Positions 1 through 64,000 of a DNA stretch of 64,000 nt are shown piece after piece (positions within the stretch are counted from its first letter, which is position 1; each line of letters starts with the position of its first letter). The stretch spans positions 1,025,252-1,089,251 of the forward strand of contig MFAS01000001.1 of assembly GCA_001774685.1 (NCBI GenBank), in the 5' to 3' direction. The notes under the pieces were generated by a model that worked only from the letters and a program-made list of their open reading frames with translations, ran no database searches and had not been told where the DNA came from. This DNA comes from Candidatus Collierbacteria bacterium RIFOXYD2_FULL_45_13. GTDB lineage: Bacteria > Patescibacteriota > Microgenomatia > UBA1400 > MFAQ01. A program made the position numbers and the translations under genes.

Positions 1-1174
1 ACAACGCGGCCGGATCAAAACCTCCGGACAACGTTCTTCCTGAGGTTGGAATTGCCAAGTTGTAGGCACGGGCCAGACGGGTAATTGAGTCAAGCAAAAT
101 AACCACATCTTTCCCCATTTCGACCAAACGTTTCGCTCTTTCGAGGGCCATCTCGGCTACTCGGGTTTGCTCTTCGGCTTTTTCATCAAAGTTACTGGCC
201 GCTGTCTCACCAGGCATGGCACTATCTTTAGTCACAGCCAAAATATGCCTGCTAATATCGGTCACCTCCTCGGGGCGCTCTCCTACTAGCACCGCCATCA
301 AGTGTATTTCTGGATAATTTGTGGCTATTCCACTGGCAATTTCTTTAATTATTGTGGTCTTTCCGGCTTTGGGAGGAGACACAATCAAACCTCTCTGCCC
401 TCTCCCAATGGGAGCACACAGATCAATCAGTCGTGTCGATAATATTTCTTTGCCGGTTTCCAGTTTTAGCTTCTCAAATGGGTAAATAGGGGTGCCTTTT
501 TCAAATCTGAACCTGTCGAACATCTTCGACGGCTCCTCACCATTTACTTTAGTGATCTGGACCATTGTCCAGTATGGTTCAGTCTCCTTTGGCCTACGGG
601 CCAACCCAGTCACCACATCTCCGGCTCTAAGCTTGGACAATCGGCTAACCATCGAGGGGATCAAAACATCATCTTCACCCGAGCGGAATCCATGGCGCAG
701 GATTCCCCGTCCATCGGTTCCGGTCATCTCCAATATTCCGGAGACCTCCTCAGTAATTACCGGTTCCTGGGCCACTCTTTGGTATCCAGGACGCATTGGA
801 GCAAATCTGGGTTGAAATGGCACGCGCAGAGGCAAGGGAGCCCGTGTAAACGATCTTATAGGCTGAGGAACTACACCTGCCGATGGAGGTACCACATATG
901 GTTTTTTCTCACTACCACCACTCTCCTCTTTCGCCTCCTGGGCCACAACGTCACCGTTGTTTTTAGTTTCTTCCAGCGTCACGGCCTCGTTCTGGCTCTG
1001 TGTAGCCGTCGCTTCCGGCACTACAGCAGATTCTTGAGCTGGCTCCGGCGCCTCTTCAGGCGCAGAAACCACCTCCTTGGTTTTTGGAGCAATATCCAGT
1101 TCTTCGAGCTTGGGTATAACCTTCTTAACTTCGACTTTCGTCTTACTAACAACGGTCTTGGCTTTTGTGGCCAT
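1..1174 (-). CDS. rho: Transcription termination factor Rho, N-terminal ~390 aa; C-terminus runs off the window start
   Basis: Manual translation of the minus strand from ATG (complement of 1172-1174). It gives a Lys/Glu/Pro-rich N-terminal extension, a Rho OB-fold/CSD-like RNA-binding region (GILEMTGTDGRGILRH...DVLIPSMVSRLSKLRAGDVV) and the Rho ATPase core with P-loop PPKAGKTT, then LVGERPEEV. No stop before position 1. The plus-strand ORFs 492..815 and 692..1195 in the track are shadows of this gene. Confidence 0.85.
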   Translation of the reverse strand, partial: MATKAKTVVSKTKVEVKKVIPKLEELDIAPKTKEVVSAPEEAPEPAQESAVVPEATATQSQNEAVTLEETKNNGDVVAQEAKEESGGSEKKPYVVPPSAGVVPQPIRSFTRAPLPLRVPFQPRFAPMRPGYQRVAQEPVITEEVSGILEMTGTDGRGILRHGFRSGEDDVLIPSMVSRLSKLRAGDVVTGLARRPKETEPYWTMVQITKVNGEEPSKMFDRFRFEKGTPIYPFEKLKLETGKEILSTRLIDLCAPIGRGQRGLIVSPPKAGKTTIIKEIASGIATNYPEIHLMAVLVGERPEEVTDISRHILAVTKDSAMPGETAASNFDEKAEEQTRVAEMALERAKRLVEMGKDVVILLDSITRLARAYNLAIPTSGRTLSGGFDPAAL

Positions 1175-1661
1175 ATGGAAAATAAGGGGGGGTAATTGAT
1201 TAAATTAGGTGAAACAAAAAAGGTGAAATCTCATCCAACAAACTAATTCTACATCTCATCCATCCTCTGTCAAGCCAATTATTGTGACTACGCTGTCTTA
1301 CCTCTTGGCAAAATGCCTAGTCAAGCCTCCTGTCTGGATAAATACGTAACGTATGTCCTCAGTATTCTGAGGATCTTTTAGAATCGACGGAAAGGGGGTT
1401 TAGTTTAACTTTTAAGCCAGCAAAGGGTGAAACGCGTAAGGCTTTAGCCGCAGCGCCGGTTTTAAAGTGGCACTGCAAACCAAACCCATTTCACCTTTGG
1501 CTGACTCAAGAATATATCAAACTGATGGGTAGTATAACACCTATGGCTATAGTTTGTCAAGTCTACGCTATAGGTTCCACACACCACATCAATCTATCAA
1601 TCACCAACTCACCATCGGTTATTGAGCTCTTAGGTTCCTGAGTTCTTGATAGAATGGTCAT
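1175..1661. other. ~490-nt non-coding region between divergent rho and sortase genes (long rho leader is expected)
   Basis: No ORF with coding character. rho genes are classically preceded by long autoregulatory leaders. Confidence 0.4.
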
Positions 1662-2321
1662 ATGTTCCCCAAAAAAAGGCTCTTCGTTTCTATCGGTATC
1701 ATGTTTTGGACTCTGACTCTCGTTTTCGCTGTTCTCCCCTCCTGGCCCCATCTCTATTACCGCCTCCAACCCCAAGCCTCGAGCCTACTTGCCTCTACAA
1801 TAGCCGACACTGCCACTCAGGCACAAGAAACGATTACCGAACCAAGAACAACCCCATCTCCCTCCCCAACGTCAGTGCCAACAACCAACAACCCTGAACT
1901 TCCACCAGTCGACCCCTCACTACCCGAAGAAAATGGCCTCATTATTGACAAAATCGGAGTACGAGGAGAGATTCACGATGGCGAAGATGTCGAAGCTATT
2001 CTCAGAACAGGCATCTGGCGTGTCCCTGACTTCGGTACTCCTCCGGAAAACCTTCAACCCATCATTCTCGCAGCCCACCGCTGGGGTTATCTAGAGTGGT
2101 CTGCTTCATTCCGTAAATTAAACTCTTTCTACCATCTTCCCCAGTTGAAAGTCGGCGATACTATCAAGGTCATTTGGGAACAACGTCAGTATGAATACAA
2201 AGTGTACTCGACAGAAACAGGCACCGCAATCACCGACTATAATGCGAAACTCGTGCTCTACACCTGCCAATTATGGAACTCACCGGTCCGCTTCTTTGTT
2301 TACGCAAATCGAAGTAATTAA
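1662..2321 (+). CDS. Sortase-family transpeptidase (N-terminal TM anchor, Pro/Thr-rich linker)
   Basis: N-terminal hydrophobic helix, Thr/Pro-rich linker and a C-terminal domain with a conserved His (IILAAHRWGY) and the sortase active-site Cys context LVLYTCQLW (TLxTC-like). A terminator hairpin follows at 2321-2348. Confidence 0.65.
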   Translation: MFPKKRLFVSIGIMFWTLTLVFAVLPSWPHLYYRLQPQASSLLASTIADTATQAQETITEPRTTPSPSPTSVPTTNNPELPPVDPSLPEENGLIIDKIGVRGEIHDGEDVEAILRTGIWRVPDFGTPPENLQPIILAAHRWGYLEWSASFRKLNSFYHLPQLKVGDTIKVIWEQRQYEYKVYSTETGTAITDYNAKLVLYTCQLWNSPVRFFVYANRSN

Positions 2322-2348
2322 AACCCCTCTATTACGAGGGGTTTGTTT
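2321..2348 (+). terminator. Rho-independent terminator after the sortase gene
   Basis: AAACCCCTCTATTACGAGGGGTTTGTTT. Confidence 0.6.
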
Positions 2349-2351
2349 CCT

Positions 2352-3053
2352 TTATCTCCCAACCTTCTTCTCCAGCTTTTTTACTTCCCGCGCCGTATCG
2401 TCATCGATAACGGGCAAGACCTCTACATATCCAGGCTGAAGCATCAATTGCCGAGCTCGCTCACCGGGCGACAAGCTTTGCGTGCTTGCGTATGCCCCCA
2501 GCGCCTCCATAAACGGATCAGCTAACGCCGGGTCGTTGGTCGACGGGCCAGTAAAGGCCCCTCGAGTAGCCACAGCCGTCAACACCCTCCCGTCCGGATG
2601 CTGTACCCGCACGGTTACTTTGTCCTGCTTCCGGTGACTATACCCCTGCTTCATGCTATAAATCTTCACCGCCATCAGCCCGATCAAGACCAGTGCCACC
2701 ACATAGGAGATCGCGATCCAAAGACCATACTTCGGGTTTGTGAAGTAGAACACCAGAGCAATTACGGCCCCAGCCACAATCAGGCTGGCGGCAAACCCGC
2801 TCCATGTCTTACTAAAGTACAGCACCCCCATTGCCCCAAGGCCAATTGCTAACCAAAATAACAACGTTAGGCCATAGCTCGGGTTCACTACATAAAAAGC
2901 CAAGGCTGTTAGCAAGACGCTGATAAAGAAGCTCGCCCCCAATCCTGCCCATGAGGCTTTTGTCATTTTGAAAATAATCAGGGTAAAGACGACGATCAGC
3001 ACGCCAAACAAAAGCAGATATGTTTCTGGTCCACCACTTAGCAAGTTTTCCAT
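2352..3053 (-). CDS. Hypothetical polytopic membrane protein (4 predicted TM helices + ~90-aa C-terminal soluble domain)
   Basis: 233-aa ORF whose N-terminal 140 aa are strongly hydrophobic. No recognisable family motif. Confidence 0.6.
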   Translation of the reverse strand: MENLLSGGPETYLLLFGVLIVVFTLIIFKMTKASWAGLGASFFISVLLTALAFYVVNPSYGLTLLFWLAIGLGAMGVLYFSKTWSGFAASLIVAGAVIALVFYFTNPKYGLWIAISYVVALVLIGLMAVKIYSMKQGYSHRKQDKVTVRVQHPDGRVLTAVATRGAFTGPSTNDPALADPFMEALGAYASTQSLSPGERARQLMLQPGYVEVLPVIDDDTAREVKKLEKKVGR

Positions 3054-3189
3054 AGAACCTCCATTCCTCTCGGTTCGAATGTCAAAGGAAAATACTAGGC
3101 GTATTCTACTCTAAAGCCACTCATAGTCAATTTTGATCCCAGTAAGTATATAATCCAGTCCAGCAAGTACCCTAACTTTCGGAGGAATC

Positions 3190-3480
3190 ATGAAGTCTCC
3201 CTATTCTGACAGAATCAATCGTTTACGTAGAACCAGTGGGCTTTCCGGTTTAGCAACCCTGATCTTCAGTCTTATTACGGTTGGGCTGATTTTTCTCCCC
3301 GGAACGTACTTCCTTTTCGGGCTGATCCCCCTAATTATTTCCACGTTAATAGGCCTAAATGCCTCCTTCACAGCCGAAGTCTATGAAAGGCAAGAAATCG
3401 ACTGGAAGATAAATCAAAAGTTAGACGCTCTCAAAGCGTACTATCTTCAGGAAAAAGAAAGGATGAATCAGAAGGAATAG
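3190..3480 (+). CDS. Small membrane protein (2 TM), hypothetical
   Basis: 96-aa ORF with two hydrophobic helices. Followed by the terminator hairpin CACCCCTAACCGGGGTG + T-run (3490-3515). Confidence 0.5.
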   Translation: MKSPYSDRINRLRRTSGLSGLATLIFSLITVGLIFLPGTYFLFGLIPLIISTLIGLNASFTAEVYERQEIDWKINQKLDALKAYYLQEKERMNQKE

Positions 3481-3489
3481 CCATACCAA

Positions 3490-3515
3490 CACCCCTAACC
3501 GGGGTGTTTTTATAG
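3490..3515 (+). terminator. Rho-independent terminator
   Basis: CACCCCTAACCGGGGTG followed by TTTTTAT. Confidence 0.65.
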
Positions 3516-3532
3516 TTTTGGCCAAAAGAAAT

Positions 3533-3558
3533 CCCCAGCCTCGGTTTGAGGCTGGGGA
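3533..3558. terminator. Bidirectional hairpin CCCCAGCCTC-GGTTT-GAGGCTGGGG flanked by A/T runs
   Basis: Perfect 10-bp stem between convergent ORFs. Confidence 0.55.
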
Positions 3559-3572
3559 TTTTAATATGTGGC

Positions 3573-3878
3573 TTACGGCCACAAGGGAGCGGAGGTGGGG
3601 CTGGGAACAACAATAGGCGTGGCTGTGGAGGACCATTCCTCCGGACAATTCAGCCCGGCCAGTTGACAAGCTATTCCAAAATTCCCATCAGGGACATGTT
3701 CGTCGATACCAGGCTCGACAATACCACGATAAATGCCTCCAACGACCGCGAACACGATGATGAAAATCATCACCAGCAAGGCCAAAGTCGCGAACTTATA
3801 TTTACCCAATTTGCGCCTCCAAAAATTGAAAAGAATGTGTGGGCTATTACGCCCACGATAACCCATAGTATACCACAC
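3573..3878 (-). CDS. Small hypothetical membrane protein (GTG start)
   Basis: 101-aa ORF with one clear TM helix (LALLVMIFIIVFAVVGGIY). The bidirectional hairpin at 3533-3558 lies just downstream. Weak support only. Confidence 0.3.
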   Translation of the reverse strand: MWYTMGYRGRNSPHILFNFWRRKLGKYKFATLALLVMIFIIVFAVVGGIYRGIVEPGIDEHVPDGNFGIACQLAGLNCPEEWSSTATPIVVPSPTSAPLWP

Positions 3879-3916
3879 TATAGCTACAAAGTCAAATCAC
3901 CCGATCCTTCGGCTAG

Positions 3917-5749
3917 CTATCTCCCTCTTCCTATCAATCTCGACCACATACCAGATACTGCTTTACCTGCTCTTTTCATAAAGGCTGTCAAACCATTATC
4001 CTCAGTTGGATTTTCAGTGGCGGTTACCCCACCAAATCTCTCTGTGGCCTCATCCCTCAAAAATCCAACTAGACTACTCATCACAGCTAGGTTGCTCCTC
4101 GTCTCCTCCATCATCTGATTCATTCTAGTTTCTCCTGATACACGCGCACGGTTCAGTTCGTCCAGTTTTCTATCGCGATCAAGATTTACCTCCCTGGTTT
4201 CATTTCGAGCCCGATCTCTAATGGCTCTAATTTCCGGCTTCACTGGCTGATAGGCTTCTTCAATCATATCTACTGCTTCAAACCCAGTTGCTCCATTTTT
4301 GGCTTTAAAATTACCTTCAGCATCTAGTTCAAGATCTTCGTTATTTTCCAGTACTCTTGCCGTCACCGTATCTACGGACACACGTTTACGCTCAGATACT
4401 CCATCAATTTTCTTGTTTGCTTCATCATTTATTTCCTCAGCCCACTGTTTCGTAGCCTCTTCCAAAGAATCCATCGACTTAGCAGTCTCCACTACTACCG
4501 AAAACTCACTGAGTGCTATTACGTCAGCCACCTCATTAAGGCTCTTCAAAGCCTCAGCTCCACGTAATTCAACTGAGCTCATTTTTTCTGCAGCGCGATC
4601 GAGCATATCCCTGTCTTTTTCGATCAGTGCCTGCAGCTCACCAACTACTTTGACAACTTCTTTTGAATCATTCATCCGTACGTCTCTTTGTCTGCCGATT
4701 TCACTTTTTCTTTCTTCCAGCTGATGGACTTTTTCTTCGGCAGTCAACCTCACCGATTCTAATTCACCGAGCCGGACATTTCCTTGTTTAATTTTCTCTC
4801 CAAAGCCGGCAGTCTTTTTTTCTATACTGCTCTTGGCATCAGATAAAGAATTCACCATATCAGCTTCAGCCGCTTCCAATGCCTTCTTATTGTCCTGCTG
4901 AACGGCCACTTTATCTCTCTCCATCCTCTCACCAAAATTCTCCAGTCTTTTTTGCTGTAACTCCTCACCTTTGTGTGCACCTTCCAGCACCAATCCTGCC
5001 TGATATGTCACATCCAAACCGAGTACAGAAAGAGCCTTTCTCGCATTTTCATCCAAACTCTGGCCCGCTTCTATTTTTGACCTGTACTCAATTAACAACC
5101 TTTCTGCCTCAGCGATCTCTGGTTTATATTTTTCGCTCACCTCACTTAGCTTGTTATTCAAGTCCAAGGACAGACGACCTTTCTCCGCCGAGAATTCGTC
5201 TTCAATCACTCTTGTTTGTCTAGCCAACTTTGCTTCACCTAAGCTCAGTGATTGCTCCATAAAAAACACAGCACCGCTTTGTTGCATTATTTCTGACTGC
5301 ACTTTAGCCAAATCCTGTCTAGCTTGATCAAGATTCTTTTCTGCCAGTTTGTAGTTCTCCTCCAACTTCGCGGCCTCCTTCTGAATTTGTGGCACACTGC
5401 GTTCAACATCAGCCTTGAATGTCTCCCTCTGTTGAAGTCGTGCTCCCACGTTTTCCTGAAATCTGCCCATTCTATCAGCGTGAGAAATACTTAGCTTTGC
5501 CTCTGTCTTTATCCCATTTATATCTACCTGTCCTTGAGCAGCAATGGCGCTAGTCGCCTCAGCTGGGTTTGCAATTGCACCCATACCTTGTTCTGTTGTA
5601 ATGACTGGGGCGGTCGAAAATCCATCCGGGTGCAAAGTTAGTGCTTCCGCCATCGGTTCCGGTGCTACTCCTAGGGTAAATTCAGCTGCAAAGGGTGCAT
5701 CCCCGCCTTGATTACCGTCTTTATCTACTGGAGGATTCTGTGCTTCCAT
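3917..5749 (-). CDS. Long coiled-coil protein (610 aa), hypothetical
   Basis: Long ORF with an Ala/Gly-rich N-terminus followed by ~500 aa of E/K/L/A/Q-rich heptad-like sequence. No Walker motifs, so not SMC-like. Confidence 0.75.
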   Translation of the reverse strand: MEAQNPPVDKDGNQGGDAPFAAEFTLGVAPEPMAEALTLHPDGFSTAPVITTEQGMGAIANPAEATSAIAAQGQVDINGIKTEAKLSISHADRMGRFQENVGARLQQRETFKADVERSVPQIQKEAAKLEENYKLAEKNLDQARQDLAKVQSEIMQQSGAVFFMEQSLSLGEAKLARQTRVIEDEFSAEKGRLSLDLNNKLSEVSEKYKPEIAEAERLLIEYRSKIEAGQSLDENARKALSVLGLDVTYQAGLVLEGAHKGEELQQKRLENFGERMERDKVAVQQDNKKALEAAEADMVNSLSDAKSSIEKKTAGFGEKIKQGNVRLGELESVRLTAEEKVHQLEERKSEIGRQRDVRMNDSKEVVKVVGELQALIEKDRDMLDRAAEKMSSVELRGAEALKSLNEVADVIALSEFSVVVETAKSMDSLEEATKQWAEEINDEANKKIDGVSERKRVSVDTVTARVLENNEDLELDAEGNFKAKNGATGFEAVDMIEEAYQPVKPEIRAIRDRARNETREVNLDRDRKLDELNRARVSGETRMNQMMEETRSNLAVMSSLVGFLRDEATERFGGVTATENPTEDNGLTAFMKRAGKAVSGMWSRLIGRGR

Positions 5750-5873
5750 ATATTTTCTATATATTAACTATCTTTCAGTATTCCACAAATAAATTCACAT
5801 ATCAATAGAAACGTCGTTATTGCTGTATCATACGTCTTAACGTTTTTAGCTCTTTAAATCTCTGGAGGTAATC

Positions 5874-6638
5874 ATGTTCTCTCGACTCACAAAGCAAGTA
5901 GTGCTTGTTCTGATCCTCACTCTGGTTGTTTTTCTAGTCCACCTATGGGCACAAAAACAAAGGCGAGCCACCCCCGAAACAGTTCTCCCGCCTACGCATA
6001 CCGCCACAACGTCACCGACACTCACCCCGTCTCCAGCTACATTCACGGCGATCCCTTCCTTAATACCGGCAACCAATACCCAACAACCAACAACTCCCTC
6101 TGTTCCCCAGTTCTACACCGTCCAAACTGGTCAAACTTTGGGGCAGATCGCCGCCATGTTCGGCTTGAACATCGAGGATTTGGCCTTAGCCAATCATATT
6201 ACAGACATCAATCTCATCTACGCCGGACAAGAACTCTACCTCGGCTCAGTGCCTATCATTGTTCCGGAGCCTTCGGTCTTTGTTGGCAAGCAAATTATCG
6301 TTATTCTCTCTACTCAGCGGGCTTACGCCTTCGAAGATGGTGTTCTCGCCCATATCGAGTTTATCGTCGCTACCGGTGTCACTGCCTATCCCACCGTCAC
6401 CGGCAACTATGAAATTTACATCAAACTGGAATCAACCCGTATGACCGGACCTGGCTACGACATCGCCAATGTTCCCTGGACTATGTACTTTTATCAAGGT
6501 TATGGCTTCCACGGCGCGCCCTGGAACCACAACCTAGGCACTCCGGGCAGTCACGGCTGTGTCAACATGAGCGTCGAAGACGCCGACTGGCTTTTCCACT
6601 GGGCCTCTGTTGGTACTCCAGTCACCATCTTCCCTTAA
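5874..6638 (+). CDS. LysM domain + L,D-transpeptidase (YkuD family) cell-wall protein
   Basis: N-terminal TM, Thr/Pro-rich linker, LysM motif (YTVQTGQTLGQIAAMFGLNIEDLALANHI...YAGQELYL), and a YkuD catalytic signature HGAPW...GTPGSHGCVNMSVEDADWLF (His/Cys dyad). Terminator hairpin at 6645-6672. Confidence 0.8.
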   Translation: MFSRLTKQVVLVLILTLVVFLVHLWAQKQRRATPETVLPPTHTATTSPTLTPSPATFTAIPSLIPATNTQQPTTPSVPQFYTVQTGQTLGQIAAMFGLNIEDLALANHITDINLIYAGQELYLGSVPIIVPEPSVFVGKQIIVILSTQRAYAFEDGVLAHIEFIVATGVTAYPTVTGNYEIYIKLESTRMTGPGYDIANVPWTMYFYQGYGFHGAPWNHNLGTPGSHGCVNMSVEDADWLFHWASVGTPVTIFP

Positions 6639-6644
6639 CCCTCT

Positions 6645-6672
6645 CCCCGCCCCAGGCGGGGTTTTTCTTATT
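6645..6672 (+). terminator. Rho-independent terminator after the L,D-transpeptidase gene
   Basis: CCCCGCCCCAGGCGGGG + TTTTTCTT. Confidence 0.65.
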
Positions 6673-6689
6673 AATCTATCCCATATTAG

Positions 6690-7202
6690 TTGACAAACAA
6701 GCTATTGAGTGTTACACTACTCCTCATGAAATCACTTTTGCCTATCATTCTCATTATTTTGGTTCTTACCGGAGCCATAACGTACTCGCTTTCCAAACGC
6801 AGCATCGCCAAACGTGAGGAAAACCGTTTTGGTATCGCGGCCAATCAGCTAGATTCAGGCTCAATTGTCACTCCTACAGCTACTCCAAAAATTACCCCTC
6901 TTATCACCCCCAAACCCTCGGTCACCCCTACTCCGTCCAAGGCCGTTGAAGGAATAATTTCTACCCTACCTACCGTAACCGAAAACAGCACTGGAACCAA
7001 AGGTGGCCAAGATACCTCTTCAGATCGGGTGGTCACCAAAATAACTAAAACTATCGTTTGTACCCCGGTTTACGGCCAAGCCAACACCTGTACCGAACAC
7101 ATTGTGGTTGATACTGGTGCTGCCGATGCCATCTTCTTTAACTTCGCTGGCCTATCTTACCTTGCCGGTCTAGCTTCATTCGTCCTCGCCAAACGAGCTT
7201 AA
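6690..7202 (+). CDS. Thr/Pro-rich secreted or membrane-anchored protein; real start may be the ATG at 6727
   Basis: N-terminal TM/signal sequence, a long TP-rich low-complexity region, a Cys-containing segment, and a C-terminal hydrophobic stretch ending in KRA, which resembles a cell-wall sorting tail but has no clear LPXTG. Confidence 0.5.
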   Translation: MTNKLLSVTLLLMKSLLPIILIILVLTGAITYSLSKRSIAKREENRFGIAANQLDSGSIVTPTATPKITPLITPKPSVTPTPSKAVEGIISTLPTVTENSTGTKGGQDTSSDRVVTKITKTIVCTPVYGQANTCTEHIVVDTGAADAIFFNFAGLSYLAGLASFVLAKRA

Positions 7203-7327
7203 CAATCGTCATTGAATCCTTCTCCTTGCCTTCTTAGGAAGGCAGGAAGTAGAATTCAATCTACGCACGCTGAAAAATTCCAATACCCCGTAATCGGGGA
7301 ACCCAAACCCAAAAGGAGAATTACTCA

Positions 7328-8308
7328 ATGGGCATTATATTCTGGATCGTTCTTGTTGTCTGGATCGTGGTCCTTCTGGGCTTACTGGCCTGGGTCTGGT
7401 TCGCCGACCGTAAGGTCCTCCCGATCATCGTACTTGCTTTGTTCCTGTTGGCATCCGCCGTCGTGGGCTACTTAAACTTTCCTAGTACCACCGCCGCCGA
7501 CTGTGTCTCGGACACCCTGGTGACCGAGCCTAAGGTCGACCAGATCGTCTACGACGATCTCTCAGACGGTGACCCGACCACCTGGACAGTCACCATCGTC
7601 AATCCGGCCAAGGCATCACTGTCATTGCGCCACACGGTGGTCATCGTCTCAGAAGCTGGACACAGCGTCGATGTTGTCTATTCCAAGATGATCTTCTCCA
7701 GCTACCGCCTCAGCGGTACCCGGGAGGAAGTCCTCTGCTTTATCGAGGCCATCCTCGGCGACAACAAGGTTGGGTTCAAAATCTGGAACAACGACACCAC
7801 CGATATTCCCCGAGGCTGGACCACTGTCGTGGAAACCAAGGGCTGGTGGGACGAAATGACCACCTGGAATTACGGTGATGAAGCCCACATCGACTCGGGC
7901 AAGCCCGTCGAGGGTTTCTGCGAGCCCACCAAGTCATGTGTCATTCTGCCGGCCAAAGACCACCTCATTCACGGCCAACTCTGGCTGGCCGGACACGAAG
8001 GTTATGCCGTCCACTTCCAAGTCGAAGGCGGCTACCGCATGACCGCTCCCATTGGCTGGCAGGGTTCCACCTGGGACTATGCCACTCTTCTGGACTCTCT
8101 CCAGGAGACCATCATGCAGGCCTCACGCTTCGCTGTCGAGCGCGATCACATTCTCGATGTGGTCGAGTACTTCTGCGGCGACCCCAGCCACCTGCCTGGA
8201 ACCGTGCTCGACGCCAGCTACCTTAACGATGATGGTCACACTGTGACCATCCACGCCACCTGGCATACCACCTCCGTTGGATTCACCTGCGAAAAGGTGA
8301 GCCCCTAA
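7328..8308 (+). CDS. Hypothetical membrane-anchored protein (GC-rich gene)
   Basis: An AAGGAG RBS precedes the ATG. Two N-terminal TM helices are followed by a 270-aa soluble domain with several Cys/Trp. GC content is visibly higher than in flanking genes. Strong terminator at 8324-8355. Confidence 0.7.
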   Translation: MGIIFWIVLVVWIVVLLGLLAWVWFADRKVLPIIVLALFLLASAVVGYLNFPSTTAADCVSDTLVTEPKVDQIVYDDLSDGDPTTWTVTIVNPAKASLSLRHTVVIVSEAGHSVDVVYSKMIFSSYRLSGTREEVLCFIEAILGDNKVGFKIWNNDTTDIPRGWTTVVETKGWWDEMTTWNYGDEAHIDSGKPVEGFCEPTKSCVILPAKDHLIHGQLWLAGHEGYAVHFQVEGGYRMTAPIGWQGSTWDYATLLDSLQETIMQASRFAVERDHILDVVEYFCGDPSHLPGTVLDASYLNDDGHTVTIHATWHTTSVGFTCEKVSP

Positions 8309-8323
8309 TCTCCAGTTTCCTCT

Positions 8324-8355
8324 TCGCCCTCCCGCATTGCGGGGGGGCGTTTTTA
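8324..8355 (+). terminator. Rho-independent terminator
   Basis: CGCCCTCCCGCATTGCGGGGGGGCG + TTTTTATT. Confidence 0.7.
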
Positions 8356-8392
8356 TTGACTTTCGAGCCAAACTGTGATATTATAGGGCTTC

Positions 8393-9316
8393 ATGAGATC
8401 GTCCCAAAATCATCCACTCATATCAGTCATCATCCCCGTTTACAATGGAAACGGCTATCTTCCTGCAGCTCTCCAAAGTATTCTGTCACAGACCTACAGA
8501 CATTTTGAAGTAATTGCTATCGACGACGGCTCCACCGATAATTCTTACGAGATTCTCCAGAGATTCGCCAAACTCGACTCCCGCGTTCGCGTTTTCCGAA
8601 ATTCCAAAAATCTTAACATTGCCCACACTCTTAACAGGGGAATTAGACTGGCCAAGGGACAGTTTATCGCCCGCATGGATGCCGACGATGTCTCCCTCCC
8701 TCACCGTCTAGCCAAACAAATTCATTATCTGAAACTCCATCCCGACGTGGTTATTGTAGGCGGCCAAGCCAAAACCATCGACATCGATGGTATGGCTCTC
8801 GGCCGCAAACTATTTCCCATATCCAATAAACAAATCAGAGAGGCGCTTTTCACCAGCAACCCCATCCAGCACCCAACTGCGATGATAAACAGATCCCTTT
8901 TACCCAAAAACTTCTCTTGGTACGATCCGTCGCTACCTCCTGCCGAAGATTATGACCTCTTTTTCCGATTAGGAAAATACGGTAACTATCACAATCTCTC
9001 CTGCTTTGTTCTTCAATACCGTCAGTATATTGGTTCAGCCACATTCAAAAATCCTATTAAAACTTTTAGTGCCACCAGACAAGTTCGACAGCGAGCTACT
9101 TCTAAATATGGCTATATACCTAGTTTTAGATCCAAACTGGTTCACGCTCTTCAGGTCGCCGCCGTCACCCTTCTTCCGGAATCACTTATATATCCTGCAT
9201 ATGTCTTGGCCAGGGGCATCCGTTCCCCACTCCAGCTATTGGCAGACTATTTGGCTGAGATGAGGTTCTTTCCAAACATTGAGCCAAAAGTGGAAGATTT
9301 GTCGTCTCGGGTTTAA
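8393..9316 (+). CDS. Family 2 glycosyltransferase
   Basis: N-terminus ISVIIPVYNGNGYLPAALQSILSQTY...EVIAIDDGSTDNS...ARMDADD matches the GT2 fold (DxD, nucleotide-sugar binding). Confidence 0.85.
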   Translation: MRSSQNHPLISVIIPVYNGNGYLPAALQSILSQTYRHFEVIAIDDGSTDNSYEILQRFAKLDSRVRVFRNSKNLNIAHTLNRGIRLAKGQFIARMDADDVSLPHRLAKQIHYLKLHPDVVIVGGQAKTIDIDGMALGRKLFPISNKQIREALFTSNPIQHPTAMINRSLLPKNFSWYDPSLPPAEDYDLFFRLGKYGNYHNLSCFVLQYRQYIGSATFKNPIKTFSATRQVRQRATSKYGYIPSFRSKLVHALQVAAVTLLPESLIYPAYVLARGIRSPLQLLADYLAEMRFFPNIEPKVEDLSSRV

Positions 9317-9390
9317 TCAGGTTGACTTACACCCTATAACGTGCTACAATTCTCTATCACTTTTCGTATCCTATTCAGCTCATTAAATAT

Positions 9391-9939
9391 TTGGAGGTTA
9401 TCTTGGAAAACACAGCTCAGCGCCGTTCCTGGCGGCCTAACTTCTCTGCCTTCGTCCCTTGGCTCGGTGCCCTACCCCAGTGGCAGATTCGCCTTCTGGT
9501 CGCCCTGGTCGGACTTCCCTTCTTGATTCCCGCTTTCCTACTGAACGGCGGAATCAACCTGATGCCCATGCTCGCCACTCTGGCGATCCTCATTTGGCGC
9601 GCCCCCTGGCTTCGCGAGAAGATTCAAACACTCCCCGGTATCCAGAGCCAGATGGTTATTTCCATGTTGGTCATGGGCCTCGGCTTCATCGCCTTCTCTG
9701 CTCCTTGGCTTTGGGGCACCCTGCCTCTAAACAAAGGCCTGATGTTTTTACTCTCAGGTCTGTCTACCGCTGCGCGGCCAAATCCGATGTTCGTCAAGAT
9801 GGCCAAGCAAATGGCAGCGGCCAAACCCAAACAGGTCAAGCCAAAGCCAGTGAAGGCCGCCAAAACCAAGCCGCCGACAAACACCCAGCGCAAACTCAAT
9901 GCCCGGATTGCGCGACAAGCCGCGAAGAAAAAGAAATAG
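9391..9939 (+). CDS. Membrane protein with Lys-rich C-terminal tail, hypothetical (TTG start in track)
   Basis: Four hydrophobic helices, then a KPKQVKPKPVKAAKTKPP...AAKKKK tail. GC-rich like 7328-8308. Terminator at 9948-9973. Confidence 0.55.
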   Translation: MEVILENTAQRRSWRPNFSAFVPWLGALPQWQIRLLVALVGLPFLIPAFLLNGGINLMPMLATLAILIWRAPWLREKIQTLPGIQSQMVISMLVMGLGFIAFSAPWLWGTLPLNKGLMFLLSGLSTAARPNPMFVKMAKQMAAAKPKQVKPKPVKAAKTKPPTNTQRKLNARIARQAAKKKK

Positions 9940-9947
9940 TTCTCAAG

Positions 9948-9973
9948 AAGACCCCGTCATGCGGGGTCTTTTT
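9948..9973. terminator. Bidirectional terminator between convergent genes
   Basis: AAGACCCCGTCATGCGGGGTCTTTTT (A-run on the other strand). Confidence 0.7.
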
Positions 9974-9978
9974 CCTAT

Positions 9979-10461
9979 CTACTTCAAGCTCAATTCAAAC
10001 TTACTCTTCTCTACTTTCCCTACCTTATCGTCTTCAATCCACTCCTTCTCAAATTCCACAAAACCCCTGTTAATCACAAACTTATACATTTCTGGGAACT
10101 TCTTCTCTATTGTATGTAGCGTCAGTTTCTTAACTCCTTCTTGTTTACACTTCACCGACAGCTCCTCAAACATATTCGAAAATATTCCTAGTTTTCTGTA
10201 TTCACTCAAGACCCCGGCGTTCCAGACATGCATTACCTCATCGGACGTTTTGTAGGCCACAATAAAACCGACAATTTTTCCATCCACTCTCCCGATCACC
10301 AGCAAACCATCCTCATTGATCTTCTTTTGCCAGTCTTCTTTGTTGTGATATTTCTCCTCTTCCGCAGGTGTCGGCTCAAATACTATTTTGGAGACGCGCA
10401 AGGCATCATCCAGATTTTCCACTCCCCCAATTTCTATCTCCACCCTTACTTTATTTTCCAT
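9979..10461 (-). CDS. GNAT-family N-acetyltransferase
   Basis: 160-aa ORF containing the acetyl-CoA binding motif region (...VAYKTSDEVMHVWNAGVLSEYRKLGIFSNMFEEL...) typical of GNAT. Confidence 0.7.
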   Translation of the reverse strand: MENKVRVEIEIGGVENLDDALRVSKIVFEPTPAEEEKYHNKEDWQKKINEDGLLVIGRVDGKIVGFIVAYKTSDEVMHVWNAGVLSEYRKLGIFSNMFEELSVKCKQEGVKKLTLHTIEKKFPEMYKFVINRGFVEFEKEWIEDDKVGKVEKSKFELSLK

Positions 10462-10498
10462 ACATCAAATATACACGATGCAAATGCTAAACTAATTT

Positions 10499-13400
10499 GT
10501 GGCTAAGAATATTACCAAAGCTAAACATCGTTTCCCCCTCCGGCAGATCCGACACCTGCCGCTCTTCTTCCGTCGCGTCTGGCCCATCCTCGCCCTTTTC
10601 CTTATCACTCTATCTCTTGCCTATCTCAACTTTGAGCCAGGTACCTACTTGATCGGCTGGGACAATCTCAACCCGGAGTTTGACACTCTCATGAATCTCA
10701 AGAGGGCCATCTACTCGGTCTGGCAAGAATATCGGGGTCTTGGTCTCCTCGGAGGGCAAGCTCACGCCGCCGACATTCCCCGTCTCTTACTCATCCTGTT
10801 ACTTCAGCTTGTTCAAACACCCAACTCTCTCATCAGGTATCTCACCACTTTTCTTCCCCTAATTGTCGGGCCTCTTGGTGTCTATTTTCTTTTCTATCAT
10901 CAGCTTTTTCGGGAAAAACTAGACGCCAAAACCACTCAGTTCGCGTCTTTCCTCGGCGCCTTATTTTATTTACTGAATCTAAACACTCTGCAAACATTTT
11001 TTGTTCCATTTGAAACCTTTACCTGGTTCTATGGATCATTTCCCTTCTTGCTCTATTTCACAATTTCCTACATTAGCAAACCCACCTCCAGGAAGTTATT
11101 CACATTGTTTGCTTTCTCCTTTATTGCCTCTCCCTCCTTTTATGTCGAGACCGTTTTTCTGGTTTTCTTTGTCACCATTATCCCTTTTATCATCGAATAT
11201 TTTTCCGAGAAAAGACGGTTTTTTGTTTCTCTAAGAACAGTTTCTTCCGGTACCCTCGGCCTAGTCATTCCCCAACTATACTGGTTACTCCCCATTGTGT
11301 TTTTTGTTTTCGTTGGCGGTGGACAAATTACCGAGACCGCCAAGATCAATCAGATTTCCTCTCCGGAAACCTACTACCGCAACCTCGAGTTCGCCAATCT
11401 TCAGGACATTGCCTTACTTAAAGGCTACCTCTTTAACTACCTAGATATGGGCCCAAACTTCAAGTACGACTACCTTTTATCCGTATGGCGGAGCCACCTT
11501 TCCACGCCACTCATTACCGTCATCGCTTATCTAATAGTCACCACCACTCTCATTGGCTTGTACTACTCCTTCAAGAAAAAATTTGCCTGGACTGCTTCCT
11601 TTATGTCTGTCCTCGGACTTAGTCTCTTCTTTCTTCTTGGAGGAGGATTGCTGATCAACCAAGCCATACCATTACTCGGCGAGCTTTTCCGTTCTCCCTT
11701 TACCAAGTTCTCTATCCCCCTATCTCTCTCGTTTGCTTTTTTCTTTGCTATCGGGAGCATGTTCATCTTGGATCTGTTCACCTTTCTCCATAGTCGCCTT
11801 ACCTTTCTCCTTACTCTTTTTTCTGTTGCCGTCGCTCTTATTCTTTTTATGTCCCCTGCTTTTTCCGGCAATCTGGTTGGAGGTAACGTCCGCCAAACAA
11901 TCCCTCAAGAATACTTCGACTTGTTTTCCTATCTAAAAACCCAAGATCCGGCCACTAGAATTGCTAATTTGCCTCAATATACTTTCTGGGGATGGAACTA
12001 CTACGACTTCGGCTATCGGGGTTCAGGCTTCTTATGGCACGGAATCCGCCAACCTCTCTTGGATCGGGCCTTCGACGTCTGGGACAAATCGTCAGAGAAA
12101 TATTATGAAGAAATATCCACCGCCATATTTTCCAACAATCTGGAAGAGTTTGAAAAAATTATCGATAAGTACTCGATCGGTTGGATTCTGATGGATAAAC
12201 ATGTCATTTCTCCTGATGGCAAATCCAATCTCGGGAACCAAACGCTCGAAAGATTTCTAATATCTACCAAATTCACCTTGAGCAAAAACTTCAATGATCA
12301 AATATTCTTATACGCTGTAACCTCCGACAAACCATCCAATAACTTCCTCACCACTGAAAATATACAATCTGAAATATACAATTTAAAACATCCTTTCGGC
12401 TCCCTCTCTCTCCGTCCCAACCAAGACTGGATCGAAAAAGCCGGTTTCCTCTCAATCACGCAACCAATAACTAATAATCAACAACCAGCAACTCTCTCCA
12501 TCCCCTCCTTCACCGACTCGGAAAAACTAATTCCCGTCAAGGTTGAGTACCAAAAGTTGGACAACCTTATTAACCTACGGCTTACCCCCGTTACCCCCAT
12601 CATCTTCACCGACAACAAACAATTGAACCTGGATGTCACTCCCCGAATTATTTCCTTACCCATTCCAGACGAGAGTAGCTTTATTTTGGAGCTGGACAAA
12701 CAATATTTCTCCCTCCAGCTTCCGGCAGAGCTACCCTACGTCACCGACTATTTCATGGTAGCCAACACCTACCTACCTACCCAAAGCCGCTTCCCCGTTT
12801 CGCTTTACAGTATCGGAACATCCAGCTCCCATTCCCTTACAAACGAACTTTCTTTAGCTACTCCGGTCCAGTGCTATACCCAAAAACCAAACCGCAAAAT
12901 CGAAAAAATTGTGTCTCCCGATGGCATCTCGCTACTGGGAACTGACGTTAATGGTTGTCTCTCCGCTAGCATTCCCGCCTCCTCCACCGATAGTTTAATT
13001 TCCTATTCTTTCCTCTACTCTTCTCCCAGTCTCATTACCGGCAACGTCAATATTTCTGATAAAGATTTTTCGTCTCCGGAAATACCGGGCACCTTAGAAC
13101 CCAGTCTCAATCCCAAAAAAGCGACCCTTTTTGCTCATGTGACGAATAATGATCAACAGTTGAACCTAGTTCTTGAAGCCGAAGATTCCAAGTCTGTTCA
13201 GGAAATCCGGTACCAAGATATTCAAGTCAGCATCCTTCCTCAGATTTACTCCGTCCTGGTATCCGTCCCCAATATTCCGGCACAAGAAGTTAGTCTGGAT
13301 TCAGATGTAAGCCGGATCCAAATTTCGTTACCCATCACGAACACACAGTACGACATTTCAGAAACTCCTCAGTCAAATTCTCTGTTGCCGGAAAGCCGAA

Positions 13401-14344
13401 ACTGCGATCAGTTCAACAAGGGTAAGACTGTTAAGCTTGTTTCCGAAGCGGGCTTCTTCTATCAAAGTCAAAATGCGATCCAGTGCGACTCCCTCAATCT
13501 TCGTCACTTCAGCCATTCACTTAACTATCTTTTTTCTTTCAATGCTAGATCAGAAAAAGGTCTGTCTCTGACCGCTTGTCTCGAAAACTACTCCACCAGA
13601 CGCTGTGATATCTATGAAAGACTTCCGGAAAGTAATCTGACTCAATCAATCATCCAGCCTATCGCCAACCCAGACGAAACCCCAGGGTACACTTTACATT
13701 TGTTCAACCAATCAATCGGGAACCGTATCTCCTCAAACTTGCTGCTGTCTCTTTCCATACACCCCATTCCCCTCAACTTCCTCAAAAACATTAGCCTTTC
13801 CAATTCAGCCGAACTGTCTCCTTCCAACAAATCTACAATCTCAAATGTAAAATATGAAATATCTTCCACCCACCCAGCGGAATTCCTCTACACTGCCACC
13901 ATTTCTCCATCGTCACCGCGAGAAGGTGGAGGCGACGCGACAATCAACAAGAATAATTCTCCATCCACCCTCAACCTCTATCAAACAAAATCCCCTTACT
14001 GGCAAGCCATAGTTGTCAGCCCAGACGACCTCAAAATACCTACTTGGCAACTGGTCACCAAAATCTTCTTCAATTATCCAAAGTTGACCAAGTTGGCTCA
14101 CGACGACTCCGGTCTCTGGCACAACTCCTGGACCCTCCCCGACTCGTCATTGCGAGGAGCGGATGCGACGTGGCCCGCTGGTACCCGAAGGGGTGAATCT
14201 CACTCCATCGCCCTCATCTACCTCCCCCAATATCTTGAATTTATTGGCTTCGCCATCATCCCAATCTCTCTCCTGGGCTTTTTCACTATCCATTTAATTT
14301 CTGGACGTAAACAAACCACAAAAAAGACCTCCAACCACAAATAG
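10499..14344 (+). CDS. Very large polytopic membrane protein (1281 aa), probable GT-C-type glycosyltransferase (YfhO/AftD-like) with a ~850-aa extracytoplasmic domain and a C-terminal TM
   Basis: The N-terminal ~450 aa hold >10 hydrophobic helices with a conserved-looking loop (IGWDNLNPEFD). A long Ser/Thr/Asn-rich soluble region follows, then a terminal TM (IGFAIIPISLLGFFTIHLI). Adjacent to GT2 and GNAT genes. Alternative start codon (GTG) per track. Confidence 0.6.
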   Translation: MAKNITKAKHRFPLRQIRHLPLFFRRVWPILALFLITLSLAYLNFEPGTYLIGWDNLNPEFDTLMNLKRAIYSVWQEYRGLGLLGGQAHAADIPRLLLILLLQLVQTPNSLIRYLTTFLPLIVGPLGVYFLFYHQLFREKLDAKTTQFASFLGALFYLLNLNTLQTFFVPFETFTWFYGSFPFLLYFTISYISKPTSRKLFTLFAFSFIASPSFYVETVFLVFFVTIIPFIIEYFSEKRRFFVSLRTVSSGTLGLVIPQLYWLLPIVFFVFVGGGQITETAKINQISSPETYYRNLEFANLQDIALLKGYLFNYLDMGPNFKYDYLLSVWRSHLSTPLITVIAYLIVTTTLIGLYYSFKKKFAWTASFMSVLGLSLFFLLGGGLLINQAIPLLGELFRSPFTKFSIPLSLSFAFFFAIGSMFILDLFTFLHSRLTFLLTLFSVAVALILFMSPAFSGNLVGGNVRQTIPQEYFDLFSYLKTQDPATRIANLPQYTFWGWNYYDFGYRGSGFLWHGIRQPLLDRAFDVWDKSSEKYYEEISTAIFSNNLEEFEKIIDKYSIGWILMDKHVISPDGKSNLGNQTLERFLISTKFTLSKNFNDQIFLYAVTSDKPSNNFLTTENIQSEIYNLKHPFGSLSLRPNQDWIEKAGFLSITQPITNNQQPATLSIPSFTDSEKLIPVKVEYQKLDNLINLRLTPVTPIIFTDNKQLNLDVTPRIISLPIPDESSFILELDKQYFSLQLPAELPYVTDYFMVANTYLPTQSRFPVSLYSIGTSSSHSLTNELSLATPVQCYTQKPNRKIEKIVSPDGISLLGTDVNGCLSASIPASSTDSLISYSFLYSSPSLITGNVNISDKDFSSPEIPGTLEPSLNPKKATLFAHVTNNDQQLNLVLEAEDSKSVQEIRYQDIQVSILPQIYSVLVSVPNIPAQEVSLDSDVSRIQISLPITNTQYDISETPQSNSLLPESRNCDQFNKGKTVKLVSEAGFFYQSQNAIQCDSLNLRHFSHSLNYLFSFNARSEKGLSLTACLENYSTRRCDIYERLPESNLTQSIIQPIANPDETPGYTLHLFNQSIGNRISSNLLLSLSIHPIPLNFLKNISLSNSAELSPSNKSTISNVKYEISSTHPAEFLYTATISPSSPREGGGDATINKNNSPSTLNLYQTKSPYWQAIVVSPDDLKIPTWQLVTKIFFNYPKLTKLAHDDSGLWHNSWTLPDSSLRGADATWPAGTRRGESHSIALIYLPQYLEFIGFAIIPISLLGFFTIHLISGRKQTTKKTSNHK
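14146..14205 (+). repeat. GTCATTGCGAG-family interspersed element, copy embedded in frame at the 3' end of the 1281-aa CDS (encodes SLRGADATWPAGTRRGESHS)
   Basis: Shares GTCATTGCGAG...CGTGGC.CGCTG.TACCCGAAGGGGT.AATCTCACTCCA with 17012-17075 (~40 of 43 nt) and its 5' part with 46772-46800. Confidence 0.7.
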
Positions 14345-14348
14345 TTAG

Positions 14349-16085
14349 CTACTCCAACTTTCCAAAAACTATCTCTCTAATCTTTCTCGAATAGGTATCT
14401 ACCACCTGCCTCATGTCATTCCTAAGATTCTCATTTTCCGCCACCTTTGCAGCCTTCTCTTTGGATTTATTGTATAGTGCCGCCGGAATATCATACTTAA
14501 GTCGCAAATCAACCACCTCTTTTTTAAACTCCTGCCAAAGGTCTGCCATTACTACCTCTTTTTCTGATAACTCAACCCCATTCGCTCGCTTCATATCAGC
14601 GAACATCGCACCAACTAGTTCTTGTGACTCTTGGTTCAACCTAAATGTCGGAAAATTCTTGAATTCAGTGATCTTTATCTCCAACCTTCTCCCCCCACTC
14701 TTCTCAGTTCTCGAGACATTAGTGGTCTTGATCGAATATGAAAAACCAGATGACTTACGGACCCTGAGTCTATGAGGAGATACAAAGGCATAGACCAACC
14801 CATCAACCAACACGTCTATATCAGTTCCTCCTGTCGACTCTATTACCGTTTCGATTTCTTGTGGAATACCAAAATTCAGATGCAACGACAATACATTCTC
14901 TGGACTAATGATCAAACTACCATTTTCATTTTCCTCCAGATCTATTGCTCCAAGCTTAGTCAATTCTTCCAACAATCGAGACTGAGTCGAGGGTGAATAT
15001 GAATATCCGTGATTGACTTCGAGCAAATCGTCTTGCTCATTCATTAGAGAAATACCCAAAGATTCCAGTATTTTTCTGTGTCTGGCCCGATCAAAAACCG
15101 GTTGCATCTCCAGCTCGTTACCAACCGTCGGCAAAAGTATAGCACCGTCACGATATCTCTTTTCTATAACGTTTATTCTATTCAACCTGTTGGCCAACCA
15201 CTCTCGATCCGCATCGGTGATGTTTTCATGCGTTGTCAGAAAATTATATGCATATAGTAGAAGCTCACCCTTTACAGTTTCCTCCACATTATCCATGCGA
15301 AACACTGCCATCTTGGCTTCAGCAGCAATCCTGTTTATTTCTTCAATGTCCAATGTCTCATCTGGGTCGAGATTGACACGTCCTCCCAAGTCCCAAACCT
15401 GGATTTGGCTTTCCAGTTCATCATCCAAAAAAGTGTGCTGTAGCGTAGTGTCTGGTTTTGGAATAGGTTCTCTGCCTATAAGATACAGTGGCACTCTCTT
15501 AGCATCAGCCAACATTTGTACATTGTCATACGTCATCATCTGTTTTTCTTCAATAAACCTGCGAGCTTCTTCGGTCCCGGTCAACGCTAGTACACTTATG
15601 GCTCTATACTTTTTGTACTCATTGCCGTGTAGGTCGTAAGTATCTATCATCAATTTAGCCGCCTGGTGAAGTCTAGGATCATCTGGATCTTTTTCCCTAA
15701 TTTCTTTAAGTATAGTCGCCAGTATTTTTTGTAGATTGGACACCGCACTACCGTCAGGGTTTGATAGCACATCCTTGTTTCTCAGTAATTTTTCTACCAA
15801 CCCCAAGTCATCCTCCTCCGCAAGAGCTTGAAACAAATATGACGCCTCAAAAGATGCATGCTCATTGAATCTGTCCTCGATTGCTTTTTCCAAGAAAGGT
15901 AACACCGGTCTACCCAATTTATATAGTTCGTATCTGGGAGTTATTGCGTCAATGTTCTGTTCCCATCGATAGTCCTCAAGCACCTTCCAATTACTCTCCA
16001 ATTTTTGTTTCTGTTCTTGGTCCAGGCCAATTTCAACGATCTCTGTTGGGTAATTCATATCTGAAATATATACTTGATAAACCAT
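14349..16085 (-). CDS. Hypothetical cytoplasmic protein (578 aa), no recognisable domain
   Basis: Long uninterrupted ORF, acidic, with no TM segments and no motifs I can assign. Confidence 0.65.
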   Translation of the reverse strand: MVYQVYISDMNYPTEIVEIGLDQEQKQKLESNWKVLEDYRWEQNIDAITPRYELYKLGRPVLPFLEKAIEDRFNEHASFEASYLFQALAEEDDLGLVEKLLRNKDVLSNPDGSAVSNLQKILATILKEIREKDPDDPRLHQAAKLMIDTYDLHGNEYKKYRAISVLALTGTEEARRFIEEKQMMTYDNVQMLADAKRVPLYLIGREPIPKPDTTLQHTFLDDELESQIQVWDLGGRVNLDPDETLDIEEINRIAAEAKMAVFRMDNVEETVKGELLLYAYNFLTTHENITDADREWLANRLNRINVIEKRYRDGAILLPTVGNELEMQPVFDRARHRKILESLGISLMNEQDDLLEVNHGYSYSPSTQSRLLEELTKLGAIDLEENENGSLIISPENVLSLHLNFGIPQEIETVIESTGGTDIDVLVDGLVYAFVSPHRLRVRKSSGFSYSIKTTNVSRTEKSGGRRLEIKITEFKNFPTFRLNQESQELVGAMFADMKRANGVELSEKEVVMADLWQEFKKEVVDLRLKYDIPAALYNKSKEKAAKVAENENLRNDMRQVVDTYSRKIREIVFGKLE

Positions 16086-16156
16086 AAATTACAAGTGCTT
16101 GCAGTATGTATGTATTCCAAAATAAAAAGACCTCCCATTAAGAGAGGTCAACCGAA

Positions 16157-16411
16157 CTACGAATGGACAGGAACCACTTTTCCCCGACTATTTCCAGTTT
16201 CCTTTCTGAATGTATACTGGATCGCCGGACAACCTTCAAATTCGGTGTTGTTAGTTCCAACCAGTTCCCATCCTTCTTTGCCCAAACGCTTCAATGTTGA
16301 ATCTACATGCTCCAAGTCGAAGAGGTCCATGTCGATGTCCACCCCATCAATTTGCACCACCTCATTGGTACTGCACATAGCCACAACTCGCTTATTTCTC
16401 CATTCAGCCAT
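16157..16411 (-). CDS. DUF4177-like small protein
   Basis: 84-aa ORF ending ...LKRLGKEGWELVGT, the DUF4177 signature (EGWELV). Confidence 0.5.
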   Translation of the reverse strand: MAEWRNKRVVAMCSTNEVVQIDGVDIDMDLFDLEHVDSTLKRLGKEGWELVGTNNTEFEGCPAIQYTFRKETGNSRGKVVPVHS

Positions 16412-16427
16412 TTTTTCTCCTCAAAGT

Positions 16428-16742
16428 CTAGCTGTTTTGCTTCGGCCGTTTGAAATACAATTTCACGAAAAGGGCACTATTACGCACCATGCTGACTACC
16501 GACACCAACTCCCAGGACTCTTCACCTAGCTCATTCAAGATAACGTCTTCCTGATCGGGCTTCACTACCAAAGTTTTGTATTCCCACCTATCTTCAGTTT
16601 TTCCAAAAATGTACTGCTGGGCAACTTTGGACTCTGCAACACAAATCAAACTCCACCCCAAAGATCCCATTAGATTTCGTTCATGTTGCGATAGAAATGA
16701 ATAACCCGTACTGGTCACAGTTCTAAAAAGATAACTTGACAT
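16428..16742 (-). CDS. DUF4177-like small protein (paralog of 16157..16411)
   Basis: Contains WEYKTLVV...ILNELGEESWELVSV, a good DUF4177 pattern. Tandem with the preceding ORF. Confidence 0.55.
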   Translation of the reverse strand: MSSYLFRTVTSTGYSFLSQHERNLMGSLGWSLICVAESKVAQQYIFGKTEDRWEYKTLVVKPDQEDVILNELGEESWELVSVVSMVRNSALFVKLYFKRPKQNS

Positions 16743-17011
16743 TGTCGCTCTCCTCTTCGGATCGTAGATTATTCAAAAAGCCCCAAAGTTGGGGTGACGA
16801 CCTGCCTGCCCGACTGGTCATCACTCCCATCTCTGAGGCCTTTTGTTATAGTTGACAGTTATTTTTTGCAGTGTTAATCTGTAAGTGGTTAAAGACTTCT
16901 GTCCAGTCAATAGCCGGAAAAAGAAAAGCAATGTCATTCGAGTTAGGCTACGGTGATATTGCTTTTTTTCTGCCTAAAAAATTTCTCATTTCAAAGACCT
17001 CTCCATTTTGT

Positions 17012-17075
17012 CATTGCGAGTTTCGTACTCGAACCGTGGCTCGCTGATACCCGAAGGGGTAAATCTCACTCCACG
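17012..17075 (+). repeat. GTCATTGCGAG-family interspersed element, intergenic copy
   Basis: See 14146-14205. Confidence 0.7.
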
Positions 17076-17449
17076 ATTGTTATCTGCTCATAATCACCAA
17101 GCTTTGACCGAGTCGGCCCATCTTGGAAATCTGAGTGGAGTTGATATTTCTGGAATTAATTCGCGTCAAGCGGACAGATTTTTTGCGTCTGTTCACCAGT
17201 CGACTGAGCAGATTTTTCATAAATTTTGAAGGAATTACCCTATCTATGGGAAAATATATCACATCTTGTCAAGTTTCTCAACCTATAAACAAAATCCCCA
17301 CCAGCCCATAAAATATCTAGCTTCATTTTTTCCCAAATATACCCCCCCTATGGTCACCAGCGTGTCGCGTCTCCCTGAAAAGCCAAGAAGTTTTTTTTCA
17401 ATAAAAAATGAGCCCGTGATTTCTCACGAGCTCAACGCAGACACAAGCA

Positions 17450-17770
17450 TCAAACTACGATAAACTGGCGGGTCGCAATACCGTGGTAACGATTGATGGC
17501 GTCCACCACGGGTTTCCAGTAGTAGAGAGTCATCTCGACCGCCGAGGCGATCATAATTACCCACATAATCTGGACGGCAGGGAGCGAAGCTCCCATCAAA
17601 ACGAAGAGGCCCACTGTCGAGATAAGGAGACTAAGGCCGTAGATCAGACCCATGGCCACAACCTCGAACAGGTTACGATATACCACTGACCCGGCGGGGC
17701 GTGGCTGGATCGCGATCTGGAAACCGATCTTGACGTAAATCAGTGCTAGCATGATCCCAAGGTAGGCCAT
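17450..17770 (-). CDS. Small membrane protein (3 TM), hypothetical
   Basis: 106-aa ORF made almost entirely of hydrophobic helices. Confidence 0.5.
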   Translation of the reverse strand: MAYLGIMLALIYVKIGFQIAIQPRPAGSVVYRNLFEVVAMGLIYGLSLLISTVGLFVLMGASLPAVQIMWVIMIASAVEMTLYYWKPVVDAINRYHGIATRQFIVV

Positions 17771-17899
17771 TTTTCTCCTCTTCTGTGAATGTTCCGACTC
17801 ATTCTAACAGTGGCTATTATACCACCATCAGCCTCAAAAGTCAAGTCTATGGGCTTAAGGTATAATATCAGCACTTAGGTCTTTAACAAAGGAGGTCAC

Positions 17900-18496
17900 A
17901 TGCCTGACCATTTGCGCTTGGTTTACCCGGGTTCACCACTCCTACCAGTTTTTGATCACAACGGACTTGTTAAAAGAGTCATACAGGATCTCATTGTTGG
18001 GCACCAACATGCCGCCGCCATCGCCATGGCCACTTCTCCACTGATGAGTATTCACGCCTCCTTACTTCGTCAAGAATCGTCCATCTTGACCACCCAGCAC
18101 ATCACCGAAGCCGATCTTCAAATGCTCGTCCTTGGCTACTTATATCCCCTTGGAACGATTCTTGCTTCGACCGTTTGCGCGCCCCTAAATCCCAAAGCAC
18201 GATCGACAACCTTCGAAGAACTTCTGGCCGCTACCCAGAGCTTCGATCTGCTTCGGCTTCAAGACCAAATGCTCCAAGATTTACGAGCGACGATTAACCT
18301 CCTCAAGATGGATCCTTCCGGCGCCATGATCTTTGATTTCCTCAAAAAGTACCCCTTCTCCAATGACGAGCACTTCCTAAATGGCATGGAAATCGCCGCC
18401 ATAATTTTCTTCGGCGTTTCTCTCGAAGTCGCCAAGAAAACTGGTGACGACTACTGGCTAAATGTTCCCATTTTCGATCCCAACAGACTAGACTAA
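17900..18496 (+). CDS. Hypothetical protein (198 aa)
   Basis: A GGAGG RBS precedes the ATG. No recognisable motif. Confidence 0.55.
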   Translation: MPDHLRLVYPGSPLLPVFDHNGLVKRVIQDLIVGHQHAAAIAMATSPLMSIHASLLRQESSILTTQHITEADLQMLVLGYLYPLGTILASTVCAPLNPKARSTTFEELLAATQSFDLLRLQDQMLQDLRATINLLKMDPSGAMIFDFLKKYPFSNDEHFLNGMEIAAIIFFGVSLEVAKKTGDDYWLNVPIFDPNRLD

Positions 18497-18508
18497 AAAG
18501 GAGAAATT

Positions 18509-18829
18509 ATGAACTGGCCAATCGTTTGGATTTTTAGCTGCGTCCTCGCTTGGGCCTTCACCGGCAGTGCCACCCAAATGGGAGACACGCTTCCTGGCTC
18601 CGGCTTCCGTAAAGGCGTCCGCATCTTCGCCTTGATTGTCTCCATCGTGGCACTCGCTACCACCCCAGCAGTCAGTTCTGCCTTCGTGATCGCCTTCCAC
18701 ACAGCCAGTCTCGACACTCTCACCGCCTCAATGACTTACACTTTCTTGCTTTGGGCCTTTATCCACCTCTCTGGTGCTCTTTATACGGTCATCGCCACCA
18801 GTCACCGGTTGGTAACGAACACTCTGTAA
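18509..18829 (+). CDS. Small membrane protein (3 TM), hypothetical
   Basis: An AAAGGAG RBS precedes the ATG. The protein is hydrophobic. A terminator hairpin follows immediately at 18836-18860. Confidence 0.6.
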   Translation: MNWPIVWIFSCVLAWAFTGSATQMGDTLPGSGFRKGVRIFALIVSIVALATTPAVSSAFVIAFHTASLDTLTASMTYTFLLWAFIHLSGALYTVIATSHRLVTNTL

Positions 18830-18835
18830 TTTTTT

Positions 18836-18860
18836 AGACCGCCTTCGGGCGGTCTTTTTA
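18836..18860 (+). terminator. Rho-independent terminator
   Basis: AGACCGCCTTCGGGCGGTCTTTTT. Confidence 0.75.
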
Positions 18861-18943
18861 CATTAAAATACCCGCCGAAGCGGCCTAGTACTCGGCAACC
18901 GCCTTACATCCCAATGCAAAATATAAAATGTACAATATAAAAT

Positions 18944-20254
18944 GTGAAATCTTCTTCCGTCTTTTTTTGCAATAGTTGTGGCAATGAGTTCGCCAAGTGG
19001 GCCGGCCAGTGTCCTGCCTGCCACGAATGGAATACTCTGGTCGAAACCGCCCCCTTCCTCAAAACGGCCAAGACCAAGACGGGTCAAAAAGTGTCCATTA
19101 AGCCCGCCGAAAGCTTTTCGGTTAAAACCGCTCTCTCCTCCCAAACGGGCTATACCTTCCCCACCGGCATCGGTGAGTTCGATCGGGTTTTGGGACCCGG
19201 GCTTACCAAAGGCGGAGTCTACCTTCTGGCTGGTCAGCCGGGCATTGGCAAGTCTACACTCCTGACTCAATTGGCCTTAAACTCCAAAATCAACGTCGTT
19301 TATGTTTGCTCCGAGGAAAACCCCGCTCAAGTAGCCTCGCGTATCAAACGTCTCTCTTCAAAAGAAAACTCCCACATCAAACTCTTGAACACTTCCACCG
19401 TTGAAAACGTTCTGGAAACCGTCAAGTCTGACCCAAACTGCCTAGTAATCATTGATTCGATTCAGTCCGTAAGTACCGCCACCAACCCCACCACTCCAGG
19501 CTCCCCATCCCAGATCCGTGATAGTGCCTCGTATCTGATCCAAAGCGCCAAAGAAAACTCGGTTCCCATGATCATCGTGGGGCACGTAACCAAGGACGGG
19601 GACATCGCCGGCCCCAAGATGCTCGAGCACATGGTGGACACCGTCCTTGAGCTTTCAGGAGATCGACAGCACCTTCTTCGGCTCCTGCGCAGTGTCAAAA
19701 ATCGCTTTGGCCCAACAGACGAAACAGGGATCTTCCGTATGAACAGTACTGGGCTCGAAGAAGTCAAAGACCCCGGTTCCATTCTTCTTGAAGGCAGGGT
19801 CAAAAATGCCCCGGGCTCCTGCCTCACCATGATTATGGAAGGCACCCGTCCCCTCACCGTCGAGATCCAGGCTTTGGTGGTAGCCTCTCCTCTCCCCATT
19901 CCCCGGCGCATCGCCAAAGGCATCTCCGGCAACCGCCTCCAGCTCATCTGTGCTATTCTCACCAAGCACTTGAATCTACCCATCGCCACCAAAGACGTTT
20001 TTGTAAACGTCACGGGAGGAATGGATGTCAAAGATCCCGGAGCAGACTTGGGCATCGCTCTAGCTATCGTCAGCTCCGTCAAAGATAAGCCCCTGCCGGA
20101 AAACTCCATTTGCTTCGGCGAGCTAGGTCTTCTGGGCGAAATCCGCAAGGTCGGCTTCACTGACAAGATGCTCAAAGAGGCCAAATCCCTCGGTTATTCG
20201 GAGATATTCTCCCCTCTCTCTCACACCTCCATCCGCTCCATCAAGCTCTTGTAG
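18944..20254 (+). CDS. radA: DNA repair protein RadA/Sms
   Basis: N-terminal C4 zinc finger (CNSCGNEF...CPACHEWNT), Walker A GQPGIGKSTLLTQL, the RadA-specific KNRFGPTDETGIF motif, and a C-terminal Lon-protease-like domain. GTG start per track. Confidence 0.9.
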   Translation: MKSSSVFFCNSCGNEFAKWAGQCPACHEWNTLVETAPFLKTAKTKTGQKVSIKPAESFSVKTALSSQTGYTFPTGIGEFDRVLGPGLTKGGVYLLAGQPGIGKSTLLTQLALNSKINVVYVCSEENPAQVASRIKRLSSKENSHIKLLNTSTVENVLETVKSDPNCLVIIDSIQSVSTATNPTTPGSPSQIRDSASYLIQSAKENSVPMIIVGHVTKDGDIAGPKMLEHMVDTVLELSGDRQHLLRLLRSVKNRFGPTDETGIFRMNSTGLEEVKDPGSILLEGRVKNAPGSCLTMIMEGTRPLTVEIQALVVASPLPIPRRIAKGISGNRLQLICAILTKHLNLPIATKDVFVNVTGGMDVKDPGADLGIALAIVSSVKDKPLPENSICFGELGLLGEIRKVGFTDKMLKEAKSLGYSEIFSPLSHTSIRSIKLL

Positions 20255-20293
20255 TAAAATACCCCATCTTGCAAATTAAAATTGGAGGTCCTC

Positions 20294-20953
20294 ATGAGGT
20301 TTTCACCCGATCAGGGAGAAGATATCTCCCTCTGTACCCCACAAGAAGTAATTGAATTCCGCGAAAAGCGTGGAACCAGCAAGGGATTTGAAGACCGTCG
20401 ACCCATGTCTCCAGATGTGGAAGCCAGAATGGTCGCTATCCATAAAGTTCATGGTTTTCAACCAGAAGGCTATACTCTCGGACTCTTGCTCAAGGTAGAT
20501 TTTGATCTACTCTTCAGTTACAGCTTTCGTGACGGCTATCGTTTCATGTTCGGAGACTCGGTTTTTCCAGAATGGGTCAAAGAACTAGAAACAAAAAAGA
20601 AAATTATTGTCTACGCCACCATGATTCTCGAGGCGTACGGCTGGGTAGTCACATTCACCGAAGACCAGGAGTGGTATTATCTGGACTTCGCACCACTCCA
20701 AGCCCTTACACCAGAAGAGGTCTCTCGAGAACGTGAACAAATCGCCTTCCGAATAGCAGCAAACGCCCTTCAAGTCATCAACCAGGGCCTGATCGAAGGC
20801 AAAACCTTCTTCACCCTTGAAGAACTCGCCATTTCTGAAAGCGACTCTCGACTATTCACCGCCTGCCTCACACGACTTAGACAACTTATGCCCAGATATA
20901 AAATCGAGCATTCTTTGTCAAGATTCTTTCTCACCCCCACCACCCCTTCCTAG
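20294..20953 (+). CDS. Hypothetical protein (track ORF starts at TTG 20282; ATG at 20294 has a GGAGG RBS)
   Basis: ORF with an RBS and a strong terminator at ~20932-20967. No motif recognised. Confidence 0.55.
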   Translation: MRFSPDQGEDISLCTPQEVIEFREKRGTSKGFEDRRPMSPDVEARMVAIHKVHGFQPEGYTLGLLLKVDFDLLFSYSFRDGYRFMFGDSVFPEWVKELETKKKIIVYATMILEAYGWVVTFTEDQEWYYLDFAPLQALTPEEVSREREQIAFRIAANALQVINQGLIEGKTFFTLEELAISESDSRLFTACLTRLRQLMPRYKIEHSLSRFFLTPTTPS

Positions 20954-20967
20954 GGGTGGTTTTTTTA
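20932..20967 (+). terminator. Rho-independent terminator
   Basis: CACCCCTTCCTAGGGGTGG + TTTTTTTATT. Confidence 0.65.
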
Positions 20968-21021
20968 TTCTACGTTCTGCTACAATTTCCCATCTCATCT
21001 CATTGAAATAAGGAGGTCGGC

Positions 21022-21570
21022 GTGTTGGATCAAAATTACGACTCGGTTCTATATCAGAACTCACCATTTGTTCCACCCGTTACAATCCAGTCGGCCTTCA
21101 ACATCCAGAGGTTTGTCCAATCAAACGACTATCCACCGTCCGTGGCCATCGCTAAGGAACTCCGCGATCTGTTTGGGGAACATCTACAGTTTCTGGAATC
21201 CCAGATGGACTGGATTGTCGAGAAATTCAATGTCTCCCAACAAGACATGGATGACTATTACTTCGGATTACTTGTTCCGGTAACCCTGATGATCGCAACC
21301 CACATGGCCCGCCACAACCGTCTGGAAAACGTCCTCAATCTCTACTTCCCTCTATCAGAGGATCCATTTTTCGACAATCTGAGAAGCTACGGTTGCGACC
21401 AGCTTTATCGTGTAGAAGAACTCCTAAGTCTGGAAACAGCCGAACCCATGTCCTCAGCCGGACCGATTTATGCCCATTGCCAGCTCGAAGTTTTTGCCTT
21501 CTCGTACTGGTACCAAGTGGGTCTCGAGGCTGGACTGCGCACTTTCCAACAATACGCACGGCTTCACTAA
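21022..21570 (+). CDS. Hypothetical protein (182 aa, GTG start)
   Basis: An AAGGAGG RBS precedes the start. Terminator hairpin at 21579-21607. Confidence 0.55.
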   Translation: MLDQNYDSVLYQNSPFVPPVTIQSAFNIQRFVQSNDYPPSVAIAKELRDLFGEHLQFLESQMDWIVEKFNVSQQDMDDYYFGLLVPVTLMIATHMARHNRLENVLNLYFPLSEDPFFDNLRSYGCDQLYRVEELLSLETAEPMSSAGPIYAHCQLEVFAFSYWYQVGLEAGLRTFQQYARLH

Positions 21571-21578
21571 CTTACTCA

Positions 21579-21607
21579 GGCAGGCTCCCCAGCCTGCCTT
21601 TTTTTCT
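21579..21607 (+). terminator. Rho-independent terminator
   Basis: GGCAGGCTCCCCAGCCTGCC + TTTTTTT. Confidence 0.7.
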
Positions 21608-21719
21608 TGACTTTTAGCTCAAACTATGTTATTATAGGGCAATTCCTTTGAACCTGATTCACACGACGCAGGCTCAACTGTACCTTTCCATTTTTTCCAC
21701 CCTCCCGAAAGGAGTTTCC

Positions 21720-22400
21720 ATGTTACAGACTACCACAAACCTAACACTCAACGGCTTCCCGTGGCCACGACTCTCACTGGGAAGTCTCCAGCCCACTGAT
21801 GTGGTCAACTTCCAAATCATCTGCCCCCCTGAATTTGTAGCCATTCTGAACACCAACCTGGGAGCAGCTTTCAACGGATTTGAGAGTCGATACGAAGTAG
21901 CCATGACCGGCCAAGACGCGAACGATGGCAATAATGTGGCCATCCAGTTTATCGAGAAGATTGGCATGGGTATTTTCGTTCTCCACACCATTGGTCTGGC
22001 CCGCTACGGTGGCAAGTGGCAGTTTATGAAGACCACCCAAACAATCCAGACCTACAAAGTACAAGGGAATCCGTATCTTTTCATTCCCTCTCTGTCTGGC
22101 CAGGTGTGGTTGGCCGATAAGGTCAACGAGATCATGAAGGGCGAGAAAGGGATCCCCAGCTCAAGCAAGCACGTTGAACCAACGTACCCCGACGGAACCA
22201 TCAAATTCTGGAACCCCTTCCGTGGGTTCGGAGTCATCAGCGCCAAGGAAGGGGACGTCTACTTCGACCTCGGAGATATCCATCGCCTCATTCCTTCGCG
22301 TGCACGGTTGTACTTGAATGCTGGGAAAAAGGTCCACTTCCAGGCTAAACCGGTCTCCGGCAAATCCTGCCCGTTCAAAGCCACTTCGGTGGTTTGGTAG
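21720..22400 (+). CDS. Protein with unknown N-terminal domain and a C-terminal cold-shock (CSD/OB) domain. Track ORF starts at 21648; the ATG at 21720 has an AAGGAG RBS
   Basis: C-terminus GTIKFWNPFRGFGVISAKEGDVYFDLGDIH...GKKVHFQAKP matches the CspA-like pattern (GxVKWFNxxKGFGFI...DVFVHxSAI). Terminator at 22419-22449. Confidence 0.6.
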   Translation: MLQTTTNLTLNGFPWPRLSLGSLQPTDVVNFQIICPPEFVAILNTNLGAAFNGFESRYEVAMTGQDANDGNNVAIQFIEKIGMGIFVLHTIGLARYGGKWQFMKTTQTIQTYKVQGNPYLFIPSLSGQVWLADKVNEIMKGEKGIPSSSKHVEPTYPDGTIKFWNPFRGFGVISAKEGDVYFDLGDIHRLIPSRARLYLNAGKKVHFQAKPVSGKSCPFKATSVVW

Positions 22401-22418
22401 GATTTCCATTCTTCAACA

Positions 22419-22449
22419 AAACCCCGCCATCACTGGCGGGGTTTTTCTT
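22419..22449 (+). terminator. Rho-independent terminator
   Basis: AAACCCCGCCATCACTGGCGGGGTTTTTC. Confidence 0.7.
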
Positions 22450-22597
22450 AATCTAAATCAAAACAGTCTGCCATCTTGACATCATTTGTAACATATATTA
22501 CATTTATATCTAGCTCTACAATGCAGGTTGTAAGCAAAAAGGAGATTCCGGAAGGAGTCTCCTTTTTATTTCCTGGGTAACGATCTATTATTAGAGT

Positions 22598-23773
22598 GTG
22601 TCCAAGCCGACCCAAAAAATCCTCGGAAATATTTTCCTCTTGCTCGGAGCTTCTATCGCTTTACGCTTTGGTCTTCTGAGGCTCATCAGCGAAGACTTAC
22701 CCGTTTACGTAAGGGTTCTTAGCTCCATCGCTATCCTTATCTTTGGCGCCGTTTTTGTACTTACGAGGAGTGCAGAGCTCATCGAAGAAACTACTGAAGT
22801 ATTAAGCGAAAAAACCAAGTTGGCCGGTGGTTTACTCCAGTCCTTTGGCACCGCCTTCCCGGACATGGTTCTCGGTGTCAGTGCCGCTTTTATCAGTCTC
22901 AGTCTTAGAAGTTCCGATTACGAGAGGGCCATCAACTTCGCCATCATCGCCGCCGCCACTACCTTTGGCTCCAATATTTACAACATCGGTCATGCTGCCT
23001 GGTGTGTTTGGAGACAAAATCTAGCCAACACCAGTTCACATCTTACCCTCATGTTTCCTCATATCAAATCAGGTGGTCACTTAACTCCCATGAAAGATCA
23101 CCGCAAAAAGCCTCTGCTGGCCGAGTTCAATACGGCTAGTCTCGTCTTGGTATCTCTCACTGTCTTAACCACTTTCGTCGCTGTCTCTATGGTTCTCTTC
23201 GGCAAGGTATCTTCTCCTCTTCTCAAAATATCAGAAGATCTCTACCAACTCTCCGCCCCTGTGGGATGGGTACTTTTAGTATTATGTCTCGTTACTCTTT
23301 TTCGTTTTCGCAAAACCGAACGACCGGGTACAGACACCTTGGTCGTTAACTCAGAAGAGAATCAGTTTCGCCACAATGCCGGAGGGTTAATCTGGCTCGC
23401 TCTCATCGGCTCCGGTATCTCTATCTTCTTGGCCGCCGAGTCCATGGTTCGAGGTATCGAAGTTATCTCCGCTATTTCCGGTACCCCCTTTGTCATCGCC
23501 GGAATCATGGCCGGAGTTATCGGCTGTCTGGGAGAAATCATTGTTGTCCACAATTTTTCGGTCAATCCGAGTGGACGAATTGGAGACGCCATCGTGGGCG
23601 TAGCTATGGACAACATCGTTACCATTACCGGTGCCAGCCTTGTCGCCATTATGGGTGGTATTTTCCTCGGAGGCAGTTCTCTAATCATGATCTTCGTTCT
23701 CATCCTCTGCTTAAACACTGTCCTCATTTGGCAAATCAGCGACCTCAAGAACTTTTTTATACATACCAAATAA
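22598..23773 (+). CDS. CaCA-family cation/Ca2+ antiporter (YrbG-like)
   Basis: Ten predicted TM helices with two alpha-repeat signatures (LLQSFGTAFPDMVLGVSAA and IAGIMAGVIGCLGEIIV). GTG start. Confidence 0.7.
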   Translation: MSKPTQKILGNIFLLLGASIALRFGLLRLISEDLPVYVRVLSSIAILIFGAVFVLTRSAELIEETTEVLSEKTKLAGGLLQSFGTAFPDMVLGVSAAFISLSLRSSDYERAINFAIIAAATTFGSNIYNIGHAAWCVWRQNLANTSSHLTLMFPHIKSGGHLTPMKDHRKKPLLAEFNTASLVLVSLTVLTTFVAVSMVLFGKVSSPLLKISEDLYQLSAPVGWVLLVLCLVTLFRFRKTERPGTDTLVVNSEENQFRHNAGGLIWLALIGSGISIFLAAESMVRGIEVISAISGTPFVIAGIMAGVIGCLGEIIVVHNFSVNPSGRIGDAIVGVAMDNIVTITGASLVAIMGGIFLGGSSLIMIFVLILCLNTVLIWQISDLKNFFIHTK

Positions 23774-23775
23774 CC

Positions 23776-23808
23776 AAAGAGAGCGAATAAGACCACTCTC
23801 TTTAATTA
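23776..23808. terminator. Bidirectional hairpin between the CaCA gene and the DUF378 gene
   Basis: AAAGAGAGCGAATAAGACCACTCTCTTT. Confidence 0.45.
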
Positions 23809-23824
23809 CTGCTTAGTTATGTTC

Positions 23825-24085
23825 TTATCTTCTGGATCTCTTCTTCATAGGCGTCGTTTTTGCCATACTCATATCCATCAGGCAATATTTGCAATATGAC
23901 ATGTGCACCATCGCCTCAAAAATCGCTGAGAGACCAACCAGAATATAAATTAACTTCTCAAGCCACGGCCATGCGCCAAAAATAGTCGAGACCAAATTAA
24001 AATCAAACAAACCGATCATTCCCCAGTTTAGTGCTCCCACAATTACCAAGGCATAGGCAATCTTGTGTTTCATTACCATCATCAA
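23825..24085 (-). CDS. DUF378-family small membrane protein
   Basis: VIVGALNWGMIGLFDFNLVSTIFG...ILVGLSAIFEA matches the DUF378 consensus. Confidence 0.65.
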   Translation of the reverse strand: MMMVMKHKIAYALVIVGALNWGMIGLFDFNLVSTIFGAWPWLEKLIYILVGLSAIFEAMVHMSYCKYCLMDMSMAKTTPMKKRSRR

Positions 24086-24175
24086 CTGTCACCCCCCTTC
24101 TCCTGAAAACAAATTATTTCCATGTAACTATTATTACATATTTATCCCGAGCTTGTCGTTCAAGGAGTTCTTTTC

Positions 24176-26641
<2,466 letters not shown>

Positions 26642-26642
26642 A

Positions 26643-28067
26643 TCACAGTTTATTAGTTACAAAAGCGACTAACTCATCCGCCGAGTCGGTCTGTTCCAGT
26701 AGTTTCTTCCAGGCATCGATCTGTCCCTTGGTTTTAATCAGTTCCAGTAGCTCCGCCGGAGTCCGTTCTTCCTTTTTATCCTGTCGATACCAAGCAAAAA
26801 GATAAAGCATCTCCCATTCCTCAAAAACTTTACTTCCAGACTGCCACAATAGTTTATCCATGTTTTCGCCTTTTATCAAAGTATTTTTAACTTCCTCTGT
26901 TTGTTCTGGCCCAAACTTGGTAAAGACTTTTGCCCCCTCTACGCTTTTAACCGTGGCATAGATCTCTCTTGACACATTGTGAAACAATCCGCTTCTGGTT
27001 TGTCTTCCCACTCTGGTGACAGACAAGAAAATATTCACCGCTGGCCTTATTCCATGTTGAAAACGATCAATATCAAAGTAAATATGGCCGTCGGTAATAG
27101 ACATCAAATTTGTCTGAATATATCCCGTCAGGTCCCCTCCTACACTTTCGGCAATTGCCAGACACGAAATCGATCTTTCCTTACCTTCCACTTCAAAACA
27201 ACCAGCTCTCTCCAGCAGTTTAGACTGCAAATAGAATATGTCTCCAGGATAAGAGTCCCGTCCTGGAAACTTTCCCATAATGAGCGACATCTCTCGGTAG
27301 TACTTTGCGTGAGTAGTCAGGTCATCCAAGACCACCAACACTTCACTTCCTTTATCTCTCACACTTTCGGCTATGCTCATGGCCGTAAAGGGTGCCATCA
27401 CTATCTCCGCCTGGTTCTCCCTCGCCCCAGATGCCACAATAATTACTTTATCCATAACCTTGTTTTTTATCAGCCATTCTTTGACCGCCACGATCTCACC
27501 GGCTTGTTTTCCAATGGCACAGTAAATTCCTGTCTTCCCAGCCTTTACTTGTGTGGCCAAAGTTTGCAGAGCAAACCAGGTCTTACCGGTTTTTCTTTCT
27601 CCTATCACTAGTTCTCTTTGTCCAGCTCCCAGAGGTAGAGCCAAATCAATCAAGGTGGTGCCTGTCAGTAGAGGCCTGGTAATAATTACTCGTTTCTCTA
27701 CCCCTAAGGCATCTTTGTCTATCTCTACCGACTCTGTTGTAGTACTAAGATCTTTATCTCCATCAATTACATAGCCGAGGGCCGATACGATATGTCCGAG
27801 CAGCCCGTCTCCTGCCGACACCAGTAGCTTTCGCCCCGTCCTCGCCACTCTTGTTCCCAGATCGATTGACTCTTTACAAAATACCACCACCCAAACGTAC
27901 TTCTCGTCAATTCGCGAAACATAGCCATGATGTCCGTCTTCGAAGGCAACCCCTTCATTTATTCGAGCTCCGTTTAGGCCATCGACATGGACGATATAAT
28001 CTCTCGCCGCCACCACAGTTCCAATATCTTTAATTTTTTCCTGGCAGTATTCAAAAGAGTGGATCAT
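26643..28067 (-). CDS. atpA: F1-ATPase alpha subunit, divergent
   Basis: Walker A GERKTGKT (alpha-type GDRQTGKT-like) and the alpha/beta nucleotide-binding fold pattern (VLVVLDDLTTHA...). 474 aa. Confidence 0.8.
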   Translation of the reverse strand: MIHSFEYCQEKIKDIGTVVAARDYIVHVDGLNGARINEGVAFEDGHHGYVSRIDEKYVWVVVFCKESIDLGTRVARTGRKLLVSAGDGLLGHIVSALGYVIDGDKDLSTTTESVEIDKDALGVEKRVIITRPLLTGTTLIDLALPLGAGQRELVIGERKTGKTWFALQTLATQVKAGKTGIYCAIGKQAGEIVAVKEWLIKNKVMDKVIIVASGARENQAEIVMAPFTAMSIAESVRDKGSEVLVVLDDLTTHAKYYREMSLIMGKFPGRDSYPGDIFYLQSKLLERAGCFEVEGKERSISCLAIAESVGGDLTGYIQTNLMSITDGHIYFDIDRFQHGIRPAVNIFLSVTRVGRQTRSGLFHNVSREIYATVKSVEGAKVFTKFGPEQTEEVKNTLIKGENMDKLLWQSGSKVFEEWEMLYLFAWYRQDKKEERTPAELLELIKTKGQIDAWKKLLEQTDSADELVAFVTNKL

Positions 28068-28071
28068 GGGT

Positions 28072-28839
28072 TTATAAAACGAGAATCATGTAAGCAATTA
28101 ATAATCCAAATCCCATCACTAGTCCCGTCAAAACAAAGTTCATTACCATTCCTACTCCAATTTTTTTGGCCGCTAATGGGTTTCTCCCCAGTGCTTCGAT
28201 TCCTGTCTTTCCAGATCGTCCAAAAAAGTAAAAGCCAAACGCAAAAGCAGATGCAGTGGTCAAGACAGCCAGTAAGTATCTGAGTGAGGTCAAAGGAGAC
28301 AAGAAAGGAGATCCGGCTGCCTTCTTAATATTTAGAAAAAGGTTGACTCCTCTCGTGCCAGAGTTTGATCCCGGACTATATCTAGGAGCCAGAGACACTT
28401 TTATCAAACACTCCTTAGTTATATCTGCCTCCACGCAAGGCTCCAAAGCCGTTCCCACCACATAGCCCTCAAACTCAGCCACGACCCCAACTCCAGCCCG
28501 TGTAGAGGTTGTTATATTATCTCCCACTTTTATTTTTCCACCCTGTGTCGTCACCCTCACCTGTACCGTACCGGTCGTCGTCACCAAAAAAGACCCACTT
28601 GCCGAAGAGATATCCTCAAAAGCAATCGCTGGGCTTGTCGTCACCACTCCGTAAAAAGCTGAGTCATACTCCACTTTAGATGTTTCAAAGCCGGTCAAAC
28701 CGGAAGATATTAACGTTCCGTCAGTTATCCCCTGGTCAGCTATCGGCACCGAGAGCGCCATTCCGGAAGACTGTGCCAAGACCTTTCCGGTCGAAAGTAC
28801 AAAAAGTATCAACAAGAACAGGTTCTTTATTAGTTTCAT
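28072..28839 (-). CDS. Secreted beta-rich ectodomain (~170 aa, signal peptide) fused to a C-terminal ATP-synthase subunit-c-like 2-TM hairpin that has no carboxylate
   Basis: Signal peptide MKLIKNLFLLILFVLSTGKVLAQ. C-terminal 75 aa read TM1 - GIEALGRNPLAAKKIG - TM2, closely resembling the c-subunit polar loop (GIEGIARQPEAxGKI, the RQP motif). TM2 (VGMVMNFVLTGLVMGFGLLIAYMILVL) contains no Asp/Glu. Overlaps the upstream gene by 4 nt and lies 4 nt from alpha. Confidence 0.6.
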   Translation of the reverse strand: MKLIKNLFLLILFVLSTGKVLAQSSGMALSVPIADQGITDGTLISSGLTGFETSKVEYDSAFYGVVTTSPAIAFEDISSASGSFLVTTTGTVQVRVTTQGGKIKVGDNITTSTRAGVGVVAEFEGYVVGTALEPCVEADITKECLIKVSLAPRYSPGSNSGTRGVNLFLNIKKAAGSPFLSPLTSLRYLLAVLTTASAFAFGFYFFGRSGKTGIEALGRNPLAAKKIGVGMVMNFVLTGLVMGFGLLIAYMILVL

Positions 28840-31800
28840 AGAGTTTGAGCTGATTCAGAGGCAACTGGGGTTGTTTCAGGTATCGGAGTCGGCGTTGAGG
28901 TTGGTGTAGGAGATACCTCCGATGTCGGTGTCGTCTGCCCGTCTAACTGCGGAGCTGTTAGTGTGGCCGATGGGGTTGCTGGCAAACTCTGTATGACTCT
29001 ATCTACCTGTTCTTTCGTTAAACAAGTTTTATTGTTTACATCACCCACACAAAGGGTTGTAAAAGTGGCCTCTTTAGCAAACAGTTTATCAGCCATCTCG
29101 GTCAGTCTGGTTTCAATGGCCATTATTCGGTCTTTCAAGTTTTCTATGGCTACAGACAAAGAGTTCGCCAAGTCGCTAAGCGAATTCCATTGCGACTCAG
29201 AAATAGCCGCACTCCTCGACGATAGAGCAATCTCATCTATCAAGAGTTGTTGTTCTTGTATAGCTTTGGCCAGCACCGGAATTAACTGAGTAGTGTAGAG
29301 TCCCAGTGTTCCATCGTTATTGCTACCCACCAGTTCAGGAAACACGTCACGCACTTCTTGAGCTATAAATCCCAGTGCGCCATCTCCTGTAGACTTCCAG
29401 TTGTAGGACACCGGTCGTAGCCCCAAGACCTTATCCAGAGTATCATCCCCCAAGCTCAACACATCTTTCTTTAAGTTAATATCAGAAGGATCTGTGTTGG
29501 TTAGGACTCCGCTATTACTATAGACAGTCCCTGTCCCCAAAGTGGTTGTCACGGTTCCATCATTTCCAATGGTGAACTTGGTCACCCCAGATGAGCTAGC
29601 CGTCAAAATATTCTGGTCCCCTGTCTGATCAAAAATCGCCAGTGCCTTGCCGGTCACTGCGCCAGTGACGTGGAGTTTGGAAGTTGGGGCAGTGGTGCCG
29701 ATACCTACGTTGCCAGAAGAATCAATACGCAGACGTTCGGTTCCACCAGTTACCCAGGCAAAAGTGTTGGCGGCGGGGTTTATCCAATACGTGTCCGAGT
29801 CGTTGCTTAAAATAATTCTTGCCCTGGTTTGGTCGTCAGGATATTCGTTGGTGCCTATTCGAAAATATTCTGAGCCATCAATAAGAAACCTGTGTCCATA
29901 GGTTGATGATTTATTGTACCCTGAAGCGTAGGTGGTTACTTGGGTATTGTTGGAAATATAGTTACTGCTAGTAAATGAATCGTTAAGGTATAAAGTGTTA
30001 TTTAGTGTTAGGGCGCCACTAAAATGGCTTGTACCTACAACCTCCAGCTTATACCCTGGATTTGTTGTCCCAATGCCCACATTCCCACTTCCCAAAATAG
30101 TCATTTTTTCTGTGGGGGTGTTATCTGATGTTCCGGTTGACCCAGCTGTTGCTGTGTAGAGGTGAAGTGCGGATGTGCCAGTTCCTGTTGATATTCCAGA
30201 TTTTAAGGTTAAATCTCCACCCGCAAGATCAGCTGTACCTGAAATTGCTCCACCCGAAGAAAGTGTTAATCCTTGTCCTGCCGTAGCTGCAGTAGTATTC
30301 CTCTCCATCCAGATTGTCCTTGCTGCAGTTCCATCAAGAGACAAAAGTTGAGTTGGAGAAGTAGTTCCAATTCCTATCAGTCCATTTTGATCAATTCTTA
30401 TTCTTGTAACTGGGTCATCGACGCCAGACGGTTTAGTCATTATATCAAAATTTCCCGTCATCAGACTTCGTGTTGTACTGCCGGTAACTACGGTTGATTG
30501 AAATCCAGCAACGTGCGTGACCGAATCGGTGGTTTTGGCATAAAAATATACCGCGCCAAGGGGATTATCACTACCGGGTACTGCGTTGAATTTACCGATG
30601 TATAAATAACCACCCAAATTATCAGCAGCCGTTGCATTGCTGTTGCCTATATATAGCCGACCATGATTTGTGGAATTATTGTAGATATTTACCTGCGTGC
30701 CGACGACTTCTAGCGGTGCTCCAGGAGCCGTGGTACCAATGCCAACCAGGCCTGTGTTTCCAATGTATAGATAATCCCCATCGTTGGCAGCCGCAGAAGA
30801 AATCATAAGTAGGGGATCTGTGCTAAACTTAACAACTTCAAGAGTTCCATCAGGAGAACTATCTTTTATGCCAACTCTTGAATTGGCTTCAATTCTCATC
30901 ATTTCAGAACCATTATCAATACTAAATATATGCCCGTATCCAGCTCCTGCGTTAAACCCAGCGTTATAACGCATGGTTTGACCATCGGTTGAACGTTGAA
31001 TATAGTTAAAATACCCTTGGGCATCGTTGCCTCCAGGTACAGAAAAGCCAATCCTTGGGGTAGCCGCAGCAGCTAGGTTGAGGGTGTTGTAGGTAGTATC
31101 TGTTCCCCCAATGGTCATTTTTCCGGTGCGATCGATAACTAACTTGGGGGTTCCTGATGCTGAGGCAACTAAGATATTCTGATTCCCAGTCTCATCAAAA
31201 ATTGCCAAGGCCTTGCCGGTTACGGCCCCTGAGACGTGGAGTTTTCCTGTTGGGGCTGTGGTGCCGATACCGACGTTGCCGGTACTGGCTTTGATGGTTA
31301 ATCTTTCGGCGTGAGTAGAGTCTGTGGGATTTCCGGTCCACGTCCAAACACTCACATCACCCCCAGAATTATAACCTCCACCATAAAAATCTAAGCCATA
31401 TGCCGTACTGCCCAATGTGATGCTTGCACCATTACTTGAACCGTTTGTGTAGTTAATTGACCAAGGATTCGTGTTACCTTGCGTTCCAATTCCACCTGTA
31501 GACATGTAAATATAGTTTGAAGCAGTCCCCGCTTGAACGGTTCCGTATGCTGTCAAGTTACCGGAGCGGTCAAGAGTTAGTTTTGTTGAACCTGAGGCCG
31601 AGGCTACCAAGATATTCTGATTCCCAGTTTCATCAAAAATAGCCAGAGCCTTGCCGGTTACTGCTCCAGAGACGTGGAGTTTGGAGGTGGGTGCCGTGGT
31701 GCCAATGCCGACTCCCGTTGTAGTAACGTTTAATATATTTGTTCCTCCCGCTATCAACGACGCAATGTCTGATCCAGCTGATCCTAAACCAGTATTAAGG

Positions 31801-33341
31801 TCGTTTCTGAATACAAAAACAGGAACTGTACTACTGGCAATACTATTAACTAAGTAGGCGTAGTTACTTGAGCTTCCGCCACCCATAGACAGTGTACCAC
31901 CGGCTACAGAAATATTACTATTGATTAGGCCATCGCCATTGATGGTTAGTTTTCCATTTACTGTGAGTGCTTGATTCCATTGGCTGTCACCAATAATTGC
32001 TTCTCCGTTGACTGTTAGCATTTTACTCGGTTCAGTTGTTCCAATCCCCACTCTTCCGGTTGACGTATCCACATACAGATCATCAGTATTGACGGCGAAG
32101 TCGCCGGTGGTGGAGAGGGCCACATTTAAGTTTTGTCCTGCAAGGGGGGTAATGGTTAAGGCACCGGAGGAGGAAAGACCGGTACCCATGTAAAAATTAC
32201 CAGAAGTGTCTATGTAACTTACTCTTGTTCCACTGTGTCCGTAAATATTGAGGGGGTAGTCAGTTGCCGGAGCGCTGGTAGCATCAGAGTAACCAAGAAT
32301 AATATCTCCATCTTCGTCGATCAGGGCTTTTTGGTAACCGGCAATGGCCAGGCCCAGGAGTTGGCCGTTGGCAGCACTGGTCGTGGGGTTAATAATGACT
32401 GAGCCTTGAGAGATAGTGGTATCGGTGGGGGCGTAGGAGAAGGTAGTTTGTCCGGAAAAGGCTTGGGAAGAGTTGGAATTAATGTTAGCCACCCAGAGGT
32501 TGTTGAAGCGTTTGGTGGTCGACCCCAGATCACTACCCAAATCCGTATCCGGTAGGAAGGATTCCCCGTTGGTAATGGTGGCGTTGCCAAAGGTCAAGGT
32601 GTCCACAACTACACTGTCCGTAGTGGTTGTTAAGCCCACACTTGTACCATTGTCTGTCCAACCGGAGAGTGCATAATTTGGTTCTACTGCCGTAAAGGTA
32701 ATCTTGTCATTGGTGGCATCGGTGGTAATGGTTACACCACTACCAGCAAAGGTTAAGGTGTCACCATTTGTGTCTGTAACCACATCACTTTGTCCGCTGA
32801 CACTGATGGTTTTGAAAATACTTTGGGAAGAGCCTGTGTCTGAGTTGGTGACTTCGTTACCACTGACACTAATACCACCACCAGCCGAGAGGGACCGTAT
32901 GCCGGAGTTGCTGATCTTCAGTCCGTCAATGGAAATGCCGTCACCGGCAGATAGAGTCAAGTCTCCCGTCTTCGTCTGCAGTGAAGTAACACCCGTATTG
33001 GTCAGTGTTGGTGTCTGCCCCAAAGAAATACTGATTCCCTTACCGGCAGTTAGAGAATAGATGATATTGGGAGCAGAAATATCTTGTAGGAATGTGGCCA
33101 GCCCCGAGAAGGTAGTCGTGTCGGCAAACTGTGCCGGGACATTGATGGAAAAGATATAGTTAGCAGGAGATTCTTCAGCCGTTGTGTCAGCCAAGACACT
33201 CCCTGGAGTAGTACTCTCACCCAATACTTGAGTAGACCTTTCAGCCATCACTAGTCGTATTTCCTTGAAGCAGATTACCAATCCAACCAGTACCAGCGGT
33301 ATAGACAGGAGATATTGTAGTTTACCAAACTTGGTAGTCAT
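28836..33341 (-). CDS. Giant (1501 aa) tail-fibre-like surface protein with C-terminal Peptidase_S74 (intramolecular chaperone) domain, three ~40-aa repeats and Thr/Pro-rich tail
   Basis: N-terminal signal/anchor helix. G/T/S/N-rich beta-structure-like sequence. Triplicated repeat VGIGTTAPTxKLHVxGAVTGKALAIFDxTGxQNIL. C-terminal ...DKVLGLRPVSYNWKSTGDGALGFIAQEVRDVFPELV matches the S74 chaperone domain of phage tail fibres/endosialidases, followed by a coiled coil and PT-rich end. Confidence 0.8.
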   Translation of the reverse strand: MTTKFGKLQYLLSIPLVLVGLVICFKEIRLVMAERSTQVLGESTTPGSVLADTTAEESPANYIFSINVPAQFADTTTFSGLATFLQDISAPNIIYSLTAGKGISISLGQTPTLTNTGVTSLQTKTGDLTLSAGDGISIDGLKISNSGIRSLSAGGGISVSGNEVTNSDTGSSQSIFKTISVSGQSDVVTDTNGDTLTFAGSGVTITTDATNDKITFTAVEPNYALSGWTDNGTSVGLTTTTDSVVVDTLTFGNATITNGESFLPDTDLGSDLGSTTKRFNNLWVANINSNSSQAFSGQTTFSYAPTDTTISQGSVIINPTTSAANGQLLGLAIAGYQKALIDEDGDIILGYSDATSAPATDYPLNIYGHSGTRVSYIDTSGNFYMGTGLSSSGALTITPLAGQNLNVALSTTGDFAVNTDDLYVDTSTGRVGIGTTEPSKMLTVNGEAIIGDSQWNQALTVNGKLTINGDGLINSNISVAGGTLSMGGGSSSNYAYLVNSIASSTVPVFVFRNDLNTGLGSAGSDIASLIAGGTNILNVTTTGVGIGTTAPTSKLHVSGAVTGKALAIFDETGNQNILVASASGSTKLTLDRSGNLTAYGTVQAGTASNYIYMSTGGIGTQGNTNPWSINYTNGSSNGASITLGSTAYGLDFYGGGYNSGGDVSVWTWTGNPTDSTHAERLTIKASTGNVGIGTTAPTGKLHVSGAVTGKALAIFDETGNQNILVASASGTPKLVIDRTGKMTIGGTDTTYNTLNLAAAATPRIGFSVPGGNDAQGYFNYIQRSTDGQTMRYNAGFNAGAGYGHIFSIDNGSEMMRIEANSRVGIKDSSPDGTLEVVKFSTDPLLMISSAAANDGDYLYIGNTGLVGIGTTAPGAPLEVVGTQVNIYNNSTNHGRLYIGNSNATAADNLGGYLYIGKFNAVPGSDNPLGAVYFYAKTTDSVTHVAGFQSTVVTGSTTRSLMTGNFDIMTKPSGVDDPVTRIRIDQNGLIGIGTTSPTQLLSLDGTAARTIWMERNTTAATAGQGLTLSSGGAISGTADLAGGDLTLKSGISTGTGTSALHLYTATAGSTGTSDNTPTEKMTILGSGNVGIGTTNPGYKLEVVGTSHFSGALTLNNTLYLNDSFTSSNYISNNTQVTTYASGYNKSSTYGHRFLIDGSEYFRIGTNEYPDDQTRARIILSNDSDTYWINPAANTFAWVTGGTERLRIDSSGNVGIGTTAPTSKLHVTGAVTGKALAIFDQTGDQNILTASSSGVTKFTIGNDGTVTTTLGTGTVYSNSGVLTNTDPSDINLKKDVLSLGDDTLDKVLGLRPVSYNWKSTGDGALGFIAQEVRDVFPELVGSNNDGTLGLYTTQLIPVLAKAIQEQQLLIDEIALSSRSAAISESQWNSLSDLANSLSVAIENLKDRIMAIETRLTEMADKLFAKEATFTTLCVGDVNNKTCLTKEQVDRVIQSLPATPSATLTAPQLDGQTTPTSEVSPTPTSTPTPIPETTPVASESAQTL
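29600..29720. repeat. Intragenic ~100-nt DNA repeat of the tail-fibre gene (copy 1; ~80% identical to copies at 31170-31290 and 31605-31720)
   Basis: ...ATATTCTG.T.CCC.GTCTCATCAAAAAT.GCCA..GCCTTGCCGGT.AC.GC.CC.G.GACGTGGAGTTT... recurs three times and encodes the ALAIFDxTGxQNIL repeats. Confidence 0.7.
31170..31290. repeat. Intragenic DNA repeat of the tail-fibre gene, copy 2 (~90% identical to copy 3)
   Basis: See 29600-29720. Confidence 0.7.
31605..31720. repeat. Intragenic DNA repeat of the tail-fibre gene, copy 3
   Basis: See 29600-29720. Confidence 0.7.
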
Positions 33342-33465
33342 GACTTAGTCAAAGCTTTTCAGGCATATGGCACAACACGCCACAACCGATGGCTGAACAT
33401 AAGTTTCAGTATATAGATTATCGGGGGAAATGGGTATATGTCAGAATAGGTCAGATACCACTTCT

Positions 33466-34197
33466 TTACTGCGCTGGCGTGGGAGATATTTCTAAGGTAG
33501 GAATGATTTCCACTGTAGGAGTTGGACTTACCTGTGTAAGTTTGAGATTTGCCCCCACAATCACCAACAAATCTACTTGTTGAGTTCCGGTCATTGGAAC
33601 CACTTCCCCTTCTGGAAGCACGGAAACTACTCCACCTATTAAATCAGCCATCTGTTTAGCCAGTTCCGGTTTCTTTCCGGATATATCGACCACCACACTC
33701 TTTGCATAATCATTCTTTTTCGCCGATTCTTCACCTAATACATTTATATTTGTCACCTGAGCCTTAATCGAAGCCGAAAAGGTTTTTGCCAGGCCAACCG
33801 TCGCTGTTCCATTCAGGACTACTATATTTATCGGTGCCTGAGATTCACCCAAATTTATCGGAGCAATATCTACGATTCTCCCGGTTGACGGACGAAACAA
33901 AATAGCCTTCCCTGATTTTGTGTAGATAATCACCTTGTCCCCATTTTCCGCTCTGGCAAAAAAGGGTTGGTCTTTCAGCTTCTCTTTGTCGAGAACTGTA
34001 GCGACCGAAGGTTCTTCGTCGGGCAAATCCATAAATTTGGATAGTGCTTTAGTCACCGTCTTGATTTCCTCTTTTGATGCTGCTGTCGGATCTTTCAATA
34101 GTTTCTGAGCTCTTCTATTTTGGTTAAAGAAATAAGCCGTGCTAGACAGAGATACCAAGGATACCAAAATTAAAAGAAACACAAGTATTTTTTTCAT
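33466..34197 (-). CDS. Membrane-anchored LytR_C (LytR/CpsA/Psr C-terminal) domain protein
   Basis: N-terminal TM. The C-terminal segment INIVVLNGTATVGLAKTF...NINVLGEESAKKNDYAKSVVVDISG...DLLVIVGANL fits the LytR_C pattern. Pro/Thr-rich tail. Confidence 0.6.
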   Translation of the reverse strand: MKKILVFLLILVSLVSLSSTAYFFNQNRRAQKLLKDPTAASKEEIKTVTKALSKFMDLPDEEPSVATVLDKEKLKDQPFFARAENGDKVIIYTKSGKAILFRPSTGRIVDIAPINLGESQAPINIVVLNGTATVGLAKTFSASIKAQVTNINVLGEESAKKNDYAKSVVVDISGKKPELAKQMADLIGGVVSVLPEGEVVPMTGTQQVDLLVIVGANLKLTQVSPTPTVEIIPTLEISPTPAQ

Positions 34198-34247
34198 AGT
34201 GTGGTCTTATTCTAATACTTTTTTCTCCTATTACAAGCGCTTGCCAC

Positions 34248-36506
34248 CTAAACAGCAACCATCTCTTTTTCCGCTCGCTTCAGGAGTACCGCATTTGTCG
34301 CCACAATGATCGAAGACACACTCATTAGTAGCGCCGAGACTTCAGGTCGGAGCGAAATACCATAAGCCGGATACAAAACACCGGCAGCCACCGGAATCGC
34401 CAGCAGATTGTAGATCGAAGCCCAAAAAAGATTTTGTTTCATTTTTCGTACCGTCGCCTTAGAAAGTTTTATTGCCCGAAGAATATCTGCCGGATCAGAC
34501 TTCATCAGCACCACCCTGGCCGTTTCAATCGCCACGTCCGTCCCTGCTCCAATGGCGATACCAACATCCGACTGAGCCAAGGCCGGGGCATCATTCACCC
34601 CATCCCCCACCATGGCAACAAACTTGCCTTCATCTTGTAATTTTTTAACATAAGAAGCTTTCTCTCCGGGCAGTACCTCAGCAAAAATTCTCTCGATTCC
34701 TAGTTGCTTCCCAATCGCTTCCGCAGTTTTTTGATTGTCTCCGGTGATCATGGCCACTTCCAGTCCCATTTCTTTCATTCGAGTTACTGCCAGCTTGGCA
34801 TTTTCTTTTACCGGGTCAGACGCCGCCGCTACCCCCGCCAGCTTTTTATTCACCGCAAGTATCATTATCGTTTTTCCTTCAGACAAGAGCCTATCTATCT
34901 CACTCTTCAGGGTCGTTGTATCAACTTTATAATCTTTCATCAGTTTTTCGGTACCTACCAAGACATGCTTACCTGCCACCACCGCCTCCACTCCATGCCC
35001 CGCCAAGTTCTTAAATTTTTCCACCTTTGTCGAAATAGTTATTTTTCTTCTCTTCGCCTCTTCCAATATCGCCAAGCTCAACGGGTGAGATGACTTTGCT
35101 TCCACCGCTCCATCGAGACCAATAATTTCATTTTCAGTAAAGCCACTTGCCGCAATCACATCCGTAATTCTCGGCTTTCCTTCCGTTAGTGTTCCGGTCT
35201 TGTCTAGCACTACTGCTTGAATTTTTGAAACCTGTTCCAGGGTAGGCGCATCTTTGATCAAGATATTATGTTTTGCTCCCAACCCTGTCCCTACCGCTAC
35301 CGCTGTCGGTGTTGCCAGTCCGAGCGCATCCGGGCAAGCTATAACTATCGCCGAGATAGCAAAAGTCAGAGCCAGCATCAGTGGTTGACCAAGTACAAAG
35401 TACCAAACCAAGAATGTAATCAGACCTCCGCCTACCGCCACGATGACCAGATACTGAGCAAATCTATCTGCAATTTTTTGTCCTGGCGCTTTCGAGTTCT
35501 GAGCTGTCTCCACCATCTTGACGATCTGAGCGAGTGCAGTGTCTTCTCCTATTTTTGTCGCTTTGAATCGTACCGAGCCCGAAGTATTTATCGAACCGCC
35601 AATCACCTTATCACTCACATTTTTTACGACTGGTAGTGACTCCCCTGTTACGAGTGATTCGTCGATCGCTGTTTCTCCTTCGGTAATTTCTCCATCCACC
35701 GGCACTTTGTCCCCGGGTTTCAGAATCAGAATGTCGCCAAGTCTTACTTCAGATGTTGCTATCAGAGATTCTTTTCCGTTCTTCCACAGTCTGGCTTGAG
35801 GTGGCACCAGATCAAAAAGTGCTTGGAGGGCATCAGTCGTCCCTCTTCGGCTTTTCATCTCCATCCAGTGGCCAAACAAAACAAAGGTGGTGAGCATGGC
35901 TGCCGCTTCATAAAAAGACTCCTCACTCCCCAGCAGTGTGAGCACCACACTAAAAGCATAAGCCGCTGTTATACCTACAGCGATGAGCACCGCCATGTTT
36001 AATGCCTTGGCTTGTAATGCCTTGTAAGTAGAGTACAGAAAAATCCAGCCGGAATAAAAATAAACCGGTGTAGTTAAGAAGAACATTATCCAGCTCGCAG
36101 AAATCGGCATCGGCAGCTTCAATCCAAATATATTTGTTCCGAGAGGAGAATAAGCCACTATCGGTATGGTCAAAAGAAGGGACACAAAAAATTTATTTCG
36201 AATATCTTCTTCCATCATCTTCGCCATTTCCCGGCCGGCCAATCCGGTGTGTTCCATTCCCATCGCCATGGTCATACTCATTTTAAATTTTTCCCAAAAT
36301 GACATTTTTACACCGGGCTTCATCTCATGCTCCATCACCTGGTCACCATGACCCTTTTTATTGTGGTCCATTTTCATCTCCCCACCTGCAGGGCCTGGCC
36401 CTGCAGGCTTGTCATGTTTCATCACAAGCTCCATTCCGCACTTGGGGCACTTCCCTGGTTTGTCTAAGATAACCTCTGTGTGCATCGGACAGGTGTAGTT
36501 CATCAT
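34248..36506 (-). CDS. copA: Heavy-metal (Cu-type) P1B-ATPase with N-terminal CPxH/CxxC metal-binding (HMBD-like) domain, Met/His-rich stretch and atypical CPD transmembrane motif
   Basis: N-terminus YTCPMHTEV...KCPKCGMEL; MxM/His-rich segment; TGES (LVTGESLPV), DKTGTLT, GDGVNDAPAL. Ion-pathway motif IACPDALGLATP (CPD, verified on the DNA). The REP palindrome is inserted in frame at 36385-36407 and encodes PAGPGPAG. Confidence 0.85.
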   Translation of the reverse strand: MMNYTCPMHTEVILDKPGKCPKCGMELVMKHDKPAGPGPAGGEMKMDHNKKGHGDQVMEHEMKPGVKMSFWEKFKMSMTMAMGMEHTGLAGREMAKMMEEDIRNKFFVSLLLTIPIVAYSPLGTNIFGLKLPMPISASWIMFFLTTPVYFYSGWIFLYSTYKALQAKALNMAVLIAVGITAAYAFSVVLTLLGSEESFYEAAAMLTTFVLFGHWMEMKSRRGTTDALQALFDLVPPQARLWKNGKESLIATSEVRLGDILILKPGDKVPVDGEITEGETAIDESLVTGESLPVVKNVSDKVIGGSINTSGSVRFKATKIGEDTALAQIVKMVETAQNSKAPGQKIADRFAQYLVIVAVGGGLITFLVWYFVLGQPLMLALTFAISAIVIACPDALGLATPTAVAVGTGLGAKHNILIKDAPTLEQVSKIQAVVLDKTGTLTEGKPRITDVIAASGFTENEIIGLDGAVEAKSSHPLSLAILEEAKRRKITISTKVEKFKNLAGHGVEAVVAGKHVLVGTEKLMKDYKVDTTTLKSEIDRLLSEGKTIMILAVNKKLAGVAAASDPVKENAKLAVTRMKEMGLEVAMITGDNQKTAEAIGKQLGIERIFAEVLPGEKASYVKKLQDEGKFVAMVGDGVNDAPALAQSDVGIAIGAGTDVAIETARVVLMKSDPADILRAIKLSKATVRKMKQNLFWASIYNLLAIPVAAGVLYPAYGISLRPEVSALLMSVSSIIVATNAVLLKRAEKEMVAV
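36385..36407. repeat. REP-like 23-bp palindrome CCTGCAGGGCCTGGCCCTGCAGG, in frame inside copA (encodes PAGPGPAG)
   Basis: Exact copy of the palindrome found four times around the RAYT gene. Confidence 0.9.
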
Positions 36507-36580
36507 TTCATTTTATCCTTTTTCAAATATTTTGGTCTCTTCCCAATTTACTCCAAATCAACTACAATTTGTAGTAGCTT

Positions 36581-36889
36581 ATGAAAAAAGCTATTGGCAC
36601 TATCTTTCCATTTCTAATAATTCATCTCATTTGCTGCGGCAGTATTCTTCTGTTTCTTATCAGTTCCGGCTATTTATTACTACTTTCCAACGAAAGTCAA
36701 AACAAATGGTTTCTCCTCCCCAGCCTTCTCGCTCTTTTCCTTGCGTGGCGGGAACTAAACAAAATTGAACAAAAACCTTGGAAGATACTACTAACCGTTA
36801 TTATTTATCTGATCATCAGTTACATTTTTATTACTTATTTATTCATCCCTTGGTGGATACCGGGCTATGAAGGTGGACCATTACTCTAA
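36581..36889 (+). CDS. MerT-like heavy-metal transport membrane protein
   Basis: First TM carries a vicinal Cys pair (HLICCGSILLFLISSG), and ...SLLALFLAWRELNK resembles MerT (...ACCLGPL... / ...ALFFAWRRIYR). 102 aa, 3 TM. Confidence 0.55.
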   Translation: MKKAIGTIFPFLIIHLICCGSILLFLISSGYLLLLSNESQNKWFLLPSLLALFLAWRELNKIEQKPWKILLTVIIYLIISYIFITYLFIPWWIPGYEGGPLL

Positions 36890-37637
36890 CTTGAAAAATA
36901 CCAATCGGACACGCTTTTGGCAAATAGATGCTGTCCGTGGCTTAGCCGTCGTGGGTATGGTCATTTATCACCTACTTTTTGATCTCGAATATCTTTTTCA
37001 GCTTCCTCTAAATGTTAGTCATCTGCCTCTCATTGCATTAGCCAGATCAGTAGCGGTGACCTTTATTCTACTTATCGGCTTTTCTGTCGCCCTCAAATTT
37101 GAAACAATCAAGCGGTACGGACCAAAGCAGGTCATTCTCGCGTTTGTAAAAAAAGCAGTCACGATTTCTCTTTACGCTCTGCTCATAACCTTAGTCACCT
37201 ATCTAATTTTTCCACAGGGAACCATCATCTTCGGCATTCTCCATTTTATATCCCTATCGTTAGTGCTCCTGATACCTTTCCTATATCTACGCTCAAACGG
37301 GTTGGTGGCTCTATTAGCCACCGTTACTTTTGTTCTTGGTCTGGCAGTTCCTAATGTCACAGCTTCTCACAGCTGGCTCCTCATTCTCGGAATGACATCT
37401 TCCACTTTTTCCAGTCTCGACTACTTTCCCCTTCTCCCATGGTTCGCAGTCGTACTTTTTGGATTAGTTCTGGGCCGGAAATACTCACCTGCCCTCCAAA
37501 AACCAAGTCCTTCAAAAACTCCCCCATTATTTTTGTATAGAATAGTTTCTAAGCTCGGCAAACACTCTCTACCTATATATCTATGGCATCAGCCGGTGCT
37601 TTGGACTATATTATTTGTTATCAAATACTTCTTATGA
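36867..37637 (+). CDS. DUF1624-family (HGSNAT-like acyltransferase fold) polytopic membrane protein
   Basis: N-terminal RFWQIDAVRGLAVVGMVIYHLLFD matches the DUF1624 signature. ~8 TM helices. Confidence 0.55.
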   Translation: MKVDHYSNLKNTNRTRFWQIDAVRGLAVVGMVIYHLLFDLEYLFQLPLNVSHLPLIALARSVAVTFILLIGFSVALKFETIKRYGPKQVILAFVKKAVTISLYALLITLVTYLIFPQGTIIFGILHFISLSLVLLIPFLYLRSNGLVALLATVTFVLGLAVPNVTASHSWLLILGMTSSTFSSLDYFPLLPWFAVVLFGLVLGRKYSPALQKPSPSKTPPLFLYRIVSKLGKHSLPIYLWHQPVLWTILFVIKYFL

Positions 37638-37672
37638 ACCCACCTTCCCACCATTACGAAGAAACCATTTAA

Positions 37673-38056
37673 TTATTTACTTTCGTCAATAATCCCTCTA
37701 ATTACTGCATCAACCTCATCAGGCAGATTGCCCAGATCGGCCTCAGGAAAAAATTGAGGCAAAATGATCGGTCTCATCCCTGAAATATACGTCGCTCCAT
37801 CCTTCCGGTAGACATTTATCTTACATGGCAGACAAAGACCCATTTTAATGTCCGCTTGTAGTACCGCGTAAGCACTTTTGGCATTACAGATCTCAATAAT
37901 CTTCAAAGGCTCAATTTCCAAGCCTTTTTCTTTCAAGGTTTCAGCTACATCGTGAATATAAAGCACCCTAAAACCAGCCTTCAGTGTCTCCCGCTCAACC
38001 GCACCGACCGCTTCGTCAAATGATTTTTTTGTAGTAACAGTGTAATCAAAATTCAT
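37673..38056 (-). CDS. DUF302 domain protein
   Basis: 127 aa. The pattern ...ICNAKSAYAVLQADIKMGLCLPCKINVYRKDGATYI fits DUF302. Confidence 0.6.
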   Translation of the reverse strand: MNFDYTVTTKKSFDEAVGAVERETLKAGFRVLYIHDVAETLKEKGLEIEPLKIIEICNAKSAYAVLQADIKMGLCLPCKINVYRKDGATYISGMRPIILPQFFPEADLGNLPDEVDAVIRGIIDESK

Positions 38057-38121
38057 AAAAATTATTAACTAATAACAACCATAACTTTATCACCTTCAGT
38101 CTTTTGTCACAGGCCTGCAGT

Positions 38122-38520
38122 CTATGGAACATTTACCACAAAGTCCTTGTTTTTAGTGCTTCCCTCCGGCATGCTTGCTGTGATACGGACACGCCAAGGT
38201 CCTTGCATCGAAAGATTTCCGGTGACTATGTATCGCCCTTTGCCCTGAGAGGTCGCGGTTGCTCGCTGGGTACCCATATTCATCGTGGTCATATTTAGAT
38301 CAAATGACACTGTGGCATTGTCAACAGGCTTACCGTCCGCACCCCTAACATTAATGATAAAAGTTGCTTGTCCAGGTTGTAATGGATTTGGATCGGTAGT
38401 AAGAGAAATCACTTCGCTATTGGTAGTCGCACCCAAAACCGAAGATTTTACCTTCCAACTCATGACACCAATTAACCCTACTGCAATTACAAACATCGTT
38501 AACAATATTTTATTGCTCAT
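38122..38520 (-). CDS. YtkA/FixH-like secreted Ig-fold protein (possible Cu-binding)
   Basis: Signal/anchor helix, then a ~100-aa beta domain (...GKGRYIVTGNLSMQGPWRVRITAS) resembling YtkA-family copper-associated lipoproteins. Confidence 0.45.
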   Translation of the reverse strand: MSNKILLTMFVIAVGLIGVMSWKVKSSVLGATTNSEVISLTTDPNPLQPGQATFIINVRGADGKPVDNATVSFDLNMTTMNMGTQRATATSQGKGRYIVTGNLSMQGPWRVRITASMPEGSTKNKDFVVNVP

Positions 38521-38528
38521 CTTTATAT

Positions 38529-39014
38529 TTATTTTTTATAATTAACCACACACGATGAATTTCGACTTCTTATAAGCACAAAAAGAGAAACCGATAGGAG
38601 AAATATAGACAAGTAAGACAGTTCCGCTCCCCGATAAGGTAAATAAACGAGAGAACCACCGAGTCCTAGTAATGACAATATTGGCAGTCCGCAAGCCACA
38701 CACCCACTCCCCACAATTCCCAATAAAGAATTTCCACCCACCACTACTTGCAGCTTATCAAATTTATTAAGGACCACGATCTTCTCAAAAAGCAAACTAA
38801 GATTCGCACCAGTTAAGACCGCGATCAAAAACAAAATGACCAGTCCAGATAAAGTCATTGATGTCCACATACCCTGAATTAAAGCAAACAGGATCTGAAC
38901 TTTGTAACCAATTCCATAGCTACCTATCAAAGTATCTCTGGCCAAGCTACTATTCATCAGCAGGGTGACAAACAGTAGATAAAGACTGGAAATGGTAACA
39001 ATTGAGGCAAACAC
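38529..39014 (-). CDS. Polytopic membrane protein with intramembrane CxxC (GSGCVACG), putative thiol-disulfide oxidoreductase partner of DsbA (DsbB/VKOR-like role)
   Basis: 161 aa with 4-5 TM, a CVAC motif in a helix, and a position immediately downstream of the DsbA-like gene with a 3-nt gap. Confidence 0.4.
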   Translation of the reverse strand: MFASIVTISSLYLLFVTLLMNSSLARDTLIGSYGIGYKVQILFALIQGMWTSMTLSGLVILFLIAVLTGANLSLLFEKIVVLNKFDKLQVVVGGNSLLGIVGSGCVACGLPILSLLGLGGSLVYLPYRGAELSYLSIFLLSVSLFVLIRSRNSSCVVNYKK

Positions 39015-39016
39015 GT

Positions 39017-39805
39017 TTACTTCAGCAATTCATCAATGATGGCCTTGAAAACGCTATACGGTTGAGCACCGACGATTTTAATACCATCAATCTCGCCATT
39101 ACTTGTGGACTTACCGATAAAGAAGGTCGGCGTACCTGAGGCTCCTACCTTTGCGGCATCAGCTAAATCTTTGTCCACTTCGGTCTTAAACTCACCGGAA
39201 TCCAAACACTGCTGAAATTTACTCACGTTTAGGCCCAGTTCTTTTGCGATGACTGGTAGTTGGTCAAGAGCCAAACCTGTCCCATTGGAGGTTGTTTTAG
39301 TAAAGATCTGATCGTGATATTTGAAGTACGCCGTGTCTCCGCCTTGCTTCCTGGCACACTCAGCCGCCTCAGCTTCCTTGGGGGCGTTTTGATGGAAACC
39401 AAGAGGCAAATCACGAAACACCATCTTAACTTTTCCGGTATCGATGTAGTCTTTTTTAATTTGTGGATAAGTATCGGTAAAATATTTTTTACAGAACGGG
39501 CATTCGTAGTCCGAAAATTCAATCAAGGTCACCTTAGCCTTTTTGTCTCCCAATATCGGGTCGTCATCCACAGATACTTTTACCGGTGCGCCGCTATCTT
39601 CCGGAGCTTGTTGAGCTGGCGGCGTATTCCTACTACCAGCTCCCAATACTGGTTGACCAACACCATTTTTAAGATACTTAACCTCGGTCCAAAGCGAACC
39701 CAGAAAAAAGGCCGCCACGATTAGAAGAACCACCAATGCTGGAGCATAACTGTTATGTTTTTGGTTGGGACTCGAAATCACTTTTTTTATTTTTTCGACT
39801 GACAT
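39017..39805 (-). CDS. DsbA-family thioredoxin-like thiol:disulfide oxidoreductase (membrane-anchored)
   Basis: N-terminal TM and the CPFC active site (FSDYECPFCKKYF). DsbA fold pattern with a C-terminal ...GTPTFFIG (cis-Pro loop). Confidence 0.8.
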   Translation of the reverse strand: MSVEKIKKVISSPNQKHNSYAPALVVLLIVAAFFLGSLWTEVKYLKNGVGQPVLGAGSRNTPPAQQAPEDSGAPVKVSVDDDPILGDKKAKVTLIEFSDYECPFCKKYFTDTYPQIKKDYIDTGKVKMVFRDLPLGFHQNAPKEAEAAECARKQGGDTAYFKYHDQIFTKTTSNGTGLALDQLPVIAKELGLNVSKFQQCLDSGEFKTEVDKDLADAAKVGASGTPTFFIGKSTSNGEIDGIKIVGAQPYSVFKAIIDELLK

Positions 39806-39898
39806 ATATTTTGGATGTAACTAATAAACAATTACCCTACTACAAGTGTAGTAAGGAAATCAACAATTGTCAACAGAGGGTGTTGAATAACTTCGTCT

Positions 39899-39922
39899 TG
39901 TCATCCTCGCGAATGCGGGGAT
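39899..39922 (+). repeat. 24-nt direct repeat GTCATCCTCGCGAATGCGGGGATC (hairpin-forming), copy 1. A second hairpin, ATTCCCGATCAGGTCGGGAAT, sits at 39937-39957
   Basis: Identical 24-mer recurs at 41409-41432. Both are followed by similar AT-rich ATA.AAATAAG sequence. Confidence 0.8.
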
Positions 39923-40008
39923 CTATATAAATAAGTTCCAGATGGATTCCCGATCAGGTCGGGAATGACAAATAAATGCATTATTCAACGGTCTCGTCAA
40001 CACCAATT

Positions 40009-40959
40009 TTAGATATGGGAAAATAAAGCCTCCACCACCTTTGATTCACAGATGTTTGTACAGTTTTTATCCTTTGAACACAAAAGAATGGCGTCTCCGC
40101 CACCATTGTGATATTCAAATGCAGTAACTTGGCTGAGAGATAACCCCACCAGAACTACCAGGGAGACAAGGCTGACGACAATGTTAGTTACCGGAGATCT
40201 CCTTCTCTCGACTTTTTGATTAACCAATTTTTTAACTCTATACTCCAAAGTATCCCATTCTCCCAAAGAAGGGGCAAAATTAAAGGTATTTTTGTGGTCA
40301 TGGCTCAGCAGTTTTTTTAGTACCGATATTAATGATTTAGAATTTTTCATCCCCCTTATAGCCGCCCTATCAGCCTCAACCTCATTCAAAATGCGATATC
40401 TTTTTGAAACATCCGAAATAACTGGAAAGAATGGAAACATCGTTTGCACGACGGAAGCAAAAAGGCAAGTAAAAGCATCTTTGTTTTCTAGATGGTATCT
40501 TTCGTGTCTCATTACCGCTTCTAATTCAATCTCAGAAAGAATATTAACCAAACCTGTAGACACATAAATCTTAGTATTAATAAAACCAAAACAAAAAGCA
40601 GAGGGGTGATCACTCAAATAAACAGATAGCTTGTTTTGAAGACCTAGTTTTTTAGCCATCCTTTTAATTACAGGGCTTCGAACAGTTGATGCAGACAGAT
40701 CTCTGCCAATCTTCGAGGTCTTTACCATAGTCGCCACTAACTTTATAGTTATATACATAAGCATAACCAGAAACACCATCAGACTGGCTTCTCCTAAATT
40801 ATTTGGCAGTCGTATTGGCAAACCATCAATCACCTGCTGGCAGTAGTAAATCGACTGGTGAAAAAATATGAGAACATACTTCCGGAAAAGGCTTCCCAAC
40901 ATCATGCTAGAGAAAGCAAAAAAACCAATCAGAACCATGAAGTATCTATTTACTTTCAT
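40009..40959 (-). CDS. BlaR1-like M56 family zinc metalloprotease lacking a PBP sensor domain. Short Cys-rich C-terminal tail
   Basis: HExxH (MRHERYHLEN) in the M56 context with 4 TM. 316 aa, against ~600 for BlaR1. C-terminus ...LLCSKDKNCTNICESK. Overlaps the BlaI-like gene by 14 nt. Confidence 0.7.
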   Translation of the reverse strand: MKVNRYFMVLIGFFAFSSMMLGSLFRKYVLIFFHQSIYYCQQVIDGLPIRLPNNLGEASLMVFLVMLMYITIKLVATMVKTSKIGRDLSASTVRSPVIKRMAKKLGLQNKLSVYLSDHPSAFCFGFINTKIYVSTGLVNILSEIELEAVMRHERYHLENKDAFTCLFASVVQTMFPFFPVISDVSKRYRILNEVEADRAAIRGMKNSKSLISVLKKLLSHDHKNTFNFAPSLGEWDTLEYRVKKLVNQKVERRRSPVTNIVVSLVSLVVLVGLSLSQVTAFEYHNGGGDAILLCSKDKNCTNICESKVVEALFSHI

Positions 40960-41323
40960 GGGTACCCAAAAGCCTTAATAACTCTTCTCGTTTCTCTTTT
41001 TGCAAACTTTCGACTGATTTGGCAAACGAAACTGTTGCTGACTCCCCGAACGAATCAAAAAAGTTATTAAGAAAAGATTTGGCAATTTTTTTACTATATT
41101 CTTCGCTGGTGGACTTTGGAGAGAACACAAAGGCCATACCTTCGTTTCTTTTATTAACCATACCTTTTTTGTAGAGTCGGTCTAGCAGTGTTGCCACTGT
41201 TGTATAAGCCATAGGTTTGGCTTTTCCAAATTTATTCACCACATCTCGCACATGACATTTTTTAAGATCCCAAACCACAACCATCACTTCTTGCTCCAAT
41301 GGACTTAACTTTGTTTGTATCAT
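40946..41323 (-). CDS. BlaI/MecI/CopY-family winged-helix transcriptional repressor
   Basis: LSPLEQEVMVVVWD...VRDVVNKF...YTTVATLLDRLYKKGMV matches the penicillinase-repressor family fold. Confidence 0.75.
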   Translation of the reverse strand: MIQTKLSPLEQEVMVVVWDLKKCHVRDVVNKFGKAKPMAYTTVATLLDRLYKKGMVNKRNEGMAFVFSPKSTSEEYSKKIAKSFLNNFFDSFGESATVSFAKSVESLQKEKREELLRLLGTHESK

Positions 41324-41408
41324 AAGATACTACTATTGTAGTACAATTTTAAAAAGGGTAATTTTCTACAAATATTTGTTCGATGTATTACAATAATTTA
41401 TCACCCAA

Positions 41409-41432
41409 GTCATCCTCGCGAATGCGGGGATC
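41409..41432 (+). repeat. 24-nt direct repeat GTCATCCTCGCGAATGCGGGGATC, copy 2 (divergent promoter region between blaI-1 and the DUF305 gene)
   Basis: Exact match to 39899-39922. Confidence 0.8.
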
Positions 41433-41455
41433 CATAGAAATTATAAATAATAAGT

Positions 41456-42043
41456 ATGACCAAACAACCTTTTCTTTATCTCGTACTCGGTCTTCTTGCC
41501 GGCGCTCTCATCACTTCGGCATTCTTATCACCCAACAGATCAGAAACTTCGTCTGACTCCAATATCGACCGCCACTTTATCGAGCAAATGATTCCCCATC
41601 ACGAAGATGCTATCACCATGGCAAACTCCGCCCTAAAAAAATCCAAGAAATCGGAAATAAAAACTTTGGCTCAGAACATCTTAAAAAGCCAGGGTGATGA
41701 AATTGCTCAAATGACTCAGTGGTACGGCGAGTGGTTCGGAAAAGAAGTTCCCCGTGGTGCAACTCAGATGGGTACTCATGGCATGATGGGCTCTGGAAGC
41801 AGTATGCATATGGGTTTACTGGGAAACGAAACAGACATTCTTTCTCTTGACACTGCTGTAGATTTCGATAAAGAATTTATTAGACAAATGATCCCCCATC
41901 ACCAGATGGCCGTCATGATGGCAACGATGCTGGAAAACAGCACGGATAAGTCCGAAACGAAACAACTGGCCAAAAACATCATCATCGCCCAAAATAAAGA
42001 AATCACCGACATGCGATCCTGGTACTCCACTTGGTACAAATAA
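41456..42043 (+). CDS. DUF305 family protein (secreted, two internal repeats)
   Basis: Two copies of the DUF305 motif: DRHFIEQMIPHHEDAITMA and DKEFIRQMIPHHQMAVMMA. N-terminal signal/TM. Confidence 0.8.
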   Translation: MTKQPFLYLVLGLLAGALITSAFLSPNRSETSSDSNIDRHFIEQMIPHHEDAITMANSALKKSKKSEIKTLAQNILKSQGDEIAQMTQWYGEWFGKEVPRGATQMGTHGMMGSGSSMHMGLLGNETDILSLDTAVDFDKEFIRQMIPHHQMAVMMATMLENSTDKSETKQLAKNIIIAQNKEITDMRSWYSTWYK

Positions 42044-42071
42044 TTACCTCTTATTATTAATAATAAATAAT

Positions 42072-42341
42072 ATGAAACACGATCCAATCGTCACTGGACA
42101 CGCCGCGGGAGCCACCACCGCTATTGTCTATACCGTCTGCCGTCTCTTGGTGGGATTATTTCCCGACTGGATGTATTCCATGGGCCAATCCTGGTTCCAC
42201 GGAATAGCTTTACAAAAACTAGAAAACACCAACCTGACACTGGGAAGCTTTTTCTCAGGTTTCATCTCTGTCACCATAAGCGCTTGGCTAGTCGGTTTCC
42301 TCTTCGCCAGCATGTACAACTCCTTCCTCACCAAGAAATAA
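42072..42341 (+). CDS. Small membrane protein, hypothetical
   Basis: 89 aa with two hydrophobic helices. The REP palindrome follows immediately at 42358-42380. Confidence 0.45.
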   Translation: MKHDPIVTGHAAGATTAIVYTVCRLLVGLFPDWMYSMGQSWFHGIALQKLENTNLTLGSFFSGFISVTISAWLVGFLFASMYNSFLTKK

Positions 42342-42357
42342 TCAATCCAATCACCCC

Positions 42358-42380
42358 CCTGCAGGGCCTGGCCCTGCAGG
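42358..42380. repeat. REP-like 23-bp palindrome, copy 1 (just 3' of the RAYT gene)
   Basis: Exact sequence CCTGCAGGGCCTGGCCCTGCAGG, a perfect palindrome around a central T. Confidence 0.9.
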
Positions 42381-42387
42381 TAAAAAA

Positions 42388-43071
42388 CTACTCATCTAAA
42401 TCAATCATCTCGTAATAAACTTTCTTAATATCTTCCATGTCTTGTGGATCTTCTACGAAGGATTGGTATGTATTCCTTCTATTTATTTTTGAAAAGTTTG
42501 AAAGTATCTCCTCAATCTTTACCCAATTTTGTTGAAACAATCCCAAGTAATTTCCATAACTAGAATATTTATACTCCACCAGACCTGCAGGGCCTGGCCC
42601 TGCAGGCAAAATGTCAATTGGATTCCGATGAATATATTTAGTTATATATACAAACTGATCTTCATTTTCAATCAAAACAGTCTTGTACCTGCTTTGAAAC
42701 AAACCACCTACTCGTTTGTATTTCTTATTAAAATACATCACGTACTTCAGCACTAAAGATTGCATGAATTCCGCGATACCACGATCGGTCGATTGTTTTA
42801 TCAAAAAATGGAAATGGTTGGGCATCAAGCAGTAGGCTAGCAAATCAATCTGATCATGGTAATTCTTAAGAACTTTCGATGGTGATACCTCCTGCAGGGC
42901 CTGGCCCTGCAGGATGGGCATCTCGAGATAAAATTTCATATATCCTAGGAAGACCTTGTAATCTTGCTCATCAAGAAAAATCGCCCGCTTCTCCACTCCT
43001 CGATTAAAGATATGGTAATACCCACCAGCCCCATATTCCTTTCGACTGTTTTTTTGTGGCATATACCACAA
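42388..43071 (-). CDS. IS200/IS605-family Y1 (HUH) transposase, likely REP-associated tyrosine transposase (RAYT), carrying two in-frame REP insertions
   Basis: YHIFNRGVEKRAIF...AYCLMPNHFHFLIK (HuH) ...GGLFQSRYK (catalytic Tyr). Flanked by two copies of the 23-bp palindrome and containing two more, which encode PAGPGPAG and LQGQALQE. Confidence 0.8.
   Translation of the reverse strand: MWYMPQKNSRKEYGAGGYYHIFNRGVEKRAIFLDEQDYKVFLGYMKFYLEMPILQGQALQEVSPSKVLKNYHDQIDLLAYCLMPNHFHFLIKQSTDRGIAEFMQSLVLKYVMYFNKKYKRVGGLFQSRYKTVLIENEDQFVYITKYIHRNPIDILPAGPGPAGLVEYKYSSYGNYLGLFQQNWVKIEEILSNFSKINRRNTYQSFVEDPQDMEDIKKVYYEMIDLDE
42584..42606. repeat. REP-like 23-bp palindrome, copy 2 (inside the RAYT CDS, in frame, encoding PAGPGPAG)
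   Basis: Exact copy. Confidence 0.9.
42891..42913. repeat. REP-like 23-bp palindrome, copy 3 (inside the RAYT CDS, in frame, encoding LQGQALQE)
   Basis: Exact copy. Confidence 0.9.
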
Positions 43072-43094
43072 TTATAAACACCAGTCACCTCCCC

Positions 43095-43117
43095 CCTGCA
43101 GGGCCTGGCCCTGCAGG
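43095..43117. repeat. REP-like 23-bp palindrome, copy 4 (between the RAYT start and the copA stop)
   Basis: Exact copy. Confidence 0.9.
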
Positions 43118-43125
43118 GTACCGGA

Positions 43126-46100
43126 TCATTTAGTTTGGTTTTGTACCAATTTAAAATAATTTTCCTTGAACTCTTTCGACACAAAGTGCATCTCATCCAG
43201 AACCGTAAAGTTCTTTTTGGCTACCCCGGCAACTAGCACATCACTGCCAAAGAGTCCGGTTATTCTATCTTGGTTGTTTGTAAACAGTTTCTCCTTCTTC
43301 ATCATGGCTGCTTCATTGTAACCAATATAAATCGGCAGGAATCTCTTACCTTCAATGTTGTAACTCAGCTTATACGGATCCACTATTCCCTTAAGCTGTT
43401 CAGGAGTATTCTTCCCGTCCAGAATGTAGAACAGTTTCAGCTCATCATAAGGAGTCTGGGCTACGACCAGGTCAGATCCGTCGACTTTAGCAAATGCCTC
43501 TTTACCCATCAAGTGATACTCGTCCAAAATTGTATTGGTAGGAGCTAGGATTCCCGCTATTCTTACCTTGGGCACTCCAAAGAAGTTATCGATAGTGTCA
43601 CCGACTTTTCCAAATAATTTTTCTTCTCTCATCATCTCGGCCTCCTTACTACCAATCACGATTCCCGGAACTTCACCCGACATATCCAAACCGCCCTCGG
43701 CTACTTTAATGTTTCCATTCACCGTACCGGCACTCAAGAACATCTTTGTCTGTCCTTCCTCAGTAATCAGCACCCTTGATTCTCCTGCAGTCAAAAGCTG
43801 AACTATCAAAGTATTTATTCCCGGCTGCGTCTGGGCATAAGTCTTCACCACACCCATATTTTCTTTTGTCGAGATCGTGGCAAACTGCCAGAAGATAAAC
43901 AGGAAGGCGGCGGTCATCACTACCGGAGCCAGTTTTGATAACAGGTTCCATCCCTTCGGATTAAATCTTTTTAACACTAGTGAGTTACTTACGACCGACA
44001 CGGACGACAGTGTCATGGCCAGTCCCGCCAGCTCCGGTTTGAGTATCAGACCAATTCCGGCAAAGATTCTGGCGGCCACCGGGATTCCCAGAACGTTGTA
44101 GAACAAAGCGAAGAACATGTTTTGTCTGATCTTATCGACAGTTTCTTCACTGAGTTTGATGGCTGTCAGGACTCCATTCAAATCATTGTTCATAATGATT
44201 ATTCCACCGGACTCCAGAGCAATGTCCGCGCCTGACGCCATGGCAATCCCCAGATCGGCCTGCACCAAAGCGGGTGAGTCATTGATTCCGTCCCCCACCA
44301 TCGCCACGGTTTTACCCAGCCCTTGAAGTTTTTTAACTTCCTCGGCCTTATTCTGTGGCAACACTTCTGCGAGCACGTTGGTAATACCTATCTGCTTGGC
44401 AATCGCATTCGCTGTCCTTCGGTTATCCCCCGTGATCATGTAAACTTCAATCCCTTTGTCTTGTAGTTTTTTGACTACTTCGGCAGTGGATTCTTTTACC
44501 TGATCTGCGACCGCGATAATTCCTAAGATCTGTTCTTTGTTGGCAATCAGCATGGCTGTCTTACCATCTTCTTCCAGTCTTTCCAGATCCATAAAGGAGA
44601 AGGCTTGGACTTTCTTCGACTCCATCAGTCTTCTGTTGCCGATATAGTAAGTCTGTCCGGCAATGACGGCTTCTACTCCGTGTCCCGGAATTGCTTGGAA
44701 GGATTCCACGGGAGTTTGCAAATCCACTGAAGAGATTCTTGTCTTGCAGTAATCCACAATGGCAGCTGCCAGTGGATGTTCCGACTTGGCTTCGACAGCA
44801 TTCAGCACCGTCAAGATTTCCTGTTCGGCTTTATTGGAATAATTAATAAAGTTAGTCACTTCCGGTTTCCCTTTTGTCAGAGTTCCCGTTTTATCAAACA
44901 CAATCGCGTCAATCTTGCAGGCCGTCTCCAGAGGCTCTCCGCCTTTGATTAATATTCCCAGCTCCGCACCCTTACCTGTCGCCACCATAATGGCTGTTGG
45001 TGTCGCAAGACCCAAAGCGCATGGGCAAGCGATCACAATCACCGACACAAAGGCCAGCAGGGCAAAGGTTAGTGGCATGCCGAGAAGAAAGTACCACACC
45101 GCAAAAGTCAGCAGAGCGATACCAATCACGACCGGGACAAAGATAGCTGAGATTTTGTCGGCAAATCCTTGTATCGGAGCTTTTGATCCCTGCGCATCTT
45201 CAATCAGTCTCACAATCTGAGAAAGAACCGTATCGGCACCGACTTTACTTACCTGGAACTCAAAACTACCTGTTTTATTAATTGTGGCGGTATACACTTT
45301 ACTTCCCATCTGTTTCTCCACCGGAATACTTTCCCCTGTTAGAGCCGACTCATCTACCGCACTATTGCCGGTCACAATCACGCCATCGACCGGTACTCTT
45401 TCGCCGGGCCGGACCAGAACAATATCACCCACTACTACCTTTTCTATCGGCAGATCCTCAGGCATTCCATTACGCATGACTCTCGCGGTTTTAGGAGCCA
45501 GCCCCATCAATTTCTCGATCGCCTGTGAGGTTCGCCCTTTAGCCTTGGCCTCTAGCCACTTTCCAAGTGCCACAAAGGTAATTAGTAATGCCGCTACTTC
45601 GAAGTACAAATTCCCGATCTTCATTCCGTTTAGTCCATAAATCGATCCGGTTTCCACTGTAAACTTCAAAAACTCAAGCAGACTATATACATAGGCTGTC
45701 AGTGTTCCGATAGCGATCAAACTATCCATGCTAAAGGTTTTCATTTTTAAAGCCGAAATTGCCCCACGAATAAAGTTATTACCTACCCAAAACTGAACGG
45801 GGGTCGCAAGCACCAAAGAGATAATTCCACTGATTGGCATAATTACTTTGGCAAAGGGAAGTCCTGCCACAAAGTCATAGATCATAAAACCCACCATCGG
45901 TAAACTTAAAATTAATCCGGTGAGAAACTTCCTTCCCCAATACCTAATCTCCAAAGATCTTTTTTCGTTTTCACTTACTCCGGCACTCTCTTCGGGCAGT
46001 GTTGCGGTATAGCCGGTTCTTTTTACCGCTTCTTTAAGCTCACTTGGACTAACCGCCAGAGATTGATATTTTATTCTGGCTTTACTGGTCGCAAAGTTAA

Positions 46101-46533
46101 CATTCGCTTCGGTAACTCCTTTAGTTTTCACTAGTGATCTTTCAATCAGTCCGGCGCAACTGGAACAATGCATCCCTGAGATATTTAGGTAAGCAATCTG
46201 ACTATCCGACTTTTCCTCTATCATTGTCTCGCGACTTGGCTGGACCATATCAACGATTTCACTATCTAGAGTTTTTGAGTTTTTGAGTTCTTGAGTTTTC
46301 TGTATTCCGTTCCCCGTGATCGACGTCGCCGTATACCCTGCTTCCTTAATGTTTTCAATCAGTTTATCTTCCGTAATTGCCTTCGGATTGTATTCCACGT
46401 CCACCTGTTTTGTCGCTAGTAATGCGTTAACAGACTTCACTCCTTTTAGTCCTTTAAGATTCAAAGAAATGAGTTTTGGGCAGGACTCGCAGTGCATGTC
46501 GGCAACTGCAAATGAAGTTTGTTTATAGTTCAT
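43126..46533 (-). CDS. copA: Cu+-exporting P1B-1 ATPase with two N-terminal HMA domains and an unusual ~330-aa C-terminal extension containing an internal duplication
   Basis: HMA1 [11 protein letters not shown] and HMA2 [11 protein letters not shown]; TGES (ALTGESIPV); CPC ([12 protein letters not shown]); DKTGTLT; [10 protein letters not shown]. After the last TM there is a ~330-aa tail with two similar ~50-aa segments (…[24 protein letters not shown]… and …[24 protein letters not shown]…). Confidence 0.85.
46263..46298. repeat. GAGTTTTT/AAAAACTC octamer tandem repeat (x4), in frame in the copA HMA1-HMA2 linker (encodes [12 protein letters not shown])
   Basis: The same tandem octamer recurs at 56764-56799 and 60468-60495. 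Confidence 0.7.
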
Positions 46534-46538
46534 ATTTT

Positions 46539-46757
46539 TTATTTTGTAACACTGGCTGCGTAACCGGTTTCCTCAATTGCGCTAATTATTAACTCAGGAG
46601 ACACTTTTTCGGTATGGCTGACAATAACCGTTTTGTCCTTCAAGGAAGCGTTAGAACTTACCACACCCGGTATCTCTTCCAAGGTAATATTGATTAATTT
46701 TGGACACGACTCGCAGTGCATGTCCGGAACCGAGAACTTGATTGTTTTTGTACTCAT
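46539..46757 (-). CDS. copZ: HMA-domain metallochaperone (CopZ-like)
   Basis: 72 aa with [11 protein letters not shown], the same variant motif as HMA1 of the adjacent ATPase. Confidence 0.8.
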
Positions 46758-46771
46758 ATTTTTTATTCATC

Positions 46772-46800
46772 GTCATTGCGAGGAACGCAGTGACGTGGCA
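46772..46800 (+). repeat. GTCATTGCGAGGAACGCAGTGACGTGGC, a short member of the GTCATTGCGAG family (between copZ and the HMA-DsbD_2 gene)
   Basis: Matches the first ~28 nt of the 14146 copy at most positions. Confidence 0.55.
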
Positions 46801-46826
46801 ATCTATATTGATAATTAATTGATAAT

Positions 46827-48362
46827 TTATTTATTTCCTCCACAAGATCCCGTACCACTACCTCCACAACCACACCCTTTCGCTCCGGAACCGACGGGCT
46901 CTGTGACTGTCCCCACCGAACCCTGACTATCCACTACCTCGATCGTCCCCGAAACCATACCCATCCAGCAGGTAAACTTGTAGACACCAACTTTTGCTGG
47001 TGTAAACTCTCTTGTTGAGACCTGTCCTGGAATCAAATCAATCTGTCCTTCAAACAGCTTAGAAATAATGGCATTGGTACATCCGCTGGTGCCGGTATCG
47101 GTAACTTCCATAATGGTTGGAACTCCAACTCTAATCTGAAAGCGGTTAGGTGAGTATCCTCTTGCCGATGCTTCCATTTTGATAACTTGCTTTCCCCCCA
47201 CCATCGGCACCAGATTTATTACTCCTGCTGTTGTGGTCCTTCCCAAGATTTGTCTTGTTCCAATTCCGGCAATCACATCTCCGACATTGGTAAGTCCAAG
47301 CACCGAGAGCTGGCTGTTAACATTAAAAAGTGAGAAAGCAAGCACCAAAATCCCCGCCAGAGTCGAAAAGTTCTTCGAAGAGTTTTTATCAGCCAACATC
47401 TTGGTACTCCCTAGTCCAATGGCCAAAAGACCAGGAACTGTCCCAAGTGCAAAGAGACCCATTATCAGAGCTCCTTGCACCGGTGATCCCGAGGCTAAGG
47501 CCAACGCCTGGGCCGTTACCGTAAATCCACAAGGTAAGAAGAATGTTAAAGCACCCATAAATAAAGGTGACAGTTTTCCTTGAAAATTATTTTCATCCGA
47601 GACACTTCTAGTAATTGATTTTGGTAATCTAAACTGGAACTTTTGCACTGCTTTTACCCCAAGCATCTGCAAACCAAGAACAATCATCACCACAGAAACC
47701 GCTATTACGAGCATCGCAGAAAAAGACGGAGACAAGCGGAAGAAGTTACCCACAAAACCAAGAATCGCTCCAAAGAAACCATATCCGGCCACACGCCCAA
47801 TGTTAAACAATATATGCGGTTCTGACTTTGTCGCTAGGGAATCGTTCTCACTATATTTAGACATCCACTGCTTAGACATCGATAACACCAAACTGCCTAC
47901 CAAAGCCGCACAGCTGGAAACCCCAGCTAGCAACCCAAAAAGGAAAAAGACCGGCAAAGCCGATTGAGAGTTTACGGAAACTAGTGAGGCAAACCCAGTC
48001 TTTTGGAGTATGTAGAATCCCATCAGAAATAAAGCCGCCACCATAAAAGGCACAAACCTATCATTAGGATTACCTTCATCTCTCACCTCACAAGAGATAT
48101 TTTTAGTTTTACTTTGTTTTTGAAAAGGCTCGGTTGAGAAGGCATAGCCATCCCCAGCGAAAAATCCATTCAAGAAATCAACCGATATTAGGTGATCTTT
48201 TTCCGTCTCAATACTCAGTGTTTCTTTATCCAAAGAAACATCAGCCATGATAACCCCCTCAGTTTTCTTTAGTCTCTTTTCTATGATCAGTTCACAAGAG
48301 GCACAGTGCAGACCTCTGATGTAGAAAGTAGAGACTGTCCGGTCTTCTTTGTTGCTTAACAT
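46827..48362 (-). CDS. Three-part fusion: N-terminal HMA domain + DsbD_2/TauE-like multi-TM domain (Cys in separate helices) + C-terminal Cys/Met-rich soluble domain, with a Gly/Cys-rich tail
   Basis: GLHCASCELI (HMA). Membrane domain with ...AGVSSCAALVG... and ...FFLPCGFTVTAQ.... C-terminal ...YKFTCWMGMVSGTIEVV and a GCGCGGSGTGSCGG tail. Confidence 0.65.
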   Translation of the reverse strand: MLSNKEDRTVSTFYIRGLHCASCELIIEKRLKKTEGVIMADVSLDKETLSIETEKDHLISVDFLNGFFAGDGYAFSTEPFQKQSKTKNISCEVRDEGNPNDRFVPFMVAALFLMGFYILQKTGFASLVSVNSQSALPVFFLFGLLAGVSSCAALVGSLVLSMSKQWMSKYSENDSLATKSEPHILFNIGRVAGYGFFGAILGFVGNFFRLSPSFSAMLVIAVSVVMIVLGLQMLGVKAVQKFQFRLPKSITRSVSDENNFQGKLSPLFMGALTFFLPCGFTVTAQALALASGSPVQGALIMGLFALGTVPGLLAIGLGSTKMLADKNSSKNFSTLAGILVLAFSLFNVNSQLSVLGLTNVGDVIAGIGTRQILGRTTTAGVINLVPMVGGKQVIKMEASARGYSPNRFQIRVGVPTIMEVTDTGTSGCTNAIISKLFEGQIDLIPGQVSTREFTPAKVGVYKFTCWMGMVSGTIEVVDSQGSVGTVTEPVGSGAKGCGCGGSGTGSCGGNK

Positions 48363-48406
48363 ACTACATAGTGTAGTTGGTTAAACATTCTCTGTCAAGA
48401 GGGTAT

Positions 48407-49324
48407 TCAGTGGAGCTCCAGCACCGAGGAAATAGCGGACAAACACAAGGTCAAATGAGGGCAACTGTAGAAGTTTACCTTAGTCACGAGGTAAGCAAAA
48501 ACCAACGCTCCTACCCCAGTCGAACAGGCCACGCCAAGCACCATCTTTTTATTGAGCCTCTTCCTTCCAACTAGCAGACCAATTCTCTCGCTCTGGCTAC
48601 TAAAGAAATTAATCCCGGCTAACATGGCAGTGTCTCCCCAGTTCAATCGTTTGTACAGAGCCGTAATCAGGGGCAGTCCTGTTCCCAGTCTTTCTTCGGC
48701 CTTTTTGTCGGCACACACTTCGACCAAGGTATAAAAGTAGCCAGCCAGCTTTGTCTTCCCCGGGAAACTGGGCAAAATCTTCTCAACCATTCCTACCACA
48801 GTAGTTCGCAACGGGTCTCTCGACTGGGCATGATTGAGTTCATGCAACACCATCGCTTTGAGTTCCTTAGAACCATGCATTTTGTGAAGGCTCTTAGATA
48901 TGTATATTTTTGGAGACCACAAGCCGGCCGTAAAGATCTCCCCACCAGCTGAATCGAAGAGAACTTTCTTCCCGGTTTGCGAACAGATCTTGAGTCCACC
49001 CACAAACATTCTTGTTTTTCTTACCATCTGCACCGTTTTTAAGGCAACATTCAAAGCTCGCCATATTAAAGCCAAGCTTAGTAGCCACAACCCGAGAGAT
49101 ATCCAGAGCTGAGATAAATTACCATAACTTTCGAGACTGTACCCATACTTTCTGGCGTCGAACAAATAAACTATCAACATCAGTGTCCCAGGTGAACTCT
49201 GAAAAAACACCCACAGTATCGAGGCCAAATAGATAATACCCAGAGCCAATATGGCCCAAAAGTACAGGTCCGATAATTTACTTAGTTTTCGATGATTCAT
49301 TCGATTTAGTACTATCCTCAACAT
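48407..49324 (-). CDS. BlaR1-like M56 zinc metalloprotease, second copy, sensor-less. C-terminal CPHLTLC
   Basis: HExxH (VLHELNHAQS) with 4 TM, 305 aa. Overlaps its BlaI-like partner by 47 nt. Confidence 0.7.
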   Translation of the reverse strand: MLRIVLNRMNHRKLSKLSDLYFWAILALGIIYLASILWVFFQSSPGTLMLIVYLFDARKYGYSLESYGNLSQLWISLGLWLLSLALIWRALNVALKTVQMVRKTRMFVGGLKICSQTGKKVLFDSAGGEIFTAGLWSPKIYISKSLHKMHGSKELKAMVLHELNHAQSRDPLRTTVVGMVEKILPSFPGKTKLAGYFYTLVEVCADKKAEERLGTGLPLITALYKRLNWGDTAMLAGINFFSSQSERIGLLVGRKRLNKKMVLGVACSTGVGALVFAYLVTKVNFYSCPHLTLCLSAISSVLELH

Positions 49325-49670
49325 ACTGCTTGAGTAGCTCCAGATCTCCTTTATTATTTTTCAACTCGTCTACAAACTGAGAGATCGCTAATCCCCCAAA
49401 ATCATTTACGAGGTTGCCATAGATCGCCGACAAGTTTTTCTTCACAAAAACCTCTTTTTCCAAACAAGGACAATACTCAAAGGCTTTTCCGCACATTTCC
49501 CTCTTTAGGATCTTCTTGTCAGCCATTCTTTTGAGCACCGTCATAATCGTAGTGTAGGCATGATCGCCTCCCAGCTTTCCCAAGACTTCCTGTGGTTTGA
49601 GTGGCTTTTCAGCCTCCCAGAGAATGTTCATCACCTGCTCCTCAAGCGGTCCAAATAATTTGCTTTTCAT
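49278..49670 (-). CDS. BlaI/CopY-family repressor with internal Cys cluster (CGKAFEYCPC)
   Basis: EEQVMNILWEAEKPLKPQEVL...YTTIMTVLKRMADKKIL winged-helix pattern of the BlaI family. The extra Cx6CxC is absent from classical BlaI. Confidence 0.7.
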   Translation of the reverse strand: MKSKLFGPLEEQVMNILWEAEKPLKPQEVLGKLGGDHAYTTIMTVLKRMADKKILKREMCGKAFEYCPCLEKEVFVKKNLSAIYGNLVNDFGGLAISQFVDELKNNKGDLELLKQYVEDSTKSNESSKTK

Positions 49671-49722
49671 ATACTACGTATTGTAGCATAGACTATTATA
49701 TCGTCGCCTCGAATCTACAATC

Positions 49723-49778
49723 TCCTGTAGGGCCAGGCCTTGAAGGATGAGTTTCCTATAAGGCCTGGCCCTAACGGA
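49723..49778. repeat. Degenerate, split REP-like element: CCTGTAGGGCCAGGCC-(22 nt)-GGCCTGGCCCTAACGG in the blaI-2 / DsbD_2 divergent promoter region
   Basis: Two half-sites related to the REP palindrome form a 16-bp inverted repeat around a 22-nt loop. Confidence 0.55.
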
Positions 49779-49807
49779 AGCAATCAAATAAAATATAATT
49801 TAACCAA

Positions 49808-50863
49808 ATGCAAAACACCAACTTACTCATCATCTTCCTCACCGGTCTCACCACTGGCGGTCTCACCTGCCTAGCCCTCCAAGGCGGACTACTGACCTCG
49901 GTTATGGCCAAAAGAGAGGAAGAGTTCCTCAACACTTCTTCCAAAAAAACCCTGCGAGAATCTTCCTCAAAGATAAACTCCGGTAACTTGGTACCGGTTA
50001 TCTCTTTTCTCTCCGGCAAACTTTTCATTCACACCCTCCTGGGAGCTCTACTTGGCTTGCTCGGCTCGGCTATCACCCTTTCTCCGATCACTCGCGGTTG
50101 GCTCGAAGTTTTTATCGGTATTTACCTTTTTGGTATTGCCGGTAATCTACTGCACCTACACCCTCTGTTCCGTTATTTTGTCATCACGCCTCCCAAGTTT
50201 CTGGCCAAACTAGCCAAAAACGAATCAAAAAGTAATTCCGTCTTTGCCCCTGCCCTTCTCGGTCTCATGACGGTTTTCCTCCCTTGTGCCACCACTCAGG
50301 CTATGGAAGTAATCGCCATCGGCACCGGAAATCCTCTTTATGGCGCCGCCATCATGTTTGCTTTTGTCCTCGGTACCTCTCCCACTTTCCTCATTTTTGG
50401 CTTCCTTCTCAATCAAGGCTCCACTTGGTTAAAAAAATATTTCCCTACTGTCGCGGCTACCGCTATGTTTGGCATGTCTATTTACAGTATCAACGCCGGC
50501 ATTGGTCTCATGGGCTCCGTCTATACCATTCAAAACTTTATCTCAGCGGCCAAGTCCGAACCGGTTCTGGCCAGCAACTCCGTTCTGGGCGACAAGGTCC
50601 AGACTACTACCATCACAGTAGCCAATTCCGGTTACACCCCCAGACAAATCACCCTCAAAAAAGGGGTTCTGACAAAACTAAAATTAATCACGAATAATGT
50701 CCAGTCGTGTTCACGCTCCTTTACCATTCCCAGTCTTAACATTCAAAAGCTGTTGCCCGTGACTGGTGAAACCACCATCGAATTCACCCCCAAAACCACT
50801 GGCCCTCTCGCCTTCTCCTGCTCCATGGGCATGTACACCGGCCGTTTCAATATTATTAATTAA
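49808..50863 (+). CDS. DsbD_2/TauE-like multi-TM protein with C-terminal Cys/Met-rich soluble domain (paralog of the 46827..48362 core)
   Basis: ...GGLTCLALQGG... and ...VFLPCATTQAMEV... in TM helices. C-terminal ...LAFSCSMGMYTGRFNII parallels FTCWMGMVSG of the paralog. Confidence 0.6.
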   Translation: MQNTNLLIIFLTGLTTGGLTCLALQGGLLTSVMAKREEEFLNTSSKKTLRESSSKINSGNLVPVISFLSGKLFIHTLLGALLGLLGSAITLSPITRGWLEVFIGIYLFGIAGNLLHLHPLFRYFVITPPKFLAKLAKNESKSNSVFAPALLGLMTVFLPCATTQAMEVIAIGTGNPLYGAAIMFAFVLGTSPTFLIFGFLLNQGSTWLKKYFPTVAATAMFGMSIYSINAGIGLMGSVYTIQNFISAAKSEPVLASNSVLGDKVQTTTITVANSGYTPRQITLKKGVLTKLKLITNNVQSCSRSFTIPSLNIQKLLPVTGETTIEFTPKTTGPLAFSCSMGMYTGRFNIIN

Positions 50864-50879
50864 ATTTTTATTGAATATA

Positions 50880-50960
50880 TTGTGCAGAGGCGCCAGCAAA
50901 AAGCCGCACGGAGCGGATCCGCACTCGTACTCGAGGGACGGAGGTCGAGTACAGCTTTTT
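50880..50960. promoter_or_regulatory. GC-rich, multiply palindromic intergenic element upstream of the copZ-like gene (candidate operator or structured leader)
   Basis: GCAAAAAGC...GCTTTTTGC outer inverted repeat enclosing GAGCGGATCCGCAC (near-palindrome) and GTACTCGAGGGACGGAGGTCGAGTAC (8-bp inverted repeat). Confidence 0.35.
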
Positions 50961-50998
50961 GCGCGGCTCGAACAATCAAAATAAAAATTTAAATCAAA

Positions 50999-51246
50999 TG
51001 TTTAACTTTTTCAAACCAAAAACCATCAGCATCACCCCCAACACCGAGTCAATTACTTTACAGCTTTCCGGCCTCCACTGTTCCTCTTGTGCCGTGAACA
51101 TCGATCTGGCTCTCGAAGACCTCCCTGGCGTGATAGCCAAAACCAACTACGCCAAGTCCGAAACCAAGATAACCTTCGACCCCTCCCAAACCTCTCTCGA
51201 TGCTATCCACTTCACCATCCGCGACCTCGGGTACAACATCATATAG
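50999..51246 (+). CDS. copZ: HMA-domain metallochaperone (CopZ-like). Track ORF begins at 50959; the ATG at 50999 is preferred
   Basis: LSGLHCSSCAVNIDLALEDLPGV, with a βαββαβ-sized ORF. Confidence 0.7.
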
Positions 51247-51257
51247 GAGCCCGGTTT

Positions 51258-51608
51258 CTATGTCTTACCAGTCAAGTATTTTGGAATGACATGCATGTGA
51301 ATATGTCCCACATGCATAGGGTCGTTCTCTAGTTTGTATACATTATTATTTAACTTCAGCACGTAAGCCGGGGCTCGCCATTTTTTTGTAAACTTCTCCG
51401 CCAGGAAAACCACTAGCTCAAAAAAGTCACCAGGATCCGACATTTCTGTCATCTCGCCGACATGTAGCTTCGGAAAAACAATGAAATGCCCTTCCGTTTC
51501 CGGGTGTATCACTTTCATGGCCACACACTTCTCACCCTCCCAGATAATCTCATGGTCTAAGTGTTTCGGATCGCTCAGTATTCGACAAAAGACACATGTA
51601 TTATTCAT
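51258..51608 (-). CDS. HIT-family (histidine triad) hydrolase
   Basis: C-terminal HVGHIHMHVIP (HxHxHxx) and an N-terminal CVFCRI zinc-ribbon-like motif typical of HIT/Hint. Confidence 0.8.
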   Translation of the reverse strand: MNNTCVFCRILSDPKHLDHEIIWEGEKCVAMKVIHPETEGHFIVFPKLHVGEMTEMSDPGDFFELVVFLAEKFTKKWRAPAYVLKLNNNVYKLENDPMHVGHIHMHVIPKYLTGKT

Positions 51609-52942
51609 AATCCTAGTCTAACTAAACAACACTCGATCATCAAGCCCACCTGCATAAAATCATCGGCAGATATTGTGTCCAAGTCAGTCACAAACTTCCT
51701 TATGCCATTCAATGTATTGAAATAATAGTTCTGCCTTACCCCATCAATTATTTTCTTTGACTCTGCCAGTACTCTCGCTGGTTCTCCTTTCAACAGAGCC
51801 GTTGCCTTGAACTCAAGATGATCAGCAAACTTTTGTGTCTTCTTGTTTTTCACCACCGTTCTCTCACCCACTTTGGCAACCAAGCCTTCCATGTCCGCCA
51901 TTGTTTGTTGCACGAATAATTCACAGGCATCAGCACTCTTTACCAGCGCCGTAACAGCCTCTGCGTTATTTGCAAAATCAAAGATATGTCCACGCTTGGA
52001 CAACAAATCTTCCTCTCTTAGCATCGGCTTTGTCAGGGTCAGGTAGACAGCTGCCTTCTTCAGCTTCTCGGCTAGTCTATGTTTTCCAAACTCCTCCAAT
52101 ATCTTCTTTATAGTCATTGCTTCACCCCCGGTGCCACTCGCTATCTTTCCCGCAAAACTTACTCCCGCTCCAAATATCTGCACTCCTTTTTCTTGTCCCT
52201 CTTTTTCAGACAATACAAATGCCGTGTCCCCTACCCCCGCCTCATCATCCACAAGAACTGCCAAGTCTGCCGTTGTAGCGTCTATCAGTGTTTGTGTTGC
52301 CACCAAAAGGGCCCCCGTCGCCGTCAACTCACCTGATTTTTGTAGGGTCACTACCCTACCCCTCTGAACAAAAGGCAAAAAACCGGACCCTGACCAAGTA
52401 GTGTTTAGTTTGTGTACCTGATCTCCAGATATATGCTGCAGCTCCGCTTCAGAAGCTATCTCTACTCCAAAACCAGCTTGTTTCAATACCTGCTCTGTTT
52501 CCTGAGCCACAACTGAAAATACATCCAACCCGCTAGCCATAATCAATTCATTGACCGTTCGTATGTTTGCAACATTCTCACTTCGTTTTCTGTATCTTTC
52601 CACCACCTCACTCACCGGAAAAGTTCCAGCGCTCATTAGTTCTACCGCTTCAGCAAGATTCAATCCCCAGGCCTCAGCCAAGCTCACCACGGCTCCTGCC
52701 GCCCTCGGACCCGTATTGTTATTTATGAGTACCACAGACAAATCACCACCCAAAGCGCTCTTGGTCTGCTCTGCTATTGCCAGTAAGAATAGATGCCCCA
52801 AATGAGGTTCTTTACCCAAAGTAATACAGCACACTACCAACGGATTCTCCGTTTGAAGCGTTTCATTTTCTTTATTTACCGTCAGCTCTGATAGTTCAGC
52901 TGGCTTCACCGATAGTTTCAATTTTTCGATGTATTTTTCCAT
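51605..52942 (-). CDS. Class I aminoacyl-tRNA-synthetase-like protein, possibly a short arginyl-tRNA synthetase
   Basis: HIGH-type motif PHLGHL in the context LGKEPHLGHLFLLAIAE...LINNNTGPRAAG, comparable to ArgRS HVGHLRSTIIGD...NHVGDWGTQFG. 445 aa, shorter than typical ArgRS. Overlaps the HIT gene by 4 nt. Confidence 0.4.
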   Translation of the reverse strand: MEKYIEKLKLSVKPAELSELTVNKENETLQTENPLVVCCITLGKEPHLGHLFLLAIAEQTKSALGGDLSVVLINNNTGPRAAGAVVSLAEAWGLNLAEAVELMSAGTFPVSEVVERYRKRSENVANIRTVNELIMASGLDVFSVVAQETEQVLKQAGFGVEIASEAELQHISGDQVHKLNTTWSGSGFLPFVQRGRVVTLQKSGELTATGALLVATQTLIDATTADLAVLVDDEAGVGDTAFVLSEKEGQEKGVQIFGAGVSFAGKIASGTGGEAMTIKKILEEFGKHRLAEKLKKAAVYLTLTKPMLREEDLLSKRGHIFDFANNAEAVTALVKSADACELFVQQTMADMEGLVAKVGERTVVKNKKTQKFADHLEFKATALLKGEPARVLAESKKIIDGVRQNYYFNTLNGIRKFVTDLDTISADDFMQVGLMIECCLVRLGL

Positions 52943-52949
52943 GTTATTT

Positions 52950-53618
52950 TTATTTGATTACCGCTCCCATTATCTTGGGTACGTATTTGTTAACCATGCT
53001 TCCATAAATTCTGAGCGATGTCTGCTGGTTGTGAAGCTTAGTCGTCAGGATTTCTTCTTCAGTCATCTGCACAGTTACAAAACCTCTCTCTGCTACAGAC
53101 TCCACTGCTTGTTTATAATGGCTAGCTAACGGTCTTCCGCCACCGGACTCAGCTATGGTTATGTCCCAGATCAGTTCATTGACCAAATGCAAATAGCAGA
53201 TCAGGAACGCATCAACAGTGACGGCCTCAGTGTTGATTCCCAGTACTGCCAAATCTCCCTCGGGAAGTGAACTCACCATATGTTCTACAGCCACCGGCGC
53301 CGTTGTCATCACCGGCACGTACAGCTTACCCCTGACATCCCCCACTTCCATCAAGTGACAGCCCAGAGACTCTTTGGGGTTTAGCCCCACGATCGACTTA
53401 TCCCACGCCTTCGTCCACAAAAAGGCTTCCCGTGGTCTCGCATACAACTGGTCCAGCAGTGTTGCTGTAATTTGGGACAGGTCTGGTTCAGGAGAATCAA
53501 TATTTACATAGCAAGTAAAGGGGTTCTCCCCAAACGTCTCCCTACCTTTCTTCTCGGCATAGGCCGCCCGAATCAGATTTTCTTTATCTAATAATGGTGT
53601 GTTGGTTATTTTTTCCAT
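52950..53618 (-). CDS. Hypothetical protein (222 aa)
   Basis: ORF coupled 7 nt downstream of the aaRS-like gene. No family recognised. Confidence 0.5.
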   Translation of the reverse strand: MEKITNTPLLDKENLIRAAYAEKKGRETFGENPFTCYVNIDSPEPDLSQITATLLDQLYARPREAFLWTKAWDKSIVGLNPKESLGCHLMEVGDVRGKLYVPVMTTAPVAVEHMVSSLPEGDLAVLGINTEAVTVDAFLICYLHLVNELIWDITIAESGGGRPLASHYKQAVESVAERGFVTVQMTEEEILTTKLHNQQTSLRIYGSMVNKYVPKIMGAVIK

Positions 53619-53887
53619 AGGCTTTTGATCACAAAAAAACTCCCCAGGGAGCCAAAGCTGGCTTCTTGGGGAGTCTTTCTGGTTGTTACTTTGTTATTCC
53701 GTTATTACTCCATCGCAAGACAAGCCAACTAAGGCCATAAAACGGCGGTACCAGAAAGCCTGACTTGCATTAATAACTCTCATAACTCCACAGATTATAA
53801 GATCACTCCACACCCTTGTCAATCCTCAACTATCGAATCATAAGTCTCCAAAATGTAATTTTAATTACCCCGTGTTAGGATGTTATT

Positions 53888-55099
53888 ATGTCCAAAAACA
53901 CGACCACTTCGTTCGGTTGGCCCGCCCTAGTTGTAGTCCTCACCATCATTCTCACCGTAATGTCATACGCTTTCCGTCAGTCCTGGTCGCGACAAGTCAC
54001 TCTAGAATCAACGTCGCTAATTCAGTCCGAAAAAATCGCTTCGGCAGAAGCCCAGATAAAAGACTTGGCCCAGCAAATCCTCGTTCTGGAAAGTGAGGAC
54101 CAAAGAGTCAAGAACAACACTCTGCAAAAAGAAATTGCCAGTCTAAAAGCCATCTACAACACGACCCTCGTCCAGTACGAGGATATCCTGAACCTCAGGG
54201 AACAGTCGGCCTCCAAGACAACCGTGCTGGAGAATCTCTTGGCAGATATTTTAGCGGCTATTTCCAAAAATGACCTCAAAACCGCCCAGGATATTTCCAA
54301 AAAACTTGCCGCCGAAATCACCAAAGAAAAATCTAGACTAGCCTCCCTGGCTCAGACGGCCTTCGTTGCCATTCCCGCCAGTGTCCCGGCTAAAACTACA
54401 CCTCCATCTTCCGGTTTTGGTCGACAAAAAGTTACCGTCGAAGGTTTGGGCGACTACCTTGTTGATATCGTCGCAGGAGACCTTGGTTCCACCAAAGTCA
54501 TCGTCGATACCGCCTCCACTAGTACTTGTGCCAACAACTGCCCGGTTATGTCTCTAGCCAGCTATGCCGCTCGCACCGGCGCGTATGCAGGCGTCAATGG
54601 ATCATATTTCTGTCCCGCCAGTTACCCCGGCTGTGCCGGCAAAACCAATTCTTTTGATCTACTGCTCATGAACAAAGATAAAGTCTACTTCAACTCGGAT
54701 AATAATGTTTACAGCAACAATCCGGGTGTCGTCTTCGGTAGTGGCTACATCCGCTTTCTCAGTGCCGTCTCCGGTTGGGGACGCGATACGGGTATCGATA
54801 GCATGATCAGTAACTACCCGCTGTTACTTTCTGGAGGTAGCATCACTTTTGGCGGCAACTCCGACCCCAAGCAAGGTTCGAGGGGTAATCGCAGTTTTGT
54901 CGCCAGCAAGGGGAACACTGTTTATATTGGCGTCGTTCACGGTGTTACCGTCGCCGAATCGGCCAGAGTCCTGAAAGCTATGGGCATGGAAAATGCTTTA
55001 AATCTTGACAGCGGAGGATCCACCGCTCTATGGTCGGGCGGCTACAAAGTCGGCCCCGGCCGCGACCTCCCCAACGCCATCCTCTTCGTCAGGAAATAG
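53888..55099 (+). CDS. Membrane-anchored phosphodiester glycosidase-family (NAGPA/DUF2233) protein with coiled-coil stalk
   Basis: N-terminal TM, ~150-aa coiled coil, and a C-terminal domain ending ...ENALNLDSGGSTALWSGGYKV, the NAGPA family signature. Confidence 0.65.
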   Translation: MSKNTTTSFGWPALVVVLTIILTVMSYAFRQSWSRQVTLESTSLIQSEKIASAEAQIKDLAQQILVLESEDQRVKNNTLQKEIASLKAIYNTTLVQYEDILNLREQSASKTTVLENLLADILAAISKNDLKTAQDISKKLAAEITKEKSRLASLAQTAFVAIPASVPAKTTPPSSGFGRQKVTVEGLGDYLVDIVAGDLGSTKVIVDTASTSTCANNCPVMSLASYAARTGAYAGVNGSYFCPASYPGCAGKTNSFDLLLMNKDKVYFNSDNNVYSNNPGVVFGSGYIRFLSAVSGWGRDTGIDSMISNYPLLLSGGSITFGGNSDPKQGSRGNRSFVASKGNTVYIGVVHGVTVAESARVLKAMGMENALNLDSGGSTALWSGGYKVGPGRDLPNAILFVRK

Positions 55100-55139
55100 T
55101 CATCGCTAAAGATTCCTCAGACTATCAATAGCTCGTCTA

Positions 55140-55913
55140 TTAAATCAACCCCTTCAGCAGCTCATCCGGGTCAGGTCGGGGGGGTTTAATTTTGGCCAAT
55201 CCCCGACTTTCTGAAAACTTTACGGCCTTCATAACAACTTCCAGGTTTGCTGACGATGGTCTCAGTTTTATCATATCAACCCGCACCTGAGCTGACCCGC
55301 CGTTTTTCCATACTGGTATGTAATCCACCCCCCAGCGGTCTTCGTCCGTCTTTTTCGACATTTTATCGCCAAAAGCCTCCCAATCCACCCAGCCGGGGAT
55401 ATCTTCAAGTGTTTCGTTTCCATCTATAGCAAATTTATCATTGGAAAATACAATTATGCCATCAAGCGACAAGACCAGGGTCATACCAGGATATGGCTCC
55501 TCTTTTTGAGCATAGGATGGTACAGGGTGTAACACCCAGTACTCTCTACCATCCCTATCGGTTTTTCTAATAAAGGCATTTGGATTTCTCTCCTCTCCTT
55601 TTTCATCGAATACAATCTTTTTGATCAACCCTTCGTACCACTTCTGGTCTTCTGTCAAACCATGTAGATAGGCCTCCGTCTGAAGCTTGGTTGTTATCTC
55701 ATCCAACCCTTTTTGGGCAACTTCTTTTTGCATATCTGTAGCGTTTTTATCTTGCCTGATACCCTCAAAAGGGGCCATCTCTTGTGCTGCCCCTATATCA
55801 CCAACCAAAACATGGCTCTCGTCAGCGAATATAGTCCGATTATCTTTTGCAAATGACTCAGCCGCTATTTGCTCCTTACTTTTTTGTGATTCTTCCATAT
55901 CCCACATCTTCAC
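55140..55913 (-). CDS. Hypothetical protein (257 aa)
   Basis: Acidic soluble ORF with no motif recognised. Confidence 0.5.
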   Translation of the reverse strand: MKMWDMEESQKSKEQIAAESFAKDNRTIFADESHVLVGDIGAAQEMAPFEGIRQDKNATDMQKEVAQKGLDEITTKLQTEAYLHGLTEDQKWYEGLIKKIVFDEKGEERNPNAFIRKTDRDGREYWVLHPVPSYAQKEEPYPGMTLVLSLDGIIVFSNDKFAIDGNETLEDIPGWVDWEAFGDKMSKKTDEDRWGVDYIPVWKNGGSAQVRVDMIKLRPSSANLEVVMKAVKFSESRGLAKIKPPRPDPDELLKGLI

Positions 55914-55959
55914 ACATTACATGCTCTCTTGTCAATCGTGCGGTCTACAAAAAACTTTT

Positions 55960-56484
55960 TCAGTTCTTCTTCAGTGTTACCACCCATGTGTTGCTCTGCT
56001 CATTTGAGGCAGGGATCATCATCGACCCAACTACTTCTAGTGACGTCTCCAGTTTCAGTTTCCCATCGCAAAAATGTTCACTTGAAACTATTAGCAAGGT
56101 TTCTCCCCCATTTATCAACACTCTCTCAATTTCTCCTATTGCTCTAGCCAAATCGAACTTCTCCTCAAATATATTCACCGAAACCACCACATCCACCGAG
56201 TTTCCGGATATCGGTAAACACTGCAGTTCTCCTTGAACCAGTCCGGCATGAATCTTTTTGTTTCTCTGATTCCAATCACCCAGATCCATTCTGCACACTT
56301 TTTCACCAAATTTATTAAACAAAAAAGGCATCAAGGTTTCTTCTCCAAAGCCAAGCTCCATCACCCTCTTGCCATATGGGTTAGTATGTCGGCCATCCAA
56401 TATTTTCTGAAGTTCCATTACCACATTCACAGTTTCCGCCAAACCAGGCTCCTGGCCCGTTAGAAAAACTGTTGCGGTTTCCAT
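55960..56484 (-). CDS. Class I SAM-dependent methyltransferase-like protein
   Basis: Motif I-like RVMELGFGEE, acidic RMDLGD, motif II SVDVVVSVNIFEE and motif III VLINGGETLLIVS. Confidence 0.5.
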   Translation of the reverse strand: METATVFLTGQEPGLAETVNVVMELQKILDGRHTNPYGKRVMELGFGEETLMPFLFNKFGEKVCRMDLGDWNQRNKKIHAGLVQGELQCLPISGNSVDVVVSVNIFEEKFDLARAIGEIERVLINGGETLLIVSSEHFCDGKLKLETSLEVVGSMMIPASNEQSNTWVVTLKKN

Positions 56485-56637
56485 TTACTTGTCCTCGCCT
56501 TTCACGTCTTTGAGGTAAGCCTTAAACTCTTCCCATACTTTCTTCCAGTCACCATCGGCGGCCTCAATCTCTTTGAATATCATCTCCACGTCAACTAATA
56601 TCTGATCCTCTTTTACAATCATTTTTGTTTTTGACAT
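56485..56637 (-). CDS. Small ORF (50 aa, MSKTKMIVKEDQILVDVEMIFKEIEAADGDWKKVWEEFKAYLKDVKGEDK), not in the supplied track
   Basis: Manual translation. Its stop TAA abuts the methyltransferase ATG with 0-nt spacing. Acidic and helical. Confidence 0.35.
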   Translation of the reverse strand: MSKTKMIVKEDQILVDVEMIFKEIEAADGDWKKVWEEFKAYLKDVKGEDK

Positions 56638-56763
56638 ATTTTTTGTTTACTTTTTAACCCGATCTACCGCCCTGGCGGGGCTGATATAGATAATATACTA
56701 CCTTTTCCCTTCTCTACCGGGAGCGGGCACCCTGCCCGCCCCCCTGTTTTAAACTTTTATTAT

Positions 56764-56799
56764 CTCGAGTTTTTGAGTTTTCGAGTTTTTGAGTTTTTT
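56764..56799. repeat. GAGTTTTT octamer tandem repeat (x4), immediately 3' of the rpsA stop
   Basis: CTCGAGTTTTTGAGTTTTCGAGTTTTTGAGTTTTTT. Confidence 0.7.
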
Positions 56800-57949
56800 A
56801 CTTATACGCCACCGGCACTTCAGTGAGCACTACTCCTAGAGACATGCGTCTGGCTTTGACGTCCAGGTTCTCTACAAATACTTCCACTTTGTCACCGACT
56901 TTAAATTCTTTATCCGCCGGTTTTTTCGAGACATGGATCAATCCATCGACACCTTTATCAAAGTTTACAAAAATACCATAAGGTGCAATGCGTACCACTT
57001 TACCTGAATGTTTGGTACCGATAGCAAAGTTTGTTTCAATAGAGGACCATGGGTCGCCGGTCATCTGTTTGATGGATAGGTTCAGTTTTCCTACGGCTTT
57101 GTCAATACCAATCACTTGGACATGGACTTCCTGGCCGACTTTAAACATGACATTAGGGTCTTCCACCTTTTCCCAGGAAATTTCCGAGATGTGGATCAGC
57201 CCTTCCACCTTAGCCACTTCGTCGGTCCCTTTCATAGGCACGTTTACAGTGACAAAGACACCAAAAGGCATAATCCCGGAGACAGTTCCTTCAAACTTGT
57301 CGCCTACATTGACGAGTTCCAGAGCTTCGCCTTTTTTGGCTAGTGCTTCTGAATCGGAAACCAACTTTTCGGAGAAGATTAATCTGTTTTGATCTTTATC
57401 CACTTCAATTACGCGCACCTTGAAGTTCTTGTTTAGAAGCGACTCCATATTACCTAGAAGTTTTTCGCCAAACTGAGAGGTTGGTACAAATCCGCGGATA
57501 TCTCCCACCTTGACCACCATACCGCCTTTGTTTACTTCCAAGCCAGAAACTTCCACCTCTTTCTCCTCATCCATGAGCTTCTTAAACTTGTACCAACGGT
57601 TTTCATCGGCCGCTTGTTTGAGGGTTAGGATTATTTGACCTTGGTCGTTCTCGGGGAACTTCACATAGGCACTTACCTTTTCACCAACTTTCAGCTCCTT
57701 GAGTACATCGTAGGCTTCTGCCAGATCTTCACCGGACACCACCCCTTCGGTCTTGGCTCCAATGTCGATCAACACCATCTTCTTACTAATGGCAGTCACG
57801 GTTCCCTCTACTTTTTGGTTTCTTTTTAGGGCCCCTGAGAAGCTGGATACTCCCTCCATCAGCTTGTCCATTACGGACATTTTGCCCGCCGAAGCGGTGC
57901 TTCCTCCTGTTTTTACTTTAATAACGTCTGATTTTTGAGAATTGCTCAT
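56798..57949 (-). CDS. rpsA: Ribosomal protein S1-like, four S1 domains
   Basis: Repeated S1/OB motifs (G.V.G.V..I..FG.FV.L..G..GL.H.SE) occur four times across 383 aa. Confidence 0.8.
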   Translation of the reverse strand: MSNSQKSDVIKVKTGGSTASAGKMSVMDKLMEGVSSFSGALKRNQKVEGTVTAISKKMVLIDIGAKTEGVVSGEDLAEAYDVLKELKVGEKVSAYVKFPENDQGQIILTLKQAADENRWYKFKKLMDEEKEVEVSGLEVNKGGMVVKVGDIRGFVPTSQFGEKLLGNMESLLNKNFKVRVIEVDKDQNRLIFSEKLVSDSEALAKKGEALELVNVGDKFEGTVSGIMPFGVFVTVNVPMKGTDEVAKVEGLIHISEISWEKVEDPNVMFKVGQEVHVQVIGIDKAVGKLNLSIKQMTGDPWSSIETNFAIGTKHSGKVVRIAPYGIFVNFDKGVDGLIHVSKKPADKEFKVGDKVEVFVENLDVKARRMSLGVVLTEVPVAYK

Positions 57950-58095
57950 TTATCATAAATTCCTTTCTTGTCTTTTAGACCTGTAAATTGTACCACACTT
58001 CCAGCCTAATTAGGTTCAAACACAGCTCAACCAAACTAGACAGCCCATAGCCATTTTGATATAATCCTCCCATCGCACCCTAACAAAGGAGAGTT

Positions 58096-58554
58096 ATGTC
58101 CAAATCCACCGTGAACACCATTCTGTGGTTCTTGTTTTTGACCTTCGTCGGCTTTTTTAGTTATTCCATGACCAGAGTTCCCCGCCTGGAGTCCATCAGC
58201 GTCGGCCCTCACGATACCTACACTTGGTATAACGACTCCAAGTCTGTCCTCCAAAGTGACGGCACAACCCACGTCTATCTCAAATCCACCTCGGGCAACT
58301 TTTCCGTCTTTGACACCGATGATCTCTACGTTGCCTCAGGACTGCCGGATGAGATGTTGCCCGGTGAAACGGAACAAGCCTTCGTGGCTGACTTCCAGCT
58401 TACTGAAGGTAAAGCGTTCAACTTGTCGGACAGCCCTGTGGAAATCTACACTTTGGAGCCCGCCACCCTCACCTTCGAAAGTTTCCGTTATGGTTATGCC
58501 TGGATAGCGGTAATCTGCCTCCTTCTGCTTTTCTTCACCCTCGCGTTGCTTTAA
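58096..58554 (+). CDS. Small bitopic membrane protein (N-terminal and C-terminal TM, ~100-aa ectodomain), hypothetical
   Basis: RBS AAAGGAG. Hydrophobic N- and C-termini. Own terminator at 58577-58600. Confidence 0.55.
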   Translation: MSKSTVNTILWFLFLTFVGFFSYSMTRVPRLESISVGPHDTYTWYNDSKSVLQSDGTTHVYLKSTSGNFSVFDTDDLYVASGLPDEMLPGETEQAFVADFQLTEGKAFNLSDSPVEIYTLEPATLTFESFRYGYAWIAVICLLLLFFTLALL

Positions 58555-58576
58555 AATTACTACCATTCACTTTATT

Positions 58577-58600
58577 CACTCCGGCTCACGCCGGAGTTTT
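58577..58600 (+). terminator. Terminator hairpin ACTCCGGCTCACGCCGGAGTTTTT (copy 1 of 3 identical)
   Basis: Identical hairpin + T-run at 59196-59217 and 60210-60233. Confidence 0.75.
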
Positions 58601-58674
58601 TATTGTACGCCGCATCTCCAGTTGACCACGTGTGTTATAATATCCTAGAACATTTACACCTGGAGGTCAACATT

Positions 58675-59169
58675 ATGCCAAAAGCTTCGAAGTTTCTGAA
58701 TTTTTTACTTGCCATTGCCTGGATTACCGCCTGGGGAGTGGCCACTTATGGTGCCACCGTTCTGGCAGAAAAGCCTGTCTACAAAGACTTTTCCCTGACT
58801 CCACATCAGAATCTTTCCTGGAACCAAGGAGTTGAGATGAAGGTCAAGGCAGGATCCAGCCTGATCGTCAGGGCGGAAGGTGCCAACTTCACCATCGTCG
58901 AGCATAGTTCAGGCCTCTACACCTGCACTGGCACACCTGTCGAAATGACCGCAAGCGACGAGTTCCAGCCATTCGAATGTATTCTGGAGCCTTCCGTCGA
59001 CACTACCTACCGACTCAGCGATGGTTTCGCGACAGTCTATACGACATCCCAGGCAAACCTCGAGGTTGAACAACCAACCTCCATTGGCTGGATCATCCTA
59101 ATCTGTTTCCTAGGAGCCATATTCGGAACATCGATTATCGTTTCCCTGATATACTTTCTCGGTCTGTGA
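58675..59169 (+). CDS. Small bitopic membrane protein, same architecture as the preceding gene (ATG 58675 preferred over the track start 58603)
   Basis: GGAGG RBS then ATG. N- and C-terminal TM with a Cys-containing ectodomain. Terminator at 59196-59217. Confidence 0.55.
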   Translation: MPKASKFLNFLLAIAWITAWGVATYGATVLAEKPVYKDFSLTPHQNLSWNQGVEMKVKAGSSLIVRAEGANFTIVEHSSGLYTCTGTPVEMTASDEFQPFECILEPSVDTTYRLSDGFATVYTTSQANLEVEQPTSIGWIILICFLGAIFGTSIIVSLIYFLGL

Positions 59170-59195
59170 TATCAAAAGCTACACACTCCGGCTCA

Positions 59196-59217
59196 CGCCG
59201 GAGTTTTTTAGTCTTAT
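59196..59217 (+). terminator. Terminator hairpin CTCCGGCTCACGCCGGAG + T-run (copy 2)
   Basis: Exact repeat. Confidence 0.75.
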
Positions 59218-59260
59218 AGCGTGATAAAATATCCAGATATCTTCATTCTTAGGAGGTACT

Positions 59261-59725
59261 TTGAACAACAAACTAACCTTGGCCATCATTCTGTGGTTTT
59301 GCCTGTGGGTTCCACTGACCATCCTCTTGGTAACCCTAAACCCGGAAACCCCGGTTATTGTGGAAATTCTCTTTCTTCTGGTGGCTATGGTGCTGGCTTC
59401 CCCTGTCGCCATCTTCCTCACCAAACTTCTGACAAGCCATACCCGCACACACATAATCAAAACTGGGCTGTCTCCCGTTGAGGGGTCTTTCACCAGTCCC
59501 TCCGTTGGGCTTCCACCGAAGACCACCGTGCAGTATCGCCACGCAGCCAAGTCTCCGGAGGTTACTGTCTACCAAGAGAATGGGCGGTATGTCGGTTACG
59601 AAATCGACTTTGGTAATGGCATTATCGGTTGCATCCGTGGCCGGCAGATCATCCGTCTTACCCGCGGAAACCTTTCAGTCAAAGTTACCGGACCAGGCGG
59701 AACCCAATCCGTCAACTGGAAATAG
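59261..59725 (+). CDS. Small membrane protein (2 N-terminal TM + soluble C-domain), hypothetical (TTG start with AGGAGG RBS)
   Basis: ORF with its own hairpin terminator at 59731-59758. Confidence 0.5.
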   Translation: MNNKLTLAIILWFCLWVPLTILLVTLNPETPVIVEILFLLVAMVLASPVAIFLTKLLTSHTRTHIIKTGLSPVEGSFTSPSVGLPPKTTVQYRHAAKSPEVTVYQENGRYVGYEIDFGNGIIGCIRGRQIIRLTRGNLSVKVTGPGGTQSVNWK

Positions 59726-59730
59726 CTTCC

Positions 59731-59758
59731 ACACCCCTCTACCAGAGGGGCTTTTTTG
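59731..59758 (+). terminator. Rho-independent terminator
   Basis: CCCCTCTACCAGAGGGG + CTTTTTT. Confidence 0.65.
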
Positions 59759-59844
59759 CTCCATTCGACCCCTAAAGATGCACAAAGCTGTGGCAAATCG
59801 TACTCTTATAAGCTATAATATCTTCAGTCAGAACATTAAAACAT

Positions 59845-60185
59845 CTGGAGGCACCATGCTGGGTCATACCTTTATGTCTTTTTTGATCAACGGAGTCTTA
59901 TTGCTGCTCATCGGGCTCGCTGTCCACGCTGTTAGCTATTTTTTCTTTACCAAGCCCGTTGTAAGCTGGAAAGCGGTCATCACCTTCGCTCTCCTATCCG
60001 CTTTTACTTATGCCTTCCCTATTTTGGGCTATATCTTCAGCATCCTGGTAGCAATTTACCTAATTTGGCGGGAAGACAATCTCTACCGGCTTGGAGCGAT
60101 TGCCTTTTTGGTGGCTCTCCTCCTCACTGCTATCTCGCTCTTCATTGGTGGCCACCTCATGCTCGTAATCCCGGTTCGCTTCTAA
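59845..60185 (+). CDS. Small polytopic membrane protein (113 aa)
   Basis: GGAGG RBS + ATG at 59845. The track's longer ORF from 59478 overlaps the previous gene out of frame and is rejected. Terminator at 60210-60233. Confidence 0.5.
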
Positions 60186-60209
60186 CTTGGTTTTCTACTC
60201 ACCCCACTC

Positions 60210-60233
60210 CGGCTCACGCCGGAGTTTTTTTGC
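60210..60233 (+). terminator. Terminator hairpin CTCCGGCTCACGCCGGAG + T-run (copy 3; the A-run on the minus side faces the 5S rRNA 3' end)
   Basis: Exact repeat. Confidence 0.7.
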
Positions 60234-60257
60234 TACAAAAAGCCCCACCCTAAGGTG

Positions 60258-60390
60258 AGGCACTTTGTAGCCCGGCGATGATCTACTTTCGCAACCAATT
60301 GCTCAGCCACTATCATCGACGCTGGCCCGTTTCACTTCTCTGTTCGAAATGGGAAGAGGTGGTTCCAAGCCGCACAAATCACCGGACAGA
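60258..60390 (-). rRNA. rrf: 5S ribosomal RNA
   Basis: The reverse complement reads TCTGTCCGGTGATTTGTGCGGCTTGGAACCACCTCTTCCCATTTCGAACAGAGAAGTGAAACGGGCCAGCGTCGATGATAGTGG..., which aligns with bacterial 5S (…CCCATGCCGAACTCAGAAGTGAAAC…). Confidence 0.85.
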
Positions 60391-60467
60391 AAAATATTCC
60401 GCAGATTCAACCTGTGTTGAGCCAGCCGAAACACTTTTCTGCCTTGTGATCATCAATCACTCAATAT

Positions 60468-60495
60468 TTTGAGTTTTTGATTTTTTGTGTTTTTT
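60468..60495. repeat. GAGTTTTT-like tandem repeat in the 23S-5S spacer
   Basis: TTTTGAGTTTTTGATTTTTTGTGTTTTTT. Confidence 0.5.
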
Positions 60496-60868
60496 ACTTT
60501 TTAAGGAGTTGATATTCCCTGAATAGTGAATAGATTTGCAAAAAGATAGCACGAGAATTTTTGATTTACTCTTTGAACATTAGTACAGATAACCTAAACA
60601 ACTTACGTTGCTTACAGCTTCTGCCTATCAACCTAGTAGTCTACTAGGGTTCTTTCGCCCCTCACGGGGCATGGATTTCTCATCTTGGGAATGGCTTCTC
60701 GCTTAGATGCATTCAGCGATTATCCAATACCATTGTGGCTACCCAGCAATGCGTCTGACGACAACAACTGGCACACCAGGGAATGGCTCACCTTGGTCCT
60801 CTCGTACTGAAGGCAAACTCCCTCAAAAATCCCACGCTGACAGCGGATAGAGACCAACCTGTCTTACG

Positions 60869-61579
60869 CATGTATTCCCCCTATTACTAAGGGCATGGAC
60901 TATATCACCTTCCGATTCCTCGGAAGACCGACGTATTATGGAATAAATTCCATCTACTGATTTAGCAAATCAATAAGTCTCTACGGGGTTACAGATCTTG
61001 AATTTCTTCCAAATGGTGCTTTACCATTTGTGAGTCTACGGTTCTTTTTCTTGAATAATTTAGATTTCGGAATTCATCAATCAACTCTGCTACAGATATA
61101 AAATCCTGCTTTGTTTTGATTCCCTCCATCTTATCCAAGATCAATAGCATTAGTTGTGCTTGTTTCACTTTTAATATTAAAAACTTCATGACTTTAGAGA
61201 GCAATGCCCTGATCGATTTCTTATCAGAAACTATTAGCTCCACCATGCCGTCTTTTCGATATCTCAAATGACCCAAGTTTAATTTTTCATATATTTCCGG
61301 TAATCCTTTTTCTCCATTGTCTTTTTGATAAAAGACAACCGAGGGTGATATCTGAAAGTCATATTTATAAGTTGAGTTTTGCTTCAACTGGACATAAATA
61401 CTTCCATCAGCATCCAGAAAACCAGCGATATATGACCAAAAAATGCTTTTAACCATAGACAAAAAGATTTGAACTTCCCTCGGTATTATCCTAGCACACG
61501 ACAGATTGATTGTGTATTAGGACTTCACCGATATAAGTCAGTTTTGCAAATTGGATTACTCCAATGGGCCGCCAATTTG
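60869..61579 (-). mobile_element. Probable group I intron in 23S rRNA at the I-CreI-type site (between ...GGGTTCAAACCGTC and GTAAGACAGGTTGG..., E. coli ~2593), encoding a LAGLIDADG homing endonuclease
   Basis: Conserved 23S sequence is interrupted by ~710 nt. The interruption contains the ORF 60989..61462. Boundaries are approximate, within a few nt. Confidence 0.7.
60989..61462 (-). CDS. LAGLIDADG-family homing endonuclease (intron-encoded)
   Basis: N-terminal SYIAGFLDADGSIYVQLKQN is a single LAGLIDADG motif. 157 aa, and the ORF lies inside the rRNA insertion. Confidence 0.75.
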   Translation of the reverse strand: MSMVKSIFWSYIAGFLDADGSIYVQLKQNSTYKYDFQISPSVVFYQKDNGEKGLPEIYEKLNLGHLRYRKDGMVELIVSDKKSIRALLSKVMKFLILKVKQAQLMLLILDKMEGIKTKQDFISVAELIDEFRNLNYSRKRTVDSQMVKHHLEEIQDL

Positions 61580-61623
61580 ACGGTTTGAACCCAGCTCACG
61601 TAGCGCTTTAATGGGCGAACAGA

Positions 61624-61658
<35 letters not shown>

Positions 61659-61669
61659 CTGAGCCGACC

Positions 61670-61963
61670 AAAATATATATGAAATTACATATGTATTGTG
61701 CTCTCCAATCTATTACTAGTGGTTTGGACTATATCTTTCGTAAAAATAACTTTTTTTATTTCACTCGTTATTTTTTCTTATTGGCGTTTTATATCTTTTT
61801 CAAAAAAAGATATCTCATCTCATACCTAAACGGTACTTGAATCAGTCTCTACGGGGTCAATCCTTTCGGACGACTTCCCACGATGTTAACCTTAAGTGTT
61901 CATTTCAAGGCCTTCTTCGTTATAAGCCAAATTTATTTCCTCGACATGTTTGGGTCATTGTCT
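61670..61963 (-). mobile_element. ORF-less ~294-nt insertion in the 23S rRNA peptidyl-transferase region (between ...GGTTCGCTACCTCGAT and GGTCGGCTCAGCGCATCCTGG; E. coli ~2500); probable small group I intron
   Basis: Flanking exon sequences are contiguous in E. coli 23S. The insertion is AT-rich and shares the motif ACCCCGTAGAGACT with the other intron. Confidence 0.5.
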
Positions 61964-62381
61964 ATCGAGGTAGCGAACCGCACCGTCGCTGTGGACGCTC
62001 AGGTGCGACTACTCTGTTATCCCCGGGGTAGCTTTTATCCGTTAAGCCCGGCACCTCCCACGAAGTGCACGAGGATCACTTAGACCTACTTTCGTATCTG
62101 ATCGACTTGTATGTCTCACAGTTAAGCACCCATATACCTATGCGCTTACACTCCGATTTCCATCCGGAGAAAGGGTACCTTTGTGCGCTTGCGTTACTCT
62201 TTAGCAAGCAACCTCCCCAGTTAAACTACCCACCAGACAGTGTTCCCTCCAAAGTTTGCATTTGGATTAGGTTAGAAACGTACGTCGCAAAGAGAGGTAT
62301 TTCATTGTCGCGCCCTCAATAAATTGAAAACGCTCCCTCCTATGCTAAACAGTTACAGCATACATTTCAGTGCCAAGTTGT

Positions 62382-62415
<34 letters not shown>

Positions 62416-62487
62416 CAGTAGGCCGCATCTTCACAGCCATTTCAAATTCGCCGAGTCTCTTCTCAAGACAGTTATAAAGTCGTTTCA

Positions 62488-62532
<45 letters not shown>

Positions 62533-64000
62533 ATAGAACAGTTATAGTTACTGCTGCCGTTCACCGGGGCTTCAATTGCAGGCTATCATTCTTGCGAATG
62601 GTCACCCACGCATTTAACCTTCCGGCACTGGGCAGGTTTCAGCCTGTATACCTAAGCTTTCGCTTTTGCACAGACCTGTGTTTTTGTTAAACAGCCGCTT
62701 TATACTCTTTTGTTGTAGCCCAGATTTCAACCTGGGCAAGGCATCTCGTAGAACTTACGCCTAGCTAATTTGCCGAGTTCCTTAAGAAGAGTTCTCTCGC
62801 TATCCTTGGTCTACTCGACCAGAGCACCTGTGTCGGTTTGTGGTACGGATTATTTGCACTCTCACTGCGACGCTTTTCTCGGAAACTGAAGTCATCCATC
62901 TTGCCCACCTTACGGCAGACTCGTATTCATAGCTCGTGTAAACGCCACTGCGGATTTGCCAACAGCGACTGACTTACTATTTAAGCGTATGTATCTTCAA
63001 CACACCGCTTGGACTATCCAACTTCGTCCCGCCCCAGTTAATAACGATTGCAAACAAGGACTGGAATATCAACCAGTAATCCATCGGCTACGCCATATAG
63101 GCCTCACCTAAGGGTCGCCTTACCCTACGTCGACGAACGTTGCGTAGGAAACCTTGCTCATTCGGATATAAAGATTCTCACTTTATTACGCTACTCATGC
63201 CGGCATTCTCACTTCTTGCTGCTCCAGAGAACCTTCCGGTTCGCCTTCAAAGCTACAAGAACGCTCCTCTACCAACCCGTATTGCTACGTGTTCCCAAAA
63301 TTCGGTAATATATTTAGCCTCGTTACGTCTTCAGTCGTGCATCTCTCGGCTAGTGAGCTGTTACGCTTTCTTTCAAGGATGGCTGCTTCTGAGCCGACCT
63401 CCTAGGTGTCTGAGAAATAACACGTCTTTTACCACTTAATATATATTTAGAGACCTTATTTGTGGGTCTGGGATGTTTCCCTTTCGCCCCCGGAGCTTAG
63501 CCCCCGGGTACTGACTCCCGCACAATTGATATGGGTATTCGGAGTTTGGTTGAAAATCACGATTTTATTCGTGAAGTTCATTCAGCACTCTACCCCCCAT
63601 ACCGTAAATGCGAGGCCATGCCAAAACATGTTTCGAGGAGAACCAGCTATCTCCAGGTTCGTTAGGCATATTACCTCTAACCACAAGTCATCCGATGATT
63701 TTGCGACATCAACCGGTTCGGGCTTCCAGTCAGATTTCTCTGACCTTCTCCCTGCTCATGGTTAGCTCACCTGGTTTCGGGTCTACACAACACAACTACA
63801 CGCCCTGTTAAGACTTGGTTTCCCTTCGGTTTCCCGGAACATATCGGTTAACCTTGCTGTGTTGAGTAACTCGCCGGCTCATTCTTCAATAGGCACGCCG
63901 TCACCCACGACTTATTAGGTCGGGGCTCCGACTGTTTGTTAGCAATCAGTTTCAGGATCTTTTAATAGGGCTACTCACCCTTCTTTTCACCTTTCCCTCG

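Follow-up and report, generated by a model that had tools for sequence, protein, structure and literature searches.

A gene of the RAYT type in this Collierbacteria genome, together with a 23-nucleotide palindrome that surrounds and interrupts it, probably constitutes a REPtron-like unit. The enzyme would belong to a large class 2 Y1 HUH (RAYT-like) family specific to the Candidate Phyla Radiation (CPR), and the palindrome would be its cognate single-stranded DNA hairpin, copied by the enzyme. In a comparison of 86 homologous loci, every lineage was found to have a hairpin of its own, common to the gene flanks and to the same two disordered loops of the protein, while the rest of the gene diverges.

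Results

Copies of the hairpin in the window

The analysis covered one 64,000-nucleotide stretch of DNA, referred to as the window. The palindrome CCTGCAGGGCCTGGCCCTGCAGG occurs exactly five times in it, at 36385, 42358, 42584, 42891 and 43095, as reported in the initial annotation; none was expected, and 100 dinucleotide-preserving shuffles gave zero matches. Its length is odd: two 11-nt arms enclose one unpaired central base, which is T on the plus strand in all five copies. Folded as single-stranded DNA it has a free energy of -12 kcal/mol (z = -3.6), and its six reading frames are free of stop codons. Four of the copies, none of them assigned a strand, belong to the RAYT-like gene (42388..43062, minus strand). 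The upstream flanking copy U (43095..43117, exact) ends 32 nt before the ATG at 43062, and the downstream flanking copy D (42358..42380, exact) starts 8 nt past the stop codon; the gene is bracketed by its own palindrome, as first proposed. Internal copy I1 (42891..42913) is in frame, encodes LQGQALQ, and falls in the loop that joins helix 35-49 to strand 75-82, ahead of the HuH motif. Internal copy I2 (42584..42606) is also in frame and encodes PAGPGPAG 10 residues past the catalytic tyrosine, between YIHRNP and YKYSS.

The fifth exact copy (36385..36407) is dispersed and lies in copA (34248-36506, minus strand). Here the hairpin supplies PAGPGPAG as residues 34-41, in a His/Met-rich linker and immediately behind the HMBD domain (residues 3-30). 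The in-frame readings originally assigned to this copy and to the two internal copies of the HUH gene were reproduced. The copA hairpin is also present in an 85%-identical homologue (P0121), and homologues of 79% identity or less have shorter linkers without it. Insertion boundaries are not definable by an empty-site comparison, in which the sole close homologue carries the copy and the others differ in the variable linker. An intergenic degenerate doublet (49724..49777, no strand assigned) consists of CCTGTAGGGCCAGGCCTTGAAGG (49724-49746, 3 mismatches to the 23-mer), an 8-nt gap, and CCTATAAGGCCTGGCCCTAACGG (49755-49777, 6 mismatches). The centre bases of the two units are opposite, A and T, and the CCCTAACG arm of the second unit is common to the partner copy in locus L004. 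Searching the hairpins against Rfam returned no family, and a promoter and terminator scan detected no promoter-like or terminator-like feature at them.

The 23-mer is GC-rich and has two SbfI/PstI sites in a genome of 42-46% GC, features that would suit the assembly, adaptor or linker artefact considered in the initial annotation. There is practically no chance that this is the origin of the copies. The 23-mer and its four-copy cluster recur in independent assemblies from different projects and assemblers (GW2011, CG_4_9, TPA co-assemblies and JGI metagenomes), and the identical RAYT-like protein is on record from 25 contigs (NCBI, JGI, ENA and Logan assemblies). In related lineages these places are taken by other hairpins, degenerate copies exist, and reading frames are kept.

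The RAYT-like Y1 HUH gene

The listed open reading frame (42388..43071, minus strand) encodes 227 aa. The ATG at 43062 (MPQKN) is the start in all homologues and most likely the start here, which gives a 224-aa protein. Its features are the HuH motif NHFH, an FQ motif, KYIHRNP, a YSS tail motif, and a helical C-terminal domain. The Pfam Y1_Tnp profile (PF01797) scores 42.1 bits against a cut-off of 23, placing the protein in the Y1 HUH superfamily; the alignment covers only profile positions 38-121 because loop I1 interrupts the N-terminal part. Residues N85-H86-F87-H88 and K145-Y146-I147-H148 are invariant in 24 aligned sequences. NHFHFL had been correctly named as the HuH motif, and the assignment of the catalytic tyrosine to SRYK was wrong. 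The nucleophile is predicted to be Y146 (227-aa ORF numbering) in KYIHRNP, which aligns with the catalytic tyrosine region of ISDra2 TnpA in a profile alignment. The surrounding sequence is the class 2 motif Y---NP, distinct from the Y---Q of IS200 (PMC6006769), and reads YIHRNP in the window and YIH[RL]NP family-wide. The NCBIfam equivalog REP_Tyr_transpos (NF047646) scores 44.1 bits, under its cut-off of 80. Neither of the RAYT marks of Nunvar 2010, an N-terminal Thr and NP(L/V)(R/K)xG, was found in the alignment. The first strand is YHIFNRG and has no Thr, and the NP is followed by IDIL and then by the hairpin-coded PAGPGPAG.

The AlphaFold model of the protein has a pTM of 0.79. Its pLDDT falls below 50 at the termini, at residues 55-65 (I1) and at residues 153-159 (I2), and nowhere else. 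The internal copies are thus both in modelled loops, which had been suggested as a check. The top Foldseek match is 4ER8, the E. coli RAYT-REP complex (E 3.5e-5, TM 0.67 on target); it was reached by the fold search, and a PDB sequence search gave only weak ISDra2 matches. The Pfam score and this fold match bear out the original RAYT-like Y1 identification. The C-terminal domain gave no HTH-type match in Pfam at E values up to 10. There is one copy of the gene in the 64-kb window; its neighbours are a P-type ATPase and DUF5676, with no adjacent tnpB. The neighbourhood is shared with locus L041 at 84% nucleotide identity. Copy D is the exact boundary of a synteny break relative to Collierbacteria GWB2_45_17: the L041 alignment stops there and resumes at window position 41340. 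The gene appears domesticated and vertically inherited, as inferred from sequence comparison.

Hairpins across the family

A search located roughly 600 loci. A flanking hairpin is present in 73 of the 86 homologous loci, placed 14-72 nt before the start codon and 6-59 nt past the stop. At least half of the 86 loci have the lineage's own hairpin at the same two internal positions. Occupancy is patchy, with both sites, I1 only, I2 only or neither filled, and about 35 of the 86 have flanking hairpins only. The exact four-copy pattern is found also in L027/L041, L011, L010 and L025, and in L043, L047, L048, L049, L056, L081, L086 and others these four places hold other hairpins. When matches were counted with hairpin cores derived from the flanks only, there were 54 in 49.1 kb of gene sequence compared to 7 in 330 kb of distant flank, a 52-fold enrichment, and 53 of the 54 fell at residues ~49-65 or 151-159.

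The hairpin columns of the window and L041 are identical at 46 of 46 positions, compared to 83.5% identity elsewhere in the gene. Third codon positions within the hairpins are 15/15 identical against both L041 (65% elsewhere, p = 0.003) and L011 (40% elsewhere, p = 3e-6). The loop peptides follow the lineage hairpin (LQGQALQ, LRGDSSQ, LSGDSRK, VTGSRPV), and the reading frames differ. Stem pairing is retained through different base pairs between lineages; the covariation counts are partly circular, the hairpins having been chosen for having a stem, and show only that a given stem position can be filled by different base pairs. The apical GG..CC pairs hardly vary across the family. Both loops are hypervariable and rich in indels. 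Within them a 1-nt shift of the hairpin can occur at constant total length, and among close relatives the loop length is kept while the hairpin sequence is swapped. Decay in place was seen at I2 of L025 and I1 of L046, and L063 has two gene copies 2 kb apart. A search for mosaicism at the hairpin borders (exchange of N, middle and C segments) gave no convincing outliers and one odd pair, L098 and L105. The orientation of flanking copies, judged by loop asymmetry, was mixed and followed no rule. At the level of these alignments, the internal hairpins are a DNA-level feature that evolves in concert, and the two internal copies are a family-wide architecture rather than a one-off accident. The initial view of the gene as unusual in having absorbed two of its own repeats does not survive the finding that the same positions hold the lineage hairpin in at least half of the loci.

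Dispersed copies in related genomes

The GWB2_45_17 draft genome contains about 12 exact copies of the 23-mer, and the LCKO01 draft genome contains eight dispersed exact copies. Among 27 dispersed copies, 13 are genic and in frame, in hosts that include LeuRS, PheS, ComM, and GT2. The expectation that the 23-mer would recur elsewhere held, and it does so inside real genes. Frame use in the 13 genic copies is uneven: five encode PAGPGPAG, eight encode LQG(Q/L)ALQ, and none encodes CRA(R/W)PCR (p about 0.005). Copies read in the PAGPGPAG frame make a net addition of residues to linkers, loops, and tails, whereas those in the LQGQALQ frame mostly replace native helix residues with length unchanged. 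The earlier proposal of insertion as a flexible linker is therefore retained for the first frame and abandoned for the second. The hairpins of ComM, GT2, and PheS stand in place of native residues, and the net change is 0 to +1 residue. LeuRS has two hairpins that an 82%-identical orthologue lacks; one unit corresponds to a net gain of ~21 nt and the other to replacement of 26 nt by 23 nt, values that are only suggestive because the loop has diverged. The flanks of the 27 dispersed copies contain no conserved target motif or tetranucleotide, and show weak biases for T at +1 (14/27) and T at -3 (15/27). REPIN-type doublets are rare. A partner was found for two of the 27 dispersed copies, in addition to the degenerate doublet of the window, and the other 25 are singletons.

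Discussion

RAYTs and their relatives are widespread, apparently domesticated single-stranded DNA nucleases. Judged by family membership, the enzyme of the window would bind and cut hairpins on single-stranded DNA, like E. coli RAYT and the TnpA of IS200/IS605, and may copy them to new places. We assume a cis-preference, by which the enzyme would act mainly near its site of synthesis. Its own gene would then be struck or re-templated most often because the enzyme acts near where it is made, and copies would accumulate and be continually refreshed in two loops because only those loops tolerate hairpins. This refreshing would be the concerted evolution seen across the family. Elsewhere, selection would keep only the two harmless frames, Pro/Ala/Gly in linkers and Leu/Gln/Ala in helices. 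Several results run against this explanation. The hairpin is present in few copies, about 12 exact ones in the GWB2_45_17 draft, and lacks both the canonical GT[AG]G foot and a conserved target motif. Simple copy-in predicts a gain of 23 or 24 nt, and ComM, GT2, and PheS show 0 to +1 residue. The replacement in these genes and the length-conserved shifts within the loops suggest, therefore, that either the copying mechanism is not the textbook one or strong length selection masks it. There is a small chance that the enzyme overwrites ~23 nt of resident DNA, as a length-neutral single-stranded DNA patch editor. Such editing, if real, would explain the length-neutral replacement of codons by exact copies in PheS, GT2, and ComM, the continued identity of the four copies at the gene itself, and the exchange of hairpins at an unchanged position within the enzyme's own loops. 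In that case the internal copies would act as substrates linking the gene sequence to enzyme activity, through self-editing or autoregulation.

Selection for function could explain just as well why the four copies have stayed identical over long divergence. The internal hairpins might be functional cis-sites that the enzyme binds, on the displaced strand or the mRNA, and that limit its own expression or activity; we give this a modest chance of being right. It would produce the concerted pattern because all four sites must follow drift in the specificity of the enzyme. Such selection would suit four copies that remain perfect while the gene diverges by 16-30%, a position retained across lineages with quite different hairpins, the conserved loop length beneath swapped hairpins, and the near-invariant apical pairs. 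It fits poorly with the patchy distribution, in particular the many loci with flanking hairpins only, with decay in place at I2 of L025 and I1 of L046, and with frames and exact loop positions that vary between lineages. The hairpins also lack any promoter-like or terminator-like feature and any Rfam family.

It is quite improbable that the unit is instead an active IS200-like insertion sequence, in which the gene and two end hairpins move as a whole and no RAYT has been domesticated. The hairpin-gene-hairpin layout, with its 14-72 and 6-59 nt spacings, would accommodate this, as would the rearrangement breakpoint exactly at the downstream hairpin and the two copies 2 kb apart in L063. Yet there is one copy in the window and in all long loci besides L063, the chromosomal neighbourhood is shared with a species at 84% nucleotide identity, the two ends are the same palindrome and not a distinct left and right end, the tyrosine motif is Y---NP (class 2) and not Y---Q (PMC6006769), and no tnpB is adjacent. 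Less probable still is that LQGQALQ and PAGPGPAG are conserved protein features that the enzyme needs, with the palindrome as a by-product that became the source of the flanking repeats. Both peptides do appear conserved in the closest 24 homologues, and the trailing AGL at the PAGPGPAG site resembles the NP(L/V)(R/K)xG region of RAYTs (PMC2817692). This was rejected on the lineage peptides, frames, and frozen synonymous sites: unrelated peptides that track the hairpin occupy the same sites in other lineages, reading frames differ between them, and synonymous positions are frozen. In addition, changes of the centre base freely turn Q into L, the model shows disorder at both peptides, and unrelated genes as well as intergenic DNA contain the same 23-mer.

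If the locus is REPtron-like, as we think probable, it extends such systems to the CPR in a family of thousands of members whose motif class had been reported without REPs. The recurrent, concerted hairpins at two defined loops offer a natural experiment on the co-evolution of enzyme and hairpin, and the family provides dozens of matched protein/hairpin pairs. Testable hints on DNA rewriting by RAYT-like enzymes come from the filter on reading frames and from the copies that leave the length of conserved domains unchanged; these also illustrate how mobile hairpins in coding sequence are tolerated by small genomes.

Comparison with known systems

A REPtron is a RAYT/TnpA-REP gene flanked by its own REPs (Nunvar 2010, PMC2817692; Ton-Hoang 2012; Bertels 2017, PMC5581495; structure 4ER8). 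The locus resembles one in that a Y1 HUH gene, present once in the window, has its own hairpin repeat on either side. Further copies of this repeat are scattered through the genome, repeat and gene co-evolve, and in the fold search the protein comes closest to the E. coli RAYT-REP complex. Unlike REPtrons, it has ~12 copies of the repeat per genome instead of hundreds; about half of those that are dispersed lie in genes, and most are singletons instead of REPIN doublets. The protein is also under the NCBIfam RAYT cut-off and lacks the Thr and NP(L/V)(R/K)xG of Nunvar. The repeat is a near-perfect 23-nt palindrome with no 5' GT[AG]G foot; related lineages such as L100 and L113 have CTAC...GTAG inside the stem. 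Canonical REPs exceed 100 copies per genome and are mostly extragenic, which is not the case here. The initial description of the palindromes as REPs accordingly stands for their flanking and dispersed arrangement and fails for the strict REP definition by foot and by hundreds of copies.

A hallmark attributed to subclass 2.4 (Bertels group 4) is the in-frame presence of REPs in the tnpA-REP gene itself (Quentin, Siguier, Chandler, Fichant 2018, PMC6006769). Those genes and the present one share cognate REPs in the enzyme's own ORF, with the frame intact, in a region variable in length and sequence and modelled as peripheral. The subclass 2.4 insertions lie between HuH and Y, whereas those of the window precede HuH in one case and follow the Y motif in the other. 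The key features of subclass 2.4 are absent from the Collierbacteria protein: subclass 2.4 has WQ, YIxNNP, no tail domain, and 194 aa, compared to FQ, YIH[RL]NP, an SS tail with a C-terminal domain, and 224 aa. Its hosts are Cyanobacteria and Bacteroidetes rather than CPR, and the REPs published for it are either long or of the 'double foot' type and have GT[AG]G, a foot not found here. The best published motif match is subclass 2.1/TIRYT (Di Nocera 2013; Quentin 2018), with NH[YF]H, FQ, Y[IV]HLNP, an SS tail, ~238 aa, and an extra C-terminal domain. The window protein has NHFH, LFQ, YIHRNP (YIHLNP in most relatives), and YxYSS, an assignment made by motif alone. Subclass 2.1 was reported without nearby REP-like sequences, having TIRs with GGGGWSAS instead, whereas hairpin repeats are present here; its C-terminal domain is HTH-like (Bac_DnaA_C/HTH_23/HTH_28), and no such Pfam match was obtained at E up to 10. 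The characters of IS200/IS605 are several near-identical copies, distinct left and right end hairpins, Y---Q, and often tnpB; here there are a single copy in the window, identical ends, Y---NP, and a P-type ATPase and DUF5676 as neighbours.

In-frame intragenic REPs are documented as well, among them the Rickettsia RPEs and the GTAG/CGTC REPs (Di Nocera 2013, PMC3733652). These small palindromes, like the present hairpin, are tolerated in frame in housekeeping genes, those for tRNA synthetases among them, and are thought to lie in loops or linkers. They add 20-50 residues, whereas the 23-nt unit here encodes only 8, shows a clear frame filter, and in several conserved domains makes a length-neutral replacement. 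The initial annotation had treated in-frame repeats as unusual, REPs being classically extragenic; these reports (PMC3733652) and the in-gene REPs of subclass 2.4 (PMC6006769) supply precedents. In-frame intragenic REPs and REPs within tnpA-REP genes are both already published, and the present family, compared by its motifs, matches a different subclass and uses different loops.

Exact copies of the 23-mer in the window

An exact-match scan of the window located the 23-mer, CCTGCAGGGCCTGGCCCTGCAGG, at 36385, 42358, 42584, 42891 and 43095, the five positions given in the initial annotation, and 100 dinucleotide-preserving shuffles returned no match. All 10 SbfI sites of the window fall within these copies. 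As ssDNA the 23-mer folds into a 10–11 bp hairpin (−12 kcal/mol). None of its frames contains a stop codon, and its possible readings are restricted to PAGPGPAG, LQG(Q/L)ALQ or CRA(R/W)PCR. The copies at 43095 (upstream) and 42358 (downstream) bracket a minus-strand ORF. The annotated in-frame readings within this HuH-transposase ORF were confirmed: the internal copy I1 (42891) encodes LQGQALQ and I2 (42584) encodes PAGPGPAG. The copA copy (36385) also encodes PAGPGPAG as annotated, at residues 34–41 of the copper P-type ATPase, right after the HMBD domain. A degenerate doublet is intergenic (49724–49777). The central plus-strand base is T in all five exact copies, which may be chance (1 in 16) because the centre base varies in related loci. 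GC skew is negative in almost all 2-kb bins and sums to −5.96, which suggests that the window belongs to a single replichore.

A segment of about 1 kb (41341–42357), containing a DUF305 gene (41456–42043) and a DUF5676 gene (42072–42341), sits between the downstream hairpin and the sequence that directly adjoins the hairpin in L041 (Collierbacteria GWB2_45_17). The synteny break is ≤2 nt from the hairpin end, and in L041 a DUF5676 homologue is inverted about 3 kb off. Two heavy-metal P-type ATPases are encoded within 10 kb (34248–36506 and 43126–46533); the 1135-aa P-type ATPase has a pair of HMA domains and extends about 270 residues C-terminally past the ATPase core. With these ATPases and DUF305, the surroundings of the RAYT-like gene resemble a metal-resistance island.

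The RAYT-like protein and its two loops

The gene was set at 42388–43062 because homologues begin at MPQKN. The ORF product matches a Candidatus Collierbacteria RIFOXYB2_FULL_46_14 protein at 100% identity and is on record from 25 contigs in four archives. Pfam Y1_Tnp scores 42 bits (cut-off 23), with the match starting only at profile position 38, and the NCBIfam RAYT equivalog scores 44 bits, below its cut-off of 80. The HuH motif is NHFH, as annotated. The catalytic tyrosine had been placed in SRYK, but this is the 'FQ' motif region; in a profile alignment with ISDra2 TnpA the nucleophile falls in KYIHRNP, which has the 'Y---NP' pattern that marks TnpA-Y1 proteins of class 2 (PMC6006769). 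The top solved-structure match of the AlphaFold model (pTM 0.79) is 4ER8, the E. coli RAYT with a bound REP hairpin (E 3.5e-5); IS608 and ISDra2 TnpA rank lower. The window has one Y1 gene copy. In L041 the gene adjoins the 1135-aa P-type ATPase at the equivalent place (nucleotide identity 84%); it therefore appears to behave as a vertically inherited RAYT, unlike an insertion sequence. L063 is the sole locus with two Y1 genes (5001–5702 and ~7031, 2 kb apart), and a further copy of its cognate hairpin is found at +2011 relative to the first of them.

Whether the insertions fall in loops had been left for checking. The only internal model segments with pLDDT < 50 are residues 55–65 and 153–159, and both hold hairpin peptides, which places the copies in predicted loops. 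The first is between helix 35–49 and strand 75–82, and the second directly follows the tyrosine helix. Both regions are hypervariable in length in the family alignment.

Cognate hairpins across the family

Both hairpin-coded peptides looked conserved in an alignment of 24 homologous proteins, so DNA was fetched for 80 further homologues (37–91% identity) from metagenomes, plus five loci from genomes. In the examined loci, every lineage carries a hairpin of its own before the start codon, after the stop codon and at two equivalent places within the gene, for example CCTGCGAGGAGACTCCTCGCAGG in L049 and TGACAGGGTCTCGCCCTGTCA in L056 (four copies each), CCTTTCGGGAGACTCCCGAAAGG in L048 and GGGTCGGACCC in L086. 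Two REPs absorbed by one gene, initially considered unusual, are thus found family-wide. The hairpin core was taken solely from the flanks and searched over each whole locus, giving 54 matches in 49.1 kb of gene versus 7 in 330 kb of distant flank (52-fold). All but one of the 54 are at query residues ~49–65 (I1) or 151–159 (I2). The peptides vary with the hairpin (LQGQALQ, LRGDSSQ, LSGDSRK, VTGSRPV, etc.).

The window and L041 agree at all 46 hairpin columns, whereas identity over the remainder of the gene is 83.5%. Third codon positions in the hairpins are identical at 15/15 sites in L041, versus 65% elsewhere (p = 0.003), and at 15/15 in another locus, L011, versus 40% elsewhere (p = 3e-6). 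On these comparisons, constraint or homogenisation acts on the hairpin as DNA and not on the peptide it encodes, with concerted evolution of the four copies.

Copies away from the gene

The exact 23-mer is also present in three further Collierbacteria MAGs and in several TPA MAGs deposited as 'Pseudomonadales', whose genes are closest to Microgenomates. Four of the 12 copies in the GWB2_45_17 draft are at the gene and the other eight are scattered. Away from the gene, 13 of 27 copies are in frame within long ORFs, and nine of ten checked are in real genes by Pfam (LeuRS, LysRS-like enzyme, ArgRS, PheS, ComM, GT1, GT2, thioredoxin reductase and Ig-like protein). The 13 genic copies pass a frame filter: five read PAGPGPAG, eight LQG(Q/L)ALQ and none CRA(R/W)PCR (p about 0.005).

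The proposal that in-frame copies insert as flexible linkers holds for PAGPGPAG copies, which add residues in linkers, loops and C-terminal tails, as in copA; the LysRS-like doublet adds 14 aa relative to 9JKL. It fails for LQG(Q/L)ALQ copies in conserved domains, which unexpectedly align gaplessly to homologues: PheS has KSLQGLALQDKQKFG versus KTLGDLPAEERPKVG in 4P71, and GT2 CLTSLQGQALQATEVIVVDDGS versus CLDSLLRQTYKNFEIILINDGS in 5HEA, both with no gap. ComM has one additional residue relative to 8RXD. Comparison of LeuRS with an 82%-identical orthologue lacking hairpins suggests that one unit added ~21 nt net and that the other put 23 nt in place of 26 nt.

Two aminoacyl-tRNA-synthetase-type genes (L003:4160–4214 and L004:5256–5316) carry the 23-mer in a doublet whose centre bases are opposite and whose units are 9 or 15 nt apart. 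In the second unit the 3′ arm is degenerate, and that of L004, CCCTAACG, recurs in the window's doublet at 49755. Another palindromic repeat, unrelated to the 23-mer (..CGTCATTGCGAAGCACGCAGTGCTGTGGCAATCC..; L024:4466–4500, L009:6135–6170, L038:7838–7860, L035:6503–6536 and 6644–6678) adjoins the 23-mer in three loci and recurs exactly elsewhere in one of those genomes; therefore, the hairpins belong to at least two families. 'Uncultured Pseudomonadales bacterium' TPA MAGs with the 23-mer and a RAYT-like gene of ~70% nucleotide identity (L003, L005, L007, L017, L019, L020, L022, L023, L025, L029, L032, L033, L036, L037, L040) look mislabelled, because their LeuRS is closest to Microgenomates/CPR proteins. 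Single exact 23-mers in unrelated high-GC genomes (such as Streptomyces, Pseudomonas and Aquabacterium; 58–70% GC; L001, L002, L008, L014, L015, L018, L026, L028, L030, with L018 and L028 orthologous) are probably coding coincidences (LQGLALQ or PAGPGPAG under GC-rich codon usage) and not the same element.

Discussion

By analogy with the RAYT and IS200/IS605 paradigm, the enzyme would recognise the hairpin on ssDNA and cut and rejoin at its foot, so copying it (4ER8; PMC6006769; PMC2817692). We consider it the likeliest explanation, somewhat more probable than not, that its own gene is the commonest target or exchange partner, the enzyme acting near its site of synthesis, and that only the two disordered loops tolerate copies. 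The main rival, considered rather less probable, is that the internal hairpins are selected cis-sites, for example for autoregulation. Their perfect upkeep over deep divergence and the conserved loop length argue for selection. I1 and I2 are patchily distributed (both, one or none, and in ~35 loci the hairpin is confined to the flanks), some copies have decayed in place (L025 I2, L046 I1), and the frame and precise within-loop position vary among lineages. These data favour local targeting of the own gene. Three further readings were rejected or considered unlikely: conservation of the peptides themselves, an assembly artefact and an active IS.

Plain copy-in insertion does not predict the length-neutral copies. 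They may reflect insertion followed by selection for compensating deletions, templated patch repair, or an enzyme that swaps a hairpin-sized segment.

The initial observation is confirmed and its interpretation partly supported: the locus is a REPtron-like unit (RAYT-like gene plus its REPs) with intragenic REPs. Di Nocera et al. 2013 (PMC3733652) compiled in-frame intragenic REPs, some of them in genes for tRNA synthetases, and Quentin et al. (PMC6006769) described REPs in frame within tnpA-REP genes of subclass 2.4; therefore, the central idea has precedent. By key motifs the RAYT-like family does not fit subclass 2.4; its hairpins are before HuH and after Y. It fits the published motifs of subclass 2.1 (NHFH, FQ, YIH[RL]NP, SS tail, ~224 aa), for which no REPs are reported, whereas this family has hairpin repeats. 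Unlike a canonical REP, the 23-mer has no GT[AG]G foot and is low in copy number. The hosts are CPR bacteria, absent from Quentin et al. (a text search gave 0 for Patescibacteria and Parcubacteria). Our literature search, of incomplete coverage, found no paper on the family, on its concerted pattern at four sites, on the frame filter or on copies that leave length unchanged. The locus adds to known REPtrons a large new host clade, an apparent replacement-type copying and a defined two-loop architecture with enzyme-hairpin covariation.

Follow-up and report, generated by a model that had tools for sequence, protein, structure and literature searches.

The window (the whole 64,000-nucleotide stretch of DNA that was analysed, from Candidatus Collierbacteria bacterium RIFOXYD2_FULL_45_13, a very small groundwater bacterium) encodes a Cu+-transporting P-type ATPase of the CopA type that continues in frame into a ninth predicted transmembrane helix (TM9) and a tandemly duplicated domain, which probably lies outside the cell (Table 1). 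The fusion is real. As judged from its sequences, the unit of membrane helix and tandem modules forms a separate protein family, and since it is fused to CopA in the Patescibacteria (CPR) and encoded next to CopA in archaea, it is very likely to be a dedicated partner of Cu+ pumps. The overall explanation that we consider best, and hold with moderate confidence, is that of an outward-facing accessory module of the Cu+ pump, which would serve as a relay or docking site on the exit side.

Table 1. Features of the copper locus, with positions in the window and residues of the encoded protein.
Feature	Position	Strand	Basis or remark
Whole ORF (1135 aa + stop)	43126..46533	minus	Pump followed by TM9 and ectodomain
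Canonical P1B-1 Cu+-ATPase module, residues 1-860	43954..46533	minus	Pfam, TIGR01511, NF007952, motifs
Junction loop K855-N863 (KRFNPKGWN), M6 to TM9	43945..43971	minus	DNA reading; positively charged, predicted cytoplasmic
Ninth predicted transmembrane helix (TM9), L864-I887	43873..43944	minus	Kyte-Doolittle, AlphaFold, orthologue conservation
Predicted extracytoplasmic tail, S888-K1135, 248 aa	43129..43872	minus	AlphaFold; no Pfam/NCBIfam family
Module 1, residues 923-1014	43492..43767	minus	hhalign of halves; conservation table
Module 2, residues 1027-1123	43165..43455	minus	BLASTP, hhalign, conservation table
CopZ-like HMA copper chaperone, 72 aa	46539..46757	minus	Immediately upstream; MHCESC motif
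HMA - DsbD_2 membrane domain - Cupredoxin_1 protein, 511 aa	46827..48362	minus	Upstream; Pfam
DsbD_2-cupredoxin protein, 351 aa	49808-50863		Related to the 511-aa protein

The pump core is that of a canonical P1B-1 ATPase. Pfam detects two N-terminal HMA domains (residues 6-69 and 116-177), which contain the metal-binding motifs C15xxC18 and C123xxC126, as well as E1-E2_ATPase (E 2.9e-60) and Hydrolase (E 6.5e-41), and the catalytic motifs are present as TGES399, DKTGT547 and GDGIND747. The P1B-1 subgroup is defined by a transmembrane Cu+ site signature composed of CPC in M4, YN in M5 and MxxSS in M6, and the corresponding elements are CPC503, YN812 and MTLSS840. An earlier reading of this DNA from the sequence only had correctly listed two HMA domains, TGES, CPC, DKTGT and GDGxND, but had placed the end of the pump at about residue 800. 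The core reaches further, because the M5 and M6 parts of the signature follow this position and the CopA models align up to residue 855 (TIGR01511, ATPase-IB1_Cu; 614.1 bits with a cutoff of 397) and residue 860 (NF007952, the E. coli-type equivalog; 641 with a cutoff of 1316). The score for the second model lies below its cutoff, and by sequence the protein is a member of the subfamily, not an equivalog of E. coli CopA. Since the CopA models align to 855-860, the extension, for which about 330 residues had been proposed, comprises about 275 residues (861-1135; window 43129-43953). P1B pumps are described as having 6-8 transmembrane helices, a cytoplasmic C-terminus and soluble metal-binding domains at the termini (PMC13460109). 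The Collierbacteria protein departs from this topology: the Kyte-Doolittle plot contains the eight canonical hydrophobic segments and a ninth at 864-887, and the additional predicted helix is an addition to the topology of the family without loss of any feature of the pump.

The ORF listing gives a single open frame without interruption, and the junction between pump and tail, read directly from the DNA, contains neither a stop codon nor a usable in-frame start. An internal start leading to a separate tail protein is ruled out, since the only in-frame GTG/ATG (V872/M873) is located within TM9 and no spacer precedes this helix. A missed stop codon or a frameshift in the assembly, by which CopA would have been joined artificially to a separate downstream gene, could be suspected from the run of five adenines at the junction (GTTAAAAAGATTTAA; window 43970-43974), where an indel of one base would terminate CopA at TAA with the ending ...LVLKKI. 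This artefact is ruled out, its probability being practically negligible, by the DNA of the junction with its lack of a start codon and spacer ahead of TM9, by the identical ORF on 16 contigs, and by the recurrence of the in-frame fusion in 54 further species-level genomes with tail identities of 30-58%. A 49%-identical orthologue keeps the junction. The identical 1135-aa protein is deposited at NCBI in four MAG records (KKU32352.1, OGD73634.1, OGD76676.1 and OGD78012.1, all Ca. Collierbacteria). The hidden stop codon that the sequence-only reading had named as the finding that would separate the ATPase from a downstream gene is thus absent from all 16 contigs, and the 54 other genomes have the same junction. 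The NCBI name of the protein is merely “copper-translocating P-type ATPase,” and the proteins of the family are currently labeled either in this way or as “hypothetical protein”; a full-text search of the literature returned no description of the tail domain or of a CopA with nine transmembrane helices.

M6 and TM9 are connected by a loop of nine residues, the equivalent of which is short and K/R-rich in all 54 fused orthologues, with the form [KR]x[FY][KR]Px[KR][KR]N. In each of these orthologues a hydrophobic segment scoring 1.6-2.7 is found at the position of TM9. In the window protein the 24 residues of the segment are strongly hydrophobic (19-residue Kyte-Doolittle peak of 1.89), the AlphaFold model places a long helix at this position, and in the alignment TM9 coincides with the anchor at the N-terminus of stand-alone homologues. 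The segment 864-887 does not appear in the earlier reading.

Because the C-terminus of CopA is cytoplasmic, one more helix would bring the following domain to the outside of the cell, and from these predictions an extracytoplasmic location of the tail is likely. Consistently, among 65 stand-alone homologues the residues K and R are more frequent before than after the anchor in 40, equally frequent in 16 and less frequent in nine. One archaeal member (P0038) has a C-terminal tail rich in N-Q-T sequons, and a fused member (P0133) has an additional domain that is rich in His and faintly matches CopC. The tail had previously been described as cytoplasmic, or as derived from a soluble protein, and a regulatory or metal-binding domain on the cytoplasmic side, comparable to the C-terminal HMA domain in A. 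fulgidus CopA or to the hemerythrin-like one in P1B-5 pumps, would agree with the cytoplasmic placement of the known C-terminal additions to P1B pumps (PMC13460109). The membrane span of 864-887 does rest on prediction. However, “cytoplasmic” and “soluble” do not fit a segment of membrane-spanning length that follows a K/R-rich loop in 54 of 54 fusions, the anchors on the stand-alone homologues or the likeness to a periplasmic domain (see below), and the tail lacks cysteines as well as any HMA or hemerythrin match in Pfam. The sequon-rich archaeal tail also speaks against a cytoplasmic domain, which we regard as very improbable.

The tail starts with a flexible linker (about 888-905), behind which lies a folded alpha/beta domain; in the AlphaFold model obtained with a 20-sequence alignment (pLDDT 84.9, pTM 0.79) the first 15 residues have values below 50. 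A list of the cysteine positions of the whole protein confirms that the tail is cysteine-free. Comparison with Pfam and NCBIfam assigned the tail to no family and returned only the ends of CopA models and noise (DctQ E 0.029, DEAD E 0.15), while a PDB sequence search with a 63-sequence family profile gave a chance match to a capsid protein alone (E 0.34). Known copper-binding domains (HMA, CopC, CusF, cupredoxin and YtkA) were not matched in Pfam, NCBIfam or the PDB, and DUF1490, the domain of PacL, was not matched in any Pfam scan. The suggestion of a novel C-terminal domain has accordingly been borne out, inasmuch as the tail is a separate domain outside all Pfam and NCBIfam families.

Two related segments of about 50 residues had been pointed out in the tail (window 43498-43665 and 43171-43329). 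The duplication is genuine, with residues 957-1012 and 1069-1121 being 45% identical (BLASTP E 3e-13), but the repeated unit is larger than assumed: hhalign of the two modules across 86 family members aligns about 90 columns per copy (probability 99.9%, E 3e-31), and each module spans about 95 residues. A recent duplication at the DNA level is ruled out by this identity of the proteins and by the presence of both modules in archaeal and bacterial members. In module 1 a beta-hairpin with “K-x-F” and the element “EG” precede a strand-helix-strand-strand unit. Conserved residues are E964, A965, M967, M968, E971, G978-D979, F985-G986, T999, D1004 and H1007 in module 1, and E1074, A1075, M1077, M1078, E1081, D1113 and H1116 in module 2, and both copies contain the family pattern G-x-x-E-A-x-M-M-x-x-E-x-L-F ... 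G-D ... F-G ... G-[IV]-L-x-x-T-x-T-x-x-D-x-x-H. The residues M968, D1004 and H1007, together with M1078, D1113 and H1116, are candidate ligands; of the 86 members, 67 keep this set intact in both modules and 80 in one or both. The first Met of each pair is frequently replaced by L, I, V or A and the His sometimes by Tyr; in one subfamily Met-Met is changed to L-[IV] and the His of module 1 to A or S. From this pattern of substitution, the conserved Met and His may have a structural role instead of acting as ligands.

The predicted models and the family profiles suggest a weak but consistent resemblance of the tail to the periplasmic domain of MacB/LolC-type ABC transporters. When two AlphaFold models (pLDDT 77 and 85) were compared with the PDB by Foldseek, the periplasmic domains of LolE, LolC, YbbP and MacB accounted for nearly all of the top 15 matches, the best having an E-value of 5e-3 (probability 0.99) and none reaching 1e-3, with TM-scores of only 0.21-0.33 and high rmsd between the predicted tail models and the MacB-type domains. 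MacB_PCD (PF12704) is the only recurrent Pfam match, a weak one, found in 13 of 63 members (best E 7e-6); the examples inspected have 14.5 and 17.1 bits, below the gathering cutoff of 27 bits, and the best of the 13 may be near it. The window tail itself stays below this cutoff and has no match to MacB_PCD even at E 10. Each module aligns with positions of about 119-198 of the PF12704 profile. As in MacB, LolC/LolE, FtsX and YbbP, one transmembrane helix is followed by a predicted extracytoplasmic alpha/beta domain with strand-helix-strand units. The MacB type is inserted between TM1 and TM2 of an FtsX-type permease that is paired with an ABC ATPase, whereas the tail is attached to a P-type ATPase and has neither the four-helix permease of FtsX nor an ABC ATPase. 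Moreover, the protein ends after the domain without returning to the membrane, and the stand-alone homologues likewise have a single transmembrane helix. The tail also differs from MacB_PCD in being a tandem repeat of two modules, each of which corresponds to no more than the C-terminal part of PF12704.

An exhaustive profile search places the family of membrane helix and ectodomain at about 190 representatives at 50% identity. The window protein has the fused transmembrane anchor, the modules and the CopA partner that define the family, and its tail matches a 5-sequence profile with an E-value of 6.5e-102, being itself one of those five sequences. A search with a 5-sequence alignment returned 80 related loci, of which 54 are bacterial in-frame fusions and 20 contain a separate gene beside CopA, while six contigs are too short to tell; CopA is therefore fused or immediately adjacent at all 74 loci with enough flanking DNA. 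Two modules are present in 41 of the fusions and one in 13. The fused form occurs in the Patescibacteria, including a chromosome-level Falkowbacteria record (L067) and lineages in which UGA encodes Gly, and some fused loci bear NCBI labels of diderm phyla (Gammaproteobacteria, Bdellovibrionales). The loci with separate genes are mostly archaeal (Woesearchaeota, Altiarchaeota and methanogens), with the gene for the N-terminally anchored protein directly adjoining CopA on the same strand. Two of them come from methanogens in culture whose genomes are complete, Methanoculleus palmolei DSM 4273 and Methanosphaerula subterraneus. In M. palmolei (locus L058) CopA occupies positions 3659-5836 of the locus and the partner gene 5809-6636, so that the start of the partner gene overlaps the 3' end of CopA by 28 nt, and a cupredoxin gene (6644-7084) comes next after the partner gene. 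The idea of a gene fusion with a protein that also exists on its own, put forward in the sequence-only reading, is thus supported by stand-alone homologues of about 260 residues, which lie directly beside CopA wherever flanks are available.

The neighbors in the window are CopZ, the HMA-DsbD_2-cupredoxin protein, a YtkA-like protein, DUF305 and BlaI/BlaR1-like pairs. By tblastn, homologues of the CopZ-like chaperone were found at 29 of the 80 related loci, and those of the 351-aa DsbD_2-cupredoxin protein occur at 56 of the 80. The HMA-DsbD_2-Cupredoxin_1 protein is a candidate outside-facing partner.

In the proposed mechanism, TM9 would pack on M5 and M6 and hold the ectodomain above the outlet of the pump, so that the ectodomain could act as a tethered acceptor or relay for exported Cu+ on the exit side. 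It might accept Cu+ directly via the conserved Met-Met...Asp-x-x-His set of each module, or it might dock a co-encoded outward-facing protein of the cupredoxin type. Either route would allow directional release in cells lacking an outer membrane as well as CusF and CusCBA, a rationale that becomes weaker if the diderm labels of some fused loci are correct. Such a role of the ectodomain in copper relay or docking is put forward tentatively.

The fusion would also suit a partner resembling a beta subunit, in which TM9 and the ectodomain stabilize, fold or position the pump without contacting copper or docking an acceptor. Single-pass accessory subunits are common in P-type ATPases (PMC10654040), with the Na,K-ATPase beta subunit, CDC50, KdpC and mycobacterial PacL as precedents, and strict fusion or adjacency to CopA and the overlapping, probably translationally coupled genes of Methanoculleus are in line with such a function, as is the tolerance of the Met positions for other hydrophobic residues and of the His for Tyr, which would be expected of structural residues. 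By contrast, most CopA pumps do without a subunit of this kind, and the almost complete conservation of E, M, D and H, in one or both modules of 80 of the 86 members, goes beyond the usual demands of a fold; we regard a purely structural partner as rather unlikely. Mechanotransmission as in MacB, LolCDE and FtsEX is improbable: here the helix movements between E1 and E2 would reach the ectodomain and perform mechanical work outside the cell, for example by pushing copper or a partner protein off the surface or by gating the outlet. Type VII ABC transporters are indeed the only proteins whose ectodomains the tail resembles in structure and sequence, and the short link between M6 and TM9 would favor such a coupling. 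However, the stretch of about 15-25 residues between TM9 and the folded domain has low confidence in AlphaFold and is probably flexible, and would therefore be poorly suited to transmitting force; archaea make the partner as a polypeptide distinct from the pump, and unlike in MacB no second helix leads back to the membrane.

Episymbiosis is common among CPR and DPANN organisms, which have many novel surface proteins. The ectodomain could accordingly have a surface function unrelated to copper, in the envelope or in host attachment, and merely hitch-hike on copA. Pfam and NCBIfam recognize no metal-binding family in the tail. The linkage to CopA at every informative locus, across two domains of life and including free-living methanogens, leaves very little probability for such a function. 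Returning to the exit-side relay or docking module, a further-reaching version, which we consider possible but less likely than not, is that the tail represents the first outside-facing accessory of P1B pumps: a unit of membrane helix and ectodomain derived from the mechanotransmission domain of MacB/FtsX-type ABC transporters would have been recruited by the Cu+ pumps of CPR, DPANN and methanogens, and would capture Cu+ at the outlet by its Met and His, or promote its release in a manner coupled to the pump cycle, before surface proteins of the cupredoxin type take over.

If this version were true, cells without a periplasm would possess a built-in “CusF-like” exit chaperone. To our knowledge, the exit of Cu+ from a P1B pump and its receiver on the outside are established for E. 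coli CopA and CusF only. The locus points to an exit-side module that is conserved yet lacks annotation and comprises about 190 sequence clusters; its fusion to CopA, present in 54 or more species-level genomes, physically marks it as a partner of the pump. It extends the stated P1B topology of 6-8 helices to a predicted nine, and P1B pumps would join the subfamilies of P-type ATPases that may have an exoplasmic accessory component. Since the partner is encoded by a separate gene in two cultured methanogens, the idea is directly accessible to biochemical and structural work.

Among P1B pumps, C-terminal domains on the cytoplasmic side are known from A. fulgidus CopA (an HMA domain) and from P1B-5 pumps (a hemerythrin-like domain). 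Like the tail, they are extra domains past the last canonical helix, but they directly follow M6, remain in the cytoplasm and belong to known metal-binding families. PMC13460109 and a second review describe no exoplasmic subunit for P1B pumps. In M. tuberculosis, PacL proteins (DUF1490) partner the P1B pumps CtpC, CtpG and CtpV (PMC13460109), and as small, dedicated single-pass membrane proteins encoded next to their ATPase they follow the same logic as the stand-alone archaeal genes. Their domain, however, is cytoplasmic, Glu/Ala-rich and disordered and binds the cytosolic metal-binding domain of the pump; it is unrelated to the tail in sequence and fold, and a PacL fused to its pump is not described (PMC13460109). 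A similar arrangement is found in the Na,K-ATPase beta subunit, CDC50 of P4 pumps and KdpC of P1A pumps, each with a membrane anchor and a pump-bound domain that faces outward (PMC10654040), although they serve other subfamilies and have unrelated folds. In E. coli, CopA does not set Cu+ free but passes it to the periplasmic CusF, whose site consists of one His and two Met (PMC7558416). The handover proposed here would similarly deliver Cu+ to an acceptor on the outside, and each module keeps Met-Met and His; yet CusF, which feeds CusCBA in diderm bacteria, is soluble and has an OB fold, whereas the acceptor that is the candidate here is tethered to its pump and predicted to adopt another fold.

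Over most of its length the copA product is a canonical P1B-1 pump with two HMA domains, an E1-E2_ATPase domain and a HAD hydrolase domain (Pfam), and with the catalytic motifs TGES399, CPC503, DKTGT547 and GDGIND747. The P1B-1 membrane signature lies past residue 800 (YN812 in M5 and MTLSS840 in M6), and the NCBIfam models of copper-translocating P-type ATPases (TIGR01511; 614 bits, cutoff 397) and of E. coli CopA align up to residues 855 and 860, respectively, so that the pump ends at about residue 860. A sequence-only reading had placed all pump motifs before about residue 800 and given the extension as ~330 aa; the extension comprises 275 aa (residues 861-1135, window 43129-43953). The same reading was right that the ORF runs on after the pump, since the junction DNA contains no stop, spacer or usable start before the following hydrophobic stretch. 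In the junction at 43955-43975, an A5 run (GTG TTA AAA AGA TTT AAT) closes the pump module, and the neighbouring frame has a TAA there; a single-base slip on this run, which does not match a canonical slippery heptamer, would give a tail-less CopA ending in LVLKKI-stop.

P1B pumps are described with 6-8 TM helices, their terminal domains being soluble (PMC13460109). A Kyte-Doolittle scan of the 1135-aa protein revealed the eight expected hydrophobic segments and a ninth, L864-I887 (TM9; peak 1.89), for which AlphaFold predicts a long helix, the linker after it being of low confidence. The loop between M6 and TM9 (KRFNPKGWN) has nine residues with three positive charges, as a cytoplasmic loop would be expected to carry. 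The C-terminus of CopA after M6 is cytoplasmic, so that with an additional helix the last 248 residues (the tail, S888-K1135) would lie outside the cell. The predicted topology thus strongly suggests a tail domain anchored at the outer face of the membrane, close to M5 and M6. The extension had previously been described as cytoplasmic, with TM9 being missed, but helix count, loop charges and features of homologues point outside. Among 65 stand-alone homologues, K/R residues are more frequent before the anchor than after it in 40, equal in 16 and fewer in nine. Furthermore, the archaeal stand-alone protein P0038 (370 aa) carries a C-terminal low-complexity tail rich in N-Q-T sequons, which would represent an N-glycosylation-type surface feature, and in P0133 (638 aa), where a CopA fragment leads into TM9 and the tail, a further ~250 aa follow at the C-terminus, with two His-rich motifs (HEHPE, MHTHPM) and a faint match to CopC (E 0.023); both additions fit a surface location.

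The tail is built from two related modules. The tandem duplication noticed earlier (residues 957-1012 and 1069-1121; 45% identical, BLASTP E 3e-13) is real, but its size of ~50 aa was too small: when an 86-member family alignment was cut into halves and these were compared profile to profile, ~90 columns aligned (probability 99.9%, E 3e-31). Each module starts with a β-hairpin bearing a conserved K-x-F and then an “EG” turn, after which comes a strand-helix-strand-strand unit conforming to G-x-x-E-A-x-M-M-x-x-E-x-L-F ... G-D ... F-G ... G-[IV]-L-x-x-T-x-T-x-x-D-x-x-H. The conserved residues are E964, A965, M967, M968, E971, D1004 and H1007 in module 1, and E1074, A1075, M1077, M1078, E1081, D1113 and H1116 in module 2. 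Two such units with β-hairpins between them are seen in both AlphaFold models, one including TM9 (five sequences; pLDDT 77, pTM 0.69) and one of the soluble part (20 sequences; pLDDT 84.9, pTM 0.79). In Foldseek searches of the PDB with both models, the periplasmic domains of LolE, LolC, YbbP and MacB made up nearly all of the best 15 matches (best 5udf_B, E 4.9e-3, probability 0.99), with TM-scores of only 0.21-0.33 across matches. MacB_PCD (PF12704) was also the only recurrent Pfam family, matching 13 of 63 members at a permissive threshold (best E 7e-6; runner-up, six members). Two of these matches were inspected, one covering module 1 and the other module 2, each against profile positions ~119-198 of 207 and under the gathering cutoff. 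Pfam gave no MacB_PCD match in the window's own tail, and PDB sequences searched with the family profile yielded nothing. The tail domain is therefore described as remotely MacB-PCD-like and is not assigned to MacB_PCD; this sole recurrent similarity, to a periplasmic domain, points the same way as the predicted outward location.

Homologues of the tail do occur as stand-alone proteins, as the sequence-only reading had proposed to check: the initial search returned four of 257-265 aa, all with both modules and none with a Pfam domain, of which three have an N-terminal hydrophobic anchor (the N-terminus of the fourth, P0002, is apparently cut short). When 1.84 billion cluster representatives were searched exhaustively with a profile, the family grew to 193 members at E<=1e-3, mostly stand-alone proteins of ~250-275 aa, some with a single module (e.g. 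P0105, P0113), and at least 11 long members that are P-type ATPase fusions or fragments thereof. One full-length orthologue, P0085 (1125 aa, 49% identical), has a conserved junction (LKNFHPKKINILSKLAPILMT). No Pfam or NCBIfam model exists for the tail domain, and a full-text literature search found no description of it or of a nine-helix P1B pump with an ectodomain. Public records annotate these sequences merely as CopA or hypothetical proteins: family members, where named, are “hypothetical protein,” and the identical 1135-aa protein (KKU32352.1, OGD73634.1, OGD76676.1 and OGD78012.1 of Candidatus Collierbacteria) is only “copper-translocating P-type ATPase.”

The unit of TM helix and tandem-module domain is a dedicated partner of Cu+ pumps, fused to them in bacteria and encoded separately in archaea. 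We sorted 80 loci (76 from a scan of one genome per species, plus four context loci) by tblastn with the window's pump core and tail. In-frame CopA::tail fusions are present in 54, 41 with two modules (256-281 aa past the pump) and 13 with one (137-172 aa), and five of the 54 read through only with UGA as a sense codon. In 20 loci a separate gene lies directly beside CopA on the same strand, ten upstream and ten downstream, and in six a contig end is too near the match for classification; the family is thus linked to CopA in 74/74 informative loci. All fused loci are bacterial, mainly Patescibacteria/CPR, including Collier-, Peri-/Peregrini-, Saccharibacteria, SR1/Absconditabacteria, Morani-, Davies-, Levy-, Woese-, Doudna-, Magasanik-, Falkow- and Gottesmanbacteria. 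Named genomes account for 18 of the separate-gene loci, of which 16 belong to archaea (Woesearchaeota, Altiarchaeota, Methanoregulaceae, Methanosarcinales, as well as Methanoculleus palmolei DSM 4273 and Methanosphaerula subterraneus, both with complete genomes) and two bear the label “delta proteobacterium.” The junction, in which a hydrophobic segment (score 1.6-2.7) comes after a K/R-rich loop, is kept in 54/54 fusions and the identical protein is found on 16 contigs, which for practical purposes excludes an assembly artefact.

In P0085, conserved Gly positions are occupied by Trp (TWES, DKTWT, WDWIND); the protein therefore stems from an organism that reads UGA as Gly (code 25), its UGA codons having been translated as Trp. 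The five fused loci L007, L009, L017, L060 and L079 each have 16-26 TGA codons in frame and are free of other stops; together with P0085 they place the fusion also in SR1/Absconditabacteria/Gracilibacteria-type lineages. Many loci with the CPR-type fused junction (L015, L019, L021, L022, L024, L026, L029, L032, L072 and others) are filed at NCBI under organism labels such as uncultured Gammaproteobacteria, Bdellovibrionales, Pseudomonadales, Actinomycetota, Atribacterota or Cyclobacteriaceae; either the bins are mislabelled or contaminated, or the fusion may extend beyond Patescibacteria.

The copA ORF is embedded in a dense copper and redox island, in which the two BlaI/BlaR1-like pairs are perhaps of CopY type. 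DsbD_2-cupredoxin homologues are found in 56 of the 80 related loci. In M. palmolei (L058 3659-6636, CP137641) the order is HTH regulator, HMA-membrane protein, CopA, partner and Cupredoxin_1-like protein, the partner start overlapping the CopA 3' end by 28 nt; the M. subterraneus partner gene is in L053 (NZ_CP170508), and on the long archaeal-type contig L001 the partner is followed by CopZ, CopA and three cupredoxin/HMA genes.

Features of the window around copA and of the encoded tail
Feature	Position	Strand	Basis or remark
copA ORF, 1135 aa, uninterrupted	43126..46533	minus	ORF listing
Module 1	residues 923-1014		profile-profile comparison of halves
Module 2	residues 1027-1123		profile-profile comparison of halves
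Copper and redox island	37673-50863		
YtkA/FixH-like protein	38122-38520		
DsbA-like protein	39017-39805		
BlaI/BlaR1-like regulator-sensor pair	40009-41323		
DUF305	41456-42043		
CopZ-like chaperone	46539-46757		
HMA-DsbD_2-Cupredoxin_1 protein	46827-48362		Pfam
BlaI/BlaR1-like regulator-sensor pair	48407-49670		
Second DsbD_2-Cupredoxin_1 protein	49808-50863		
2-TM DUF5676 protein	within 37673-50863		
DUF302-like ORF	within 37673-50863		assigned by eye
Palindrome copies	36385-36407, 42358-42380, 42584-42606, 42891-42913, 43095-43117		
IS200-like Y1 transposase ORF	42388..43071	minus	Pfam Y1_Tnp
ORF with fifth palindrome copy	34248..36506		
5S rRNA	60270-60386		
157-aa ORF in 23S-5S spacer	60989..61462	minus	
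Bacterial 23S rRNA	61529-64000	minus	cut by window end

Five perfect copies of the 23-bp palindrome CCTGCAGGGCCTGGCCCTGCAGG are present, with zero expected by chance. Four surround or lie inside the Y1 transposase ORF: one just outside each end, that at 43095-43117 being 8 nt past the copA stop codon, and two within its reading frame, where they encode “PAGPGPAG” and “LQGQALQ.” The fifth (36385-36407) is inside another ORF, and the arrangement of palindromes and Y1 ORF looks like a REP/RAYT-type system. The 23S-5S spacer is unusually long (~1.1 kb), and no tRNA genes were found within the 64-kb window.

The protein is best regarded as a Cu+ pump of canonical type that carries a probable exit-side module not described before. 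As for its role, the predicted ectodomain at the pump outlet might act as acceptor or relay for exported Cu+, or as a dock for an outward-facing acceptor, for which the co-encoded cupredoxin domains would be candidates, a proposal that we advance tentatively. It could be tested in methanogens, M. palmolei and M. subterraneus being cultured, with complete genomes, and thus convenient experimental systems. The N-terminal part of MacB/FtsX-type permeases has the same layout of a TM helix and then an ectodomain. A mechanical role in the style of MacB is possible but disfavoured, given the flexible linker between TM9 and the folded domain and the fact that the archaeal partners are separate polypeptides.

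The main rival is a purely structural, β-subunit-like role of TM9 and the ectodomain, which we regard as rather unlikely. It has precedents in the Na,K-ATPase β subunit, CDC50 and KdpC (PMC10654040), as well as in PacL, the cytoplasmic partner of P1B pumps in mycobacteria (PMC13460109). Against a copper role speaks that the tail contains no cysteine and matches no known copper-binding family; moreover, other hydrophobic residues often replace the first Met and the His is sometimes Tyr, so that the conserved Met and His may be structural. In favour of a copper role, 67 of 86 members retain the whole Met-Met/Asp/His set in both modules and 80 retain it in one module or both, one subfamily having lost it from module 1 and kept it in module 2. 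With regard to the proposed acceptor or docking role, E. coli CopA hands Cu+ to periplasmic CusF and does not release it freely, the CusF site consisting of one His and two Met (PMC7558416), and each tail module has candidate ligands in its conserved Met-Met, Asp and His.

Follow-up and report, generated by a model that had tools for sequence, protein, structure and literature searches.

How do BlaR-type proteases that lack the sensor domain of BlaR1 perceive their signal? The question is common to PetP, Rv1845c of Mycobacterium tuberculosis, the corresponding protein of M. abscessus and PvmS of Pseudomonas aeruginosa, and it is raised again by a gene pair within a 64,000-nucleotide stretch of DNA (the window) from an uncultivated bacterium of the Patescibacteria (CPR). 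In Synechocystis sp. PCC 6803 and other cyanobacteria, PetR/PetP combines a BlaI repressor with a sensor-less BlaR protease, works through copper-dependent degradation and uses a GAC-N5-GTC operator (bioRxiv 10.1101/2020.07.31.226407; PNAS 2021). Sensor-less, truncated BlaR orthologues are also described for M. tuberculosis (Rv1846c/Rv1845c), M. abscessus and P. aeruginosa (PvmSR) (bioRxiv 10.64898/2026.08.03.742534).

A repressor-protease pair at a copper gene cluster

A preliminary description of the window, made from its sequence, had reported two BlaI/M56 gene pairs near metal genes, and both are present: pair 2, in which the repressor BlaI-2 holds CGKAFEYCPC and the protease M56-2 holds HELNH, and pair 1, which spans 40009-41323 on the minus strand. 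The neighbors of pair 2 also agree with that account. Pfam identified a HMA-DsbD_2-Cupredoxin_1 fusion of 511 aa (46827-48362, minus strand), which is probably leaderless and, from its domains and synteny, a putative target. Divergent from the pair lies a DsbD_2-Cupredoxin_1 gene of 351 aa (49808-50863, plus strand), followed by a gene for an HMA protein (50959-51246). Beyond the fusion gene lie the genes of a CopZ-like HMA protein of 72 aa (46539-46757, minus strand; Pfam HMA 1.4e-13) and a CopA-type Cu(I) P1B ATPase of 1135 aa (43126-46533, minus strand; NCBIfam TIGR01511, 2.5e-184), both assigned with the help of conserved synteny; the ATPase contains a CPC motif and a C-terminal extension of approximately 270 aa. 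A second Cu-type P1B ATPase (34248-36506, minus strand) and a small membrane open reading frame with a CC motif (36581-36889, plus strand) are located elsewhere in the window. The order BlaI, M56, HMA-DsbD_2-cupredoxin, CopZ, CopA is common to the related loci L001, L002, L004, L005, L006, L017 and L080, and the divergent DsbD_2-Cupredoxin_1 arrangement was also found in L001 and L080.

M56-2, a short BlaR1-like membrane protease

The longest open reading frame of M56-2 (48407-49324, minus strand) encodes the 305 aa given in the preliminary description. Because every homologue starts at its counterpart of M9, translation probably begins at 49300, and the protein is a short BlaR1-like membrane zinc protease of 297 aa (48407-49300, minus strand) whose gene overlaps the 3' end of the BlaI-2 gene. 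The M56 label it had been given needs qualification. The Pfam M56 (PF05569) score is sub-threshold (21.6 bits vs 31), M48 is also below its cutoff, a NCBIfam search with M56-2 returned no match, and a sequence profile of the M56-2 family against the PDB found only HtpX/MJ1213 (approximately 3e-4) and not BlaR1. HExxH (H161, E162 and H165, within HELNH at 48830-48844, minus strand), E202xxxD206 and R247 do not vary among 15 homologues. When the model of M56-2 was compared using Foldseek, the top five matches were BlaR1 cryo-EM chains, including S. aureus 8exs, 8ext, 8exp and 8exr (E 3e-4 to 2e-3, probability 1.00); the TMq is low (0.38-0.40) and the rmsd is approximately 20 A, and the model is a monomer (pLDDT 79.5), whereas BlaR1 is a domain-swapped dimer. 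The BlaR1 relationship is visible at the fold level alone, and we assign M56-2 to the BlaR1 kind because of the invariant HExxH...ExxxD, the fold match and the gene pairing.

TM-like segments of M56-2 cover residues 8-47, 61-87 and 252-275 (297-aa numbering). The protein ends approximately 25 residues past the last TM helix and the penicillin-binding (transpeptidase-like) sensor domain is absent, so that the earlier term 'sensor-less' is correct for that domain but passes over a conserved Cys/His tail after the last membrane helix. The C-terminus, formerly given as ending in CLS, reads ...FYSCPHLTLCLSAISSVLELH. The tail, FYSC288PH290LTLC294LSAISSVLELH305 (48410-48472, minus strand), is a candidate extracytoplasmic metal/thiol sensor, modeled at low confidence (pLDDT 50-59). 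In the aligned homologues C288 is invariant, C294 is conserved in at least 90% and the terminal His is found in nearly all, and F-[YF]-x-C-x-H-L-x-x-C is kept in orthologues of only 30-39% identity (L001, L002, L004, L005, L006 and L017). Roughly 2,500 homologues reach E<=1e-10. Among 145 full-length top representatives of related proteases, a tail of the CxHLxxC type was found in 56 and one of the Cx5-7Cx3C type in 33, while the remaining 56 have neither motif; a Cys tail is therefore not universal in the family. Since a K/R-rich stretch, GRKRLNKK, precedes the last TM helix, whose TM segment spans 252-273 in 297-aa numbering, the positive-inside rule and the analogy with BlaR1 would place the tail outside the cell, on the side where BlaR1 carries its sensor domain.

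The type of tail tracks the regulated genes: CxHLxxC goes with copper operons (8/8), and other tails go with DsbA-like or thioredoxin-type genes. This co-variation bears on the reading that M56-2 is a general HtpX/M48-like quality-control protease, which only happens to be encoded in one operon with a repressor of the ordinary autoregulated type and has no part in signal-dependent proteolysis. That reading takes its support from the sequence searches, in which M56-2 is equally near M48/HtpX and M56 and NCBIfam has no match. We regard it as highly improbable. Apart from the co-variation, BlaR1 and not HtpX is the best fold match when the whole protein, TM helices included, is compared, and distant Patescibacteria keep the pairing of repressor and protease genes, whose stop and start codons overlap or adjoin.

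BlaI-2 and its wing cysteines

BlaI-2 (130 aa; 49278-49670, minus strand) belongs to the BlaI/MecI/CopY superfamily by its above-cutoff score, its winged helix and its three-helix dimerisation domain. It matches Penicillinase_R (Pfam PF03965) at 4e-22 (79.2 bits vs a cutoff of 22.6), and the best PDB profile match of its family is 2g9w (Rv1846c, 2e-16). MecI, BlaI and Rv1846c fill the top 13 Foldseek PDB matches of its AF2 model (pLDDT 89), which has helices at residues 8-19, 26-32 and 39-51, wing strands within 55-68 and helices at 72-127.

The three cysteines of BlaI-2 all fall within the cluster C60-G-K-A-F-E-Y-C67-P-C69 (49464-49493, minus strand). This cluster had been placed after the winged helix and before the dimerisation helix, but the AF2 model has it inside the beta-hairpin of the wing (strands 55-60 and 63-68), with C60 at the wing tip and C67 and C69 at the wing base. 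All three cysteines are found only in relatives at least 81% identical to BlaI-2, C67-P-C69 is found only down to 68% identity, and most relatives at 55-65% identity are without any wing Cys; among the orthologues, L001 and L017 have none and L002 and L004 keep the C69 position only (YSPC). The preliminary description would have taken a lack of these cysteines in homologues as a refutation; conserved among close relatives only, the cluster half fails by that measure, and its role as the key feature is not supported.

Their position in the DNA-contacting wing (AF2 model) fits direct, CopY-like sensing, in which C67-P-C69, with or without C60, would bind Cu(I), distort the wing and free the DNA, and M56-2 would only clear inactivated repressor or have an unrelated housekeeping role. 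CxC motifs of CopY each bind one Cu(I) (PMC7253601; PMC11672702 section 3.2.5), and BlaI-2 shares with CopY, CopR and TcrY of Enterococcus, Lactococcus and Streptococcus its fold family, the CxC pair and a predicted repression of a copA/copZ-type operon, at which it is located. In other members of the family, CxC-type pairs recur independently close to this position (PCxC in P0027 and P0032, YSPCMC in L013). We nevertheless think direct sensing quite unlikely. Most orthologues that share the operon, the operator and the M56 partner are missing the wing cysteines, which therefore cannot represent the ancestral mode of sensing. In the AF2 model C60 and C67 lie approximately four residues apart on opposite hairpin strands, and from this geometry one shared metal ion would need the wing to unfold. 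The C-terminal CxCx4CxC that defines CopY is absent, the C-terminus of BlaI-2 (...QYVEDSTKSNESSKTK) being without Cys, its CxC lying in the wing and its TIGR02698 score being 42 bits vs a cutoff of 121.95 (approximately 122); on these grounds membership of BlaI-2 in CopY was rejected. Finally, CopY has no protease, whereas the partner gene of BlaI-2 is translationally coupled and encodes an invariant active site. The wing cysteines are best explained as a recent, lineage-specific addition outside the core mechanism, one that may give BlaI-2 an additional, direct Cu(I) input of the CopY kind. Judged from conservation, the more probable signal-sensing element is the Cys/His tail of M56-2 rather than the BlaI-2 cluster.

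Repressors without a protease partner form a natural comparison. At equivalent copper loci, 13/14 M56-less repressors start with MNCxCxCxxKC (a CxCxCx3C tag), and this N-terminal tag is absent from 11/11 M56-partnered repressors. The M56-less paralogues in related genomes look closer to CopY, though with the Cys tag at the N-terminus. F99 of BlaI-2, whose conservation is at least 90% and which falls opposite the cleavage-site Phe of BlaI in the alignment, was considered as proof of proteolysis and rejected as such, because it is kept in M56-less repressors as well.

Pair 1 is an old paralogue of pair 2

Pair 1 comprises BlaI-1 (125 aa; 40946-41323, minus strand; Pfam 1.6e-25, 90.2 bits vs a cutoff of 22.6) and M56-1 (316 aa, with HERYH; 40009-40959, minus strand), which scores above the Pfam M56 cutoff (3.3e-14, 53.2 bits) and reaches 50 vs a cutoff of 400 for the NCBIfam model blaR1_generic. 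The tail of M56-1, ...LLCSKDKNCTNICESKVVEALFSHI (C-x5-C-x3-C), is of the Cx5-7Cx3C type. A DsbA-like gene for a thioredoxin-fold protein (39017-39805, minus strand) is the putative target of pair 1, and a DUF305 gene (41456-42043) diverges from BlaI-1. The synteny of BlaI, M56 and the DsbA-like gene, together with an N4 dyad (see below), was also found in L007 and L009. The preliminary description had interpreted the two pairs as a duplication. Pairwise alignment gave only 32% identity between the repressors and 30% between the proteases, and the pairs are therefore old paralogues. They differ in subfamily, tail motif and target genes, and L080, the closest long-contig relative, has pair 2 and lacks pair 1 on its 14.3-kb contig; a recent duplication was accordingly rejected.

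Candidate operators distinguish the two modules

Six CTAC-N4/5-GTAG dyads are present in the window vs 0.68 expected, a number that 0/100 shuffles reached, and 5/6 precede gene starts of the metal/thiol-redox cluster by 1-40 nt. The preliminary description had suggested a search of both divergent regions for operators, and a shared TACTAC-N4/5-GTAGTA dyad was indeed found immediately upstream of each repressor gene. Candidate operator O2a (TACTAC-GTATT-GTAGCA; 49672-49688) is 3 nt from the BlaI-2 start codon, and the dyad is found again, identically placed ahead of the BlaI orthologue, in L001, L002, L004, L017 and L080. Candidate operator O2b (TACTAC-ATAGT-GTAGTT; 48362-48378) adjoins or overlaps the start codon (ATG) of the HMA-DsbD_2-cupredoxin gene, and within it lies the -10 hexamer TACACT of a promoter-like TTGACA-17-TACACT (10/12, with a perfect -35; 48398->48370, minus strand); O2b is kept in position in L001, L002, L004, L005, L017 and L080. 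A third N5 dyad, AACTAC-AATTT-GTAGTA (36560-36576), is situated between the second Cu-type ATPase and the small CC-motif open reading frame. For pair 1, candidate operator O1a (TACTAC-TATT-GTAGTA; 41328-41343) lies 4 nt away from the start codon of BlaI-1, and candidate operator O1b (TACTAC-AAGT-GTAGTA; 39838-39853) overlaps the -10 of a TTGACA-17-TACACT promoter, again with a perfect -35 (39873->39845), for the DsbA-like gene.

These predicted sites have the form of BlaI superfamily operators, a TACA/TGTA-type palindrome overlapping the promoter. The cop box of CopY, TACANNTGTA, is related to them; the 10-bp box is fitted only by the pair-1 site at 39841 within O1b, which reads TACAAGTGTA exactly. 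Unlike the cop box KACANNTGTA / RNYKACANNYGTMRNY, the pair-2 sites are one base longer (TACA-TAG-TGTA at 48365, TAC-N5-GTA at 49674).

Spacing follows the pairs, with N5 dyads at pair 2 and its targets (49674, 48364 and 36562) and N4 dyads at pair 1 and its target (41330 and 39840). Across the window plus 29 related loci of Patescibacteria, gathered from the BlaI alignment, 16 N5 and 37 N4 dyads share the consensus TACTAC-N-GTAGTA. They recur in place in about 25 related loci, directly upstream of the BlaI orthologue, the HMA-DsbD_2-cupredoxin gene and copA, and the same partition was found there: N5 in the pair-2 clade, N4 for pair 1 and other relatives. L006, with a BlaI-2-like repressor and a CxHLxxC protease yet an N4 dyad, is an exception, so the rule is not absolute and a strict equation of N5 with the BlaI-2 clade was rejected. 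The earlier proposal of two separately regulated modules is probably correct, as judged from this partition.

Other candidates in the region were discarded. The N4 dyad at 48793, within the M56-2 open reading frame, was taken as chance, its TA flanks being missing (ccattcCTAC...GTAGttc). CTACA-N6-TGTAG at 49715-49730 was rejected as an auxiliary operator, since it overlaps a REP-like insertion, a degenerate inverted pair of a REP-like palindrome (49723-49778) between O2a and the divergent gene; the intergenic region of L080 is 51 nt long and is without this whole segment. A Rfam scan of the intergenic regions found no known RNA elements.

Copper as the predicted signal

The presence of DsbD_2 and DsbA-like targets means that the signal could be redox/thiol stress instead of copper. 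The pair would then sense envelope thiol/disulfide stress, or another thiophilic metal (Ag, Hg, Cd or Zn), with the tail Cys pair as a disulfide switch and the same proteolytic readout. DsbD_2 (CcdA-like) membrane domains among the targets, the DsbA-like thioredoxin-fold protein under pair 1, and thioredoxin-reductase-like and DsbD-like genes after the L008 pair are consistent with this, as are the weak MerTP/MerP-type matches of the HMA domain, and neither HMA domains nor P1B ATPases are strictly Cu-specific. However, the ATPase downstream of pair 2 is a Cu-type P1B-1 enzyme by its TIGR01511 match and CPC motif, CopZ-like and cupredoxin-like domains dominate the regulon, merA and merR are not in the window, and PetP, the sole characterised sensor-less BlaR with a known signal, responds to copper. 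We consider a redox signal or another metal unlikely; most likely, BlaI-2 and M56-2 together switch on copper-handling genes.

Comparison with PetR/PetP, as described, extends to several features: a BlaI-family gene followed by an overlapping gene for a M48/M56 protease of approximately 300 aa, 3+1 TM helices, absence of the penicillin-binding domain, a copper-linked regulon and a dyad with a 3-bp core and 5-bp spacing (GAC-N5-GTC there, TAC-N5-GTA here). The two systems differ in lineage and targets, which are plastocyanin and cytochrome c6 (petE/petJ) for PetR/PetP and CopA, CopZ and the HMA-DsbD_2-cupredoxin protein in these Patescibacteria. They also differ in candidate ligands: PetP has conserved M53/M58, which are proposed as ligands, whereas the TM2-TM3 loop of M56-2, DARKYGYSLESYGNLSQ, is without Met, Cys or His, and a CxHx3C...H tail after TM4 and wing cysteines in BlaI-2 are found here. 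With BlaI/BlaR1 and MecI/MecR1 of S. aureus and Bacillus licheniformis, pair 2 shares the repressor fold, TACA/TGTA-type dyads overlapping the promoter, the gene pairing, an HExxH...ExxxD protease between TM3 and TM4 and the aligned cleavage-site Phe. BlaR1 and MecR1 are 585-601 aa long, with an extracellular transpeptidase-like beta-lactam sensor domain that the 297-aa M56-2 lacks, and a beta-lactamase or PBP2a target is replaced here by a metal-handling gene context. The pairs of M. tuberculosis, M. abscessus and P. aeruginosa have in common with pair 2 a BlaR without sensor domain, and Rv1846c gives the BlaI-2 family its best PDB sequence match; unlike pair 2 they are not set at a copper operon, and a Cys/His tail was not found described for them. 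The regulon of Rv1846c/Rv1845c includes ATP synthase and blaC, and that of PvmSR consists of virulence genes, unlike the metal genes here.

Proposed mechanism and significance

We think it probable, with some reserve, that pair 2 constitutes a PetR/PetP-like, copper-responsive proteolytic switch over the probably leaderless HMA-DsbD_2-cupredoxin/CopZ/CopA operon. The observed folds and motifs, the conservation of the operators and the synteny are the basis on which we predict DNA binding, proteolysis, the nature of the signal and a sensing role for the tail. BlaI-2 would act as a dimeric winged-helix repressor on TACTAC-N5-GTAGTA operators at its own promoter, at the promoter of the HMA-DsbD_2-cupredoxin/CopZ/CopA genes, where the operator would hold the -10 hexamer and extend to the start codon, and at a third site beside the second copper-type ATPase. 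M56-2, a putative BlaR1/PetP-type membrane zinc protease translationally coupled to BlaI-2, would carry an extracytoplasmic tail of approximately 25 residues (Cys-x-His-x3-Cys...His) in place of the penicillin-binding sensor domain of BlaR1. Copper, or a related thiophilic/redox signal, would engage this tail and activate the cytoplasmic protease domain, which would cut the dimerisation helix of BlaI-2 at Q98-F99, aligned with the N101-F102 site of BlaI, and so derepress the copper genes. Pair 1 would work in a like mode on N4-spaced operators over the DsbA-like thiol-oxidoreductase cluster, and half-site spacing would therefore insulate the two modules.

A wider proposal is offered only tentatively. 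In widespread BlaR1-like proteases of Patescibacteria, the penicillin-binding sensor of approximately 260 residues might have been replaced by a metal-binding Cys-x-His-x3-Cys(...His) tail of approximately 25 residues, with paralogous repressors insulated by a 1-bp spacing difference (N4 vs N5). Protease-less relatives might have turned into CopY-like direct sensors through an N-terminal CxCxCx3C, and the BlaI-2 lineage might be gaining a second Cu(I) input through its wing CxC.

If none of the mechanism holds, an ordinary autoregulated copper regulon of the BlaI/CopY family remains. To our knowledge, almost no transcriptional regulation has been characterised in Patescibacteria, and the locus supplies a well-defined candidate operator and a predicted leaderless promoter architecture for this group. 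It may also show half-site spacing as a means by which two paralogous repressors avoid cross-talk. On the question of signal perception by sensor-less BlaR-type proteases, the present locus and related ones point to a Cys/His tail of 25 residues, at the position of the BlaR1 beta-lactam sensor, as a concrete candidate open to mutation, and the protease-less paralogues with their N-terminal Cys tag are a natural control set. If the reading of the Cys/His tail is true, this would be the first sensor-less BlaR family with an identifiable signal-receiving element.

Repressor and protease of the second pair

BlaI-2, the repressor of the second BlaI/M56 pair, is listed as a 130-aa ORF at 49278-49670 on the minus strand and is matched by Pfam Penicillinase_R (4e-22). 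Comparison of its family profile with the PDB retrieved M. tuberculosis Rv1846c (2g9w, 2e-16) as well as BlaI and MecI, and the 13 best fold matches of the BlaI-2 AlphaFold2 model (pLDDT 89) were likewise MecI, BlaI and Rv1846c. In this model C60, C67 and C69 belong to the wing hairpin, which is built of strands 55-60 and 63-68; the preliminary description had located the cysteine cluster after the winged helix and before the dimerisation helix. An assignment as CopY was considered and rejected because the C-terminal CxCx4CxC is absent and TIGR02698 scores 42 bits versus 122.

Counted from its longest ORF (305 aa), the partner protease M56-2 occupies 48407-49324 on the minus strand, contains HELNH and ends in ...CLSAISSVLELH, not in ...CLS as initially read. 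Since every homologue begins at the residue equivalent to M9, the true start is probably 49300, giving 297 aa. The protein scores 21.6 bits with Pfam M56 and 17.9 bits with M48, below the respective cutoffs of 31 and 20.3. H161, E162, H165, E202, D206 and R247 are invariant in an alignment of 15 homologues and, judged from that alignment, are the BlaR1-type HExxH...ExxxD signature. The best structural matches of the M56-2 model (pLDDT 79.5) were the S. aureus BlaR1 cryo-EM structures, with an E-value of 3e-4 and a TM-score of only 0.40. A role as a BlaR1/MecR1 beta-lactam sensor was discarded because the penicillin-binding sensor domain is absent.

Operators and promoters

The operator motif search suggested in the preliminary description was clearly positive: the 64-kb window has six CTAC-N4/5-GTAG dyads where 0.68 would be expected, six were reached in no shuffle, and five of the six stand at gene starts within the metal/thiol cluster. 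Dyads with N5 spacing lie at 49674 (3 nt ahead of the BlaI-2 ATG), 48364 (directly adjoining the HMA-DsbD_2-cupredoxin ATG) and 36562 (between the second Cu-type ATPase and a small CC-motif membrane ORF), and dyads with N4 spacing at 41330 (4 nt ahead of the BlaI-1 ATG) and 39840 (upstream of the DsbA-like gene). Scanning genomes with an alignment of the BlaI-2 family yielded 79 loci, the closest of them from Patescibacteria/Microgenomates (Collierbacteria, Shapirobacteria and others). Across the window and 29 related loci we counted 16 N5 and 37 N4 dyads with the consensus TACTAC-N-GTAGTA, those in related loci keeping their positions directly upstream of the BlaI orthologue, the HMA-DsbD_2-cupredoxin gene and copA.

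A simple promoter scan found TTGACA-17-TACACT (10/12) at 48398 to 48370 and at 39873 to 39845, and at both promoter-like sites the left half of the operator is the -10 hexamer. Because the -10 at 48370 ends just 7 nt short of the ATG, whose A is at 48362, transcripts of the main target operon are probably leaderless, with an operator spanning -10 to +1. Many related loci repeat the ...GTAGTATG... junction, which shows that this operator/-10/ATG architecture is conserved. Operators at 48362-48378, 49668-49688, 41321-41343 and 36571-36583 end 1-6 nt from start codons, too close for a Shine-Dalgarno sequence to fit between. Combined with a -10 hexamer that lies within the operator, this suggests that mRNAs from these sites are leaderless or nearly so.

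Two pairs with two operator spacings

The first pair named in the preliminary description is present, with its repressor BlaI-1 at 40946-41323 and its protease M56-1 at 40009-40959. Copies 1 and 2 share only 32% (BlaI) and 30% (M56) identity. Operator spacing (N4 versus N5) supports the proposal of two separately regulated modules, whereas a recent duplication does not fit these identities. All 16 N5 dyads come from the window and scanned loci L001-L005, L017 and L080, which also have a gene for a repressor with 56% or greater identity to BlaI-2. The N4 dyads accompany BlaI-1, the pairs of WS6, Dojkabacteria and Saccharibacteria that stand ahead of DsbA-like genes (L007-L009), and a protease-less clade. 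L002 has both repressor kinds, a BlaI-2-like/M56 pair with N5 sites and a second, protease-less BlaI (663-1019) with an N4 site at 645. The exception is L006, a BlaI-2-like pair that yet has an N4 site. The classical BlaI/CopY box (TACANNTGTA) (PMC7253601) can be read within the N4 form. We infer that the one-base difference in spacing holds the regulons of the two paralogous repressors apart.

Regulon and flanking DNA

The order BlaI - M56 - HMA-DsbD_2-cupredoxin - CopZ-like HMA - CopA is kept in L001, L002, L004, L005, L006, L017 and L080, and the divergent DsbD_2-cupredoxin gene is also present in L001 and L080. The constant pairing of repressor and protease genes speaks against the rival reading of M56-2 as a housekeeping protease. 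Since TIGR01511 marks CopA as a Cu-type P1B ATPase (2.5e-184), the effector of pair 2 is most likely copper or silver, and the same score speaks against a rival reading in which redox state or another metal is sensed. Pair 1 is followed by a cluster encoding a DsbA-like protein, a CxxC membrane protein of no known kind and a YtkA-like protein, with a DUF305 gene facing the pair; L007 and L009 share the BlaI - M56 - DsbA-like order.

CopA itself (43126-46533, minus strand) has 1135 aa, about 270 residues beyond an ATPase core that ends near residue 860 by the NCBIfam models; L080 has a comparably long CopA (1124 aa), and the L017 tblastn match (976 aa) also runs past the core. The second P1B ATPase (34248-36506, minus strand) has CPD in place of CPC/CPH in its transmembrane metal site (IVIACPDALGLATP), an N-terminal zinc-ribbon-like metal-binding domain (YTCPMH...CPKCGM) and a Met/His-rich stretch. 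The HMA-DsbD_2-cupredoxin fusion (46827-48362, minus strand) ends in a Gly/Cys-rich tail, ...GAKGCGCGGSGTGSCGGNK, conserved in orthologues (L001, L002, L005).

Five exact copies of a palindromic REP-like element of 23 nt, CCTGCAGGGCCTGGCCCTGCAGG, occur in the window where none is expected (36385-36407, 42358-42380, 42584-42606, 42891-42913 and 43095-43117), with a degenerate pair at 49723-49778. Two copies flank and two lie inside the minus-strand ORF 42388-43071, a Y1/IS200-like, REP-associated tyrosine transposase-like gene (Pfam Y1_Tnp 1.1e-10; NF047646 1.9e-11). The copy at 36385 is read in frame as PAGPGPAG in the N-terminal part of the second ATPase, and the same peptide is also found in the transposase-like ORF. 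The divergent region between BlaI and the DsbD_2-cupredoxin gene is only 51 nt in L080 (3135-3185), so one operator can serve both promoters there, versus 49689-49807 in the window. Here the REP-like insertion puts the divergent gene about 105 nt from the operator, with its own TATAAT 8 nt ahead of the ATG, and may uncouple it from BlaI-2 control.

Another direct repeat, 24 nt long and exact, is GTCATCCTCGCGAATGCGGGGATC; its only two copies in the window (39900-39923 and 41409-41432) are 1509 nt apart and bracket the BlaI-1/M56-1 pair and its operator. Able to form an 8-bp hairpin, it could mark the edge of a cassette or be a small hairpin of regulatory or REP type. The 5S rRNA (60270-60386, minus strand) and the 3' part of the 23S rRNA (61529-64000, minus strand) are about 1.1 kb apart, and a search for tRNA genes across the 64-kb window found none.

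Where the signal is sensed

The second pair first described is real, and its operators, regulon and synteny are conserved, but the emphasis should move from the repressor cysteines to operator spacing and to the tail of the protease. Conservation of these cysteines holds among close relatives, all three together only at 81% identity or more and C67-P-C69 alone down to 68-74%, but fails in most relatives of 55-65% identity, which have none of them and include orthologues with the same operon, operator and protease. This distribution speaks against the rival of direct, CopY-like sensing through the wing CxC. Each CopY CxC motif binds one Cu(I) (PMC7253601). Cysteine pairs also arise independently nearby (PCxC in repressor homologues P0027 and P0032, YSPCMC in L013), so the wing cysteines of the BlaI-2 lineage could possibly make a direct Cu(I) contribution.

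After the last transmembrane helix of M56-2, C288 is invariant among the aligned homologues and C294 conserved to at least 90%, while nearly every one of them retains H290 and the terminal His. The F-[YF]-x-C-x-H-L-x-x-C motif survives in orthologues of 30-39% identity. An exhaustive profile search gave 154 50%-identity clusters at E<=1e-30; among 145 full-length top matches, 56 have the CxHx3C tail, 33 the M56-1-type Cx5-7Cx3C tail and 56 neither. The K/R-rich stretch before the last helix, with analogy to BlaR1 and PetP topology, suggests that the tail lies outside the cell, in the position of the BlaR1 beta-lactam sensor. The N-terminal Cys tag is absent from all 11 protease-partnered repressors, and 13 of 14 protease-less repressors at equivalent copper loci start MNCxCxCxxKC and have a shorter C-terminal domain. 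Such complementarity is what one expects if sensing sits in the protease when present and otherwise in the repressor. The protease-less repressors resemble direct metal sensors of the CopY type whose Cys motif has shifted to the N-terminus. Their Cys-tagged ORFs (L010-L016, L018-L022, L024, L026; L002 663-1019) come from Shapirobacteria-like genomes with HMA-DsbD_2-cupredoxin/CopA loci and miss the last C-terminal helix.

Comparison with known systems

By analogy, the best-supported reading of pair 2 is a PetR/PetP-like proteolytic switch. BlaI-2 would bind operator DNA, copper would be the signal and the M56-2 tail the sensor, and this membrane BlaR-type protease without a penicillin-binding domain would degrade the BlaI-type repressor on copper, presumably cutting it at Q98-F99. 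The pair-2 dyads have N5 spacing in common with the PetR site, GAC-N5-GTC (bioRxiv 10.1101/2020.07.31.226407). The half-site, however, is TAC here and GAC there, PetRP targets plastocyanin/cytochrome c6 whereas pair 2 targets export and handling genes, and the Met residues proposed as PetP ligands are absent from the M56-2 TM2-TM3 loop; pair 2 also has the conserved Cys/His tail and, in this lineage, the wing cysteines. Sensor-less BlaR/BlaI pairs have also been described in mycobacteria and P. aeruginosa (bioRxiv 10.64898/2026.08.03.742534). The locus offers a defined regulatory circuit in Patescibacteria and a testable handle on signal sensing by sensor-less BlaR proteases.
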